A DNA stretch of 64,000 nt. It comes from an uncultured delta proteobacterium (lineage in GTDB: Bacteria > Myxococcota > Myxococcia > Myxococcales > Myxococcaceae). The notes beneath the pieces were generated by a model, which searched no databases, was not told where the DNA came from, and worked only from the letters and a program-made list of their open reading frames with translations. The stretch is taken from positions 79,932 through 143,931 of the forward strand of contig CAVYSY010000027.1 in the NCBI GenBank assembly GCA_963771175.1. Reading direction: 5' to 3'. Shown in pieces: positions 1-64,000 of this stretch (position 1 is the stretch's first letter; each line of letters opens with the position of its first letter). The translations under genes and the position numbers were made by a program.

Positions 1-210
1 AAGGCCGTGACCACCTTTGGAGAGCGCTCCTACGAGCGGGTGGGCGAGAAGGCCGCCCGGATGCACTTCCGAGCGGACCTGCTGGGCCCGAGCTGGCAGC
101 AGGGCGTGGTGGAGCAGGCCCTCGGCTCCATGTCCCAGATGAAGCCCCGCGTGCGAGTGGAAATGAAGAACGCCTCCGGTACAGACTTCACCGCCCACGT
201 GGAGTGGTGA
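1..210 (+). CDS. DUF2378/TIGR02265 myxobacterial family protein, C-terminal part (5' end outside window)
   Basis: Open frame from base 1; AVTTFGERSYERVGEKAARMHFRADLLGPSWQQGVVEQAL resembles the DUF2378 C-terminal pattern. Confidence 0.6.
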   Translation, partial: KAVTTFGERSYERVGEKAARMHFRADLLGPSWQQGVVEQALGSMSQMKPRVRVEMKNASGTDFTAHVEW

Positions 211-234
211 GGGCGGTCTCAACGGAGAGTCCTC

Positions 235-891
235 TTGGAAGCAGTCAGCACCCCGCGCATCAAGATTTGCTGCATCGCCAGTGTCGAGGAGGCCCGGGCC
301 GCCATCCGCGCCGGAGCCTCGGCGCTGGGACTCGTCTCCTCGATGCCCAGTGGGCCCGGTGTCATTCCGGAGTCGCTCATCGCGGAGATCGCCGCCGCCG
401 TGCCGCCGCCCATCGCCACCTTCCTGCTCACGAGCAGCCAGGACGCCGGAGCCATCATCGCGCAGCAGCGGCGCTGCCGGACCAACACGGTGCAGCTCTG
501 CGACCGGCTCACCTCGGGAAACTACGCGGACCTGCGCGGGGCCATGCCGGGCGTGTCGCTCGTGCAGGTCATCCACGTCACCGGCGAGGAGTCCCTGCAG
601 GAGGCGCTCTCCGTGGCGCCGCACGTGGATGCCCTGCTGCTCGACTCGGGCAACCAGTCCCTGATGGTGAAGGAACTGGGTGGCACCGGACGCGTCCACG
701 ACTGGAGCGTCAGCCGGCGCATCCGCGAGCAGGTGCGCATCCCCATCTTCCTCGCCGGAGGACTGCGCCCGGAGAACGTGCGCGAGGCCATCCAGCAGGT
801 GGGGCCTTTCGGGCTCGACCTGTGCAGCGGCGTGCGGACGGCGGGCAGGCTGGACGAGGAGAAGCTCGGGCGGTTCTTCGCGCGAATCTGA
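235..891 (+). CDS. trpF: Phosphoribosylanthranilate isomerase
   Basis: PRIKICCI, LLLDS, GGTGRVHDW, FLAGGLRPENV, LDLCSGV motifs. Confidence 0.9.
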   Translation: MEAVSTPRIKICCIASVEEARAAIRAGASALGLVSSMPSGPGVIPESLIAEIAAAVPPPIATFLLTSSQDAGAIIAQQRRCRTNTVQLCDRLTSGNYADLRGAMPGVSLVQVIHVTGEESLQEALSVAPHVDALLLDSGNQSLMVKELGGTGRVHDWSVSRRIREQVRIPIFLAGGLRPENVREAIQQVGPFGLDLCSGVRTAGRLDEEKLGRFFARI

Positions 892-910
892 GCCCCCGGC
901 TCCACGGGTC

Positions 911-3334
911 TCACCCGGTCTCGTCCCGAGCGGGCTCACTCAGCGGATCCGACAGGACGGTGAGGATCGGCCGTGCCTCATCCAGCAACGGAGCGAAGAG
1001 GGTGAGCTGTTCGGGAGCCGCGAACACCGCGGCGAAATCCTCGGGAGTCAGCGCGCGCACCAGCCGGGCCGCGAACGTCTCGCGCAGCAGTCGGACATAG
1101 AACTCGACGTCGTAGTCCTCGCGCGAAACGCTCGGGGCGCCGCCCGTGTCGTCGGCATCCGGGTCGGCCAGCAGTCCCGCTCGCCCTCCCACCGCTCGGT
1201 AGACCCGGACGTGCTCGCCCGGAGTCCAGTGGGTCCGCCCACTCGCCAGCACGGCCTCGTAGGACAGCTCGCGCCGGCTCTCGCGCGTGGCGAGGTACTC
1301 CCGCGGGCTCTTCGTCAGCCGGACACGTGCCGCCACCTCGATGGCCGGGACAGCCCGCCGCCGCAGCGCGGTCACCGTCTCCACATAGACATTCCGCACG
1401 CCCGGAAGGTCACCCGCGAGCAGACAGCTCAGCGCCCGACGCAGGAAGTTCTCGCCGAAGGGCTCCGCCCGACTGGACCGGAACGCCACACCGCGCAGCA
1501 CGAGGGGACCCTCGTAGGGCTGCAGCGCATAGTTCTTCGGCTCGTGCGAGAGCATCGCGGCGTAGCGTCCGTCGAACTCGAGCCGGACACGGGGTGGCAG
1601 CAGGGCCGCGACCTCGGAGACCACCCGGCGCTCGTCGGCCTCGCGCCAGTCGTCCGGCACGGCGAAGTACACGCCATCCGTGTCGGCCTCCAGCAACGTG
1701 ACGCCCCGTCGTGCCAGCTCGCGGCAGAGCAGCCCCAGCACCTCGCGCCCGCGCCGCGTCACCTCGTTGGCGGCGTGCACATCCGAGAAGCGCGTGAGCC
1801 CGACCGCGCCGAGGTAGCCGTAGGCCGAGTTGACGACGATCTTCATCGCCGCCGAGAGCGCCTCGTCCGTGTGACGCTCCGGTGAGCCGGGCGCCGCGGC
1901 ACGCGCCCGCGCCTTGGCCGCCAGCCGCTGCTCCACGAGCCGGTCGACCAGGGCGAGCAGCACGCCGAGCCGATCCCTCCGCGGTCCGATCCGATACTCG
2001 CGCATCAGCGACGGGTACAGGCTGGCGACGTCGGCCTTCACGATGTTCCGTGCCACGCCCGTGGCGAACAGGTGGAGCGCCGCACCACTGTGGGGCGTGC
2101 CATCCCCTGCTTCGTGTGAGGGCAGCGCGGCTCCCTCGCGGAGGTAGGCGCGCACGAGGAGCGGGTCGAGCACTCCGGTGGCGGGCCCCGCGTCCGCGAG
2201 GCGCTCGTAGCGACGCGGAGCCATGCGGGCGAGCGCGAAGGCCGCCCCGCCGAGCAGGCGCGCGAGACCGGCGGCCTCCGTCACGTCGTCGCGGGCGTAG
2301 CGCCGCACGCGCTCGGGGTCGTGGCGGAAGACCTCGTGCACCCGGGCTCCCGGAATGTGCTCCCGCGCCGGCCCCGCGAGGCCGAGGTGCCGCGCGACGG
2401 CCTTGAGCCCGTGGCCCGGCAGGTCTCGGGCCGCGAAGTCGTGCCGCATCACGGCGTCCAGCGTGTCGATCAACTCGCGGCCGGGCAGCGTGTACCGCGA
2501 GCGGCGCATCGGGTCGGCGGCGCGGTCTGTCGAGCCACGTCCCAATGCGGACCCCCGGGCGGCGGGGCGCAGTCGCAGGCCCGGATTGCCAGCACGTCCC
2601 AGCGCGAGCGGTACGCCGAGCAACCGCGCGCGGCGGGCGAGGAACGGCAGGTCGAAGCCGTGCAGGTTGTGGTTCTCGATGACGTCGGGGTCCAAGGCGC
2701 GGACGCGCGCGACCAACCGGTGGAGAAGCTCGGCCTCGGCGGCGGCGTCGTCGCCGGAGACCTCGAGGACCTCGGTCCCGCCATCGGGAGCGCGCAGTGC
2801 CACGAGGAAGATCCGATCCCGATCGGGCTCCAGCCCGGTGGTCTCGAGATCGAACTGCATGCGGTGCAGGTCGTCGAAACCAAGCCCGCGAAAATACGTG
2901 CGCCCCGATGCGATGAGGTACTGCTCCTCTGGTGGCAGCGCGAGCACGGTGTCAGCCCCCAGCTCACGCAGATTCCTGAACGAGCGACCCAGGCGCCGCG
3001 CGGCACCCTGGAGCACGGCCGCGGCCAGCGCGCGCCCATCGTCCGCACGGACCACGTAACGAAGCGCGCCGGGCCCCTGCAGTTCCTCGTAGCTCACCCG
3101 GTTCGGCGCGGACCCCTCACGCTCGGGACGAAGCCTCGCGCCGAGGTGCGCCAGGTCATCCAGTGAAGCGAGGAGCAGCCATGGGCGGAAGCGCACGTCT
3201 TCCCGCACGAGAGCGCCAGTCCCTGGGAGCCGCCGCCAGACGAAGGCACGGCCATCGGGCTCCGCCCACACCGAGACAATGCCCGGCGTGGGATCCCAGC
3301 CCCAGAGCCACTCGTCCTCCCTCGTGTCGGCCAT
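911..3334 (-). CDS. Family B DNA polymerase with 3'-5' exonuclease domain (PolII-like)
   Basis: ExoI FDLETTG, ExoII NHNLHGFDLPFL, ExoIII YARDDV; polymerase motifs DVASLYPS, KIVVNSAYGYLG, ADTDG. Confidence 0.92.
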   Translation of the reverse strand: MADTREDEWLWGWDPTPGIVSVWAEPDGRAFVWRRLPGTGALVREDVRFRPWLLLASLDDLAHLGARLRPEREGSAPNRVSYEELQGPGALRYVVRADDGRALAAAVLQGAARRLGRSFRNLRELGADTVLALPPEEQYLIASGRTYFRGLGFDDLHRMQFDLETTGLEPDRDRIFLVALRAPDGGTEVLEVSGDDAAAEAELLHRLVARVRALDPDVIENHNLHGFDLPFLARRARLLGVPLALGRAGNPGLRLRPAARGSALGRGSTDRAADPMRRSRYTLPGRELIDTLDAVMRHDFAARDLPGHGLKAVARHLGLAGPAREHIPGARVHEVFRHDPERVRRYARDDVTEAAGLARLLGGAAFALARMAPRRYERLADAGPATGVLDPLLVRAYLREGAALPSHEAGDGTPHSGAALHLFATGVARNIVKADVASLYPSLMREYRIGPRRDRLGVLLALVDRLVEQRLAAKARARAAAPGSPERHTDEALSAAMKIVVNSAYGYLGAVGLTRFSDVHAANEVTRRGREVLGLLCRELARRGVTLLEADTDGVYFAVPDDWREADERRVVSEVAALLPPRVRLEFDGRYAAMLSHEPKNYALQPYEGPLVLRGVAFRSSRAEPFGENFLRRALSCLLAGDLPGVRNVYVETVTALRRRAVPAIEVAARVRLTKSPREYLATRESRRELSYEAVLASGRTHWTPGEHVRVYRAVGGRAGLLADPDADDTGGAPSVSREDYDVEFYVRLLRETFAARLVRALTPEDFAAVFAAPEQLTLFAPLLDEARPILTVLSDPLSEPARDETG

Positions 3335-3400
3335 CGCGTTTCCGTGGCACTCGAATACCACGGCCCCGCGCGGCGATGGGTCGGACCGGAGCCCGAGGCT

Positions 3401-3985
3401 TCACGCCGCGCCGCGACCGGAGGGCGTGGGGATGTTGGGACCACGAGGCCGAGGGGCTCCGGGACGCGACCTCGCCCGCCACACCGCCGCCGAGTAGTCC
3501 ACCACCGACGCGAGCGCCGTGAGCCCCACGGCGATGACCAACGGGCGCACCAGCCCCGGCGCCAACAGCACCGCCAGCAGCGCCGCGAGTTGCAGCGTCG
3601 TCACCACCTTGCCCAGCATCCGCGCCTTGAACATCACCAGGCGGAACCGCGGCAGGAGGCGCGACACCACGAAGCCCAGCCCCGTTGCCACGTCCCGCAC
3701 CACCAGGACGCCGAACTCCAGGGGCGTCAGCCTCCCCTCCAGCACGAAGGAGAACAGCGCCACCATCACGAAGCCCCGGTCCGCGATCGGGTCGATGAGC
3801 GCCCCCCAATACGTCTCCAGGTGCTTGTGACGCGCGATGTACCCGTCCAGGAAGTCCGTCAACCCCGCGGCCACCACCAGGCCCACCCGGACCCAGGGGT
3901 CCTCCAGCACGACGAAGAGGGCCGCGAGCGGCAGGCGGGACAGCGACAACGCATTGAGGAGCGTGAGGCTCGTGCGGCGGCGCAT
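3401..3985 (-). CDS. CDP-alcohol phosphatidyltransferase (PgsA-like)
   Basis: NALSLSR; TDFLDGYIAR...GALIDPIAD signature. Confidence 0.9.
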   Translation of the reverse strand: MRRRTSLTLLNALSLSRLPLAALFVVLEDPWVRVGLVVAAGLTDFLDGYIARHKHLETYWGALIDPIADRGFVMVALFSFVLEGRLTPLEFGVLVVRDVATGLGFVVSRLLPRFRLVMFKARMLGKVVTTLQLAALLAVLLAPGLVRPLVIAVGLTALASVVDYSAAVWRARSRPGAPRPRGPNIPTPSGRGAA

Positions 3986-4125
3986 ACCGCCCTAACCTAG
4001 GGATGCCTCCCGCCTGTGACCTGTGAAGAGGCGAGGGCCTGCCTGCCCCTCCGCCGTGGAACCTGCCGCACGCGCCGTTGTCCAAGGGCTCCGAGAAACG
4101 AATCCACCCATTCTGGAGGCAGTCC

Positions 4126-5988
4126 ATGAGGCGGAGTCCCCTCGCCGTCACGGGAGTCGTGTGCGCGCTGGCCGTTGGGAGCTGGACACTCGGCGGCTGC
4201 AGGCGCTCCGAGGACGCACCGGCGAAGCCGACCCAGGCCCAGGCGGAGTCGCCACGGGCGGAGCTCCAGGCCGGCAAGAAGGACGCGGCACCCGAGGCCA
4301 AGATGAAGGTGGCCGAAGCGCCGCGCCCGGTCGCCCCGGGCACCCCGTCGAGCGCGCCTGGCGGGGAGCCGCCCCAGGCCATGGCGAAGCTCTTCGGCGG
4401 GAGCAGTGGAGGAACCGCCCAGGGACTCGGAGGACTCGGCCTGAAGGGGGCGGGCTCCGGCGGGGGTGGCATGGGCGTGGTGGGCATCGGGGGCATCGGC
4501 ACCAAGGGCCGGGGGGGAGGCAGTGCCTCCTACGGTTACGGCTCGGGACTCCAGAGCCTGAGCGGCAAGGCCGGCATGCGAATCCCCACCGCCCACCTTC
4601 CCGCCGAGCCGCTCGCCGGCAACACCGAGGAGTACCGCGACCACGGGGTGAATCCCTTCGTCACCACCGCCGAGGACCGGCTCTCCACCTTCGCCATCGA
4701 CGTGGACACCGCCTCCTACACCCTCGCGCGGCGCAAGATTCTCGAGGGCACGCCGCCCCCGCGCGAGGCCGTGCGCGTGGAGGAGTTCCTCAACTACTTC
4801 CGCTACTCCTACCCCGAGCCCGAGGGCTCCCCGCTCGCGGTGCACCTGGACGCCGCGCCCTCGCCCTTCACCCCCGGCCGGCACCTGCTGCGCGTGGGCG
4901 TGCAGGGCAAGCGCCTCAGCATCTCCGAGCGCAAGGCCGCGCACCTCACCTTCCTGGTGGACGTCTCCGGCTCGATGCAGTCCCCCGACAAGCTGCCGCT
5001 CGCGAAGCGCTCGCTGCGCATGCTCGTCGACAACCTGCGCGACGGTGACACCGTGGCGCTCGTCACCTACGCGGGCGGCGTGAAGCTCGCGCTGCCTCCC
5101 ACCGGCCTGGAGCACAAGGCCCGCATCCACGCCGCCATCGAGGACCTCACCGCGGGAGGCTCCACCGCCATGGCCTCGGGCATCCAGCTCGCCTACCAGC
5201 AGGCGATGAAGACGCTCGATGGGGGCTCCATCTCGCGCGTCATCATCCTCTCCGACGGCGACGCCAACGTGGGCCCCACCTCCCACGAGGACATCCTCCA
5301 GCTCATCCGCGGCCACGTGAAGGAGGGCATCACCGTCACCACCGTGGGCTTCGGCATGGGCAACTACAAGGACACGGTGATGGAGCAGTTCGCCGACCAG
5401 GGCAATGGCAACCACTACTACGTGGACTCGCTCCTGGCCGCGCGCCGCATCTTCCAGGAGCAGCTCGGCGGCACCCTGGAGGTCATCGCCCAGGACGTGA
5501 AGCTCCAGGTGGAGTTCGATCCCGCCCAGGTGGCCCGCTACCGGCTCGTCGGCTACGAGAACCGGGACATCGCCGACCGCGACTTCCGCAACGACAAGGT
5601 GGACGCGGGCGAGATTGGCTCGGGCCACACCGTCACCGCGCTCTACGAGCTGGAGTTGAAGCCCGGCGCCGGAGCGGGACTGGCCACCGTGCGCCTCCGC
5701 GCCAAGCAGCCCCGGGGCGAGTCGGCCTCGGAGCGCGTGTTCCACTTCCCCGCCGGAGCGCTCGCGGCCTCCTTCGCCGAGGCCCCCATGGACCTGCGCT
5801 TCGCCACCGCCGTCATGGGCGCCGCCGAAATCCTCCGCCGCAGCCCGCACGCCGAGCGCTGGAGCCTCGACCAGGCGCTCACGATTGCCCGCGGCGCCAC
5901 GCCCCAGGGCAACGCCGAGCGCGAGGAGTTCCTCTCAATCCTGAAGCGCGCCCGCTCACTCGTGGGCCGCGTGGCGCGGGGCCGCTGA
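4126..5988 (+). CDS. VWA-domain lipoprotein (YfbK-like: vWF_A, VWA, DUF3520)
   Basis: Signal ending LGGC; STFAIDVDTASY, MIDAS DVSGSM, LSDGDANVG, DFRNDKVDAGEIG. Confidence 0.88.
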   Translation: MRRSPLAVTGVVCALAVGSWTLGGCRRSEDAPAKPTQAQAESPRAELQAGKKDAAPEAKMKVAEAPRPVAPGTPSSAPGGEPPQAMAKLFGGSSGGTAQGLGGLGLKGAGSGGGGMGVVGIGGIGTKGRGGGSASYGYGSGLQSLSGKAGMRIPTAHLPAEPLAGNTEEYRDHGVNPFVTTAEDRLSTFAIDVDTASYTLARRKILEGTPPPREAVRVEEFLNYFRYSYPEPEGSPLAVHLDAAPSPFTPGRHLLRVGVQGKRLSISERKAAHLTFLVDVSGSMQSPDKLPLAKRSLRMLVDNLRDGDTVALVTYAGGVKLALPPTGLEHKARIHAAIEDLTAGGSTAMASGIQLAYQQAMKTLDGGSISRVIILSDGDANVGPTSHEDILQLIRGHVKEGITVTTVGFGMGNYKDTVMEQFADQGNGNHYYVDSLLAARRIFQEQLGGTLEVIAQDVKLQVEFDPAQVARYRLVGYENRDIADRDFRNDKVDAGEIGSGHTVTALYELELKPGAGAGLATVRLRAKQPRGESASERVFHFPAGALAASFAEAPMDLRFATAVMGAAEILRRSPHAERWSLDQALTIARGATPQGNAEREEFLSILKRARSLVGRVARGR

Positions 5989-6024
5989 GCCCGTCGGGTG
6001 ATGCGCACCCAACCTTCGAGCGAG

Positions 6025-6861
6025 CTATGGGGAGAAAGTAGCACCCACTCCCAGAGCCGGTGGCTGCGCAGGAGCAGGGGCCAGCAACGCATCAACGAAC
6101 GCGCGGAACATCTTCACACGTGGGAGGTCGAGGGCCTCTTCGTCGATCCACCGGTTGTCCTGGAGCGACATCTGGATGGCTTTTCCGGGCCGAAGAACGG
6201 AGCCAATGGCTCCGACGATTGCCTTCCGCCGACCCGCTGGCTTCAGGAAGTCCACGAGGTCTTCCTTGGCGTACGGTGGGGTCTCGGCCTTCACGGAGTC
6301 GACATGGGTGCGCGCGGAAGCGAGGAGCTGGGGGTATTGCTTCTCCGCGCATTCGATGAGCAGGTCTTCGAGCGTACCAGCGCTCACATTGTCCGGAAGG
6401 ACGAAGATTCCAATTCGAGGCGGGCCTTCGACCACCCGACCCGGGTCTACAGCCAGGGGGAGTTTCGCGTCGGCGAGTCCCTTCGAGATGGTGGCGAAGC
6501 GCTCGCTTGCCGACTTCTTCTGGTCGGAGTCGAGCACGATGCCGATGGCATGGAGCTCATCGGCCCCGGGCTGATCGACTGTGTTCCTGACGCGGATGGC
6601 ACTGGTGAGCAGTTGACTGTCACCGGTCACCGCGTCGATGGCTACCGACACAGTGTCGTTCTGGAAGAACGCCGGGACCTGCACGCGCTTCAGCAGGTCG
6701 GTTGACCCGAGCGGAGAGGGCCAACTGGTCGGCAGCAGCGGAACCCAGAACGGGGCGAGCTGGGGCTTGTGCTGGATCCGCTTTAGCCCCTGGAGCTTGA
6801 GGAACCGCGCCACGAACTCGACATCATGCGGACCCTCGACAGCGAAATAGACGTATCGCAT
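6025..6861 (-). CDS. DUF3226-like TOPRIM-fold putative nuclease
   Basis: FAVEGPHD and IVLDSD (TOPRIM E and DxD), FVLPDN..GTLEDLL; 3 bp downstream of the ATPase gene. Confidence 0.75.
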   Translation of the reverse strand: MRYVYFAVEGPHDVEFVARFLKLQGLKRIQHKPQLAPFWVPLLPTSWPSPLGSTDLLKRVQVPAFFQNDTVSVAIDAVTGDSQLLTSAIRVRNTVDQPGADELHAIGIVLDSDQKKSASERFATISKGLADAKLPLAVDPGRVVEGPPRIGIFVLPDNVSAGTLEDLLIECAEKQYPQLLASARTHVDSVKAETPPYAKEDLVDFLKPAGRRKAIVGAIGSVLRPGKAIQMSLQDNRWIDEEALDLPRVKMFRAFVDALLAPAPAQPPALGVGATFSP

Positions 6862-6864
6862 GGG

Positions 6865-7947
6865 CTATCGCACTTCGAGGCCGCGCTCGAACCGCATCCA
6901 CTTGAGCTGCTCCTCACCGTAGCGCTTGACGACGCTCTGTCCCTCATGTCGGCCGAGCTTGAACGCGACGACGTCCTCCTCGGGAGTCGTATCCGCGGCG
7001 AGCAGCGCGTCGATGGCTTCGAGGCTGTGCGTCGTCACGAAGAGCTGGACATCGAGCTCGCGACAGACGCGGACGAGCCAGGAATACACGCCACCCAGCG
7101 CGCTCACGTGGATGCCGGTCTCTATCTCGTCGATGAGCAGGAGGCCCCCCTTCGCTTTCACGACGGACTCAGCGAGGAGCAACGTGCGACGGATGCCGTC
7201 GCCATAGACGCTCAGTGGCACGGGCCCATACGTCGCATGTGTCACGTAGAGTACCGGCTCATCCTCGGGTTGCAGAATCTCGAGCCCCCGGATCTCCGGA
7301 TCGAGGAGGGAGAGCAAGGTGGTCAGGTCCTGACTGGTGCCCTCCAGTCGAGCCTGGGAGTAGCCACGAATGGGAACCGTTGGCATCCAGTGATGGTAGG
7401 CAAGTACCATCTCGCAGTGCGGCCCCCCGCTCTTCCGGCCAACTGAACCGATGTGCTCGCCCTGCCACAACGTAAAGGTGTGCATCCTCTCATGGTCTGC
7501 CGTGCGAGATTCGATCTGAAGCTCGGCACCGGGAGTCTCGCGCTCCGGAGCACTGACCCTTCCTCGATAAACCGGGGGTTGCCGCATGGCAACCACTCGC
7601 TTGAACCTCGCCTTTATCGCCGTGATGGGAATCCGCCCTTCGGCGTTGATGACCACTTCCGCGCGATCAAGCTCAGGCAGCTCGCTCGGCGGGAAGAGCC
7701 ACCTGAGCCGGTCGGTACGCGAAAGACGACGCAAGGGTATCTGCTGCGAGGGTTCCCGCTGTTGCGCAAGGCGGAGCCACCATGTCGGGTCGAGAGGTCG
7801 CGACATCAATGCGATGGCCTCGAGCACGCTCGTCTTCCCACTATCGTTCAGTCCGACAAGCAGGTTGACGCGCCCCAGCTTCTCCAACTTCAGGTGGCGA
7901 AGGCCACGAAACGCCGTGATGTCGAGGTGCTCGATGGGAAGGGGCAT
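6865..7947 (-). CDS. ABC-type ATPase (AAA_15/AAA_21, AbiEii-like)
   Basis: FRGL, Walker A GLNDSGKTS, signature YGDG, Walker B LLLIDEIETGIH, TTHS. Confidence 0.88.
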   Translation of the reverse strand: MPLPIEHLDITAFRGLRHLKLEKLGRVNLLVGLNDSGKTSVLEAIALMSRPLDPTWWLRLAQQREPSQQIPLRRLSRTDRLRWLFPPSELPELDRAEVVINAEGRIPITAIKARFKRVVAMRQPPVYRGRVSAPERETPGAELQIESRTADHERMHTFTLWQGEHIGSVGRKSGGPHCEMVLAYHHWMPTVPIRGYSQARLEGTSQDLTTLLSLLDPEIRGLEILQPEDEPVLYVTHATYGPVPLSVYGDGIRRTLLLAESVVKAKGGLLLIDEIETGIHVSALGGVYSWLVRVCRELDVQLFVTTHSLEAIDALLAADTTPEEDVVAFKLGRHEGQSVVKRYGEEQLKWMRFERGLEVR

Positions 7948-8099
7948 GACGTCCTCGCCGGCCAGGAGCGTAGCGAAGGACCGACCCCGAACCGACCGGG
8001 ATGGATCTTCGGTGGTTTGACGTGCGAGCGCCACATTTGCGTGTAGGCGAGCCGGGTCCTTGTTGACGTCTGGGGGGTTGACCGTGCGGAAGTGAGCCC

Positions 8100-8868
8100 A
8101 TGACCTCCCCCCACCTCCCGAAGCTCGTCCTGTGCGAGCTCGGGGAAACCACCGTCCCCGGCCTGGAGAGCTATTCGCCGTTCTGCCTCAAGGTGCACCG
8201 GGGCCTGAAGTACCTGGGCCTCCCCTACGAGCGCCGCCACGGCATGCCCAACAGCTTCAAGAAGTACCACCCCACCGGCCAGGTGCCCGTCCTGCTCATC
8301 GGCGACACCGAGGCCGTGGGCGACTCCACCGACATCCTCAAGCGAATCCAGACGCTCGCGGGCCGCACCTTCCACGGCACGAACGACCCGAAGCTCGCCG
8401 CCGAGGCCGTCCTCTGGGAGGAACTCGCGGACAACGCGCTCGCCGGCTTCGTCATGGCCTCCCGCTGGGCCGATGACCGCAACTGGCCCAGGTTCCGCGA
8501 CGCCGCCTTCGCCGGCATGCCCGGGTTGCTGCGGAGTGTCATCGGCGGTCAGGTGCGCAAGCGCATCGTCAAGGGTCTGGTGGCGCGCGACATCTGGCGC
8601 GCGGGCCCAGAGGTCTGCTGGCGCCGCTTCCAGGAGACCGCTCGACGCGCTGGAGGCCCGCGCTCCCGAGGAGGGCTTCTGGCTGAGCGCCTTCTCCACC
8701 GCGGACATCGCCCTGTTCGGCCTGCTCCACAGCCTGCGCAATGAGCTCACCGCGTGGCAGCGCGATCAGCTCGCCGCCCGCCCGCGGCTGACGCGCTACC
8801 TGGATCGGGTGGACGCGGCCACGAAGGGCTCGGATTCGGCCGGCGGGTCGCGCGCGTCCGCGGCGTAG
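8100..8868 (+). CDS. Glutathione S-transferase family protein (one frameshift near 8640)
   Basis: SYSPFCLKV, GQVPVL, DSTDI in one frame; ADIALFGLL in the next frame. Confidence 0.8.
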
Positions 8869-8944
8869 CGGGGACGCTTCCCGGGCCGGGGCCCCTTCGT
8901 CCCGGTTTACAGCCCCGCCCGGGTTGAAGTAGGGCCAAGGACCT

Positions 8945-9553
8945 ATGCCCATCCTCGCTCTCGTCCGACACGGACAGTCCCTGTGGAACCATGAGAACCG
9001 CTTCACCGGCTTCGTGGACGTGCCCCTGACCGAGAAGGGCCGCGCCGAGGCCCGGCAGGCGGCCAGGACCCTCGAGGGCCTCACGTTCGACGTGGCCTAC
9101 ACCTCGGCCCTCACCCGCGCCCAGGAGACGCTGGCCATCATCCTCGAGTCGCTCGGCCAGCGCATCCCCGTCATCCGCGACGCCGCCCTCAACGAGCGCC
9201 ACTACGGCGACCTCCAGGGTCTCAACAAGGAAGACGCCGCCAAGCGCTGGGGCGATGACCAGGTGAAGAAGTGGCGCCGCTCCTATGACGTGCCGCCCCC
9301 CAATGGCGAGTCCCTGGAGATGACCGCCAAGCGCGTGCTGCCCTTCTACGACCGCGCCATCAGCGGCGACCTGCGCCTGGGCAAGAACGTGCTCGTGGTG
9401 GCCCACGGCAACTCCAACCGCTCCCTGGTGATGAAGCTCGACAAGCTCACCGGTGAGCAGGTGGTGGGCCTGGAGCTCGCCACTGGCGTGCCGCTCGTCT
9501 ACGAGCTGTCCACCGAGTGCGAAGTCCTCCTGAAGCGCTCCCATACGCCGTGA
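8945..9553 (+). CDS. gpmA: 2,3-BPG-dependent phosphoglycerate mutase
   Basis: LVRHGQSLWN, LNERHYGDLQG, WRRSYDVPPP, VAHGNS. Confidence 0.95.
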   Translation: MPILALVRHGQSLWNHENRFTGFVDVPLTEKGRAEARQAARTLEGLTFDVAYTSALTRAQETLAIILESLGQRIPVIRDAALNERHYGDLQGLNKEDAAKRWGDDQVKKWRRSYDVPPPNGESLEMTAKRVLPFYDRAISGDLRLGKNVLVVAHGNSNRSLVMKLDKLTGEQVVGLELATGVPLVYELSTECEVLLKRSHTP

Positions 9554-9559
9554 GCAAGG

Positions 9560-9583
9560 CGGCGGGCGGCACTTCGCCCGCCG
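9560..9583 (+). terminator. GC hairpin after gpmA, possible terminator
   Basis: 9-bp arms CGGCGGGCG/CGCCCGCCG just after the stop; no clear U-tract. Confidence 0.4.
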
Positions 9584-9881
9584 TTGAAAAAAGCCATTGC
9601 AAATCCGGGGACGCGGCGTACCTTGCTCTCGACGCGTCCTCCGCGTCTCTCATGATCTCCTCTCGCTGACCACCACTCCGCCCCGCGGCCCTTCGAGGTG
9701 AATCGCCTATCGCTTCCGGTAGGCCGGTCGCCCGTGCGTCGCGTCTGAGCCGGTGAAGGCGGAGTGGGGTACCCGACAAGCGAACGCTCCGAGGCCATGT
9801 CACTGACCGACAGTCGTGACCTCGTGCTCGCGTGTCGGCTCGTCCGCGACCCCAACCCGCAGTGCTGAATTGGAGAGCTGT

Positions 9882-10376
9882 ATGAGAGCCGAAACCGTTT
9901 TCAATATCTTCAGCTATGGCGTGTTTCCCGCGTGGGCGCTGCTGATGTTCGCACCGCGCTGGAAGTGGACACTGCGACTGATCCACTCCGTCCTGATACC
10001 GGTGATGCTGGGCCTGGCGCATCTCGGCCTGATGGTGGGCCTGACCCTGGGTGCCGCCATCCCCGAGGGAGCCAACGCGGCGACCCTCCAGGGCGCTATG
10101 TTGCTCTTCAGCGACCCCTGGGTGGCGGTGCTCTGTTGGATCCACTACCTGGCGTTCGACGTGTTCCTCGGCGCGTGGATCGTCCGGGATGCGGGGCGTC
10201 ACAAGCTCCCCCACCTGGCGGTGGCCCCCTGCGTCCTGTTGACGATGTTCTATGGCCCGACAGGGCTCCTCGTGTACCTCACCCTCCGGTTCTTCATGCG
10301 CAGGACGGTCACCCTCAACGAGGAACCCGAGACCGCGAAGGTCGACGCTCCCCAGGAACAACTGGCGAGCGTCTGA
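9882..10376 (+). CDS. ABA4-like (DUF4281) membrane protein
   Basis: W..M.FAPRW, WIHYLAFDVFLG, LTMFYGPTGLL. Confidence 0.85.
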   Translation: MRAETVFNIFSYGVFPAWALLMFAPRWKWTLRLIHSVLIPVMLGLAHLGLMVGLTLGAAIPEGANAATLQGAMLLFSDPWVAVLCWIHYLAFDVFLGAWIVRDAGRHKLPHLAVAPCVLLTMFYGPTGLLVYLTLRFFMRRTVTLNEEPETAKVDAPQEQLASV

Positions 10377-10398
10377 CGGCCAGGGGCGGCGGGAAGGC

Positions 10399-12223
10399 TC
10401 ACCCCAGCAGCGCGAGCAGCCCGGCGAGTCCCACGAAGAGGAAGTAGAGCGACTCGCCGGCGATGAGTCCGCCGCCCACCAGCGAGGTGGTGCTCATGTC
10501 CTCGGGCAGCGCCTCGCCGTCGCCGGGCGAGCCCGCCGGGTGCGGCGCCGGCCTGTGCATCAGCGTGTTCCACACCGAGGAGAGGATGCCGCCCACGCCG
10601 AACCACAGCGCCGCCGGCAGCTCACGAAGCCGCCGAAGGACGAGGCGTAGGGGCTGGGCAGCAGCACCGAGTCCATCGTCCACCCCACCGCGAAGCCCGC
10701 GCGCGAGCCCTTCACGAAGCCCTGGTAGCGCTCGCTGCGCTTGAGCAGCTTGCGCACCACCTCGATGGTGAAGCCCAGCGCGAGGCCGAGCAGCAGCGCC
10801 TTCACCGTGTAGTCCGACAGGGAGCCCAGGCTCCGGATGGCGCCGACGAACTTGTACGTCATCGCCGACTGCCACTGGCCCACCTCCGCCTCCGGGTTGT
10901 CGAGCTGGTTGATGGCCAGCACCGGGTAGGCGCTCATGAAGACGCGCGCCAGCACCACGCACAGCACCGCGCCCATGACGATGCCGATGACCTGGTAGCG
11001 GAACTGGATGACGCGGTCGGTGCCCAGGCGCCAGCCCGTCGAGCGGTCCTGCTGCATGTCGCTGCCGACCGAGGTGCAGATGAGCAGGATGCTCGCGGCC
11101 ATCAGCCCCACCAGCGGGTTCTTGCAGCCCCAGCGGCGACATCAGCAGCACCGAGATGACGAAGGCGCTCGAGATGGGGTTCTGGTCGGTGATGCCGTAG
11201 GAGATGCCGTTGATGAGCACGAAGAGCAGCGACAGCCCGAGGCCGAAGACGATGAAGCCCAGCGGGCTGCTGCAGCAGCTGCGTGGCCACCACGACCACC
11301 GCCACGCCCCAGAAGACCACCCACGCGCAGCAGCTTCGGCAGGTTCACCTGCTTCCACGCGGGCACCTCGTCGGCCGGCGCCTTGGCCGCGGTTGCGCAC
11401 CCGCTCCACCGCCTGCACCGCCAGCAGCGACAGGTCGACGATCGCCGCGCCGCAGATCATCGCCAGCCCGATGAGGAAGCCGATCTTGCGGAACGGCTCG
11501 TCCGGCTCCAGCCAGCCGATGCTCCGCAGGTAGGGCGTGAGCGCAGGCCGACGAGCGCCGCCGATGACGGCCGGCACGGCGATGCGGCGCCCACGATCAT
11601 GCCCGCGCCGATGGTGGAGGCGCTCAGGCCGATGGCGCCCAGGGCGGCCACGCGCTCGGTGAGCCCACGCCACCGACCGCGCCCACGCCGCGTGCCGCCG
11701 CCGAGCTTGGCGATCGAGCGCCTTCAGCAGGCGCTTGTCGGTGAGCGCGCGCAGGATGTTGGCGACCGCGTAGCCCGAGGGGTAGTCGAGCTGCATCCGG
11801 TCCACGAGCAGCGGCGTGTAGAGCATGCCCACGCCCGACGCCGAACATGCCGATGCAGCTCACGAAGAGCATCAGCTGCCAGGCGGGCGGCTGCGGCATG
11901 CCCAGCCACACCATGGCCTGGATGAGCACGCGCCATGCGCGCACATCGAGGCCACCGAGGCGGCCATCGTCTGCATGTAGTTGGCGCCGTGCTTGCCCTC
12001 GGGCGCCGTAGCCGTAGGTGACGACGCTGCCGAGGATGCCGGCCAGCACCTGCCCGCCGACGAAGAAGCCGAGGCTGAAGTTCATGTACGCGGCGGCGAT
12101 GCCCCCGAGCGGCCCGAGGATGAAGATGGCCACCGCGCTCAGCAGCAGGTGGAACTTCCACGAGCCCTGCTCGGGCAGCCAGCCGAAGCGCGGGGCCGGA
12201 AGGGGTGAGGCGGGCGTGTCCAT
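10399..12223 (-). CDS. OPT/YSL oligopeptide transporter (multiple frameshifts)
   Basis: YMNFSLGFFVGG, LDYPSGYAVA, GITDQNPIS, DMQQDRSTG, SLVGGGLIAGES spread over several frames. Confidence 0.8.
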
Positions 12224-12263
12224 GGGAGCCGGAGGCTACCCGTTCCCGAGGCTGCCCGCCTCT

Positions 12264-13553
12264 TCACTCCAGACGGTGGTTCCTGGCGTAATCGGCCAGG
12301 AGCTTCCTCACCCTGGGGGCCCGCGCATCGCTCGGTGCGAGGAGCAGGAACGTCCGATAGTACATCGCGCCCTGCTCGGGCTGGCCGATACGGGCCTTGA
12401 GGGCTCCCAGCGCCAGGTAGCACGGGGCATAGGCCGGCTCGACCTTGAGGCACTCCAACAGGCGCAGCTGCGCCTCGGGGAGCATGGGCGTGTTGCGCGA
12501 GAGCGCCACTCCCTCTTCGTAGAGGCGCTTCGCCGTGCCCGCGCCACTCTCCCGGAGCTCGGTGGATGCCGGCGCCATCCCCGGCGTGCGCCCCTTCGAG
12601 GAGATGCGCAGCTCCACCTCCCCCTGGTTGTCCTCCGGGTCATCGTCGATGAAACCGCACCACACCGCGCTCGCGCCCCGCACGTCCACGGGCCTCCCCT
12701 CGATGAGGAGGAACTGCTGCTCGCGGAGGAGCTCGTTCAGGTCGCCTCCCAGGTATAGGACCTCCTCGGAGGACCGCCGCGCGCAGGCCACCTTCCGGCT
12801 CACGCCCCCGTTCGGCCCCCGGGTGCGTGCCCCCTCCCCCACCGGGGCCAGGGTGAGCTGGTACGTGAGCATCGCATTCAGGCCCTTCAGCTCGAAGGCC
12901 CTGCTCAGCGAGGCGCTGGCCTGGCTCGTGTGGATGGTGACGGTGGCGCCCTCGTGTGTCCTCACATTCTCCACCCGCACCATGCGCCGGGACTGCTCGC
13001 CCTCCACCCCGGGGCCCACGGAGAAGAACATCGCGGCGCGCGCTCCCGTCACCCGTACTTCCGAAGCACCCGAGACCATTCCCACCGCCTCGTCCGCCGA
13101 CAGCCCCTCGCCCGCGAGCAGGAAGAACAACGGCGGACGCTGCTGGGACATGACGAGCTCGGTGATGACGTAGGTCTCCTCGGGTTCCAGCCGGGTGAGC
13201 GCCGCGAACGCCGTGGACACCCGAAAGAGGTCCCTGCGCGCATCCAGCCGGAGAGAGCCGACCGGGAACGTGGCCGAGCCCCGAGCCTCCTCCGCGGGCG
13301 GCGCCGCCACGGTGGGAGGGGGCGGCTCCACCACGGGCGAGGGCGCCGGAGCGGGTGGAGGTGGCTCGGCGGGAAGCGGCCGAGCCTGCTCCGAAGCGGC
13401 CTCGGCGGCCTTCGTCTCCACGGCGGCGCGCAGCGTCCCCGGCGGCCGGTTCGCGACCACCACCGCGGCCACCAGCCCGCTCAGCATCACCCCGCCCACG
13501 GCCACGGCCATGAGCTCGTTCCGACCGAATCGTCTTCTGGAGGGGGGCGCCAT
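12264..13553 (-). CDS. Membrane-anchored hypothetical protein with Pro-rich linker and C-terminal TPR
   Basis: One TM helix, PPPPAPAP linker, CYLALGAL...YYRTFLLLAP TPR-like end. Confidence 0.65.
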   Translation of the reverse strand: MAPPSRRRFGRNELMAVAVGGVMLSGLVAAVVVANRPPGTLRAAVETKAAEAASEQARPLPAEPPPPAPAPSPVVEPPPPTVAAPPAEEARGSATFPVGSLRLDARRDLFRVSTAFAALTRLEPEETYVITELVMSQQRPPLFFLLAGEGLSADEAVGMVSGASEVRVTGARAAMFFSVGPGVEGEQSRRMVRVENVRTHEGATVTIHTSQASASLSRAFELKGLNAMLTYQLTLAPVGEGARTRGPNGGVSRKVACARRSSEEVLYLGGDLNELLREQQFLLIEGRPVDVRGASAVWCGFIDDDPEDNQGEVELRISSKGRTPGMAPASTELRESGAGTAKRLYEEGVALSRNTPMLPEAQLRLLECLKVEPAYAPCYLALGALKARIGQPEQGAMYYRTFLLLAPSDARAPRVRKLLADYARNHRLE

Positions 13554-13619
13554 CCCGGGAATGCTACCCCAGGTCGAGACTCCCGCTCGGGGCTCCACCT
13601 GGAGGAGGACGCCGCGCGA

Positions 13620-13958
13620 CTACGGCTGGCAGACTCCCGGGCAGTCCGCCGCGCGCTGTGGATCGCACGTGTCCGTGGGGTCATCCACGCACGTCTGGTT
13701 CAGCCCCAGGCACGCCCCATAGGCGAGGCCGCCACAACACACGACGTAGCCCTGCGGCACGTCACAGGGCGTGGCGAAGCGCACGCAGTCACCGCCCGCG
13801 GCCGGTCGCGCGTACCGGACCACCTGGACACAGGCTCCGGCATCGGAACCGGGGGCGCCCGCGTCGGGCGACTCGGAGTCCACGGGTGGGGCGCCGGAGT
13901 CACACGCGAGCAGGCCGCACGCCGAGGACAGCAGGAACAGACGCAGGAGGGAGTTCAT
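13620..13958 (-). CDS. Small Cys-rich lipoprotein
   Basis: Lipobox LLAC; CVDDPTDTCDP...ADCPGVC motif. Confidence 0.7.
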   Translation of the reverse strand: MNSLLRLFLLSSACGLLACDSGAPPVDSESPDAGAPGSDAGACVQVVRYARPAAGGDCVRFATPCDVPQGYVVCCGGLAYGACLGLNQTCVDDPTDTCDPQRAADCPGVCQP

Positions 13959-13967
13959 GGCTCACGC

Positions 13968-14456
13968 TCAGATACGGGAAAAGGACCAGCTCACCGCGTG
14001 ACCATTGGCATAGGGCATGACGCCGTGGAAGGCCCGGGGGTCCGCATCGAACACCAGCGGAAGGAAGTGCCGGTCTCCATCCCACAGCGGCAGGCTCATG
14101 ATGTCCTTCACCGGAACCCAGGAGAGGGTGCCCTCCACATTGCGCTCATGGGGCGTGCCCTCGAAGCGGTCGATGCGGAAGATGAAGCCGAGCCAGTCCT
14201 CGCCCTTGGGCCCGAAGCCGGGCCAGTTGATGGTGCCGCGCAGCGTCAGGTCCGTGCACTCGATGCCGGCCTCCTCGCGAATCTCGCGGCGCATGCAGGA
14301 GACCACGTCCTCGCCCGGGTCCATCTTCCCGCCGAGGCCGTTGTACTTGCCGAGGTGCGCATCGTTGGGACGCGCGTTGCGGTGGATGAGGAGCACCTTC
14401 GTCCCGTCCGGGGACATGATGTAACCAAGGGTGCCGATGATGGGCGTGTAGGGCAT
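13968..14456 (-). CDS. NUDIX hydrolase (8-oxo-dGTPase-like)
   Basis: Nudix box GGKMDPGEDVVSCMRREIREEAG. Confidence 0.9.
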   Translation of the reverse strand: MPYTPIIGTLGYIMSPDGTKVLLIHRNARPNDAHLGKYNGLGGKMDPGEDVVSCMRREIREEAGIECTDLTLRGTINWPGFGPKGEDWLGFIFRIDRFEGTPHERNVEGTLSWVPVKDIMSLPLWDGDRHFLPLVFDADPRAFHGVMPYANGHAVSWSFSRI

Positions 14457-14550
14457 GGGCAGGGCTCTTATCGCTCGGGACCCACCTCGCAAGAAGTCAG
14501 GAGGTAGGCGCCCGGTATCCTACTCCTGGCGCCCATGGCATCCCGAGAAC

Positions 14551-16413
14551 TCAGTCCCGGTAGCCGCGGGCCTGGAGGTTGAACAGGTGCGCGTAGCGCC
14601 CGTTGCGCGCCATCAACTCCGCGTGGCTGCCCAGCTCCTCCACCTCGCCGTTGTGCAGCACGGCGATCCGGTCCGCCATCCGCACCGTCGAGAACCGGTG
14701 CGAAATGACCAGGGCGATCCGGTCCGCCGCCAGCTCCTGGAAGCGCTCGAACAGCGCGTGCTCCGACTCCGCGTCGATGCTCGCCGTCGGCTCGTCGAGG
14801 ATGAGCACCTCCGCGTCCTCCCGCATGAAGGCCCGCGCCACCCCCAGCTTCTGCCACTGCCCTCCGCTCAGCTCGTGCCCCTTCTCGAACCAGCCGCCCA
14901 GCATCGTGTCGTACTGGTTCGGCAGCGTGTCGATCACCGCGCTCGCCCCACCCTGCTCCGCCGCCCGGACGATGCGGTTGCCGGTCCTCCAGCGCCGACA
15001 CGTGCCCCAGCCCGATGTTCTCCGCCACGCTGAACTGGTAGCGCACGAAGTCCTGGAACACCGCCCCGAACCGCGAGCGCAGGTCCTCCGGGTCCATGTC
15101 CTTCAGGTTCACGCCCCCGTAGAGAATCTCCCCCTCCGTCGGCTCGTACAGGCGCAGCAGCAGCTTCACCAGCGTGCTCTTCCCCGCCCCGTTCTCCCCC
15201 ACCAGCGCCAGCTTCTCCCCCGGCTCCAGCCGCAGTGACAGGTCGCGCAGCGCCCACGCCTCCTTCCCCGGATAGCGGAACGACACGTTGCGCAGCTCGA
15301 TGGCGTTGCCACTCCCCCTCGACGCCGTCTTCGCCGGCAGCACCCGTGGCGCCTCCTGCCCCGTGGGTATCTCCAGGTACGCGAAGAGGTTGCTCATGAA
15401 GAGCGCCCTCTCGTACATGCTGCCCAGGCTCGACAGGATTCCCTGGAACGCCGCCTGCCCCTGCCGGAACACCGCCAGGTACAGCACCAGGTCGCCCACG
15501 GTGATGGCCCCCGCGCCGCCCGGCCCACCACGAACGCGTAGCACCCGTAGAACGCCCCCAGCGACACCAGCCCCAGCACCAGGCCCCACCCCATCCGCTT
15601 CAGCGCGAGCGCCCGGTCCTCCTGCGAAGAACTTCTCGAAGAGCGTCCGGTAGCGCCCCAGGATGAGCGGGCCCAGCCCGAACAGCTTCACCTCCTTCAC
15701 GTGGTTGTCGCGCGTGAGGATCCACTCCAGGTAGTTGAGCTTCCGCCCCTCGGGCGCACGCCACGAGTACAGCCGGAAGCCCTCCGCCGGCCAGCCGCGC
15801 CTCCGCGATGAACGCCGGGATGCTCGCCGCCACCAGCACCACCACGCTCCACGGCGACAGCGTCACCAGCAGCACCGCGTAGGTGGACAGCGTCACAGGT
15901 TGCGCACGATGGAGAACGCGTCCATCACCAGCGCCAGCGGCCGGCTGTTCGCCTCGCGCCGCGCGTTCTGCATCTTGTCGTAGGTGTCCGAGTCCTCGAA
16001 GTGCCGCAGCTCCAGCGTCAGCGCCTTCTCGAGGATGCGCTCGTTGAGCAGGTTGCCCAGGCTCGCCCGCAGCAGCTCGCGCGTCAGCGAGAGCCCCCGG
16101 TCCACCACCGCCGAGCCCACCATCAGCCCGAACTCCAGCCCCACCAGGCGCAACACCCGCGCCGCGCCGCCTCGCTCCCGTCCGCGCGCCGCCTCCACCA
16201 CCCCGTCCATGATGAGCTTGCCCACCCAGGCGATGCGCCGCCGGCAGCACCGCCGCCACCAGCGTCAGCGCCCCCAGCACCACCGCGCCCCGGGGACTCG
16301 CCTGCCAGAAGAGGCGGAAGGTGCCCGGGCAGCTGCCGGAAGAGGCTGCCCGTGTTCTTCAGCCGGGCCTTGAGGGACTGGGGGGGACGCGGTGCGGAGT
16401 GCGGAGGAGCCAC
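14551..16413 (-). CDS. ABC transporter, fused permease/ATP-binding protein (multiple frameshifts)
   Basis: GENGAGKST, LSGGQWQK, LILDEPT, ISHRFSTVR; N-terminal TM segments in other frames. Confidence 0.85.
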
Positions 16414-16583
16414 GCCCTCTGTCTAACCCGCCGCGCCCACGCGCGCCGCATCTCCCTCTCCGGAGGGCTCCACATTCCCGGCGCCCGGCGTCGGACTCCC
16501 CTCCGCCTTCCGCCTGCCTGGATGTCCCCCGAGCGGCCACCTGCGGCTATGATGGCCCGCATCCCTGTCCTGGAGACTCCTCG

Positions 16584-17096
16584 ATGAAGCGCTTCATCAT
16601 CGTCTTCGACAACGAGCCGGCGGAATCGGCGCCCTGGATTTCCAGTGCCTGCTCGGCGTCCCGGCTCACCTTCGTGGACAACGACGCCGTCACCGACGTG
16701 GTCTCCGACAGCAAGGACGCCCAGAAGCTCCTGCTCGAGTCCGGCCTCCCCCCCGGCGAGAACCCCAAGCTCGCCCCCTTCTACAAGGCCGCCCTCGACA
16801 AGGTCGCCGCCGACCAACAGCGCATCGGCCTCTACGGCGTGAGCTGGCTGCTCTACCTCGGCCAGGCCGATGGCTGCGTGCTCGACTTCGCCGGCCTCGA
16901 GGAGCAGCGCAAGAAGGGCCTCGCCTCCGGCGTCGCCCAGAAGACCGCCGACGAGTATGTCGCGAAGTACAGCGCTCAGTTGCAGGAGCGGGCGCGCAAG
17001 GTGCTCCCCGCCGACCGCATCCTCGTGCTGCCCGTGAACGAGAGCGACGCGAAGAAGTCCGAGCTCGTCGCGGCGTTCATCAAGAAGCTCGGGTAG
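16584..17096 (+). CDS. Hypothetical protein
   Basis: RBS GGAG, ATG, high-GC3 codon usage; 170 aa. Confidence 0.7.
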   Translation: MKRFIIVFDNEPAESAPWISSACSASRLTFVDNDAVTDVVSDSKDAQKLLLESGLPPGENPKLAPFYKAALDKVAADQQRIGLYGVSWLLYLGQADGCVLDFAGLEEQRKKGLASGVAQKTADEYVAKYSAQLQERARKVLPADRILVLPVNESDAKKSELVAAFIKKLG

Positions 17097-17159
17097 GGCC
17101 GGGCGGCGGCCACGGTCGCTCGGGAGGGAACAGCCCCTCCCGAGCCGGTCCACCGGGCC

Positions 17160-17420
17160 CGCGAGAAGGTCGCCCAGGCGGAGAAGCTCTCGGCCCTGGG
17201 ACAGTTCCTGGCGCGGCTCTCGCACGAAATCAACAACCCGCTCACCGCCATCCACAACAACCTGCCCCCGGTGCGCGACGAGCAGATGGCCGAAGCGTTG
17301 CGGCGCTGCCGCGCGCGGCTCGAGACACTCCCGGAGAACGCCCAGGAGGTCGAGCGGCCATGGCGCGAGCTGGACCTCGACTTCGTGCGCCAGGGCGCCC
17401 CCGAGGCGCTGGAGAGGTGA
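17160..17420 (+). pseudogene. Histidine kinase remnant (HisKA H-box only)
   Basis: Translates to REKVAQAEKLSALGQFLARLSHEINNPLTAIHNNL...LDLDFVR then stop; no start codon or HATPase. Confidence 0.7.
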
Positions 17421-17444
17421 ACTCCGCGCGGATAAGCTGCGGCG

Positions 17445-17834
17445 ATGATGCGCAGACCGGCGAAGGTCCTCCTCGGTATCGCGACCCTGCTGCCCCTGCT
17501 CCTGCTGGGGCTCCATTTCGTCCTCTTCATGGGCATGTTCCTGTCGGCCGCGACCGGGCATCCTCCCCCGGGAGGAGACCAGGGAGGGCCGCCGCCCCTC
17601 TTCTTCGCGCTCTTCGGACTCACCTGCCTGAACATGGTGGTCCTCGTCGCGCTGCTCGTCTTCTACATGGTGGACCTGTTCCGCAATCCCCGCGTCCCCG
17701 ACAACCCGCGGGTGCTGTGGGCGGTGGTCCTCTTCTTCGGCGCGCCCCTGGCAATGCCGGTCTACTGGTTTCTCTACATCTGGCGCGAGCCCACGCTAGC
17801 GGAGGGCGAAGCACCGCCGACGCCTCGCCCCTGA
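17445..17834 (+). CDS. Small membrane protein (three TM)
   Basis: Hydrophobic segments; LWAVVLFF...MPVYWFLYIW. Confidence 0.7.
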   Translation: MMRRPAKVLLGIATLLPLLLLGLHFVLFMGMFLSAATGHPPPGGDQGGPPPLFFALFGLTCLNMVVLVALLVFYMVDLFRNPRVPDNPRVLWAVVLFFGAPLAMPVYWFLYIWREPTLAEGEAPPTPRP

Positions 17835-17884
17835 AGCATCCGAACACTCCGTGCACGAGGAGGCCTCCGGGCGCGCTCTCCCGC

Positions 17885-18000
17885 AACTGGTCCGATGGTC
17901 GGACCAGTTCGTGAGGAGTGCGACCGGGAGGCTGCGGAAGACAGGGGGCCCGCCGGGTTCGGCCTTCAGAAACCTGTCCGACTGTCGGACAGGTTTTTGA
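17885..18000. repeat. Two related REP-like palindromes
   Basis: AACTGGTCCGA-tgg-TCGGACCAGTT (17885-17909) and AAACCTGTCCGAC-t-GTCGGACAGGTTT (17970-17996). Confidence 0.75.
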
Positions 18001-18189
18001 AGAACATGGCCGGAGGGCCAGCGAGTCCCGGAGGAGAGGACACCTGCCGGGCTCGCGCTTCGGCAACCTGTACACTTAGTGGACAAGTTGGTGAGGAACT
18101 CGACCGGGAGGGGCTCCGTCTCCGACTGCTCGCCGTTGTCGCGGGCTACCGGGTGACCTCATCGGCCACCCGGCGCCCACCTCGGGTGC

Positions 18190-21100
18190 TCAGCCTCCGA
18201 CGAGGCTCTGCTGGAACTCCTGGACGTCCCCAATCAGGTCGGCCGCGCCCTTGACGACCTTCGCCGTGCCCAGGACCATCTGCAGCGGGCCCGTGATGCT
18301 GTTCAGGCCCGGCACCGTGCCGGCGATGTCCAGGCCGAGCTGACCCGCCGCCAGCGCCACGTTCACCGGATCCCTCGGGTCGGCCTTGAGCGCGTCGTAC
18401 AGGTCCTTGGCGCTGCCGAGCGAGCTCACGCCGCTGATGATGTTGCCCAGCAGCGGCACCGACTTGAGGCCCGCCTTGGCGGCGAACTTCGCGGCCTCCT
18501 TGGTGATCTTCTCCTTGAGCTTGTCCGGAAGCGCGTCCACGAAGCGCCCGAAGAGCCGGGTGAAGTTCTCGATGCCCTGCTTGCCGAAGGGCAGATCCTG
18601 GCCAGCGATCTCGAAGTGGTCACCCTGCGTGAGCAGCGCCCCACCCGCCTGGGCGATCTCGTTGAGCGCCCCGCCGATGTCGCCGCGCGCCATCTTCTCG
18701 GCGGCCTCGAACAGGTTCGTCACCGCGCCCGAGTCCACCATGGCCGCGTTCAGCTCGCGGTCCGCGAACAGCTCGCCGAGGCTGCCCGGAATCTTCGACA
18801 GCGTGTTGAGGAAGGCCTTGGCCGTCTCGGGAGCCGTCTGGGCGATCGTCTTGCCCGTGGTGGCGATGCCCGCCACGAAGCCCAGATATCCCCACTCTTG
18901 AGGGCCCCGAAGGCGTCGCCCAGCGCCTTGCCCACCTGGTCGTTGCCCAGCAGGCTCGCCGCCGCGACGATGGTGTCCTTGGCCCAGTCCGGAGCGCCCA
19001 GCTTGTCCGCCAGCGAGCCCGCCATGCGCCCGCGCAGGTCCGGCGGCACGTTCGCCAGCGCCTTGCCGAGCGTCTGCAGGGCCTCGCCCGGCTTGCCCTC
19101 CGCGAGCTGCTTGCCGGCCTGCATCACGTCGAAGATGGAGCCGCCCAGCGCGGCGATGTCCTTGCCGTCCTGGATGCCGAACGGCTTGAGCTTCTCCATC
19201 AGGCCCGCGTTCTTCGCGAGCGCGTTGCCCGCCGCGGTGCGCAGCGACTCGTTGGCCAGCAGGTCCTTGGTGCCCTGCACCAGGTCGCCCGACATCATCT
19301 TGTCGAACGAGGCGTGCAGGTCCTTGTTCGTCACGAGCTGGTGGACGAAGTCCTTGTCGGTGAGCAGCGACTTCGCCACGCCCGCGAAGCCCTCGTCCGA
19401 GAGCTTGCCGGCCGTCGTGGTGATGGCCTTCTCGATGATGGACGGCGGCATCTTGCCCGCCGCGTCCTTGAGGCTCTTGAGCGCGACCTGGAAGTCGCCC
19501 TCACCCAGCGCCTTGCCCGCCTTGAGGATGTCCGGCAGCGCCTTGCCCGCCTGGAGCAGCTCGGACGGCGTAATCCCCAGGTTGGTGATGTTGGTGCGCA
19601 GGCCCTCGGGCAGCTTGCTGACGATCTTCTCGCCAATCTTGTTCAGCAGCTCCGGGGCCGCCTCGCCCGCCTTGCCCAGCGCGGTGATGGCGTCGTCGAT
19701 CTTCCCCTCGGTGAGGGCCTTCACCGCGTCGAATACGTGCGGCGCGGCCTTGCCCGCCTCGACCAGGTCGCTCGGGGCCAGGCCGATCTTCTCGAGCTGC
19801 GCCTTGACGCCCGCGTCGTTGCCGATGGCCGTGAGCGCCGCGTCGCGCGCCTTGTCGTTGCCCAGCAGCCCGCGCAGGCCCTCCATGCGGGTCGACTCGT
19901 TGAAGAGCTTGCCCACCTGGTCGTGCAGGTCGCGGTTGCCGACGACCTCCTTGAGGAAGGCATCGTTGGTGAGCAGCGACTTCGCCGCGCCGAGCTTGTC
20001 CGGAAGCTGCTGCGGCCAGACCCTTCATCGCCTGGGTGGTGAGGTCCGGCGCCGAGATGGCCGCCTCCTTCAGGCTGCTGAAGGCCTTGCCCCAGTCCTG
20101 CTTCGAGGCCGCGTCCGCCGCCTCGTACAGGTGCGGCAGCGCCGGGCCCGCCGTGCGGATCTGCTCCGGAGTGATGCCCAGCTTCGCGAACTGGTCCTTC
20201 ACCCCCTGCGGCAGCGCGTCCACCACCTTCTGGCCGATCTTCGCGGCCAGCCCCGGCGCCAGCTCCACCGCCTTCTGGACATCGGCCAGACCGCCCTTCA
20301 CGTCGCCCTTCTGGATCTTCTCGAAGGCATCCCACAGCTTCGGGGCCGCCTTGCCCGCATCCACCAGGTCCTTCGGCTCCAGGCCCACCTTCGCGAGCTG
20401 CGCCTTCACACCCGCGTCATTGCCAATGGCCGTGAGCGCCGCGTCGCGCGCCTTGTCGTTGTTGAGCAGGCCCTTCAGACCCTCCATCCGGGTCTGATCA
20501 TTGAAGAGCTTGCCCACCTGATCGTGCAGGTCGCGGTTGCCGACGACCTCCTTGAGGAACGCGTCGTTGGTGAGCAGCGACTTCGCCGCACCCAGCTTGT
20601 CCGGGAGCTGCTGGGCCAGGCCCTTCATCGCCTGGGTGTGAGGTCCGGCGCCGAGATGGCCGCTTCCTTCAGGCTGCTGAAGGCCTTGCCCCAGTCCTGC
20701 TTCGAGGCCGCGTCCGCCGCGTCGTACAGGTGCGGCAACGCCGGACCCGCCGAGCGGATCTGCTCCTCGGTGATGCCCAGCTTCGCGAACTGGTCCTTCA
20801 CGCCCTGCGGCAGCGCGTCCACCACCTTCTGGCCGATCTTCGCGGCCAGCCCCGGCGCCAGCTCCACCGCCGCCTGGACGTCGGCCAGACCGCCCTTCAC
20901 ATCCCCCGCCTTGAGCTTGTCGAAGGCGTCCCACAGCTTCGGCGCGGCCTTGCCCGCCTCCACCAGGTCCTTCGGCTCCAGGCCCACCTTCTCGAGCTGC
21001 GCCTTGACCGTCGGGTCGTTCGACAGCGCGCCCAGCGCCGCGTCGCGCGCCTTGTCGTTGGTGAGCAGCTCGCGGATGGCCCCCGTATCGGTCGGGTTCT

Positions 21101-21704
21101 TGATGAGCTTGCCGATGGAGGCGTGCAGCTCGTTGTTGGTGACCAGCTCCTTGGCCACCTTCTCATCCGTCAGCAGCGACTTCGCCGGGCCCTCGGGCAG
21201 GTTCCGCGCCAGCCCCTGAATGGCCTTCTGCGCCACCTCGGGCGAGGACAGCGCCGCGTTGCGCAGGTGCTCCAGCGCCTGCTCCGGGTGCCCGCCCACC
21301 ACCGACTGCGCCGCCTTCTGCAGGTGCGGCTGCGCCGCCTGTCCCGCCTTCTTGAGGTCGTCCTCCGTCAGGCCGATCTTCGCCAGCGCGCTCTTGTCCG
21401 GAGCCTCGGTGGGCTGCGCCGTCGGCGCCGTGGTGGACCCCAGCTTCTCCGCCTGCTGGCCGCGCTGCGTGGAGGTGGTCGACCCGCCGCTTTCGAACCC
21501 GTCCTTCGTCTGCTGCGCCCGCGGCTTCACCTCGTTACGCGTCGAGGTGCCCTGGCCCCCGTTCGCCTTCGTCGTCCCCGTCGTGGACGGCTTGCCCGTC
21601 GCCGTGTTGCTCGGCTTCGCCGCCGGCTTGCTCTCGGGCTTCGGCTCGGGAGGCTTGGGCTTGGGAGGAGTGGACGAAGAACCACCGGCCTTCTTGATAG
21701 CCAT
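18190..21704 (-). CDS. ~1170-aa all-helical repeat protein with hydrophobic Gly-rich C-terminus (frameshifts near 20638, 20015, 18890)
   Basis: Four consecutive ORF pieces join; ~600-nt internal repeat (gaggtccggcgccgagatggccgc at 20041 and 20640). Confidence 0.8.
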
Positions 21705-21780
21705 GATGCGACCTCTCGAGCTTGGGGGCGCCACGGGTGAGCGTGGGGCGGGAGAATGTAGGCGACCTACGTAGCTTCAA

Positions 21781-21807
21781 TTATCGGACTTATAGGTTTC
21801 CAGTTGC
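21781..21807 (-). promoter_or_regulatory. Sigma28 (FliA/WhiG)-like promoter candidate
   Basis: Minus strand GCAAC-N15-CCGATAA, about 76 nt upstream of ATG 21704; -10 resembles GCCGATAA. Confidence 0.45.
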
Positions 21808-21876
21808 GTCAGTATTTTTCTGACCGAGGTCCCGCCGGAGTCGGCGCACCCGGCGGGATGGCGCTGACGCGGAGCG

Positions 21877-22113
21877 TCAGTGCTTGTCGTCGAAGGCGAT
21901 GCCCTTGTTCACCTCCTCCAGGGCCTTCTCGGTGGGCTCGACGGCCCTGGCGCGGTGGCCGCCCTTGTCGTGGGTGGCCGTCTTGAGCGCGGCCAGCGCG
22001 TAGCGCAGGTGAACGAGCGCCTCCTCCATCTTCGGCTGCTTCTCGGCGAAGGCACGCTGGGTGAAACCACCGAGCACGAAGGCAATGGCGACGGCGATGG
22101 CGGTGCGACGCAT
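21877..22113 (-). CDS. Small secreted helical protein
   Basis: Signal peptide ending AFA; QPKMEEAL...DKGGHRARA. Confidence 0.75.
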   Translation of the reverse strand: MRRTAIAVAIAFVLGGFTQRAFAEKQPKMEEALVHLRYALAALKTATHDKGGHRARAVEPTEKALEEVNKGIAFDDKH

Positions 22114-22371
22114 GGGGGACTCCTGGTGGCGGGGTGCGGTTGGACTCCGCGCCCATCATCCCCGGCGCCCCGTCGACCTTTCCACAGGCCACCTGTAGGA
22201 ACTTCAGCCTTCAGGGTGGGGCGTCACACCTCCGCGCAGGTAGGCGTAAATCGCCCAACGGAAGACGGGGGGCTTGGCGCGTCCAATGCCAGACAGACCC
22301 TGTATTTCCGACAGGAACGACTCGGCAAAGCCTTTGCAGCGGGGGAGGCGAAGCTCTTCAGGGGGTGCGCC

Positions 22372-22545
22372 ATGCGCGGAGTCATCACCGGACGTGAGGT
22401 GCTCGAGAACCTCGGTCTCATCTACCGGGAGTTCGGAGCCACCTGTCTCCTGCGCTGTCTGTGGGCCCTCATGCGCGGGCGCAGCACCACCTTCCTCGAG
22501 GTGGCCTGCCAACCCGAGCCGGAGTCCTTCGACCGCTTCCGCTAG
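22372..22545 (+). CDS. Small hypothetical protein (57 aa)
   Basis: GGGGG RBS then ATG; MRGVITGREVLENLGLIYREFG; good codon bias. Confidence 0.55.
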   Translation: MRGVITGREVLENLGLIYREFGATCLLRCLWALMRGRSTTFLEVACQPEPESFDRFR

Positions 22546-24044
22546 GACTCGTCTTCCGACTTCGGCGGAGACGCCGGAGTGGCAGTGGCACCCGGAGCCT
22601 TGGCCGCGTACGTCACCACGGGCCCGCCGCCGCCCCCGCCCCTGACGGGGTCCACGACCAGACCCCTCGTTCCTCCGCTCCGGAGGACGCCCCTGTGGCC
22701 GCGGCTCTCGCGGCCCCTGCTGTCCCGAGGGCCTCGCCCCCTGCTCTCCCCACGGGCGCTGTCCGTCCCCGTTACCCCGCGGGGGACGCTCGCCCTGCGG
22801 AAGCGCTCGCCCTGGGGACGGTCTCCCCGGGAGGACGCTCGCCCTGGGGACGGTCTCCCCGGGGAGGACGCTCGCCCTGGGGACGGTCTCCCCGGGGAGG
22901 ACGCTCGCCCTGGGGACGGTCTCCTCGGGGGGGCCGCTCGCCCCGGGGACGGAACTCGCGGGGCCCCTGCTGCTCCGGGGGTCGCGGGCTCTGTTCCGAG
23001 AACTGGCGCGGACCCTCTCCGTTGCCGCGCGGGGGACGGTCTCCCCGGGGGGGACGGTCTCCCGGCGGGAAGCGCTCGCCTTGGGGACGCTCGCCCTGGG
23101 GACGCCCGCCCTGCTGGAAGCGCTCGCCCTGGGGACGGTCTCCCCGGGGGACGGTCTCCCGGCGGGAAGCGCTCGCCGCGTGGGCGCTCGTCCCGAGGAG
23201 GACGCCCACCGCCGAACCTGTCTCCCGGGCCATTGCCGTTGAAGCGGCCCTCGCCGTTGCGCGGACCTCCGGAGAAGCGGCGCTCGCGCCCGCCCTCGGG
23301 CTGGAAGCGGCCCGTGGGCTCGAAGTCCGGCGTCAGCTCGCGCTTCACGTACGCCCGCCAGATTTCGGGCGCATCACCCGCTCGCGCCCGCAGGCTCGGG
23401 TCCGCCAGCTCGAAGTAGCGGCGCAGGTTCTCCAGGTCGCGCTTGAAGAAGAACTCGGCCTGGCTGTTGGCCGCCGCGTCCACCACCTGCGGGAAGTCGA
23501 TGATGGTGGCCCCGCGGTTGCCCAGCAGGATGTTGAACGCCGACAGGTCCCCGTGGATGAGGTCGCAGCACAACATCCGGATGGCCTGGTTGCGCAGGTC
23601 GAAGTACAGCGCCGACGCCTCCTCGGGCGTGAGCGCGGCCTCCTCCAGCCGGGGCGCCGGGTGACCCTCGAGGTCCAGCACCAGCTCCATCAGCAGCACG
23701 CCCTCGTAGAACATCACCGGCTTGGGCACGCACACGCCGGCCGCGTACAGCTTGCCCAGCGCGTCCGCCTCGGCCGTCTTCCAGGCATCCTCCGCCGCCC
23801 GGACGCCGAAGCGGCTCCCCTTGGCGATGGCTCGCGCGGTGCGGCTGTTGCGCACCTGCCGGCCCTCCCGGTAGCCCGAGTTGTTGCGGAAGTTGCGGTG
23901 CTCGCGCTCCTTGTAGATCTTGGCCGCGACGATCTCGCCGCCGTGGCGGACAAGGTACACGTCCGCCTCCTTGCCACTCTTGAGGCGACCCACGACCTCG
24001 TCAATCACACCATCGGTCAGAAGAACTTGAAGCGCTTCGTTCAT
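22542..24044 (-). CDS. RIO1-family Ser/Thr kinase with RG/RP-rich low-complexity tail (tail frameshifted)
   Basis: LKSGKEADVY, AAKIY, IHGDLSAFNIL, IIDFPQ. Confidence 0.9.
   Translation of the reverse strand: MNEALQVLLTDGVIDEVVGRLKSGKEADVYLVRHGGEIVAAKIYKEREHRNFRNNSGYREGRQVRNSRTARAIAKGSRFGVRAAEDAWKTAEADALGKLYAAGVCVPKPVMFYEGVLLMELVLDLEGHPAPRLEEAALTPEEASALYFDLRNQAIRMLCCDLIHGDLSAFNILLGNRGATIIDFPQVVDAAANSQAEFFFKRDLENLRRYFELADPSLRARAGDAPEIWRAYVKRELTPDFEPTGRFQPEGGRERRFSGGPRNGEGRFNGNGPGDRFGGGRPPRDERPRGERFPPGDRPPGRPSPGRALPAGRASPGRASPRRALPAGRPSPPGRPSPARQRRGSAPVLGTEPATPGAAGAPRVPSPGRAAPPRRPSPGRASSPGRPSPGRASSPGRPSPGRASSRGDRPQGERFRRASVPRGVTGTDSARGESRGRGPRDSRGRESRGHRGVLRSGGTRGLVVDPVRGGGGGGPVVTYAAKAPGATATPASPPKSEDES
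22804..22949. repeat. 33-bp coding tandem repeat, about 4 copies (PPRGDRPQGER)
   Basis: cgctcgccctggggacggtctccccggggagga repeated head to tail. Confidence 0.85.
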
Positions 24045-24075
24045 GCGTTTGCGTGTCGAAAGGCTTGGAGTCCTA

Positions 24076-25691
24076 TCACGTATTCCGGGTGGTGCTCACC
24101 CTACATGTGCAGCGGGACTCGATTGGAGCCTCTTCGACCGGGGGTACATGGGGCCACCCGGGCAGGGGTCCCTTGCCCGCCTCCCGGGCGAGGTAGTCGG
24201 CGGCGATGTTCGCGCTCTCCATGATGGTGAGCAGCCCGCTGCCCGGGTGCGTGCCCCCGCCCACCCAGTAGAGCCCCTCGACGCTGCGGGCTCTTCACCT
24301 TCGGCCGCAGCGGCCCGAGCTGCAGCCAGGTGTGCGAGAGGTTGAAGACCGCCCCGCGGAAGACGTTGAAGTCGTCCCGCCACGTCTCCGCGGTGAAGTA
24401 GCGCTCGGCGCGGATGTGCTGGCGCACGCCCTTCAGCCCCACCTTCTCCAGCATGGCCGGAATCCGCTCGCGCAGCATGCGCTCCGTGGCGCGCCCAGTC
24501 CACCGGCCGCGAGGTGTTGGGCGTGGGCACCAGCACGTACAGCGTGGAGTGGCCCGTCGGGCGCCCCGCTCGGGTCCGTCACGCTCGGGTTGCAGACGTA
24601 GAAGGGCGGGTCGTCCAGGTCGACGCTGCGGTCCTCCAGCGCGCGCCGGTCCGTGCGCCGCGCGCTGCTCGGACAGGTAGATGAGGTGGTGCGGCAGCTC
24701 GTCGTAGACGCGGTCCAGCCCGAGGTAGACCATGAAGGTGCTGCACGAGTACTTCGCCTTCTCCAGCGCGCGCGTCGCGTCAGCCGCGTGCCCTGGCGCG
24801 CGCCTCGGGGGAACGAGCTTCTGGCGCCGCGTAGGGCAGGTCCGCGTTCACCACCACCGCGTCCGCCTCCAGCGCGCTCGCCGCTGGCCAGCCGCACGCC
24901 CGCCGCGCGCGCCGTCCTCCACCAGCACCTGCTCCACCGGCGCTCGCCCATGCGGAAGGTGGCGCCCAGGTCCTCCGCGCACTTCTTCATCCCCCGCGCC
25001 AGCGCCCGGAAGCCGCCCTCCACGTGCCACACCCCGAAGGCCAGCTCCAGGAACGGGATGACGCTGAAGACGCAGGAGCAGGTGGTGGGGTGCAGCCCCA
25101 GGTACTTCGAGGGGTAGGCGAGCGCGTAGGTCATGCGGTCGTCGTGGAAGAAGCTCGTCCAGGTGCCGGTAGAGCGTCTGCCACGGCTTGAAGCGCAGCG
25201 TGGGCGAGCAGCCGCCAGGGCGCGTAGTAGCCGAGGCTCGCCGGCGTGCGTGGCGATGAACTTCTCGTAGGCGATGCGCGTACTTCTCCCGGCGCCTCCG
25301 CCAGCCAGCGGCGCAGCGCGCGCGGCCTTGTCCGGGCCGAACTTCGCCACCTCGCGCTCCATGCGCGCCGCGTCCCGCGAGGTGTCCAGGTGCGTGCCGT
25401 CCCAGAAGTGCACCCGGGTGTTCGGGTCCACGCGGCACCAGCGTCACGTAGTCCTCGAGCCGCTTGCCCGAGCGCTCGAAGATGCGCTCCAGCACCCCGG
25501 GCAGCTGGAGGATGGACGGCCCGGTGTCCAGCGCGTACTCGCCCTGCTCGCCCAGGGTGAGCCCCTTCATGCGGCCGCCCGGGACCGGCGTCCTTCTCCA
25601 CCACGGTGACCTTCAGGCCCAGCCCGGCGAGGTTGATGGCCGCGGCCAGGCCCCCGGGTCCCGCTCCCACGACGATGACGTGACGTACCAT
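24076..25691 (-). CDS. Phytoene desaturase family protein, CrtI-like (many frameshifts)
   Basis: VIVVGAGPGGLA, DTGPSIL, GVWHVEGG, GGGTHPGSGL. Confidence 0.85.
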
Positions 25692-25791
25692 GACGGGCCT
25701 ACGATGCCTGGGGCCGGCCTTCGTTTCAGCCTTTCCGCGCGGGGGCTGCCAGGGCGGTTGCTTGACGCACCCGCCAGGATAGGGTCGCCTC

Positions 25792-26555
25792 ATGCCCGGA
25801 ACGAGGCAGCGCCCCCAGTGTCTCCTGGTTTTACTGCTCGTCGGACTGGCATGCACGCCGCCCAGACCCGTCGAGGGCGTCTGGCGGCCTGGCCCCGGGG
25901 AGGACGCGGATTACATCCCAGGACCGATGAAGAACTTCGGGTCGTTCGACTCCTACCCGGACGCGCTCAAAGCGGCCTGCCCGTTGATTCTCTCCAAACC
26001 CAACGCCACCGTGGGCCACCTCCTGAACTTGGATCCAAAGCTCGCCGCACGAGCCGCAACCGAATATTGCGCCTGGCTCTATTACACGCCGGAGCACAAG
26101 TACGAGATGAGCATGCTGACGGACTTGTCAAAGCCGGATGATCTCGTGACCAACAAGCGAACCTGTATGCTTCCCACGTTCGTGAGCGACCCACGCTACG
26201 AGCGAGGCGAACTCAAGTACATCTTCGCTCTCCACAACCATCCCTTCGGCAGGCCCCTCTCCACGATCGACTATCGGTTCATCGAGGAATTGGCCCGTCA
26301 TCACGACTGGGAAGTCGAGACAACGGCGGGCAAGCTCCGGCTCGCGGTCATCGCTTTCTTCTCAAACTCGAGGACCCCGCGGCGCCCACCTGCGATGGCT
26401 TCTATCAATATGTTCCAGCCACACACGAGGTCATGACATGGGTCCAGACGCAGGGCCAATGGAAAAGGACCCTGCACAAAGTTCTCAGATGGCTCGATGA
26501 CGGGACCTACCGCCTCGAAAACATCCAGGAAGACTCCGGCCAGAATCCAGATTGA
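25792..26555 (+). CDS. Lipoprotein with JAB/MPN-like motif (frameshift near 26370)
   Basis: Lipobox GLAC; EYCAWLY...HNHPFGRPLSTID; continues CDGFYQYVP to TGA at 26555. Confidence 0.65.
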
Positions 26556-26564
26556 GGATGTTTC

Positions 26565-27419
26565 ATGACAACGAGAAAGCTGATTTTCGTCATTATCCTC
26601 GCCCTTGCCAGCTGCGCACGAACGTGGGAGCCCTTCTCAACGCGACCGGAGCAGGACAGATCGGTCATCTTTCCGCTGTCCGTCGGCGGGGGTCTCGTCG
26701 AAATCAACGCCCAGGAGAAGACGTATGAATTGGACGGAGAGGTGCTGCGTGCGCTGATGATTGTCTCCAATGACCTCTTCCCTCCGGATACGTCCAAGCT
26801 GGACCTGTCGTGCAGGGCCAGACAACAGGCACATACGTTCCGGTTCACCCGTCGGGGAGATGTCATCTTCGTCTACGTCAACGAAAATCCCGCCTACTGC
26901 GGCCGCACGGTGCCCGCCATGGATTCAGGCGCGAAATACGCGATCAGCAAGGATGGCCGTATCCTCCGGCGTGTTCTCGATGCGATTGATGAGGATGATC
27001 ACATCTGGAGCCTGAAGACACCCGATGGTGGGACGGTGACCGTGGTCACGGAATCGGAGGACATTCCCGACCAGGAGGACCTGGAGAAGCCTGACAGCGG
27101 GATTCTGAAAATCGTCACGGAGCCAGTGAACATGCCCGGTGTGATGGTCTTCGAACCAACCCCGGGTTTCAAACCAGTCGAAGAGGGACCGGGAAACCTT
27201 CTTGGCAGCTCGATGTTTCCATTTGATCCCGAGGGCAGATGGCAATGGCGGAACGGCAAGCGCGTCGCCGTGACCCAGGAGCCCCCACCGGCTCCCGCCT
27301 CGGACCTGGATGGAGGCACCTCCGACGCGGGCTGGGATGGCGGAGTTCCTGGAGCCGCCGGGCCAGGGAGCCTCAGTGCACCCCCGCCCCCAATGGACGC
27401 CGGGGCAACCGCACCGTGA
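26565..27419 (+). CDS. Hypothetical lipoprotein, partner of the upstream gene
   Basis: Lipobox LASC; GAGG RBS overlapping the upstream stop. Confidence 0.7.
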
Positions 27420-28656
27420 AGGTAGTGCCCTCCTCCGCGGTGGAGCGCACCGAGATGGTGCCCCCGTGCGCCCGGACGATCTGCTCGACATGGAAGGGCT
27501 CGAAGATGGACGCGAGCCGCGCGGGCGAGAATGGGCTCCCCCTCGTTGTGCACCTCCAGCAGTAGGGACGACTCCCCCTCGTCCTGGAGCGTGAAGCGCA
27601 CCCGCGTCTCCTCGGGGCTGTAGTCCAGCGCGTTCTTCCCCAGGTTGATGAGCAGTTGGGACAGCCGGTCCGGGTCCCACTCGCCCTGGAGGTTCCCCTC
27701 CACCTTCAGCACCACCTCCCGCCCGGGGCGTCCCGCCTCCAGTTCCTCCACCACCTCCCGGCAGAGCGCGCCCAGGTCCACCGAACGGACACTGATGGGG
27801 ATGCCTCCCCCCAGCCGCCCCCTCGCGAAGTCGAGCAGGTCCGAGACCATCCGCGTCATGCGCTCGGCGCTCGTGACGATGCGGCGCACGCTCGTCAAAT
27901 AGCGCTCGCCCAGGTCGTCCGAACGCAGCAGCGCGTGGGCCGACAGCAGGATGGCGTTGAGCGGATTGCGCAGGTCATGCGAGACGATGCTGCGGTGCGC
28001 GACTCCTGCTCGCGCAGCAGTGTCAGCGCCCCCTCTGCCTCCTCCTTCGCCTGGCGCTCGCGAGCCGCCAGTTGCGCCTGGACGATGAGGGCGGTGGCCC
28101 GGCCCATCATGGAGTGGAAGAGCAGCACGTCCTCTCCGGAGAACTCGAAGGCGCTGCGGCTGCCCATGAGCGCCACCCCGAGCGCCTGGAAGGTGCGCTC
28201 GCGCGAGCGGGCATGGCGGGCGATGGCGGCGACCATCAACTCGTCGAAGGCCTGGTTGAAGCGCTCCACCTCCCACAGCGCCACGGACAGCTCTCCGGGG
28301 TAGGTGCGCTCAACGTGCTCGCCGTACAGCCGCAGGATGCTGGTACGCAGGGCGGAGTACTCGTTGGACACCTCCTCCAGGTCGAACCCCAGGTCCAGCC
28401 GCTCCAGCCCGTGGAGCTCCGGCGTCTCCGCCTCCTCCCGTCGCGCTCCCTGGTGGAACCCCTCCACCCGCTCCGCCACCCGCTCGAGCAGGACGGGCAG
28501 GTGGCTGACGAGCCGGGGATTGGGCAGGCCCTGGAGGGAGGGCAGCAGGCGCACCGCTCGCTCCCATTGCTCCTGGATGCGCGCGTGGTGTCCCCGGATG
28601 AAGTCGTGAAGGTGCAGGAGATCTCGCACCTCCAGCGGTGGCTCATGCTCCGCCAT
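27373..28656 (-). pseudogene. Degenerate sensor histidine kinase (RsbRD_N-like, partial GAF, HisKA, HATPase lacking G2 box)
   Basis: [31 protein letters not shown] joined directly to [10 protein letters not shown]; frameshifts. Confidence 0.7.
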
Positions 28657-28818
28657 GCCCTGAAGATGGAGCCGCCCCCGCCATGCGCACCACGGCCGAG
28701 AGCGTCCCCTCCAACCCAGGCGCGTGAAGTCCACCACTTGTCAGCCTCCTCCGCTGCCCCACACGCGGGCGGCCACGGCAAGCGACTCGCGCCTAGACTG
28801 CGCACGATTGGGGGACCC

Positions 28819-29298
28819 ATGGTGATGTCCACGGCTCGCGAGGTCCTTCTCTTCACACTGGAGGGGCACCGCTATGCGCTGCCCACGGAGGACGTGCGCG
28901 AGCTGGTGCGGGCCGTGCGCCTCACCCCCCTGCCCCGGGCGCCCGCCGTGGTGGAGGGGCTGCTGGACCTGCGCGGAGAGCTCCTCCCCGTGCTGGACAT
29001 GCGTCGCCGCTTCCGCCTGCCCGCACGCCCGCTCGCTTCCTCGGACCACCTCGTGGTGGCGCAGGCCGGGCCCCGCCGCGTCGCGCTGCGGGTGGACCGC
29101 GCCGAGGGCCTGCTCACCCTGGAGCCGGGCCAGCTCGATGAGTCGCCCCGGGAGCTGCCGGGCGTGGGCTACGTCGCCGGTGCCCTCAAGCTGCCCGACG
29201 GGCTGGTGCTCCTCCATGACCTGCGCACCTTCCTCTCCGAGGCGGAGGGGCTCGCATTGGAGGAGGCGCTCGCGGAGCAGGAAGGAGCCTCGCGGTGA
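28819..29298 (+). CDS. cheW: CheW (Che6-like)
   Basis: TPLPRAPAVVEGLLDLRGELLPVLD. Confidence 0.9.
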   Translation: MVMSTAREVLLFTLEGHRYALPTEDVRELVRAVRLTPLPRAPAVVEGLLDLRGELLPVLDMRRRFRLPARPLASSDHLVVAQAGPRRVALRVDRAEGLLTLEPGQLDESPRELPGVGYVAGALKLPDGLVLLHDLRTFLSEAEGLALEEALAEQEGASR

Positions 29299-30744
29299 TG
29301 GACGGCACCCGCTCCTGGCTCCACCCCGGCTACGTCGCGGTCATCGACCTCGTCGCCGCGCGCGCCGGCCTCTTGCCTCCGAGCTATCCACCGGCCGCCA
29401 TGGAGGGCATCGACCGGGCCATGGCCCGCGCCGGCCTGCCCGCCGACTTCGACGCCTACCTCGCGCGGCTCGAGGCGGACCCCTCGGCCCTGGATGACCT
29501 GCTGGTGGAGCTCACCATCGGGGAGACGTACTTCTTCCGCAACCCGGAGCACTTCGACTTCGTGCGCCACGAGGTGCTCGCGGACCTCGCCCGGCGCCGG
29601 GGCCCCAGGCACGTGGTGCGCGCGTGGAGCGCCGGCTGCGCCTCGGGCGAGGAGCCCTACTCGCTCGCGGTGCTCCTGCTGGAGGAGGGGTACGGAGACC
29701 GGATGGAGGTGTGGGGCACGGACGTGTCTCGCGCCGCCCTCGCCCGCTCCCGGGTGGCCAGCTATGGCGAGTGGTCCCTGCGTGGCCCCCAGGCGCACCG
29801 CATGCGGCCCTTCCTGCGCCAGGAAGGCAAGCGCTACTCCCTCGCTCCCGAGGTGCGCGACCGCGTCCGGTTCGGCTACCTCAACCTCGCCGAGGACTCC
29901 TGGCCGTCCGCCACCTCCGGCATCTGGGGCATGGACATCATCTTCTGCCGCAACGTCCTCATCTACTTCAACCGCCCCACCATCGAGGCCGTGGCCCGGC
30001 GGCTCCACGCCGCCCTCGCCGACGGGGGCTTCCTCATCCCCGGACCCTCGGACCCCTCGCTCATCGGGCTCGCACACTTCGAGGCGGTCCCCACCGACTG
30101 GGGCGTCGTCTACCGCCGGCCCGTCGCGGGCGACACCGCGAGGCCCACGCCCCGCCGCCCCGACACGCCCTCGCGGTTTCCCGCCACTCCGCCGCCTGCC
30201 TCCTGCTCCGCCCGCGCCCGGACCTCCCCCCGAGGCCTCCGCCGGACCCGATGGGCTGGAGGGCGCGAGGCGGGCCCTCTCCCGCGGGGACTGGCGCGAG
30301 GCGGCGCAACAGGCCGGAGCGCTCCAGGGAGACCCGGGGGCCGCGGCCATGGCGGTGCGCGCCCTGGCCAACCTCGACGCCCAGGCCGCCGTGCGCGCCT
30401 GCGCCGAGGCCATCGTGCGCCACCCGCTGACCGTGGAGCTGCGCTACCTCGAGGCCCTGCTGCTCATGGGCCTCGGCCGGCTGGCGGAGTCCGAGCGCGC
30501 CGCGCGCCAGGCCCTCTACCTCGAGCCCACCCTGGCCGTGGCCCACCTCATGCTCGGCCACATCCTCCGGCGTCAGGGTGACACAGCGGGTGCCCTGCGC
30601 GCCTTCCGCACCGCCGAGTCGCTGTGCGCCACGCTGCCCGAGGACGCGCCGGTCCCCCTGGCCGACGGAGATGTCGCCAGCCGGCTGGTGGAGGTGGCCC
30701 GTGCGGAGCGCACCCGGTTGGAAGCCCATGAGGAGTCGCACTGA
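29298..30744 (+). CDS. cheR: CheR methyltransferase with TPR tail (frameshift near 30180)
   Basis: TIGETYFFR, WSAGCASGEEPYS, IIFCRNVLIYF; TPR QALYLEP. Confidence 0.9.
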
Positions 30745-31373
30745 TGGCGCGAGGCGATGACGCGAAGGACGGCGGGTTGGACTGGGCCGCGGCCTATCGG
30801 AAGCTGGCCCGACTCGCCGCCGCCACCGAGACCTCCACCACCTCCCCCCCCGAGGAGGAGGAGGCCCTGCTCGCCGAGCGAGCGCGCGCACTGGCACGTC
30901 CCCTCTCCCGGGAGACCCAGAGCGGCCCCCTGCTGGAGCTGGTGCACTTCCGCTCCGGCGCGCAGGACTACGCGCTGGAGACGCGCTTCGTGCTGCAGGT
31001 GCTGCGCGCCCCGGAGCAGCTCGTGCCCCTGCCCGGCGCGCCGGAGGTGCTGCGCGGCCTCACCCTGCTGCACGGCGAGGTGCTGGCGGTGGTGGAGCTC
31101 GCGCCCCTCTTCGGGCGGGCCGCTCCCACCACCCACGGGCCCGTGCTGGTGGTGGGCTCGGACCGGCCGGAGCTGGGCCTGCGCGCCGACGTGGTGGAGG
31201 AGGTGCGCCTCGTGGCGCGCGACTCGCTCCTGCCCGCCCCCGCCGCGCTCGGTAGCCGGGAGCGCTCGCTCGTGTCCGGCATCAGCCGCGACGGAATCAC
31301 CGTGCTGGAGGGAGAGGCCCTGCTGGGAGAGGGTCGCCTCTTCTTCGACATCTCCGAGGAAAGGACCTCATGA
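30744..31373 (+). CDS. cheW: Second CheW
   Basis: [10 protein letters not shown]-terminus; [24 protein letters not shown]. Confidence 0.85.
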
Positions 31374-33019
31374 GCATCGGGAAGAAGATCGCCCTTGGCT
31401 TCGGACTGTCCCTGCTGGTGCTGCTCGCCGTGGCCCTGGTGTCCTTCCAGGGCGCGCAGCAGCTCACCGCCACCGCCCAGAACCTCGTGGAGAGCCGCGA
31501 CCAGGGTCGTGCCATGCGCGAGGTGCGGGCGCTGCTCGTGGATGCCGAGACGGGCCAGCGCGGCTTCCTCGTCACTGGCGAGGAGCGCTACCTGCAGCCC
31601 TACGAGCGAGCCATCCAGCAGGTCAACTCATCGCTCGACACCCTGCGCCAGCATCTGGGCGACGAGCCCGAGCAGCTCACCCGGCTGGCCCGCCTCGAGC
31701 CCCTCATCCGCGACAGGCTCGAGGAGCTGAACACGATCATCCGCCTCCGGAGGGAGCAGGGCCCGCGGGCGGCGGTGGCCCGCATCCAGGAGGAGCGGGG
31801 CCAGCAGCTCATGGAGCAGATCCGCCAGGTGCTCGGCGAAATGCTGGAGGTGGAGAACCGGAACTGGAACCAATTCGATCAGGAAGCCCGGGCCAGCGCC
31901 CGGCACACCCTGGTGGTGCTGGGCCTGGGCACGCTGCTGGGCTTCCTCGTCGTCGGCCTGGGCAGCTATCTCATTACCCGCAGCATCACCGGCCCCCTGG
32001 ACAAGCTCGTGACGGGGGCCGAGCAGATCGGCCGCGGCAACTTCGAGCACCGCATCGACGTGCACAACCAGGACGAGACGGGCGAGCTGGCGCGCGCCTT
32101 CAACGCCATGACCGAGCGCCGCCAGCATGCCGAGGCCCAGCTCGCGAAGCAGGCCCAGGAGCGCGAGCACACCCTGCGGACGGTGGCCGAGTTCGTCAAC
32201 CAGCTCGCCGGCACCACCGCCGAAATCCTCGCCAGCACCACCGAGCAGGTGGCCGGCGCCCAGGAGCAGGGCAGCGCGGTGAGCGAGACGGTGAGCACCA
32301 TCGAGGAGATCGCCCAGACGTCCGAGGAGGCCGCGGGCCGCGCCCGCGCGGTGAGCGAGACGGCGCGCCACTCCGAGGAGGTGGGAAAGAGCGGCCGGCG
32401 CGCGGTGGACGAGGCCATCGCCGCCATGGCCAACGTGCGCGAGCAGGTGGAGTCCATCGCCTCGCGCATCCTCTCCCTGGCCGAGCAGGCCCAGGCCATC
32501 GGCGACATCATCACCACCGTCAACGACATCTCCGAGCAGACGCACATGCTGGCCCTCAACGCCTCCATCGAGGCCAGCCGCGCCGGAGAGCACGGCCGGG
32601 GCTTCGCCGTGGTGGCCGCCGAGGTGAAGGCCCTGGCGGACCAGTCCAAGAAGGCCACCGGTCAGGTGCGGCAGATTCTCGGTCAAATCCAGAAGGCCAC
32701 CCAGGGCGCGGTGATGGCCACCGAGGAGGGCACCAAGAGCGTGGCCGCCGCCACCAAGGTGGTGACGCAGGGGGGCGCCACCATCCAGGCGCTCGGAGAC
32801 CTGCTGGGCCAGGCCTCGCTCACCGCGTCGCAGATTTCGGCCTCCGCCAGCCAGCAGGCCACCGGCATCAGCCAGATACGGCAGGCCATGCGCGACGTGA
32901 ACCAGGCCACCCAGCAGTCGCTCACCAGCACCCGGCAGACGGAGCGCGCGGTGCAGGACCTCAACATCATGGGCCAGAAGCTCAAGGGCCTGCTGAGCGA
33001 GTACAGGCGCACCGCATGA
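31370..33019 (+). CDS. Methyl-accepting chemotaxis protein (CHASE3-HAMP-MA)
   Basis: [44 protein letters not shown]. Confidence 0.95.
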
Positions 33020-35136
33020 CGATGGACCGGGACAGGCTCGCCCAGACGCTGATGGCGACGTTCCTCGAGGAGCTCGAGGAGCACGTGGCCGCGCTCAACC
33101 GGGACCTGCTCGCCCTGGAGAAGGCCCCCTCCCCCGCGCGCTCCGACGAGCTGATGACCTCGCTGCTGCGCACGGTGCACAGCGTGAAGGGCGCCTCGCG
33201 CGCGGTGAGCGAGAGCATCATCGAGACGGCCTGCCACTGGTTGGAGGAGGTGCTGCTCGCGGTGCGGCGTGATGGGGGCACCCGCCCGGACTTGATGGAG
33301 CTGTGCTTCACCACCGCGGACGCGCTGGACGACGCGGGACGGCGACTGGCGCAGAAGCAGGACCTGACGGGCTCGCCGCTGGAGGCCCTGGTGCCCCGGC
33401 TGGCGGAGGCGGCACGCGCCCCCGAGCCGCGGGCCCCACGCGCGGAGCCCCCACGACCCCCGGAGCCCCCGGTGGAGGCGCCCGCGCCCGGCACGGAGGG
33501 GCTGCCCGTGCGCGTGTCCGCCCAGAAGCTGGACGCCCTGCTGACCCGCAGCGGCGAGCTTCGCGTAGCGGGCCTTCGGATGGAGGGACGCGCTGGAGGT
33601 GCTGGAGGCGATGCGCGAGGAATTGCACCAGCTCCGCCTCCGGCTGCGGGGCGCGGACGAGGTGACGGCACGGCGGCTGGAGACGCGGCTGGCGCAGCTC
33701 GGCCGGACGCTCGCCGCGGATCAGCGCACGCTGCTGCAGACCACGAGCGGCCTGGACGACGAGGTGCGGCGCGCGCGCACCCTGCCCTTCGCCGAGGCGT
33801 GCGCGGGGCTGGAGCGCAACGCCCGGGACCTGGCACGCGCGGCGGGCAAGCAGGTGCGGCTGGAGGTGCACGGCGGCACGCTGGAGCTGGACCGCTCGCT
33901 GCTGCAGGGCCTGCGCGAGCCGCTGCTGCACCTGGTGCGCAACGCGGTGGCGCACGGGGTGGAGACACCGGAGGCGCGGCGCGAGGCGGGCAAGCCCGAG
34001 GAGGGCCGGGTGACGCTGACGGCGCGGCTGCGCGGAGGCCGGGTGGAGGTGGTGGTGGAGGACGACGGGCGGGGGCTGGACCTCGGCGCCATCCGCGCGC
34101 GGGCGCGCGAGCGGGGCCTGCCGGTGCAGGAGGACACGGGGGACGCGCGCCACATCTTCCTGTCCGGCCTGTCCACGGCGGAGTCGGTGACGGAGGTGTC
34201 CGGCCGCGGGGTGGGGCTGGACGTGGTGCGCTCGCAGGTGGAGGCACTGCGGGGCAGCGTGGACGTGTTCTTCCAACCGGGCCAGGGCACGCGCTTCGTC
34301 CTGGGCGTGCCCCTCACGCTCAGCACGCTGCGGGTGCTGCTGGTGACGGCGGGCGGGCAGTTCTTCGCGGTGGCCGGGGAGAGCGTGGCGCGCCTGCTGC
34401 GCCTGGAGCCCGCGGACGTGCGGGTGGTGGAGGGCCAGCAGATGTGGGCCGCCCCCGGGCCCTGGTGCCGCTGACCTCACTGGCGACGGTGCTCGGCCTG
34501 CCCTCGGGGGCGCCGCGCCCGCGCCCCGGCGCCATGGTGCTGGCCTCGGGCGAGCTGCGCGCCGTGCTGGTGGTGGACGAGGTGGTGGCCGAGCAGGAGG
34601 TGCTCATCCGCGGCCTCGGCCCCCGCATCCGCCGCGCGCGCCACGTCTCGGGCATGGCGGTGCTGCCCGACGGGCGCATGGCCCCGCTGCTCAATGCCCA
34701 CTCGCTCGTGCGCGCCGCCGAGGGCCGCACCGCTCCCGTCGGCCTCTTCCCCACGCCCCTCGAGAAGAAGGCCCGCAAGCGCGTCCTGCTCGTCGACGAC
34801 TCGATGACCACCCGCACCCTGGAGCAGAGCATCCTCGAGGCGGCCGGCTATGACGTGCTGGCGTGCGTGGACGGGCAGGAGGCCTGGGAGCGGCTGCAGG
34901 CGGAGGGGGCCGACGCCGTCGTCTCGGACGTGGAGATGCCGCGCATGGATGGCTTCTCCCTCACCGAGGCGGTGCGAGGCTCGCCGCGCTTCGGCCGCCT
35001 GCCCGTGGTGCTCGTCACCGCGCGCTCCCGGCCCGAGGACAAGGCGCGCGGCCTCCAGGTGGGGGCCAGTGCCTACCTGGTGAAGAGCGCTTTCGACCAG
35101 ACCCACCTGCTGGAAACCCTGAGGCAGCTCCTATGA
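33016..35136 (+). CDS. cheA: Hybrid CheA-REC kinase (two frameshifts)
   Basis: Hpt [46 protein letters not shown]. Confidence 0.92.
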
Positions 35137-36191
35137 AGCCCGACAAGCTCCGTGTCCTCGTCGCCGAGGACTCCCCCACCGCCCGCCGCCTGCTGGTGGA
35201 AATCCTCCGGGCCGACCCCGCCTTCGAGGTGGTGGGCGAGGCCAGGGACGGCGTGGAGGCGCTGGAGCTCACGCGTCGCCTGCGGCCCCACCTCGTCACC
35301 ATGGACATCCAGATGCCGAACATGGATGGCCTGGAGGCCACCCGGCGCATCATGACGGAGGTGCCCACGCCCGTGGTGGTGGTGTCCACGCTGGTGGAGC
35401 ACGACATCCAGACGTCCATGGCCGCGCTGAAGGCCGGGGCGCTGGCGGTGCTGCAGAAGCTGGTGGGCCCGCACGCGCCGGACTTCGAGCTCGAGGCCCG
35501 TCGGCTGCGCGACACGGTGAAGGCCATGGCCGAGGTGAAGGTCATCCGCCACTGGCCCGCGCATGAGGCGGCCCCCGTGCCGCGGCCTCCCACGGTGCAG
35601 GCGCGCCGGGTACGACCGGGGGTGCTCGCCATCGCCGCCTCCACCGGCGGCCCCGCGGCGCTGCACCGCATCCTCTCGCAACTGCCCGCCTCCTTCCCGC
35701 TGCCCATCCTCGTGGTGCAGCACATCGCCCTGGGCTTCGCCACCGGACTGGCCTCGTGGCTGGACAGCGTGTGCCCCCTGGCGGTGAAGGTGGCCGAGGA
35801 CGGCGAGGCCCTGCGTCCGGGCATCGTCTACATCGCTCCGGATGACCGGCACCTCGGCGTGCGGGCGGACAGGCGCGTGGAGGTGTCGAATGCCGCCCCG
35901 GTGGGGGGCTTCCGGCCCTCGGGCACGTGGCTCTACCGCTCGGCCGCCCAGGTCTTCGGGGCCGCCACGGCCGCCGCCGTCCTCACGGGGATGGGACAGG
36001 ACGGGCTGGACGGTTTGCGGGAGGTACATGAAGCCGGGGGCCAGGTCCTGGCGCAGGACGAGGCCACCTCGGTCGTCTACGGGATGCCGGGCGTGGCGGT
36101 GGCGGCGGGCGTGGCCGACGAGGTGCTGGCCCTGGATGACTTTCCCCTACGCTTCCGTGAGCTCGCTGGCCTGAAGACCGGGGGAGCGTGA
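35133..36191 (+). CDS. cheB: CheB methylesterase
   Basis: REC domain plus ASTGGP, VQHI, LTGMGQDG, VYGMP. Confidence 0.95.
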   Translation: MKPDKLRVLVAEDSPTARRLLVEILRADPAFEVVGEARDGVEALELTRRLRPHLVTMDIQMPNMDGLEATRRIMTEVPTPVVVVSTLVEHDIQTSMAALKAGALAVLQKLVGPHAPDFELEARRLRDTVKAMAEVKVIRHWPAHEAAPVPRPPTVQARRVRPGVLAIAASTGGPAALHRILSQLPASFPLPILVVQHIALGFATGLASWLDSVCPLAVKVAEDGEALRPGIVYIAPDDRHLGVRADRRVEVSNAAPVGGFRPSGTWLYRSAAQVFGAATAAAVLTGMGQDGLDGLREVHEAGGQVLAQDEATSVVYGMPGVAVAAGVADEVLALDDFPLRFRELAGLKTGGA

Positions 36192-36225
36192 TGAGGAGTC
36201 CGTTCCCGTGCGTTGCGGCGTCAGC

Positions 36226-38322
36226 ATGATTTCTCCCGTGTCCGGATTCGAGCTGGCCTTCAAGGCCCTTCCAGAGCCCGCCTACCTCCTCGACGAGGCG
36301 GGCCGGGTGGTGGCTTGCAGCGCGGCGGGAGCACAGGTGTTGGGGCGGGTGCCCGAGCAGCTCATCGGCCAGCGATGGGCCGGGTTGGCCCTCGGAGCCG
36401 AGGAAGGCGCCCTGCTGGACTCCGGGCTGGCGGTGGCACTGAGCACGGGCGCGCCCCACACGGTGGAGGCCACCTGGCCGAGCGCGACCGGTCCCCGGGC
36501 CCACAGCTTCACCTTCACCCCTCTCTCCGAGGGCCCGCCACGGATGCTGGTGACGGCCCGCCCGCTCACCGAGGCGGAGACCGTCTACTCGCGAGCCCTC
36601 GCGCTGGAGCAGGCCTCCCGGGCCGAGGTGGAAGCGGCCGAGCGCCGCCAGTCCTTCCTCTATCAGGCGATGACGACGCTCTTCGCCCACCCGCCGGACC
36701 CGCAGGGCATGTACACGCTGCTGGCGCACCTGGCGGTGCCGGACCTGGCGGACTGGTGCCTGGTGGACGCGGTGGAGCCGGGCCCGTGGGTGTCGCGCGT
36801 GGCGGTGGCCCACCTGGACCCGACCCAGGGCGAGCAGGCCCGCGCGCTGCCCAGGCGCTTCGAGCGGCGCGAGGCCCCAGTGGGCGTGCTGCGGGTGCTG
36901 CACACGGGCGAGCCGGAGTTGGTGCCGGCGGTGACGGACTCGCTCTTGCGCGCCGCCGCCAGCGAGCCCGAGCACCCGGCGCTGCTCAGCCGGCTGCAGG
37001 CGCGCTCGTACATGATCATCCCGCTGAGGGCGCGGGGGCACACGCTGGGAGCGGTGACGTTCGTCTCGAGTGCCTCGGGGCGGCGCTACGGCCCCAGCGA
37101 CCTGGCACTGGCGGAGGACCTGTGCGTGCGGGCGAGCCTGGCCATCGACAACGCGCGGCTCTTCGGCGAGTCGCGGCGGGCCACGCGGGCGCGCGAGGAC
37201 CTGCTGGCGGTGGTGTCGCATGACCTGAAGAACCCCTTGGGGGTGGTGCAGCTCTCGTCGGCGCTGCTGCTGCGGGGCGCGCAGGGCAAACCGGGCGGCG
37301 AGCAGGTGGAGAAGCAGGCGGGCCGCATCCAGGCGGCGGCGGAGCGGATGGGCCGGCTCATCTCGGACCTGCTGGACTGGGGACGAATCGAAGCGGGCGG
37401 GCTGCCGCTGGAGCCGTCGGTGCAGTGTGTGAAGTCGCTGGTGACGGAGGCGCTGGAGAGCGTGCGCCCGCTGGCGGAGGCGCGAGGGCTGCGGGTGACG
37501 GCGGAGCTGCCACCCGAGGACGTGCGGGTGAAGTGCGACCGGACGCGGGTGCTGCAGGTGCTGGGCAACCTGCTGGGCAACGCGGTGAAGTTCACGCCGG
37601 ACGGTGGGCAGCTCACGGTGGGCGCACGGGTGAACCAGGGCGAGGTTCAGCTCTGGGTGAGGGACACGGGCACGGGCATCCGGCCCGAGGCGCTGCCGCA
37701 CGTCTTCGAGCGCTACTGGCAGGCGAAGGAAGCGGAGAGCCGGGGCACGGGCCTGGGGCTGTACATCGCGAAGGGGATTGTCGAGTCGCACGGGGGCCGC
37801 ATCTGGGCGGAGAGCGAGCTCGGCCAGGGCAGCACCTTCACCTTCACGCTGTCGGTGGTGGCCATGGGCGCCTCGTGCCTACAGCCCGACGGGCTCGGGG
37901 TGAAGGGAGCGCACGAGGACGAAGGAGCCGGTGGGCCCGAGTGGAATGACGTATGTCTCGTGCTCCACCTCGACGAAGGAGCCGGTGGCGGCCTCGGGCT
38001 GGACCTCCAACCACCCCAGGGCCTCGGCCATGGAGGGGAAGGCGCGGACGGGGGAGGACGCGGGCGGGCGGGCCTCGAGCCAGTCGCGGAAGTCGTCGAG
38101 CTCCTCGCGGGAGTGGAGGAAGAGGAGGGCGCGGGCCGCGAGCGCGATGGCGGCGTACTCCTCCGACTCGGGCGCATGAGCGCGAGCCGCCGAGGAGAGC
38201 GCCCGCAGCGTCTGCTCCAGACCGGGATGGGAAGAGGACTCGTTCATCCCGTATCAATGTGCTCGGGTGAGGAGTGGCGACAAGCCCCGGGCGACGGAAG
38301 CGCACGGTTCCCGAAAGTGTGA
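36226..38322 (+). CDS. PAS-GAF histidine kinase (SocD-like); kinase ends near 37860 and the ORF reads on antisense to the next gene
   Basis: SHDLKNPL, NLLGNAVKFT, DTGTG, GTGLGLYI; sits after cheB as in the M. xanthus Che6 operon. Confidence 0.85.
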   Translation: MISPVSGFELAFKALPEPAYLLDEAGRVVACSAAGAQVLGRVPEQLIGQRWAGLALGAEEGALLDSGLAVALSTGAPHTVEATWPSATGPRAHSFTFTPLSEGPPRMLVTARPLTEAETVYSRALALEQASRAEVEAAERRQSFLYQAMTTLFAHPPDPQGMYTLLAHLAVPDLADWCLVDAVEPGPWVSRVAVAHLDPTQGEQARALPRRFERREAPVGVLRVLHTGEPELVPAVTDSLLRAAASEPEHPALLSRLQARSYMIIPLRARGHTLGAVTFVSSASGRRYGPSDLALAEDLCVRASLAIDNARLFGESRRATRAREDLLAVVSHDLKNPLGVVQLSSALLLRGAQGKPGGEQVEKQAGRIQAAAERMGRLISDLLDWGRIEAGGLPLEPSVQCVKSLVTEALESVRPLAEARGLRVTAELPPEDVRVKCDRTRVLQVLGNLLGNAVKFTPDGGQLTVGARVNQGEVQLWVRDTGTGIRPEALPHVFERYWQAKEAESRGTGLGLYIAKGIVESHGGRIWAESELGQGSTFTFTLSVVAMGASCLQPDGLGVKGAHEDEGAGGPEWNDVCLVLHLDEGAGGGLGLDLQPPQGLGHGGEGADGGGRGRAGLEPVAEVVELLAGVEEEEGAGRERDGGVLLRLGRMSASRRGERPQRLLQTGMGRGLVHPVSMCSGEEWRQAPGDGSARFPKV
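37879..38247 (-). CDS. Hypothetical protein
   Basis: 122-aa ORF with coding-like composition. Confidence 0.55.
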   Translation of the reverse strand: MNESSSHPGLEQTLRALSSAARAHAPESEEYAAIALAARALLFLHSREELDDFRDWLEARPPASSPVRAFPSMAEALGWLEVQPEAATGSFVEVEHETYVIPLGPTGSFVLVRSLHPEPVGL

Positions 38323-38527
38323 GCCGGGAAGCATTTCCCACCCGGCATCTTCCAGCCCTCGGGGGTAGCGGGGAGGCGCTCCTCGGGCACGTTCCGCTCC
38401 GGGCGGGAGCCCGACACTCCGGCGCGAGCGGAGCGGCCCCCTTGTCTCGAGGAACATGCCCTCCCAGGTTTGAAGCACCCCCACTCCTGCCCGCATGCCC
38501 CTTTCCGCCCGTCCAGGAGGAAGTGCC

Positions 38528-40312
38528 ATGGCCACGGGAACACAAGTCATCACCGCACCAGCGCCAGCCCCGACGCGCCCCCGGCGTCCGAAGGGCCGGC
38601 GGATGGTGAGCTGGTTCGATCCGCTCGTCCTCGCCCAGGCGGGCGTGCGCTCTCTCATCTCGACCACCATTGGAGCGCAGGCGGATCGCCGGCTGCTCGA
38701 CGCACTGGCGACCCCGAATGTGGAGCCCAGCGACTTCTCGGTCGACGCGGCGGGCCGGCCCCGGGAGGAGCTCTGGCTCGACTACGTGGCGGACCTGGGA
38801 GACGGCTGGGACTCCACGTACGCGGTGGCCACGGCCGTGTCGCGGCCCACGCTGACGCTGCGGGACGAGACGGGGACGGACTACGAGACCCGCGGCGGCG
38901 AGCTGCTCGTCTTTGGCGGGGACGAGGTGTACCCCGAGGCGAGCGTGAAGGAGTACGAGGAGCGCACCTTCCGGCCCTGGGCCGCGGCGAGGAAGAACCA
39001 GAGGCCGCCGCCGCACGTGTTCGCCATCCCGGGCAACCACGACTGGTATGACGGGCTCGTCTCCTTCATGCGCCTGTTCTGTCAGGGACGACGCCCCGCG
39101 GGCTGGGAACTGCACCAGCGGCGCAGCTACTTCGCCGTGAAGCTACCGCACGGCTGGTGGCTCATCGGCACGGACATGCAGCTCGAGTCGGACCTCGACG
39201 AGCCGCAGGTCCGCTACTTCCAGGAGGTCGCGAAGCTGATGCGGGAGAATGACCGCATCATCCTGGGCCTCGCGGAGCCCGCATGGCTGATGGCGCAGGT
39301 GCGCCCGCCGGGAGACCGCGACTATCTGGAGAACAACCTCGACTTCCTCCAGGAGCGGGTGTTCGGGAGGAAGGTGAGCGTGTTCCTCACGGGGGACATC
39401 CACCACTACCGGCGGCACGCCGACGCGGAGGGGCGGCAGAAGATCATCGCGGGGGGAGGCGGCGCCTTCCTGCACCCGACGCACCTGCCGAAGAAGGAGA
39501 AAGCGCTGGCCGATGGCTTCACCGCGCGCGCGACGTACCCGAAGCCCGAGGAGTCGCGGCGGCTGAACTGGCGGAACCTCGGTTTCGTGGGACACACCCC
39601 GCGCTTCGGAATCTTCACGGGCATCCTCTACCTGCTGCTGGCCTGGATGCAGGTGGAGGACCTGCGCGAGGGCACCACGGTGACGTGGAAGCTGTCGCGC
39701 GTGCTGGACGCGGCGCTCATCAACCCGGGGGTGGTGCTGCTCTCGGTGCTGCTCGTGTTGGGATTGATTGGCTTCGCGGACGCTCGCTTCGGGAAGGGGC
39801 GCTGGGTGGCGGGAGTGCTGCATGGGTGCGCGCACCTGGCCGCATCGCTCTTCGTCTTCTGGAGCGCGTTCGCCATCACCGGCGCCCTGCTCCCGCTCGG
39901 GAGCGTCCCGCAGGAGCTGCTCGGGGCCGTGCTCGTCTTCCTCGGGGGCTTCCTGGTGGGGCCGACGCTCCTGGGCCTCTACCTGCTCATCTCGCTCAAC
40001 GGCTTCGCCGCACACCCGAATGAGGCGTTCTCCGCGCTGGCCATCCCGGACTGGAAGAACTTCCTGCGGCTGCGGATCGACCGGGACGGAGAGCTGTGGA
40101 TCTACCCCGTCGGCATCCGACGGGTGCCTCGGGCGTGGAAGCCCGGAGAGACGGCGCGTGAGCCCGAATGGGTGCCCGACGACAAGGACGCCACACCTCC
40201 GATGCTCATCGAGCCACCCATCGTCATCGGAGCGGCGAGGCCCGTCGCCCCCCGAGTGGCGGGACGCGCCTCCCCGGAGTACGCGGGACCCGCTCCGTCA
40301 ACGCTCGTCTGA
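38528..40312 (+). CDS. Membrane-associated calcineurin-like metallophosphoesterase
   Basis: ADLGDG, GGDEVYP, PGNHDWYD, GDIHHY; C-terminal TM helices. Confidence 0.88.
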   Translation: MATGTQVITAPAPAPTRPRRPKGRRMVSWFDPLVLAQAGVRSLISTTIGAQADRRLLDALATPNVEPSDFSVDAAGRPREELWLDYVADLGDGWDSTYAVATAVSRPTLTLRDETGTDYETRGGELLVFGGDEVYPEASVKEYEERTFRPWAAARKNQRPPPHVFAIPGNHDWYDGLVSFMRLFCQGRRPAGWELHQRRSYFAVKLPHGWWLIGTDMQLESDLDEPQVRYFQEVAKLMRENDRIILGLAEPAWLMAQVRPPGDRDYLENNLDFLQERVFGRKVSVFLTGDIHHYRRHADAEGRQKIIAGGGGAFLHPTHLPKKEKALADGFTARATYPKPEESRRLNWRNLGFVGHTPRFGIFTGILYLLLAWMQVEDLREGTTVTWKLSRVLDAALINPGVVLLSVLLVLGLIGFADARFGKGRWVAGVLHGCAHLAASLFVFWSAFAITGALLPLGSVPQELLGAVLVFLGGFLVGPTLLGLYLLISLNGFAAHPNEAFSALAIPDWKNFLRLRIDRDGELWIYPVGIRRVPRAWKPGETAREPEWVPDDKDATPPMLIEPPIVIGAARPVAPRVAGRASPEYAGPAPSTLV

Positions 40313-40852
40313 CGGAAGGAGCCCGGCTCGGGCCGCCTTCTCCCTCGCATCCTCCACGACGTTCAGGATGCGAGGGGACTCCGGGAAGACCCGCTCCGCC
40401 AACTCTCCGAGCTGCAGGGCCTTCTCCAGCGTGTCCTTCTTACGCTCCATGACCCAGAAGTCGATGAGCCCGGCCCATGAGTTCTCAAGGGCATGCAAGG
40501 CACTCGACACGCTCTCCTCGAAGAACTTCTCCGCCTGATCGGGTGAATCGAGGAAGACATCGGTGAAATGGGCAAGCTCCAGCAGCGCCGGAGCACTCCG
40601 GCCCGAGGCTAGGACGGCCTGTTCGAGGAGCCACTGGATCTCCGCGAACGACTCCTCCGTACCCACCTCGGGCTCATCGGTCAGCCGCAACAGCCGCGCG
40701 AGTTCCAGCAGGTTGGGCGTGAACGCGGGGCAATCCCGGGCCAGCGTCCGAAGCTGCTGGAGCTGCTCCGGGCTCGCTTCAGTGGTCGAGCCAGCCGCCC
40801 GGGCCGCCGCTCGCATCCTGGCCATCATCTCTTCGAGACTGGGATGTGCCAT
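40298..40852 (-). CDS. Hypothetical helical (TPR-like) protein
   Basis: GGAG RBS; MAHPSLEEMMAR...CPAFTPNLLEL. Confidence 0.65.
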   Translation of the reverse strand: MAHPSLEEMMARMRAAARAAGSTTEASPEQLQQLRTLARDCPAFTPNLLELARLLRLTDEPEVGTEESFAEIQWLLEQAVLASGRSAPALLELAHFTDVFLDSPDQAEKFFEESVSSALHALENSWAGLIDFWVMERKKDTLEKALQLGELAERVFPESPRILNVVEDAREKAARAGLLPSDER

Positions 40853-40952
40853 CGGCTCTCCAAGCCCTCCGAAGGAAATCCTTTCAGGGTGACGCGCAGC
40901 GTCCACACATCATCCGCCTCGTGGGTCTCGACCTCCTGGCCGCGCGATGCGC

Positions 40953-40979
40953 AAACCTGTCCGACAGTCGGACAGGTTT
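40953..40979. repeat. REP-like palindrome, inverted copy of 17970-17996
   Basis: AAACCTGTCCGAC-a-GTCGGACAGGTTT. Confidence 0.8.
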
Positions 40980-41117
40980 CTCAAAAGCGCGCCCGGGGGT
41001 CTCCCGCCGTCTTCCGTCGCCCCTCTCCCAGAGGTAAGCGGGGACGCACCCGGAGCGAAAACCCGTGGACTCCCGGGTTTCGAGAGCCCCGGCCGGCCGG
41101 CTATGGTGTGGCCTGCC

Positions 41118-41795
41118 ATGCGTCCCCTTCTGTTGGTCCTCCTCGTGCTCGCCGTGGCTCCGCCCGTGCGTGCCCAAGTGCACGGCGGCGACTCCCCGCC
41201 CGCCGCCTCGCCGACGCGCGCCTTGCCCGGCTCGGAGCTGCACGTCGACCTCGGCGCCCTCTCCGGCGGCTTCACGCACGGTGGGGGCTCATGGATGGAC
41301 CCCTTCGCCGCCCAGGCGGCCTCGGGTCACCTCCTCCTCGGCGGCCTCACCCTCGATGGCGGGCTCCTCTCCCTCCTGCCGCTCCAGCGCGGCGCCGCCG
41401 GTGCCAGCCTCACCCTCACCGCCCGCGTCGGCTACACCGGCGAGCGCTGGAGCCTCGTCGGCGGCCCCGTGCTCGGCATCGCGTACTCCGCGCGGCCCGT
41501 CCTCCAGGTGCTGCCCTCGCTGAAGGCCCTCTACCGCGTGGGCCCCGTGGACCTGCACGCCGGCCTGCTCGACCTGCACGGCCTCGTCCCCGCCCACCTC
41601 GGCGCCTCGTGGCGCGGCGTGGGCCTCGCCTACGTGCTGCCCCTCGGCGCCCGCGCTTGGGTCAGCCTCCCCCTCTCCTCCGCCCTGAGCCTCCGCGTCG
41701 AGGGCTTCGCCTTCCGCCTCGGCACCGCCCAGTCCGCGATGCTCACCGTGGGCATCTCCGCCCGCCCGTCCTCCCTCGCTGGAGCCCAGCCATGA
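41118..41795 (+). CDS. Secreted/outer-membrane hypothetical protein
   Basis: Signal peptide ending VRA; amphipathic beta-strand pattern; stop overlaps the next ATG. Confidence 0.65.
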   Translation: MRPLLLVLLVLAVAPPVRAQVHGGDSPPAASPTRALPGSELHVDLGALSGGFTHGGGSWMDPFAAQAASGHLLLGGLTLDGGLLSLLPLQRGAAGASLTLTARVGYTGERWSLVGGPVLGIAYSARPVLQVLPSLKALYRVGPVDLHAGLLDLHGLVPAHLGASWRGVGLAYVLPLGARAWVSLPLSSALSLRVEGFAFRLGTAQSAMLTVGISARPSSLAGAQP

Positions 41796-43201
41796 GCCGC
41801 CCTCGTCCTCGGCCTCGGCCTCGCCCTCCTCGCCGGATGCGGCGAGCAACGCCCCTCCTTCGAGCCGGAGAAGGTGAGCGCCGCCCCATCGGCAAGGGAC
41901 TGCCCCACGGCTTCCTCCTGGGCACCTCCACCGCCAGCCATCAAATCGAGGGCGGCAACGAGAACGACTGGGCCGGGTGGGAGCGCGCCAGCTTCCCGGA
42001 CGGCACGCCCCACATCCACGACCGGAGCGTGTCCGGCCCGGCCACGGACTCGTGGAACCGCTTCGACGAGGACGTGAAGCTGATGAAGCGCCTGGGCTCC
42101 AACGCCTACCGCTTCAGCGTGGAGTGGAGCCGGCTGGAGCCCACCCCCGGCGCGTGGAACACCGAGGCCGCGGCGCGCTACCGCCAGTGGGCCCAGGCCC
42201 TGCGCGCACAGGGGATTGAACCCGTGGTGACGCTCTACCACTTCACCCTCCCCACCTGGGTGGCCGAGTCCGGCGGCTGGGAGAACCCCGCCACCCTGGA
42301 CGCCTTCGAGCGCTTCTCGGGCCAGGTGGCCGAGCTGCTCGGGGGCGAGGTGGACTGGTGGTGCACCATCAACGAGCCCAACGTGCTCGCGGTGTTCGGC
42401 TACATGGACGGCCTCTGGCCGCCGGGCAAGAAGGACACCAAGGCCATGGCCACCGTGCTGGCCAACCTCCTCGAGGCCCACGCCCGCGCCGCGCGCCAGT
42501 TGCGCACCCATGACCTGATGGACGCGGATGGGGACGGCAAGGCCACCCTCGTGGGGCTCGCCCACCATGTGCGCGTCTTCCAGCCCGCCAGCGGCTCCAC
42601 CACCGACATCGCCGTGGCCGGCCTCACCGACGAGTTCTTCAACGAGAGCGTCCCCAACGCCCTGGCCACCGGCCGCATCTCGCTCTCCGTGCCCGGCTCG
42701 GTGTCCCTGCGGCGCGAGGTGCCCGACCTGAAGGGCTCCATCGACTACTTCGGCCTCAACTACTACACGCGCGACCACGTCCGGCAGGACGCCTCCCCGT
42801 CCTTCTCCCACAAGTACGTACCCGCGGAGTACGACACCAACGACCTGGGCTGGGAGCTCTACCCCGAGGGCCTCTACCTCTTCCTCAAGCGCTACGCGGC
42901 CTTCGGCCTGCCGCTCGTCGTCACGGAGAACGGCATGGATGACCGGAGCGGCGAGCGCCGTCCCTACTACCTGCGCAGCCACCTGTACGCGGTGGAGCAG
43001 GCGGTGGCGGCGGGCGCGGACGTGCGCGGCTACTTCCACTGGAGCCTGCTCGACAACTTCGAGTGGGCCGAGGGCTACGAGCCCCGCTTCGGCCTCTTCC
43101 GGGTGGACCGGAGCAGCCCGGAGCTGGTGCGGCAGGAGACACCGGCGGTGGAAACCTTCCGCGAGGCCGCGCGCAACCTGGGGCTGACGCCCACTCCCTG
43201 A
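41792..43201 (+). CDS. Glycoside hydrolase family 1 (beta-glucosidase), probable lipoprotein
   Basis: TASHQIEG, YRFSVEWSR, TINEP, VTENG, WSLLDNFEW; alternative frame near the start gives LALLAGC. Confidence 0.92.
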   Translation: MSRPRPRPRPRPPRRMRRATPLLRAGEGERRPIGKGLPHGFLLGTSTASHQIEGGNENDWAGWERASFPDGTPHIHDRSVSGPATDSWNRFDEDVKLMKRLGSNAYRFSVEWSRLEPTPGAWNTEAAARYRQWAQALRAQGIEPVVTLYHFTLPTWVAESGGWENPATLDAFERFSGQVAELLGGEVDWWCTINEPNVLAVFGYMDGLWPPGKKDTKAMATVLANLLEAHARAARQLRTHDLMDADGDGKATLVGLAHHVRVFQPASGSTTDIAVAGLTDEFFNESVPNALATGRISLSVPGSVSLRREVPDLKGSIDYFGLNYYTRDHVRQDASPSFSHKYVPAEYDTNDLGWELYPEGLYLFLKRYAAFGLPLVVTENGMDDRSGERRPYYLRSHLYAVEQAVAAGADVRGYFHWSLLDNFEWAEGYEPRFGLFRVDRSSPELVRQETPAVETFREAARNLGLTPTP

Positions 43202-43252
43202 TGGACGAGGGAGCGAAATTCCCAGAAAGTAAAGGCACAGAGGAGCGACACC

Positions 43253-43744
43253 ATGGGTGTGATCCAGTTCATCGATACGTTCCGCGAGCTCCACGCCAAA
43301 TCGAAACAGGGGCGCATGGACGAATCCGAGCGACCGGCCTACCTGGCGGCGCGAGAGCAGTTCGCGCGGGCACTGCTCAATGCGCAGGGCCTGATGCTCG
43401 ACGGCGCCGAGGCGCGCAAGCACTACCGGGTGGCCCACCAGCTCCAGGTGGAGCTGCAGATGGCCTATGGCAACGTGTGGACCAACACGATGGACATCTC
43501 GGCGGGAGGCTTCTCGGTGATGCTGCCGCACGCGGTGGACCCGAGGGAGCGGCCCAGCGCGCTGCTGCAGCTTCCGGATGGCACGGCGCTGGCGGGCCGG
43601 GTGCGGGTGGTGTCGCAGTTCCAGCGGGCCGACAAGCACCGCGCCTCGTTCGCCTTCCTGGACCTCACCGAGCGCGAGTCCGAGATGCTGGAGGGTTTCC
43701 TCATCGACTTCGCGCTCGAGCGCGTGGGCATCACCCCTCCGTGA
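43253..43744 (+). CDS. PilZ-domain protein
   Basis: RKHYR and DISAGG c-di-GMP motifs. Confidence 0.85.
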   Translation: MGVIQFIDTFRELHAKSKQGRMDESERPAYLAAREQFARALLNAQGLMLDGAEARKHYRVAHQLQVELQMAYGNVWTNTMDISAGGFSVMLPHAVDPRERPSALLQLPDGTALAGRVRVVSQFQRADKHRASFAFLDLTERESEMLEGFLIDFALERVGITPP

Positions 43745-43822
43745 GGAGCGGAGTCCCCGGCTGTCCGTGGACAGCGCCGGGGAGCAAGACCCCCTGACTT
43801 GGGGCAGCACAGGTAGGAGGTC

Positions 43823-44311
43823 GTGATGAGCACCAATCTCTGGGTGGAACAATTCCGGGCGCTGCACGCGCGGGCGCGCAAGGGGCAGTTGCCGGAAAGC
43901 GAGAAGAGGCACTACCTGGCCGCCCGGGAGCAGTTCGCGCGGGCGCTGACGGCGGCGCAGGGAATGAGCCTCCCCCCGGGCCAGTCCGCCCGGCGCAACT
44001 TCCGGGTCGCCCAGGGGCTGCAGGTGGACCTGAGCCTGCCGAGCGAGCAGCTCCGCTCCATCACGCTGGACGTGTCGGTGGGTGGCTTCTCGGTGATGAT
44101 GCACAAGCCGCCGCCGGAGACGGAGCTGCACGGCTTCTCGCTGCGGCTGCCGGGCAGCACGGAGCCGCTGGTGGGCCGCGCGAAGGTGGTCTCGGTGCAG
44201 CGCAAGATTGGCACCCACCGCGTCTCCTTCGCCATCCAGGGCCTCGCCGAGAAGGACGCGGAGCGGCTGGAGATGGTCCTGTTCGACCTGGCGCTGGAGC
44301 GCATCAAGTAG
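43823..44311 (+). CDS. PilZ-domain protein, tandem paralogue
   Basis: RRNFR and DVSVGG; shares YLAAREQFARAL with the upstream gene. Confidence 0.85.
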   Translation: MMSTNLWVEQFRALHARARKGQLPESEKRHYLAAREQFARALTAAQGMSLPPGQSARRNFRVAQGLQVDLSLPSEQLRSITLDVSVGGFSVMMHKPPPETELHGFSLRLPGSTEPLVGRAKVVSVQRKIGTHRVSFAIQGLAEKDAERLEMVLFDLALERIK

Positions 44312-44334
44312 GGCCCTCGGGCCCGTGCGCGTCC

Positions 44335-45219
44335 CTAGGACTTCGCGCGGTAGATGTTGGGGGCCACGCAGCGGGCGGGCTCGGCGCTACCGGTGAGGCT
44401 CTCCGCGTGCCCGAGGAAGAGGTAGCCCGTGGGAGGCAGCCGCCGCAGCAGGGCGCTCAGCGCCTGGGCCCGCGCCTCGGCCCCGAAGTAGATGAGGACG
44501 TTGCGGCAGAAGACGAGCTCGAACGGCCCCGCCGGCCAGCCACGCTCGTCGCTCAGGTTGACGCGCGCGAAGCGCAGCACCTCCCGCAGCTCCGGCCCCG
44601 CCTGCATCCACCCCTCCTGGCTGCGCACCCCCTTCAGCATGAAGGTCCGCAGCATCGGCCGGGGGATGCTCGCCGCCTTCTCCAGGGGCCACAGGCCCTG
44701 CCTCGCCCGCTCCAGCGCCCACGTGGACAGGTCCGTCGCCAACACCTCCAGCTCCCACCCCGAGCCCGGGGGGAAGTGCGAGAGCAGCTCCATCGCCAGC
44801 GAGTAGGGCTCCTCCCCCGTCGAGCACCCCGCGCTCCACACCCGCACGCGCCGCGCCATGAGCCCCTGGGCCGCCCGCAGCGTCCACTCGGGGAAGACGC
44901 GCTGGCGCAGGAACTCGAAGTGCTCCGGCTCGCGGAAGAAGTGCGTCTCGTTGGTGCAGAGGCAGTCCAGCATCCGCACCCGCTCCGCCTCGTTGCCGCG
45001 CGCGATGACGAACCGGTAGTAGGCGCCGAAGGACGGCAGCCCGAGCGCGCGCACCCGCCGCGACAGCCGCCCCACCAGCAGCGCCTGCTTCGTGGGACCC
45101 AGGTGGATGCCCGCCTCGCGCTCCACCAGCATCTGGAAGAGGGAGAACTCCCGCTCGGACAACGGGAGCGGGCCGACACCGGACACCGCCGTCTCCACCG
45201 GGGAAGCACCCGCCCTCAT
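44335..45219 (-). CDS. cheR: CheR methyltransferase
   Basis: TNETHFFRE, WSAGCSTGEEPYS, FCRNVLIYF, GHAES. Confidence 0.95.
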   Translation of the reverse strand: MRAGASPVETAVSGVGPLPLSEREFSLFQMLVEREAGIHLGPTKQALLVGRLSRRVRALGLPSFGAYYRFVIARGNEAERVRMLDCLCTNETHFFREPEHFEFLRQRVFPEWTLRAAQGLMARRVRVWSAGCSTGEEPYSLAMELLSHFPPGSGWELEVLATDLSTWALERARQGLWPLEKAASIPRPMLRTFMLKGVRSQEGWMQAGPELREVLRFARVNLSDERGWPAGPFELVFCRNVLIYFGAEARAQALSALLRRLPPTGYLFLGHAESLTGSAEPARCVAPNIYRAKS

Positions 45220-45728
45220 GCGCTCCCGCCGGTCGCGCCGCCCACCAGGCCGAGCAGCTCATCGGCCGACAGCACCCGGTCCAGGTCGAGCAGGAGGATG
45301 AAGCGCTGCTCCTGCCGACCCATGCCTCGCAGGTAGTCCACCGGGGTGTGCGTGCCGAAGGAGGGCGGCGGCTCGATGTCGTCCGGCCCGAGGTCGAGCA
45401 CCTCGCTCACGGAGTCGGCCAGCAACCCCAGCGCCGTGCGCTCGCCATCCATCAGCGCCTCGACGATGACGAAGCACGTCCAGCGGGTGATGGGGCGCGG
45501 GCCGAGCCCCATCTTCACCGCGAGGTCCACCACCGGCACCACGCGGCCCCGCAGGTTGATGACGCCCAGCACCGAGGGAGGCATGCCGGGCACGCGGGTG
45601 ATGGGGACGTGCTCGATGATTTCACGGATGCGCAGCAGCTCGATGGCGTACATCTCACCGGCCAGCGAGAAGCCCAGATACTGCGCTGGACGGGCGACCT
45701 CGGAGGCCGTGCTCGTGTTCGTGTTCAT
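45216..45728 (-). CDS. cheW: CheW
   Basis: ITRVPGMP, GVINLRGRVVPVVDL. Confidence 0.95.
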   Translation of the reverse strand: MNTNTSTASEVARPAQYLGFSLAGEMYAIELLRIREIIEHVPITRVPGMPPSVLGVINLRGRVVPVVDLAVKMGLGPRPITRWTCFVIVEALMDGERTALGLLADSVSEVLDLGPDDIEPPPSFGTHTPVDYLRGMGRQEQRFILLLDLDRVLSADELLGLVGGATGGSA

Positions 45729-45743
45729 GGGTTGCTCTCCGTC

Positions 45744-47416
45744 CTAGAAGCGCTTGAAGTCCGTGTCCGAGCCAGGCGCCGCGCGCACTGGCAGCGCCTG
45801 CGCCACCGCCTTCAGCCCCTGAGCCGTCGCGTGCACGGGTGCATGCGCCAGCGGCATCACCACGGGTCTCAGCGGTCTCAACACCGGGTGCCCTCCAGAG
45901 TGCCCCTCCTCCGCCACGCGGAAGAACGTCATCATCTGTTGCAGCGACTCGGCCTGTGCCGCCAGCTCCTCCGCCGTCGATGACAGCTCCTCGGCCGCCG
46001 AGGCGTTTCGCTGCGTCACCTGGTCCACCTGCACCATCGCCCGGTTCATCTGCACCACCCCGCTGGCCTGCTCCCTCGACACCGCCGCCACCTGCTGCAC
46101 CAGCTCCGCCGTCTTGCGAATGGAGGGCACCAGCTCCTTCAGCAGCATCCCCGAGCGCTCCGCCACCTTCACGCTGCTGCTGGCCAGGCTCCCAATCTCC
46201 TTGGCCGCCTTCTGGCTCCTCTCCGCCAGCTTCCTCACCTCCGCCGCCACCACCGCGAATCCCCTCCCGTGCTCCCCGGCCCTCGCCGCCTCCACCGCCG
46301 CGTTCAGCGCCAGCAGGTTCGTCTGGTACGCAATCTCCTCCACGATTCCGATTCGCTCCGCGATGGCCGCCATCGCCTCCACCGTCTCGTTCACCGCCAG
46401 CCCGCTCTCCTCCGCCTCCCGCCGCTCCTCTCACCGCCATGGACTCGAGCTGCTTGCTCGTCTCCGCGTTCTGGCTGATGGAGGCGCTCAACTGCTCCAG
46501 GCTCGTCGTCGTCTCCTCCACCGACGCCGCCTGCGTGCTGGTGCCCTGCGACAGTGACTGCGCCGCCGCGGCCACCAGCCCCGACGCGCCCGAGAGTGAG
46601 CCCACCGCGCCCCTCACCTCTCCCAGCACGCTGCCGAAGCGCTGCACCATCTCCCGCATCCCCTCCATCATCCGCGCCGTCTCGTCCTCGCCCCGCACCT
46701 CGATGACGGTGGTGAGGTCTCCCGAGGCCAGCCTCCCGGTGAGCCTCACGCCCTCGTGGAGCGGCCGGACGATGCCGCGCGACAGCACCCACGCCAGCAG
46801 CACCGCCAGCACCGGTCCCACCACGCCTCCGTCACCAGCATCCGCCTCACCGACGCCACCTGCGCTCGGACACCCGAGCACGGGCGCTGGCGCTGCGCCA
46901 GACGCGTCCTGATGGAGGGTGTCCTCGACGGTGCGCAGGCTCTCCAGGAGCTTCCGCCCCTTGCCGCTCTTCACGTAGGCCAGACCTCCTCCATGGAGGC
47001 GCGGCCCGCGTCCGCATCCCGGCGCAGCGCCACCTGGTGCTCGATGTGCGGGAGGAACTGCTGCTGGTACTGGTCCATCAGTTGTTGGAGCAACTCCTGC
47101 TGGCGGGGGGAACCCGCCGTCAGCTCCTTCAGCCGGGTGTGCGCCTTGAGGACCTGGGCGCGCTGCTGGGGCAGCGGCTCGAGGAGGGACTCATCGCCCG
47201 TGAACGCGAAGCCCAGTGCCCGGGCCTCCATGTCCAGCAGGGCGTTGTCCAGGGACAGCAGCTCGATGCCGGGTTTCGTGGGCGCGGTAGTACCCGTCGG
47301 TGTTCACGAGGCTGCATGAAGAGGCCGTAGGACCCCCAGATGACGGTGGCGAGCAGCGCGACGAGCACGCCGAATCCGAGCTGCAACTTGCGGCTGATGG
47401 TGAGCTTCTCGAGCAT
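45744..47416 (-). CDS. Methyl-accepting chemotaxis protein (CHASE3-like sensor; several frameshifts)
   Basis: [32 protein letters not shown]-terminal DFKRF pentapeptide. Confidence 0.88.
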
Positions 47417-47464
47417 GAGACAGGCCCCTCTAAAGACGGGAGGAAGGAGGAAAGGACGGGGCTC

Positions 47465-49078
47465 TCACATGGCGACACGCTGGCGCAGGGCCGCGCGCAG
47501 GAGGCCCGGCACGTCCAGGACGAGCCCCACGCGCCCGCTGCCGAGGATGGTGGAGCCGGACACTCCGGGCAGGTTCCGGAAGAGGCGACCCAGGGGCTTG
47601 AGGACGTGCTGGCCCTCGCCGTACAGCACGTCCACCACCAACCCCGCCCGGCTACCGCCCTGGCCCAGCACGACGACACTCTCCCGGCCCGGCCCGGGGC
47701 CCTCCACGCCCAGCACGTCGCGCAGCCGCAGGTAGGGCAGCACCCGGCCTCGCAGGTTCAGCACGCCACCGCCGGGCTGCCCGACCCGCTCCACCGGCAG
47801 CTCCAGGCACTCCCGCACCGCATCCAGTGGCAGCACGTACGTCTCCTCGCCCACGCCCACCGAGAAGCCCTGGATGGTGGCCAGCGTCAGCGGCACCCGC
47901 AGCGTCACCGTGGTGCCCTTCCCCTCCTCGCTGCGCAGCGTCACCATGCCCCGCAGGCCCTCCACGCCGCGCCGCACCACATCCATGCCCACGCCGCGCC
48001 CGGACACCTCCGTCACCTGCTCGGCGGTGGACAGCCCCGGCAGGAAGACGAGCTCCTCCAGCTCCTCCACCGTCATCCGCTCGGGCTCCAGCCCCAGCGC
48101 GCGCGCCTTCTCCCTCAGCCTGTCGTGCCGCAGGCCCCGGCCGTCGTCACTCAGCTCCACCACCAGCGAGCCCGGCTCGTGGAAGGCCCGCAGCACCAGC
48201 GTGCCGCACGCCTCCTTGCCCCCGGCCCGCCGCGCCTCCGGCAGCTCCAGCCCGTGGTCCACCGCGTTGCGCACCAGGTGCAGCAGCGGCTCGCGCAGGC
48301 CCTCCACCAGCGCGGTGTCCACCTCCACGTCCTCGCCCTCCAGCACCAGCCGCACCCACTTGCGCTCCCTGCGCGCCAGGTCCCTCACCGTGCGCAGCTG
48401 CTGCCGGAAGAGCGGCCCCACCGGCACCATCCGCACCCGCATCACCTCGTCCCGCAGCTCCTCGTGGAGGCGGTCCGCCTCGAGGTGCAGCTCCAGCGCC
48501 TCCTGCGCCGAGCCCGTGGCCAGCGCCTGCGCCAGCCGTCCCCGGGCGATGGCCAGCTCGCCGGTGAGAGTGGCGATACGGTCCAGCTTCTCCACGTCCA
48601 CGCGCAGCGAGCGCCCGCGCCGCCCCGCCACCGGGGCCTCCTCCGCCTCCGCCGGCTCCGCGGAAAGGTACGGGAGCGCCTGCCGCTCCCGCGCCGTCGC
48701 GCCGAAGGCCCGCAGCCGCTCCAACAGCGACGCGTGGCCCTCTCCAGGCTCCTCCGCTCCCGCCCGAGCGGCCTTCACCAGCTCGCGCAGCCGGTCCACC
48801 ACCTCCAGCAACAGCGACACCTGCTCGTCATCCACCGGCAGCCGCCGCTCCAGCAGCGCCTCCAGCACGTCCTCCAGCACGTGCGAGAGGTCCGTCATGC
48901 CGGAGAAGCCCATCGCGGACGCGGCCCCCTTGAGGGTGTGCGCCCCCCGAAAGATGGAGCGCATCCGCTCCTCGTCCGGGTGTGTCTCCAACCCGACGAG
49001 TGTCTCCTCCATCTCGGTGAGAATCTCCTCCGCCTCCTCGGCGAAGGTCGCGAGCAACCGCTCCCGGTCGAAATCCAC
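47465..49078 (-). CDS. cheA: CheA (short, no obvious P2)
   Basis: FRGAHTLKG, HLVRNAVDHG, SGRGVGMDVV. Confidence 0.95.
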   Translation of the reverse strand: MDFDRERLLATFAEEAEEILTEMEETLVGLETHPDEERMRSIFRGAHTLKGAASAMGFSGMTDLSHVLEDVLEALLERRLPVDDEQVSLLLEVVDRLRELVKAARAGAEEPGEGHASLLERLRAFGATARERQALPYLSAEPAEAEEAPVAGRRGRSLRVDVEKLDRIATLTGELAIARGRLAQALATGSAQEALELHLEADRLHEELRDEVMRVRMVPVGPLFRQQLRTVRDLARRERKWVRLVLEGEDVEVDTALVEGLREPLLHLVRNAVDHGLELPEARRAGGKEACGTLVLRAFHEPGSLVVELSDDGRGLRHDRLREKARALGLEPERMTVEELEELVFLPGLSTAEQVTEVSGRGVGMDVVRRGVEGLRGMVTLRSEEGKGTTVTLRVPLTLATIQGFSVGVGEETYVLPLDAVRECLELPVERVGQPGGGVLNLRGRVLPYLRLRDVLGVEGPGPGRESVVVLGQGGSRAGLVVDVLYGEGQHVLKPLGRLFRNLPGVSGSTILGSGRVGLVLDVPGLLRAALRQRVAM

Positions 49079-49105
49079 TGTGCCCCCCTCTGGAGTTCCA
49101 GCCGC

Positions 49106-49741
49106 TCAGGAAGGAGTCCTGGAGGCGATGCCACGAGCGCAGTAGAGGGCCCGGGCGCCCTCGGTCGCCAGCAGCTCCAGGAGCTCCCGGTCCTCGGGCT
49201 CCAGGCGCTGTTTGTGGGGCAGCAGTCCGAAGAGGACCATCATCCCCAGCACGTGGTGTCCCAGCCGCAGGGGCACGCAGGCGCGCGGCCCCTCGGCGCG
49301 AGCCACCGCGGCCCCGTCCTCCACCAGGTCCGCCAGCCAGGACGAGCCGGTGCGCGCCGCCCGGCCGATGGGGTCCTCGCCCAGTGGCAGCCGGCGGAAG
49401 CGCTCGGCGTCGATGCCCAGGGACATCTGGAGAACCAGCTCGGGCCCGCCCGGGTCCAGCTCGAAGATGCCGAGCATCTCCGAGCCCACCAGATTGACGA
49501 GCAGGTCCTGGAGGATGGCCAGCAGCTCGCGAGGCTCGAGCGACTCATGCAGACGCTGGGAGGCCACGCGCAGGCGCACCAGGTGGGCGAGCTGCGACTC
49601 CACGAGGCCGTGCCGCTGCTCCCGCCACCGCTCCTCTTCCCGGCTCCGCGCGAGCGAGGCCCTCAGTATCTCGTTCTCCGTGCGCAGGGCGGTCACCTCC
49701 GCGCGCAACGACTCGGTGTCCCAACGTTGCTGCTCCCTCAT
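49106..49741 (-). CDS. Coiled-coil plus GAF domain protein
   Basis: GEDPIGRAA, ACVPLR, LEPEDRELLELL; coupled to the flanking genes. Confidence 0.75.
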   Translation of the reverse strand: MREQQRWDTESLRAEVTALRTENEILRASLARSREEERWREQRHGLVESQLAHLVRLRVASQRLHESLEPRELLAILQDLLVNLVGSEMLGIFELDPGGPELVLQMSLGIDAERFRRLPLGEDPIGRAARTGSSWLADLVEDGAAVARAEGPRACVPLRLGHHVLGMMVLFGLLPHKQRLEPEDRELLELLATEGARALYCARGIASRTPS

Positions 49742-50121
49742 GCCCGCCGTCCCTCCTCCAGGTGGCTGCGCACCTTGGCCAGCAGCTCCTCGCCATCGAA
49801 GGGCTTGGTGATGTAGTCGGTGCAACCGCTCTCGAAGCCCTGGCGCACGTAGTGGGGCTCGCCCCGGGTGGTGACGAGGATGATGGGCACCTCCTTCGTC
49901 TCCGCGCGCGAGCGCAGCTCGCGGCACGTCTGGAAGCCATCCATGCGAGGCATGAGGACATCCAGGAAGATGAGGTCCGGGCACTCGACGGCGGCCTTGT
50001 CGAGCGCCTCCTGCCCATCGCGCGCGGTGAACAGCTCATAGCCGCAGTTGGACAGCATCATCCGGTGCAGCAACAGCACGGTGCTGGAGTCGTCGACGAG
50101 GAGGATCTTCTTCTTGGGCAT
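49738..50121 (-). CDS. Single-domain response regulator (CheY-like)
   Basis: ILLVDDS, FLDVLMPRMDG, YITKP. Confidence 0.92.
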   Translation of the reverse strand: MPKKKILLVDDSSTVLLLHRMMLSNCGYELFTARDGQEALDKAAVECPDLIFLDVLMPRMDGFQTCRELRSRAETKEVPIILVTTRGEPHYVRQGFESGCTDYITKPFDGEELLAKVRSHLEEGRRA

Positions 50122-51322
50122 GACGTTCCTCCGGTGTGGGGAGAGGGATGAGACGGCTCAGAGGACTGCTGGCGCGGATGAGCTCGCGCAGTTGCATGAG
50201 CCGCTGGGGGCTCATGCCCAGGAACTGGATGCCCATACCGAGCGGGTACAAGGCGACGCGGCGGGGCACATAGGGATTGGACCAGGAGACGAGGCCGGGC
50301 CCCTCGAGCACCTCGCGGGTGGTGGGCAGGTGGATGCGCAGCTCCAGCGCGGCGCCGGGGCGTGCGGGCACCAGGGTGCGCACGAAGAGGGCGCCCGGGC
50401 TGAGCGCGCTGGAGAAGCAGGAGCTCCAGGAGAAGGCGCCCACCTCGCGGAACTCCACCGGGCAGACAAAGGGCACGCGCTCGTCCACCAGGAGTGCCAT
50501 CAGGTTGCGCTGCAGCAGACCGTTGATGCGGGCCAGCAGGTGACGGGGCGCCAGGGTGCGCGCGCTCATCCACACCTGCCCGAAGGAGGGGAGCTCGGAG
50601 GGCTCGCCGCTCGTCACCACGGCGGTGTGGACGCGGCCCAGGCGCGTCTCGGTGCGCAGGCGCTCCACGCGCATCATCTCCTCGGTCGAGGTGACGGCGG
50701 TGCGCACCAGCAACAGGTGGATGGGCTCGCCGTGCTCGGCGGCCAGGGCCACGGCGCGCTCGGAGGTAGGGGCGTACAGCAGGTGGTGGCCACACGCCTC
50801 CAGGTGCGAGCCCAGCCCCTCGGACATTCCCGGCACCTCGCCCACCAGCAGCACGGTGCGCGGGTGGCGCCGCTCCATCACCCGGGGCGCGGACGAGGGG
50901 GGCTTGTCGCGCAGCACGTCGAAGCGCGACTGCAGCTCGGTGATACGCACCGGGCCGAGCACGCAGTCCTCCGCGCCGCTGCGCACGCACGCCTCCAGCA
51001 GCTCCGCGGGCGTGTTGTCCGACACGACGAGGAGGATGGGGACGTCCCCGTTGTGGGGGTGGCTGCGCAGCACCGAGCAACCGGGCCCACCCTCCTGCGG
51101 CAGGGAGCGCCAGTCCACCAGCACCACCATGGGGCGGAAGCGGCCCAGCTCCACGCGGGCCGCCAGGAGGTTGTCCACCAGGACCACCTCGCAGCCCACG
51201 GTGCGCAGCAGGGGAACCAGGTGCATCCGCAGCTCCTTGGCGGCATCGACGACCAGCACCCTGCGGGACACCTCCGCGGACACTCCCGACTGAGGGGACA
51301 GCGCGTGCGTGGTGAGCGGCAT
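50036..51322 (-). CDS. REC-REC-PilZ (TIGR02266-like) protein; true stop probably near 50158
   Basis: Two degenerate receiver domains, then DERVP...LSPGALFVRT...GMGIQF. Confidence 0.7.
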   Translation of the reverse strand: MPLTTHALSPQSGVSAEVSRRVLVVDAAKELRMHLVPLLRTVGCEVVLVDNLLAARVELGRFRPMVVLVDWRSLPQEGGPGCSVLRSHPHNGDVPILLVVSDNTPAELLEACVRSGAEDCVLGPVRITELQSRFDVLRDKPPSSAPRVMERRHPRTVLLVGEVPGMSEGLGSHLEACGHHLLYAPTSERAVALAAEHGEPIHLLLVRTAVTSTEEMMRVERLRTETRLGRVHTAVVTSGEPSELPSFGQVWMSARTLAPRHLLARINGLLQRNLMALLVDERVPFVCPVEFREVGAFSWSSCFSSALSPGALFVRTLVPARPGAALELRIHLPTTREVLEGPGLVSWSNPYVPRRVALYPLGMGIQFLGMSPQRLMQLRELIRASSPLSRLIPLPTPEERHAQEEDPPRRRLQHRAVAAPDDAVQLRL

Positions 51323-51823
51323 GATGTGATTCCCCCCGTGGCACCGTGAGACAACCCCCACCAGCCCTCGCCCCGCCGGAGCTCCTCCCCATTCCTTGAC
51401 GGGCGCAAGGAATCAGGGAGCACCGCGTGAAAGTCACATGAAAGGAAATACGGGAAACCTTTCCTGCTTGCCTCCTGTCCTCGGGAACGGGGGGTCGGCG
51501 CGTGAGCGCTAGCGAACAGTTTCCGTCACGAGGGGGTCACTCCCCCTGATTCTCTCGGGAGAACGGGGAGTTGCTCCGTTCACCGCCGGACGGACGGAAG
51601 CGCTCGCGCGGAGTCGGACATGCCCCTACCGAGCGTCTTCTGTTTTCAAATACACAGCATTCGAGAAGCGGGTCCAAGCCAGGGAAAACATTCCATTTCG
51701 GGAGTCAGGAATGATCCACCGGAACAACAACTCTCATTTAATAAGACACCCGTGCGACAGAAATTGAACCCGTCCACGTCCGCGAGCAGCCCCCTCGGGG
51801 TGACGCGCGGATCGCCCTCCGCA

Positions 51824-52543
51824 TCACCCCGGCGCCAAGGGCGACAACGGCCGCAGCAGCCCAGCCCCGCTCAGCAGCGTCTGGACGCGGGCGGCCAGCG
51901 CGACGTGCTCCGGGTTGGCGGCGGTGAACCGCTCGGGCGTGAGGATGACGAGAGTGCCCTGGTCCTCCACGGGCTCGACACGCACGGGAGCGGGCAGAGG
52001 GGGCACGGTGCCGCGCAGCCGCGAGAAGTACATCACCCAGCCCACGAAGGTTCCTGGCTCAGCGCTCTCCGTCACGCTGTCGCGGTGCTCCTCAGACGTA
52101 GCAATGCCCCACTCCGGCTCCCAGGCCAGTGCCATGGCGCGCAACACCTCGGTCATCACGGAAGCGGTGAGTACCCGTGCTGCGATAGGACCTCGCGTGT
52201 AGGGGCTGAGCACGCAAGAGGACGAAAGCCAGGGAGCAGCGAAACCGCACTTCGCTCTGACAGTGGACGTTTCCCGAGGGTTGTCGCCCGCCCACAGCCA
52301 GAAAGAGAAGCCATCATCAATCCGATGCTCCGCCTCTGCGAACAGCTTCTGGAATCTCGCGGCGTCCGTGTTGAGCTGGCGTTTGCGCGCTTCCTCGAAG
52401 GAGCCAGCCGTCTGATGCCAGCGGTTCCACGCCGGGTCGCAACGACCGAGGCCTCGAAAGAACCGCTCCGCGCGCCGTGCGCAAGCCTCAGCGGATTCGG
52501 GCCGGGCCAGCCAGTAGGAGCCGGCGTAATAGGTCTCTTGCAT
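51824..52543 (-). CDS. Imm52-family immunity protein
   Basis: ETYYAGSYWLAR, MALAWEPEWG, FVGWVMY, GTLVILTPERFT; directly downstream of the toxin. Confidence 0.85.
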   Translation of the reverse strand: MQETYYAGSYWLARPESAEACARRAERFFRGLGRCDPAWNRWHQTAGSFEEARKRQLNTDAARFQKLFAEAEHRIDDGFSFWLWAGDNPRETSTVRAKCGFAAPWLSSSCVLSPYTRGPIAARVLTASVMTEVLRAMALAWEPEWGIATSEEHRDSVTESAEPGTFVGWVMYFSRLRGTVPPLPAPVRVEPVEDQGTLVILTPERFTAANPEHVALAARVQTLLSGAGLLRPLSPLAPG

Positions 52544-52557
52544 CGAACGGCTACTCC

Positions 52558-55268
52558 TCACGAGGCTGGGGAAATGTGGATGACCTCAATCTTGAGGCCC
52601 TCTCCCTTGAACAGCTTTCTGAGTGCACCAGCAAGTTTCTCTTCAGCGACCATCCACCGGATGGGCGTCCCCCGGGCGGCTGCGACCTGGCGTTGCGCCT
52701 GCTCAAGCATTTTGGGCCCCCCCTCGAAGAACTCCACGAAGTTCAGCTCGTCATCAATCCACTTCGCATATCCGGTGCCCTTGGCCTCGAGCAGAACCCC
52801 CTTGTCGAAGCCATCGAAGTCCACCTTCTCGTCACCCATCTTGACACGGTAGGCGTAGCCCTTGGGGGCGCCCGTCACCTGCGCCTGGTAGTTCCGGGCG
52901 CTCTCGGACATGGACTCGTCCACCTGCACCCAGTGACCCGGGCCCCCGGAGAGGGGCGGCTGGGCCCCGCCTCCTCCGCTTCCTCGCGCCATCATGGCCA
53001 CCGCGGTGGGAGCGAGCGCGAGAGTGACACTCTCGGCACTGATGGCGACCGACTCCACCTGAGCGAGGGCCCCGGCCGAGTAGCGGATGCCAAGCTGGGC
53101 CTCGGCCATCACCGCCGCCTGCCCGGCCCCCGGAAGCGTGGGCATCGTCGAGGCCATCCCCGCCGCCGTGTTCCCCACCGCCACCGTCGCCAGCATCACG
53201 AACGCTCGCGCCGCCTTCTCCCCCATCACCTCCCCGAACTTCTCTCCAGCCTCCCGGATCTCCTCGAAGGAGGTGGCCTGCTCCACCTCCTTCATCAGGA
53301 CGAGCCAGCCCTCGATGAGGTTCCACACCGTGTCCCATCCCAGGTACGCCACCGCGCCCACCGTCATCAGCACGGCCACCCCCTTCGAGACGGGCTCGGG
53401 CAGTGAGAGCAAGATGGCGTACATGGTCAGGCCGCCCACGACTGTGGCCACCACCGCCTGGGGGCTCACCAGCCTGGCCAGTTCCTCCTTCATAGCCCCC
53501 AGTACCTTGCTGTGAGCAATCGCCATGGCCAGCGCGTACCTGGCATCCCCGTCCAGGAAGGGCTTGTCCACCAGCAGGCGCAGGCAATCTCCACCCCCCC
53601 ACGTGTGCTCACACCACAGCAGGTAGCAGCGCTTGAGTTCCTCGTCCTCGGGCAACAGGCGCAGGTTCCTGGTGTTCCCCGGCGCCGAGGCAATGAGGCG
53701 TTGGCTCCCGCCCTCGTACCGGTACCAGCCGCTTCGCTCGGGAACACCGAACACCTGCCGAGCGTGCTCCAGGGGCCGCTCGACCAAAGGCACAGCGGGG
53801 GCATGTTGCGCGACGGCCTTCTTGAACTCCTTTTCGCTCACCGCCACCGGCTCCACGTCGCGGCGAGGAGTGTGGACAATGGGCTCGCCCTGGCCTGTGT
53901 CCAAGCGGACGACGGCCCTCGTTGAGGCGCTGCACCCTGAGGAGGCTGGAGGAAATAACTTTTCCCTTTCAGGGAAGCACACAACCCATCGTAATGGGAT
54001 GGCTTGTGGCTACTTGGGAAGGAGCATGTAGTTCCATTCTCCATGAAAATTATCGCGCTGGAGGTTCAATGTTCGCATCTCCTCGTCACGTACCTTGACG
54101 CCCGTGGGGTAGTCCGCCATGTCGAGACTGGCCTGTATGTGGAGTCCCTTGGCCGTCGTCGTACTGCCAATCAGATTGACGATGACTTCTCGGCTCTCCA
54201 GCGGACGACCGCGCCAGTTGTGAGTAATGTGGCAGAACATCCGATGCTCAATCTTGTTCCACTTGCTGGTACCAGGCGGCAGGTGGCTCACGGCGATCCG
54301 TAGACCCGTTTCGTCCGCCAGCCGCTGCAACTCCACCTTCCACAACCGGGCGCGGGCGCTATTGCTACCGCCGCTGTCGGCGATGATCAGCATTTCCTTG
54401 GCCTTCGGATAGCGCGCCATCCCCATTTCCAACCACCACGTTCGAATAGTCGCGAGGGCGAAGGCGGGGGTGTCATGCGTCACTCCGACGCTCACCCAGC
54501 CTTCGTTGGCCTCTACGTCGTAGACGCCGTAGGGCAGGGCTTTGCCCAGCTCCTTGTCCACGAAGTCGTAGACGCGCACATGGGATGGCCGACCCTTGGG
54601 GTGCCACTCCCGCCCGGCGTTCTTGAAGTCCCCGACCAGTTCCTTCTTCTTGGCGTCCACAGAGATGACCGGACCTCGTCCCTGGAACTCCTTCACCCGC
54701 TCGTTGAGGTACTCGAACTGTGCATTGCGTCCGGGTGGCCTCCGGTCTTACGTTGCTTGCAGGCTATAGTCCAACTGGTGAAATGCTCGCCCGACCGTAT
54801 GGGCACTCAGCCATGGCCGTGTGCAACTCCTCGCGAGCTTGGACGTGCTCTTGCACGTCCAACGCGGGATGGTATCGCCGCGTCCGGTCACCAGCCTCAA
54901 GGTCTGCCAGCAATGTCACATCCTCTTCGGTTGCCTTCTTCGGCCTCCACCGCGACGGGCGCGGTGCACTCCAAGGAAGCCTGCTCGAGCCTCCCATCCC
55001 GTCGAAGTGTCGGAGACAGTCCCGTGTGGGTCCACTGGGTTTGCCCCATCGCGACTCGCCTCGCTGCCGCCCACGCGTCGGACCGCCTCATTCATGCCAG
55101 CGCGCAGCTTCGTACTTGCTCTGGATGAACTTTCGCAATGCGTTCTCGTCCATCCGCCTTCCTCGCTGCTGCCGAATTCATTGGAGCAACAACTGAAAGG
55201 AAAAGTTATTTCCTCCAGCCTCCTGAGAGCAACACGAACAGCAGCTATATCACCCCCGAGCGCGGCAT
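52558..55268 (-). pseudogene. SitA5-like lipoprotein polymorphic toxin with C-terminal Tox-REase-5, interrupted by ISAzo13 and carrying a TAG in the signal peptide
   Basis: Removing the IS gives AGGAGG then MPRSGVI*LLFVLLSGCSASTRAVVRLDTGQG; C-terminal YQAQVTG, VDFDGF, LLEAKG, QAQRQ. Confidence 0.85.
53941..55223 (-). mobile_element. ISAzo13-family IS, transposase ~54010-55153 with frameshifted 5' half
   Basis: IRs GGAGGCTGGAGGAAATAACTTTTCC at both ends; 3-bp TSD TGA; ISVDAKKKELVG, PPGTSKWNKIEHR, FHGEWNY. Confidence 0.92.
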
Positions 55269-55369
55269 ATGGAGCCTCCTGGCCAGGGCTCCCGCGCGCC
55301 GGGAGCACCACAGGAGATTTACAGGGGAGCCATGATTGCCCGTCAATCACGGAGCTCGCGGACACCTGG

Positions 55370-55590
55370 AGCGAAGGGAACGTCAGCCCTTCGAGCGTCG
55401 CCGTGCGCGTGCCTCCTCTATCCCAGAGTTTGAGGGCGAAGGTCCCCTGCGACTCGTGCGGCTGCGCATCGGCCTCCACCATGACGACCTGCTCCCCGTT
55501 CTCCCCCAGGGCAACGGACTCCTCCTGCCACACCGGCAGCACGGGCAGCGCACGTCCGCCAGGGCTCTCTGCTCCAGCGTGCGACATACG
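55370..55590 (-). pseudogene. C-terminal remnant of a DUF2381 (TIGR02268) protein
   Basis: VLPVWQEE...VMVEAD...GTFALKLWDRGGTRTATLEGLTFP. Confidence 0.6.
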
Positions 55591-55640
55591 TGCAACAAGG
55601 ATGGAGCCAACTTCGAACCCTCGTTACTACGCTTAAGACA

Positions 55641-55666
55641 GTGGAGGCGGCGGGAATCGAAGCCGC
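55641..55666 (-). other. tmRNA-like 3'-end fragment (probable att site)
   Basis: GCGGCTTCGATTCCCGCCGCCTCCAC: T-arm plus Ala-type acceptor strand CGCCTCCA; no 5' half nearby. Confidence 0.65.
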
Positions 55667-56215
55667 TAAGGGCGGAGCCACCTCCCTCGGGATCAGCGGC
55701 ACCCCCCATTTTCCCTCTGAAAATGGGGCGCCCATCTGTCCGGGCGATGTCCAGGCGCGTCCGCTTGGTTTGGTCCTTTTTGGTCCCCTTGGACTCCTTG
55801 CTGGGCGAGAGTGGCGAGCCATTTAGCCATGAATATATCTTCTGACGCCGATATCTTAGCCTACTACTCCAGCCCTGGTGCTCTCACCGGCCCGAAGTGT
55901 CCACCATCGCCGCCGTGCTGCCTTCGGTGGGGCCGCGCATTGGCGCCTGGGCCCGGCGTGTGCTCCACACTGGAAGGCGGCCAGGGCTGACGGACCGAGG
56001 AGGCCTCCAGGCGCTGCTTGAAGATCTGGACTTTCCGCAGGCGTTCAGCGTCCTGATGCTGCCAAAGTAACGGGCCGGAGGCACGGCAGTCACCTCCGGC
56101 ACTAGTTAGGCAGCAGCGGTTCGGCCGAATCCCATGAGCCGCCATGCTTGCCGGCCTGTCCTACGTGTCAGGTCGAGGAGAAATGGTGGTGCCTTGAGGC
56201 ACCACCACTCCAAAA

Positions 56216-56344
56216 GGGTGTGGTTCTGATACTGAGCAGGGAGGGCGTCCTCTCCCGAGGGAGAACAGGGGGATTTCCGAGCGGCCTGCCGACCCTCCCA
56301 GGGGGCGTCTCCACAGGAGGCTGCTCAGTATGAGAACCACACCC
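56216..56344. mobile_element. 129-bp MITE with ISKra4-type ends
   Basis: 24-bp TIRs GGGTGTGGTTCT(G/C)ATACTGAGCAG; 8-bp TSD CTCCAAAA at 56208-56215 and 56345-56352. Confidence 0.9.
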
Positions 56345-56531
56345 CTCCAAAATCTCCGGGATTTACTGAGCTGGCTCGTCTACAGTGAATCTTGATGAGA
56401 GACGTGGGGAAGTTGAGAGACGTTCGACCGAACGCTGGCCGCCAGCCGCTCCACGTGGTCCAGCCTGGTGATTCTCCGGTGGCACCGACGGAGCCAACGC
56501 CTGCGCTAACGACACTGGCGAGAACGAGGCG

Positions 56532-57506
56532 TTGATCCTCAGTCCGTTGCGTTACCCCGGGCTCGAAGCGGCGGTTCGCAGGGTACGTTCGCCGAACGCT
56601 AGAGCTGAATGACTTGAAGCCACGCCTCTTCGTGGAGCCGTTCGCGGGAGGCGCGAGCGTCTCCCTTCAACTCCTGAACGATGGCGTGGTGGAGAAGATC
56701 GGTCTCATCGACCTCGACCCATTGGTCGCAGCCTTCTGGCGCACGGTCTTCTTCGACACGGACTGGCTCGTCAGGCGGGTGGAGCGGATGGCGGTTACGC
56801 TCCGCCAATGGAAGGCATGGCACAAGGCTCGGCCCCGCAGCATTCGCGACCGCGCCCTCAAGTGCCTCTTTCTCAACCGCACGAGCTTTTCAGACATAAT
56901 CGCGCCTGGCGCAGGTCCCATCGGTGGGTGGGCTCAGAAGTCCGAGTACGACGTGGCCTGCCGGTTCCCACGCGAGACGCTGGTTCGCCGAATCGACAGG
57001 CCGCGAAGCTCAGCGACCGGGTGGCGTTCGTCTGGTCTATGTCGTGGTCCGAAGGGCTTGCGCGGATGCGGCAGTTGCAGCACCAGGCGAGATTCCCGGC
57101 GAGCGACTTTCTGTACCTGGATCCCCCTTCTTCGAGAAAGCGGACGGCTTCTACACGCACTACTTCTCGGATCGACAGCACACCGAGAGCTTCGCGACCA
57201 TCTTCTGATCGAGAAATCGAAGTGGATCCTGTCCTACGACTCAGCCCGAAGGGTGGAGGAGTTGTATGGACGCGCTCCGAAGCAGGTGGATCTGCTCTAC
57301 AGCGTCGCCGCGAAAGCGTCCGCAACGGCAGGTGCAGGAGATCGTGCTCTCCAACGTGGACTCGTTGCCCGAGCAGACTCGGCTGTGGCGCCGGCAGTCG
57401 GAGTGGCTGACCACGAGGTCGCGGCTGCCATCGCGGTGGCGAATGGTGACAAGCCACCAACCTCAACACGCCGTTCCTGCGAGGTCGGGAAGGCAGCAGG
57501 AGCTAA
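56532..57506 (+). CDS. DNA adenine methyltransferase, Dam/D12 class (frameshifted)
   Basis: SPLRYPG.K, FVEPFAGGASV, FLNRTSFS, YLDPP, WILSYD. Confidence 0.85.
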
Positions 57507-57509
57507 CGG

Positions 57510-59459
57510 ATGCAGAACATGGGTGGGATTCTGAAGGACCATCCGCTCGCGAAGCTGATTCCAGCCGGACAACTTCGTCGGCTGGGTATACGGATCGGGT
57601 ACGACCGCGCGTCGGTCATGACGAATGACTTTGGAAGGCGAACGCGCTCGGCATCCCGCACAACTGCTTTTGATGCTGCGTCATTCAAAGCCGGACGAGT
57701 TCCAGAAGGCCAAAGATGGCGGACCAAGGAGGTGCTCTCTCCCGTGATCGGTCGGCGAAGTTGCCCCAGGATGACGATTGGTGCGGACGCGGTGGACTTC
57801 TTCCAGCAGCAGACGCAGAAGTTCGACCGCGCCTACGATGACATCACCCAGAACCAGATGCAGTTCGGCGGGCTGAGTGCGCATTTTGGGCACCTTCTAT
57901 GTCAACCGGAGGCGAGCTGTGCCTGGAAGTGACATGAGTCGTTCGCGATGGCGGCGGCTAAAGTGTACCGGCCCGCGGCGACTCTGTCTCACAATCGTCA
58001 ACCACGTGATCCGCTCCGCCGAAGGCCGCCGCCGAGGCTGCGCCCTCGGTTTGAAGAAGCCATGACCCTTCAAGATCGGAACCGTTCGGTACACTCGACC
58101 GACGTTCACCGCAGCCCTCCGACTTCCTGGCGCGACGCACCGCCGTGCTTGGCATGACCCGTACCGGCAAGTCCAACATGGTCAAGCAGATGGTTGCCGT
58201 CGTCAAGCGTGTGGCCGACGACTTCGGCACGCCTATCGGCCAGATCATCTACGACATCAACGGCGAGTACGCAAACGCCAACCAGCAAGACAAAGGCGCC
58301 CTGGCCGACATCTACACGACGCGAGACCGTTCGCTACCGGATGCTTCAGCACCGAAGGCTTCGAGGAACTTCAGAACAACTTCTACCTCCAGCTCGACGA
58401 AGGCTTCAAGACCATCCGCGACTTCGTCCAGGAGCGCAAACTCGGCGGCCAACAGGACATGGACGTCTTCGTCAACACGTCCTTTGACGAGCCTGATCCG
58501 CAGGAGATCAGCGCCACAACCGCTGGAAAGTCCGGGTCGCCGCCTATCAGGCCGCTCCTGTACGAGGCCGGCTTCGAGGCGCCCCACGGCCATCGTGGTC
58601 AAGTTCAAGGCCAACAAGGAAGTGCTTGACGCCGTCGCAAGCGCGGGTGGTCCCTCGCCCAGCCCAACTCTGGCTTCACCCTGCCCCAAGCCGTCGAGTG
58701 GTTCCAGGCCGCTCGTGAGGCCAACGGCGGCTCCAACAACACCTCCGTAGCAGCAGCGGCAAGCCATGGTTCGACAACGACACACGCGCCATTCTCAATC
58801 TCATCGCCAACAAGAACGACGGCGGCACGTTCATCCACGGCTACAACAACCTGACCGATGCCATTCCCTACCACTCCCCTCGCCGCAGCAAAGAAGTCGG
58901 CGATGAGATCTACGCACATCTGGAGGCCGGCAGGATCGTCATACTGGACCTTTCGGTGGGCAACCCAGATCTGCGCGAACGTATCAGCACCCAGATCGCT
59001 GCGGACATCTTCAACAAGTCGATGAACAAGTTCGTGGAGGGCAAAACTCCGCCCAACATCGTCGTCTACATCGAGGAGGCCCACAATCTGATCGGCAGGG
59101 GAATGGAACTGACCGCCACCTGGCCGCGCTTGGCCAAGGAAGGCGCCAAGTATCGAATCGCGCTTGTCTACGCCACTCAGGAGGTGTCTTCGGTTCACCC
59201 CAACATTCTGGCCAACACGGAAAACTGGTTCATCACCCACCTGAACAACACCGACGAGATCAAGCAGCTTGCCAAGTTCTACGACTTCGGCGACTTCGAC
59301 CGCTCCCTCCTGCGCGCCCAGGATGTCGGCTTCGCCCGTGTCAAGTCGCTTTCCAGCCCTTACGTCATTCCCACTCAGATCGACAAGTTCGATCCGAATT
59401 CGACGAAATCTGCGGTCCTGAGCGGAGGCGGTCTATGCCCTTACGAACCAGTTCGCTGA
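57510..59459 (+). CDS. HerA-like ATPase/helicase, DUF87 (frameshifted)
   Basis: AGGAG RBS; Walker A LGMTRTGKSN, IYDINGEY, Walker B YIEEAHN, YATQ. Confidence 0.85.
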
Positions 59460-60836
59460 CAAGACTTCGCACTTCGACATTGTGCGGAATCCGGAGGTGT
59501 GGCCGCTCTGGAGGACTGCGACTACCTGACGACGCCATCCGACGAGGAGGGTGCGTCGATGAACGCCAAGTCCATAACGCCGCCCTGAACTGACGGGGTG
59601 CCGTTGCCGGAGCGGGTCATCGCGGTCGACGGCAGTTTCTACGAGTCTCGGATCGACGAGAAGCTGCCGAGCACGAAGGTCGGCTACGTGAAGGTGGGAG
59701 CCGTGCTGATTGATCTTGCGGAGTTTGAGGCGCTTCGCGACGGCGAGTTTGTGGACCCATTCGGTCGCGCGGCTCAAGGAGAACAACGTCGCCGCTGACC
59801 TTCTCGTTGCCGAGCTCGAACATTCGCTCCAAGGGGGCAAGCTCGGTCGGAGAGCGTTTAGGGCAGCGGTCGACGAAGGTCTCAGGCGCGACGGACTCGC
59901 TTTGACCAGGAGATCCATCGACCAGCTTGCGGACGACGCTTTTCGAGCTTGCGGCGCGGACGAAGACGGGACTGGGGACCCGAGTCAAAGTGCTTCTTCA
60001 CCGATGTCCTGGGGAGTCCTGCGAGCCAGGGCCGTTCCAGTCGAAGCAATCCCGGAGTCCAGAACTGCCTCACTTCCAGTCGGAGGTCTTCCGTCGGACT
60101 GCTTACGCCTGTGGGAGGAGGTGAGCGATTTCCAGTCAAATGCAGGTGCCTCTGTCGCGTTTCATGCTGGTCTGAGCACATGCTTCCGGTTCACTACTTC
60201 CGGTACCTGCTAATCGTAGCGCCGTGGCTTCTCTCCGCGGTGGCATTCTTCATCGACGGCCCGCTGGCGGTCTTCGGTACCGCCGCGTGGCTCCATGCCT
60301 CGATCCTGAACTATCTCGCGCACGTGAATCAGCATCTAGTCGGGATGGGACTACGCCCGATGTTGGTGATCGGATTACAGAAGACTGGCCAGGTCGTGGA
60401 CCACGCGATGCTAGTGAGCAAATTCATCCCGAACGACCGGCTGCTCGCCATTGATGACGACTACCGTTACAGGTACATCCTCGCGGGTCGTGACCCCTCA
60501 GCAAACGGATTCGGCGGGGAGACATATTACGGGCAGGACTTTATCTACCGGACACCAAGCGGTCGGACCTTCGTCTTTGGGTTGCCCTACCCGTTTGCCA
60601 CCAAGTCGGAGGCGAAGGACTTTACGAAGGAGAAGGTGCAGCTCCAGAGATACACGGAACTGCCTCGGGCTCTGGGGCTGATCAAGCACTTCGAGTCTGA
60701 CCTCTATCAGAACGCGGTCATCCCCATCGCGCTCGCGCACCGCTACACAGCGATCAGCCTCATGCCTGGTGGCCGTGTTCTGGACGTGATGACGAAGCAG
60801 GCGCTCAACCTGAAGGGCGGTGGCGACAAGAAGTAG
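59435..60836 (+). CDS. NurA-family nuclease (frameshifted)
   Basis: GGAGG RBS; VIAVDGS, FFIDGPL, GLQKTG, PIALAH. Confidence 0.8.
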
Positions 60837-61120
60837 GGGAATCCCATCGTCAGTGGATTCAACCGCGGCAGCGGCCTTTCGCGTGGAACAGGATCCACTC
60901 ATGGCTAGCACCAAACGCGCAGAGGGCCCTTTTTTGGTGCACATGGCGGTTCCGCTGCCCCCGAGGGAAGATGACCTAGCCTCCCTCTGGATGCGCGGAA
61001 CTTTGCGGGTCACCCGTTTCGACCCTTTTGCGCGTTTCGTTTGGTGCTAGTGCGCACTGAATCTTTGCCACCGCGCGAATCAAACAGGGCGTATCTGAAC
61101 CAATACCGGAGTGTGGCAAA

Positions 61121-61677
61121 CATGGACAGGACATCGGAGAAGCAACTCATTGCGGAGGCCAAGCAGTTCTTTGAGGAAAAAGGCCTTGTAGTTTCCGCAG
61201 AGTGTCATTTTGGAGAGGACGATGACGAACTTCCGGACGTCAAGATCGCTTTTAATCGCGACCAATGGAAAGGGGATTTTCCCGATTATCTGTTGCTGGA
61301 AGCAAAATCTCATCATTCAACAGATTCACCAAATACGATCAACAAGATCTTTGGCCAGTTATTAAAAGAAAGTGGCAAGGTGGTAGAAGAGAGCCTAGAA
61401 GGCGCGACATTCTGTCTCGGTGTCTTGATACCAGAAGATGCTGGAACGTGGATTGTCGAACGAGGGGACGGATAGGGAAAAGACGCACCGTCGCACTTCT
61501 GGCATCGCATATTATCAAGAGGGATTTCGTCGCATCCCGGCGGACAAATACCGGATCTTTGGCGCGCTTGTGGATGCACGATACGTCGTTACTTACTCAA
61601 GGATTTATCAGCGCATACAGGTGTTCGATTGGAATGGCTTCTATCAGCGCAAGGCGCCAATCCTCGTTCTGTCCTGA
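61121..61677 (+). CDS. Putative PD-(D/E)xK nuclease (frameshift near 61470)
   Basis: E...PDVKI...LLLEAK...IFGQLL; markedly AT-rich codons. Confidence 0.55.
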
Positions 61678-61904
61678 GCATTCCGCCATATTAGAAAGAA
61701 ATCCGACTCAGCCATTGGCCAAGCGGGTGGGGGGGGGGGAAGTCTAAGTAACAGTCGTTGTTGTAGAGATTACCCACAAGCTCGGACCCCTGCCGCGTTC
61801 CTCAAGGAAGGTGGGGCCTGGCAGGCCTGTCCCAAAGGTGGCTGCACGGCCTGCCCACTGGCTTGCGTGTAGCCCACGCGGCACCCGGCAGCGGCCCTCC
61901 TACG

Positions 61905-62365
61905 GGGTGTGGTTCTCATACTGAGCAATTGGTTGCCTGCCAAGGGGCCTGGAGAGCGAGGCTTGAGGCGAGGAGAGGGCTGCCCCATCTCGCTGTGACA
62001 CCTGCGGAGGATGCCATGGCGAAGACGGTGCTGGTCGAGGTTCCGGAGGAGCTCGCGGGAGCAGTGAAGAGGTTCGTGGAAGAAGTGGAAGGTGCGATGC
62101 CGGAGACACGTGGGGGCCGGGCCGTGGACGTGGCCAGCTACGAGCGGGCCGTGGAACAGAGTGCGGCCGGGCTGGAGCAGGAATCCATGCGGAGGTTGCT
62201 TCAAGCGCTCGACGTCGATGCGCCCCACGTCATCATCCACGGAAAGCCCGCCCAGGGTGATCGGGTCGAGGGCCGGCGCGGTGGTGTGCAGGCTGCTCTT
62301 GGCCGTCTCCGCCGTTTCCGGCTTCGTGCCCGTTTAGAGCGCACCATCACTCCGTCTCCGGCCCC
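61905..62365 (+). mobile_element. ISKra4-family remnant (left IR plus truncated transposase from 62016)
   Basis: IR GGGTGTGGTTCTCATACTGAGCA; GGRAVDVASYE...LQALDVDAPHVII N-terminus. Confidence 0.7.
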
Positions 62366-62434
62366 GTACCCGTCCGGCCAATGACGTGCTGCGGAGCTTG
62401 GCCGGGGTGAGGGGGCCGACGGACCCTGCCGGGC

Positions 62435-62764
62435 ATGTCGAAGCAGAGAGAGAAGCCGGAGTGGGTCCGAGTCGCCGAGGAGTACGAGGCGAGCGGGCTG
62501 ACGCAGAGGGAGTTCGCGCAGCGCCGGGGCATGACGCTGAGCACGTTGCAGTCGTGGGTGTACCGGCGTAGGCGTCAGGAGAGCACACCTGTCGTGGAGC
62601 CAGTGCGGCTGCTGCCGGTGCAGGTGGCGGCGGCCCCGGTGGTGAGCGGGAGCGACACCCTCGAGGTGCTCACCGCCAGTGGCGAGCGCGTGAGCTTCGC
62701 GGTGGGCACGGATGTGGAGTACGTGGCCCGACTGGTGGCCGCGCTGGGGCACAAGTCGTGCTGA
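62435..62764 (+). CDS. tnpA: IS66 accessory protein TnpA (HTH)
   Basis: SGLTQREFA...TLQSW, RLLPV. Confidence 0.85.
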   Translation: MSKQREKPEWVRVAEEYEASGLTQREFAQRRGMTLSTLQSWVYRRRRQESTPVVEPVRLLPVQVAAAPVVSGSDTLEVLTASGERVSFAVGTDVEYVARLVAALGHKSC

Positions 62765-63153
62765 CGCTGCCCGGCTCGGTGAGGATTCTGCTGGCCACCC
62801 AGCCGGTGGACATGCGCAACAGCATTGATGGGCTCATGGCCCTGGTGCGCACCGCCTGGGGCGAGGACGTGTACTCGGGGCACCTCTTCGTCTTCGTCAG
62901 CCGCAAGGGCGACAGGGTGAAGATTCTCACCTTCAGTCGCGGCGGCTTCGTCCTCTACTACAAGCGCCTGGAGACGGGTCGCTTCCGGCTGCCGCGCGTG
63001 GACGCGGACGCCCAGGCGGTGCAGTTGGACGCCACGCAGCTCACCATGCTGCTGGACGGCATTGATGTGGCGCGCGTGGAGCGCCCGCGCGCCTGGACTC
63101 CTGCCCGCCAGCCTTCTGGAGAAGTCGCCTCGGAGAAGTTACCGCCCCAGTAG
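62758..63153 (+). CDS. tnpB: IS66 accessory protein TnpB
   Basis: PVDMRNSIDGL, HLFVF, YKRLETGRF, LLDGID. Confidence 0.92.
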   Translation: MLTLPGSVRILLATQPVDMRNSIDGLMALVRTAWGEDVYSGHLFVFVSRKGDRVKILTFSRGGFVLYYKRLETGRFRLPRVDADAQAVQLDATQLTMLLDGIDVARVERPRAWTPARQPSGEVASEKLPPQ

Positions 63154-63168
63154 GGTGTTGGCGGGGGC

Positions 63169-64000
63169 ATGGCCCGTCACCTGCCGCTGGACCATTTCTG
63201 CCCCTGGCGCGAGGAGGCCGAGGAGCTGCGCGAGCGGCTGACGGCGCTGGAGGCCAAGACGACCGCCCTGGAGCGGCACGTCTTCGGCAGGAAGGCCGAG
63301 CGGCTGCCGGGAGTCCAGCAGCTGCTGCGACGCGAGCAGGCCGGCGAAGACACCGAGGCACGCCGGCGGCAAGCACTGGACAAGCGCCGCCAGCGTGCGG
63401 CGCGCCGGGCCGAGGCTCCCACCCGGCAGGTACACCACCTCGTCCCCGAGGCGCAGCGCATGTGCCCCGCGTGCGGAAGCGACGAGCTCAAGCCGCTGGG
63501 GCAGGGACGCACCACGGTGGTGTACGAGTACATTCCGGCCCGCTTCGAGCGACAGGTGCACGTGCAAGAGAGGCTGGCGTGCGCGTGCGGCAAGGGCGTG
63601 GTGACAGCGCCCCCGCCGCCGAAGGTGGTGGACAGGGCGAGTACGGGCCCGGTTTCATTGCCCACGTGGTGGGCTCCAAGTGCGCCGACTCCATGCCCTT
63701 GCATCGCCTGGCGCAGAGGCTGGAGCGCGGCGGCGTGCCCATGAGTCGCAGCACGTTGACGGACTTGTTCCACCTGGCCGCCGAGGTGCTGTCGCCCGTT
63801 TCCGTGCGCCTGTTGCAACACATTGCTCGTGCCGAGGTGGTGTGGGCTGACGAGACGCCCTTGCGCGTGTTGGACGTGAAGAAGACGAGCCTGGGCTACC
63901 TGTGGACATTCCTCACCTGGAATGAAAAGGGCGAGTGGCTCATTGGCTACCGCTTCAGCATGGGCCGCGCGGGCAAGACGCCCAAGGACGTGCTGGGTGT
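63169..64000 (+). CDS. tnpC: IS66 transposase TnpC (partial, frameshift near 63640)
   Basis: FGRKAE, zinc finger CPACG, WADETP, GYLWTF. Confidence 0.9.

Follow-up and report, generated by a model that had tools for sequence, protein, structure and literature searches.

A methyltransferase-HerA-NurA cassette on a genomic island as a putative base-methylation counterpart of the TdpABC restriction system

In the window, by which we mean the whole analysed stretch of 64,000 nucleotides, the region 56529-60836 holds an abutting and co-oriented trio of genes for a D12 adenine methyltransferase (MTase), a HerA (DUF87) ATPase and a NurA-fold nuclease. The trio and its surroundings consist of the following features.

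51827-54009, minus strand: Tox-REase-5 toxin gene and Imm52 immunity gene
53937-55227: ISAzo13-family insertion sequence (IS) with 32-nt inverted ends
56198-56345, no strand assigned: small hairpin element, left bracket of the cassette (repeat search, genome-wide count)
56529-57534 (ends approximate), plus strand: D12-class (Dam-like, alpha-type) N6-adenine DNA methyltransferase (PF02086, PADLOC, frameshift-aware alignment)
57510-59459 (ATG at 57510, stop at 59459), plus strand: HerA/DUF87 ATPase of the FtsK-HerA type, ~650-700 aa (PF01935, PADLOC HerA models)
59435-60836 (ATG at 59435, stop at 60836), plus strand: NurA-fold (RNase H-like) nuclease with a zinc-ribbon insert, TdpB-like (PF09376, alignment, fold of a relative)
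61887-61927, plus strand: repeat copy C, right bracket of the cassette (repeat search, genome-wide count)
62572 to the contig end: IS66 genes

The original prediction of three abutting co-oriented genes, Dam-like MTase, DUF87 HerA and NurA, is borne out by the domains PF02086, PF01935 and PF09376. Because each gene of the trio is broken into pieces, only 3 of the 12 submitted frame fragments give Pfam matches, with the PF09376 match falling on the nuclease fragment 59589-59798. The MTase matches the PADLOC models PD-Lambda-5_B (E 7.7e-48) and MTase_II (E 2.4e-33), and in its corrected frame the SAM-binding motif FAGG and the catalytic motif DPPF are legible. In HerA the Walker A motif GMTRTGKS and the Walker B-like motif VVYIEEAH are seen, and the HerA and nuclease genes overlap by 25 nt at the HerA stop and the nuclease start. 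The N-terminal region of HerA spans roughly 220 aa, and the catalytic Asp of NurA belongs to a DGS motif. In frameshift-aware alignments with the proteins of the related locus L034, the identical residues number 176 of 308 for the MTase, 427 of 628 for HerA and 272 of 450 for the nuclease. The residues invariant in the HerA family are kept at 80 of 83 positions, and the nuclease keeps 10 of 12 invariant and 17 of 19 near-invariant residues, while no PADLOC or NCBIfam model matches the nuclease. In the cassette we identified neither a methyl-reading domain nor a sequence-specific endonuclease.

The synteny with relatives ends at ~51.35 kb, and the GC content falls from ~0.70 to 0.60. The hairpin element is composed of copy A (56198-56238, plus strand) and copy B (56321-56345, minus strand), and its 24-nt arms enclose a spacer of 81 nt. 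Copy C repeats 56322-56345 in inverted orientation, perfectly over 24 nt, and 56198-56238 in direct orientation at 80%. Across the 9.8-Mb genome the 24-nt sequence has just three occurrences, 56215 (plus), 56322 (minus) and 61904 (plus), which flank the cassette on both sides, and this genome-wide count rules out an abundant MITE. The setting that had been described before is confirmed in part, by the IS elements, the toxin and immunity genes and the small hairpin element. The tmRNA-like att site is not confirmed: ARAGORN finds no tRNA or tmRNA gene in the window, and over its whole length no Rfam match reaches the gathering score. At E<=1, the region 51000-64000 gives a lone weak Rfam match, to SorX (20.7 bits versus a cut-off of 46.6, E 0.37). 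Note also an ORF at 61123-61475, present in the window only, where a PD...EAK motif can be seen by eye; it has no Pfam match and no homologue in the 34 related loci.

It is noted that the frameshifts mentioned earlier for the trio affect all three genes, with about 30 now counted by frameshift-aware alignment to intact relatives. The single-base frameshifts number 4-6 in the MTase gene, 17 in the HerA gene, where all lie 5' of 58742, and 8 in the nuclease gene, where all lie 5' of 60174, giving ~29-31 over 4.3 kb; there are in addition one or two in-frame stops across the trio, one being at 58063 in HerA. The essential genes rpoB and rpoC are split into 3 and 4 pieces, respectively, with 5 shifts over 8.2 kb, and a core region shows 12 window-specific indels of non-3n length over 7.5 kb. 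Compared with rpoB/rpoC and with the adjacent core, the trio is 5-10 times as dense in frameshifts. Since rpoB and rpoC show frameshifts of the same kind, the assembly is noisy, with the indels in the trio and in these two genes both being of the non-homopolymer type. Homopolymer-type long-read errors were rejected as the cause of the shifts, as a run of at least 4 lies within 6 nt at only 4 of the 31 sites; homopolymers are also fewer in the trio than in the core.

The substitutions were read against a short-read contig of roughly 90% identity, and in the stretches that it covers, which are the informative ones, third codon positions of the corrected frame hold 27 of the 40 listed substitutions, with 13 expected (P about 1e-5). 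This bias is present on both sides of the shifts. Moreover, the shifts at 56559, 57322, 57561 and 58321 are 1-nt differences at places where the short-read contig is in frame. A search of sequencing runs for the source reads found none, the best shares of sampled words being 0.13, 0.05 and 0.05. Sequences from two further runs gave short scattered matches to the stretch only.

Judged from these comparisons, the frameshifts in the trio most likely arose as errors in the consensus of a noisy assembly, and therefore an intact cassette is probably present in the organism. The other explanation is that the cassette is a dead relic, the remains of what had been the same defence-type module, with all three genes inactivated by real indels. 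The high local density of the shifts together with the island neighbours, which seem unbroken (Imm52 and Tox-REase-5 are single uninterrupted frames), means that real decay has to be kept in mind; the in-frame stops and the IS elements surrounding the cassette also speak for it, and defence modules are frequently lost. However, the indels share their type with those of rpoB and rpoC, two essential genes in which real indels are impossible, the 27 of 40 substitutions relative to the closest relative are of the synonymous type in the corrected frame, and HerA retains nearly all of its invariant residues, whereas thirty neutral indels would bring with them many random substitutions and more stops. 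We thus regard the relic as possible but clearly the less probable of the two explanations. In practice the lesson is one of quality: as frameshifts occur even in rpoB and rpoC, the copy in the window is a poor exemplar, and the homologues that are intact in cultured strains are better ones, candidates being those of Geothrix fermentans DSM 14018 (L013), Hydrogenophaga taeniospiralis NBRC 102512 (L011), Jeongeupia (L016) and Lihuaxuella thermophila DSM 46701 (L019).

The co-occurrence of the MTase with HerA-NurA among homologues, which the original prediction had proposed for checking, proved to be strong. The related loci, 34 in number and drawn from many phyla, have a DNA MTase adjoining HerA-NurA in 31 cases, 22 times of the D12 class and 9 times of the N6_N4 class, and the three loci without it are one cut at a contig end (L009), one on a 2.6-kb contig (L027) and one having a transposase in place of NurA (L024). 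The MTase class agrees with the HerA tree except for a single change (support 89/90), and this change of class is, as read from the sequences, module swapping of the sort found in restriction-modification (R-M) systems. The related loci are also placed among defence and mobile genes, in agreement with the proposed defence-island enrichment: the neighbours include JetD, DUF3375, AbiEii, Schlafen/AlbA_2, an SLFN-g3 helicase and UvrD with PD-(D/E)XK, as well as PLD with ResIII, an integrase and TniQ. In two Vibrio prophages, HerA, a NurA-sized ORF and a type II MTase lie between the integrase and the excisionase. Among the 112 ORFs flanking the related loci, which make up the flank survey, there is no other conserved partner and no conserved REase family.

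The same survey bears on whether the pair is a housekeeping HerA-NurA of the archaeal or Deinococcus type, acting in double-strand-break (DSB) end resection beside an unrelated methylase. The gene pair and the two folds, the HerA P-loop core and the RNase H-like NurA fold, are indeed the same in both. The cassette differs, however, in being accessory, horizontally spread and methylase-linked, with no linkage to mre11/rad50 and no core vertical conservation. The absence of mre11 and rad50, as claimed before, holds for the 78 window ORFs and for the 112 flanking ORFs. The distribution is patchy, with a match in 1 of 17 other same-genus genomes (43% identity), the groups in the HerA tree span phyla, and the cassette HerA scores 27-45 bits with the repair-HerA equivalog models of NCBIfam, whose cut-offs are 800-970. 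With the MTase linked in nearly all of the loci in addition, we consider the housekeeping explanation very improbable.

The closest solved relatives of the ATPase and of the nuclease are in TdpABC, which is described in PMC12914056 as a phosphorothioate-based, restriction-modification-like system of thermophiles. The HerA family profile matches the chain of TdpA (8wet_A) with E 6.3e-34 and 120.7 bits, the next solved chain having 62 bits and E 2.8e-16, and the HerA of L034 taken as a single sequence matches TdpA with E 9.6e-20. For the nuclease the structure is an AlphaFold model of the L034 relative (pLDDT 85.5), which matches TdpB (8wfd_G) with a Foldseek E of 3.5e-08 and with Z 18.4 and rmsd 4.5 over 303 of 358 residues, versus Z 10-12.8 for archaeal NurA structures. 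By sequence, whether as a single sequence or as a profile, the nuclease has no significant match in the PDB, with TdpB at E 0.58.

In both systems the restriction half consists of a HerA-type hexameric ATPase and a NurA-fold nuclease, and in both the pair has one modification gene linked to it. The differences are that the modification gene of the cassette encodes a DNA base methyltransferase (D12 here, N6_N4 in the sister clade) rather than TdpC, which forms phosphorothioate (PT); that the cassette HerA has ~700 aa as against 586 for TdpA; that the nuclease has a zinc-ribbon insert and no significant sequence match to TdpB; and that the hosts are mesophiles of many phyla rather than thermophiles. 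A TdpA-like ATPase and a TdpB-like nuclease are hence found, with an MTase in the place of TdpC. PT reportedly blocks the translocation of TdpAB, a result ascribed to An et al. in Nat Chem Biol in 2025. Argued by analogy, our best reading is that the cassette may be the base-methylation counterpart of TdpABC.

Other known systems agree with the cassette in part. With Sir2-HerA (Nezha) and DUF4297-HerA it shares a HerA-family ATPase and an effector in defence islands, along with partial PADLOC and NCBIfam HerA matches. Those systems, however, have no methylase, and the effector of the cassette is of the NurA fold and not Sir2 or DUF4297; HerA_antiphage gives 67.2 bits versus a cut-off of 800, and HerA_antiphage_2 44.3 versus 850, which places the cassette outside both systems. 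The MTase belongs to the PD-Lambda-5_B family (E 9.3e-122 for the relative L002), but its partner in PD-lambda-5 is neither HerA nor NurA (Vassallo et al. 2022, PMC9519451), and by PADLOC no cassette protein matches PD-Lambda-5_A, so that the two-component PD-lambda-5 is not what is seen here. In the comparison with the methylation-associated defence system MADS, a set of genes from mad1 to mad8, which covered the cassette proteins only, mad8 matches weakly to the HerA P-loop region (E 1e-7 to 4e-14) and PADLOC gives no match for the other mad genes. As in classical type II R-M, there is an MTase with SAM-binding and catalytic motifs. MANTIS and the HerA of the SXT/R391 hotspot have architectures unrelated to the cassette. 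PADLOC has no named system for the trio, and our search of the literature on HerA/NurA with a methyltransferase or restriction, and on TdpABC, gave no named system with it.

An operon of the same kind is, however, in print. In ICETh1, a mobile element of Thermus thermophilus, one operon encodes the type IIG enzyme Tth111II, a nuclease resembling NurA, the HerA-like ATPase TdtA and an N4/N6 DNA methylase of PF01555 (PMC5365140). This operon shares with the cassette the types of nuclease, ATPase and methylase as well as the mobile setting. It differs in the type IIG enzyme, in being located in an ICE with an integrase and in its donation phenotype, and it is set beside the cassette by description only. 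Since TdpAB is closest to the ATPase-nuclease pair and the ICETh1 operon has been published, the kind of system is already described, and the word undescribed in the original prediction has to be given up. It is noted that this sole studied operon of the same gene content donates DNA (PMC5365140) rather than acting in restriction.

In ICETh1 both TdtA and the NurA-like gene are required for transjugation, or DNA donation (PMC5365140), and the relatives of the cassette also lie on mobile elements, from which one could suppose that the cassette is a donation or export device whose nuclease and ATPase process DNA and pump it from the donor cell. By contrast, a type IIG enzyme, a relaxase and transfer genes are absent from the 112 flanking ORFs and from the flanks in the window, the near-obligate small stand-alone MTase and the swapping of its class are a signature of self-marking, and among solved structures the restriction complex TdpAB is the nearest kin. 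We consider a donation device improbable.

We propose instead, with belief somewhat outweighing doubt, that the cassette is a horizontally mobile three-gene module that would act like an ATP-driven restriction-modification system, a proposal drawn from sequence, a structure model and analogy. In the proposed pathway, the D12 methyltransferase would set N6-methyladenine on a short motif of the cell's own DNA. The HerA hexamer would sit on a NurA dimer, as in TdpAB, load on DNA and, by ATP-driven translocation, feed it into the nuclease sites of NurA, with the methylated host DNA being spared and the unmethylated DNA of an incoming phage or plasmid being degraded. Complex formation, methylation sensing, DNA degradation and phage protection are all features that we infer for the cassette. 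The R-M-like reading given previously therefore survives in part: the MTase linkage, the defence and mobile context, the lack of Mre11/Rad50 and the lack of a PADLOC name argue for it, while the copy in the window cannot be read as intact and the kind is known.

More generally, and here we hold belief and doubt in even balance, HerA-NurA with a stand-alone DNA MTase may represent a widespread, unnamed class of ATP-driven restriction, in which a ring translocase would sense the methylation of bases, m6A in this cassette and N6/N4 in the sister clade, as it threads the DNA into NurA. Such a class would be a base-methylation counterpart of TdpABC and would have travelled on prophages, plasmids and small islands among bacteria and into some archaea. 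If this is true, a methylation-based branch would join the immunity of the HerA-NurA/TdpAB type, and a mechanistic question would arise of how a threading ring ATPase or its nuclease discriminates methylated from unmethylated DNA. It would also lend further support to the suggestion, made recently in PMC12977600, that HerA-NurA complexes act against foreign DNA and not in repair alone.

Pieces of three genes lie in changing frames on the plus strand at 56.5-60.8 kb of the window, and Pfam matches obtained from 3 of the 12 fragments submitted (PF02086, PF01935 and PF09376) identify them as follows.

~56529 to 57534, plus strand: D12 N6-adenine methyltransferase (PF02086; PADLOC PD-Lambda-5_B family, E 7.7e-48)
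ATG 57510 to stop 59459, plus strand: HerA central domain ATPase (PF01935; generic HerA matches in PADLOC)
ATG 59435 to stop 60836, plus strand: NurA nuclease (PF09376)

With these limits the genes abut or overlap, in agreement with the three abutting genes of the original prediction. In PADLOC, HerA also gives a weak mad8 match, and the nuclease has no match to any model. After frame correction, 427 of 628 aligned residues of HerA, 176 of 308 of the methylase and 272 of 450 of the nuclease are identical to those of L034, the closest related HerA-NurA locus in another genome. Moreover, HerA retains 80 of the 83 family-invariant residues, while the nuclease retains 17/19 near-invariant and 10/12 invariant residues, with both invariant misses in the zinc-ribbon region, which is dense in single-base frameshifts (shifts).

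The window is the final 64 kb of its contig in an assembly of 9.83 Mb (58 contigs, 69% GC, rated 81.7% complete). Same-genus synteny covers chemotaxis and response-regulator genes and ends at ~51.35 kb, past which the GC content drops from ~0.70 to ~0.60, rising again near 62 kb. In this low-GC stretch the following features accompany the trio.

51827-54009, minus strand: polymorphic-toxin pair (Tox-REase-5 and Imm52) on the left margin of the low-GC island
53937-55227: ISAzo13-family IS, with 32-nt inverted repeats at its ends (94% complementary)
61123-61475, plus strand: small low-GC ORF 3' of the nuclease, with a PD...EAK motif seen by eye
62572-64000: IS66 orf2 (TnpB_IS66) and IS66 transposase, continuing past the contig end

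The toxin is a 483-aa ORF that carries the Tox-REase-5 nuclease domain at its end (E 5.9e-17); the Imm52 immunity protein that comes after it is full-length (E 3.8e-107). In one frame the ISAzo13-family transposase covers positions 68-308 of the 308-position profile, and its N-terminus is therefore probably frame-shifted. The motif of the small ORF would suit a PD-(D/E)XK fold; this ORF, which seems to have a frame shift near 61470, has zero Pfam matches and zero homologues among the 34 related loci. In the IS66 transposase the zinc-finger part is in a different frame from the DDE part, and the contig probably breaks at the IS66 repeat.

It is noted that a 24-nt sequence with only three copies in the 9.8-Mb genome (at 56215, 56322 and 61904) brackets the cassette: two copies form a perfect inverted repeat at a distance of 5558 nt, and a hairpin copy lies on the left (56198-56345; 61887-61927). 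These repeats may be the ends of a mobile unit. The spacer that separates the small ORF from the right-hand repeat contains a G-rich run at 61728-61740, including a homopolymer of ~11-12 G. The original observation is real except for the tmRNA-like att, which is unsupported, because the window has neither a tRNA or tmRNA gene nor any Rfam family.

The shifts were located by a purpose-made frameshift-aware alignment of the window DNA to intact relatives, with L034 and a second related locus, L002, as guides. With both guides, 4-6 shifts are required in the methylase, 17 in HerA and 8 in the nuclease, together with 1-2 in-frame stops in the trio; the stretches 58741-59417 and 60173-60815 are free of shifts. 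Real decay of the window copy would be consistent with the shift density, ~30 in 4.3 kb or 5-10 times the base rate, and with the island genes beside the trio reading through in frame. By contrast, the trio indels are of the same kind as those in rpoB and rpoC, i.e., single bases mostly outside homopolymers, which split these essential genes into 3 and 4 frame pieces, respectively (contig C25 of GCA_963771175.1, 92475-100856), and which cannot be real changes there. Indel errors must therefore occur throughout the assembly, and they probably explain its completeness score. The core at 43820-51340 (7.5 kb) has 14 window-specific indels relative to four same-genus genomes, 12 of them not multiples of three. 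Moreover, a 6172-nt contig from a public short-read run, which aligns colinearly with 56500-60900 (roughly 85-98% identity), differs from the window by 37 small indels, and among the 12 listed several match inferred shifts (56559, 57322, 57561, 58321). Of the 40 listed substitutions relative to this contig, 27 change the third position of a codon in the corrected frame, both before and after shifts (13 expected, P ~1e-5), from which we infer that this frame was under purifying selection. We consider the shifts likely to be an assembly artefact and real decay less likely. No run holding the source reads was found among the public sequencing runs searched, and the garbling of the window copy makes it unsuitable as a reference.

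Scanning a single genome per species yielded 34 related loci, spanning Bacillota, Pseudomonadota, Bacteroidota, Acidobacteriota, Cyanobacteriota, Lentisphaerota, a Woesearchaeota MAG and others. The nuclease adjoins HerA wherever the contig permits, and the methyltransferase co-occurrence that had been proposed as a check is found in 31/34 loci, where a DNA methyltransferase adjoins the pair.

D12 methyltransferase class, 22 loci: 17 upstream of HerA-NurA and co-oriented, 2 divergent, 3 downstream
N6_N4 methyltransferase class, 9 loci: 7 downstream, 2 upstream
No methyltransferase detected, 3 loci: L009 (ends at a contig edge), L027 (a 2.6-kb contig), L024 (transposase replacing the nuclease)

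On the HerA tree one branch (support 89/90) separates the two classes and phyla are intermixed; among 17 other genomes of the window's genus, a match occurs in only one, at 43% identity. Relatives also occur on five plasmids and in two Vibrio prophages. The neighbours include JetD, DUF3375, AbiEii, Schlafen-type, UvrD with PD-(D/E)XK, PLD with ResIII, Imm11, integrase and TniQ, and Mre11/Rad50 families are absent among 112 flanking ORFs. In the Vibrio cyclitrophicus prophage (PQ189353.1, 1-5751), integrase and excisionase enclose HerA, whose annotation is split into two ORFs, together with a 459-aa ORF at the place of the nuclease and a type II methylase in convergent orientation. L034 has a class-V aminotransferase (cysteine desulfurase-like) gene directly upstream of the methylase (3070-4314) and a 150-aa ORF without a match inserted between HerA and nuclease (7846-8295). 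Another locus, L004, has three DNA methylases around HerA-NurA (4747-11273; D12 upstream, N6_N4 and C5 downstream), with a Schlafen/AlbA_2 gene upstream of all of these.

The closest known system is TdpABC, a restriction-modification-like system of thermophiles cited as phosphorothioate-based, in which tdpC by itself is reported to make the modification (PMC12914056). The HerA family profile matches TdpA, its HerA-type ATPase, best (8wet, E 6.3e-34), whereas Sir2-HerA, DUF4297-HerA and archaeal HerA chains match more weakly (E 2.8e-16 or worse); HerA falls far short of the NCBIfam equivalog cut-offs for both the repair and the anti-phage type. Similarly, the L034 nuclease, modelled from a 27-sequence alignment (pLDDT 85.5, pTM 0.86), is best matched by TdpB, the NurA-fold nuclease (Foldseek E 3.5e-08; VIA Z 18.4 over 303 residues), with archaeal, Deinococcus and Thermotoga NurA-type structures next (Z 10-12.8).

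The one look-alike studied by experiment, as described in PMC5365140, is the Thermus ICETh1 operon, which comprises a type IIG enzyme, a NurA-like nuclease, the HerA-like TdtA and a PF01555 methylase and is required for DNA donation; such donation is the main functional rival. A predicted restriction-modification-like role is the best supported reading of the cassette, as originally predicted, but it has a precedent and is thus not undescribed in kind: the cassette is a putative methylation-linked variant of the TdpAB kind.
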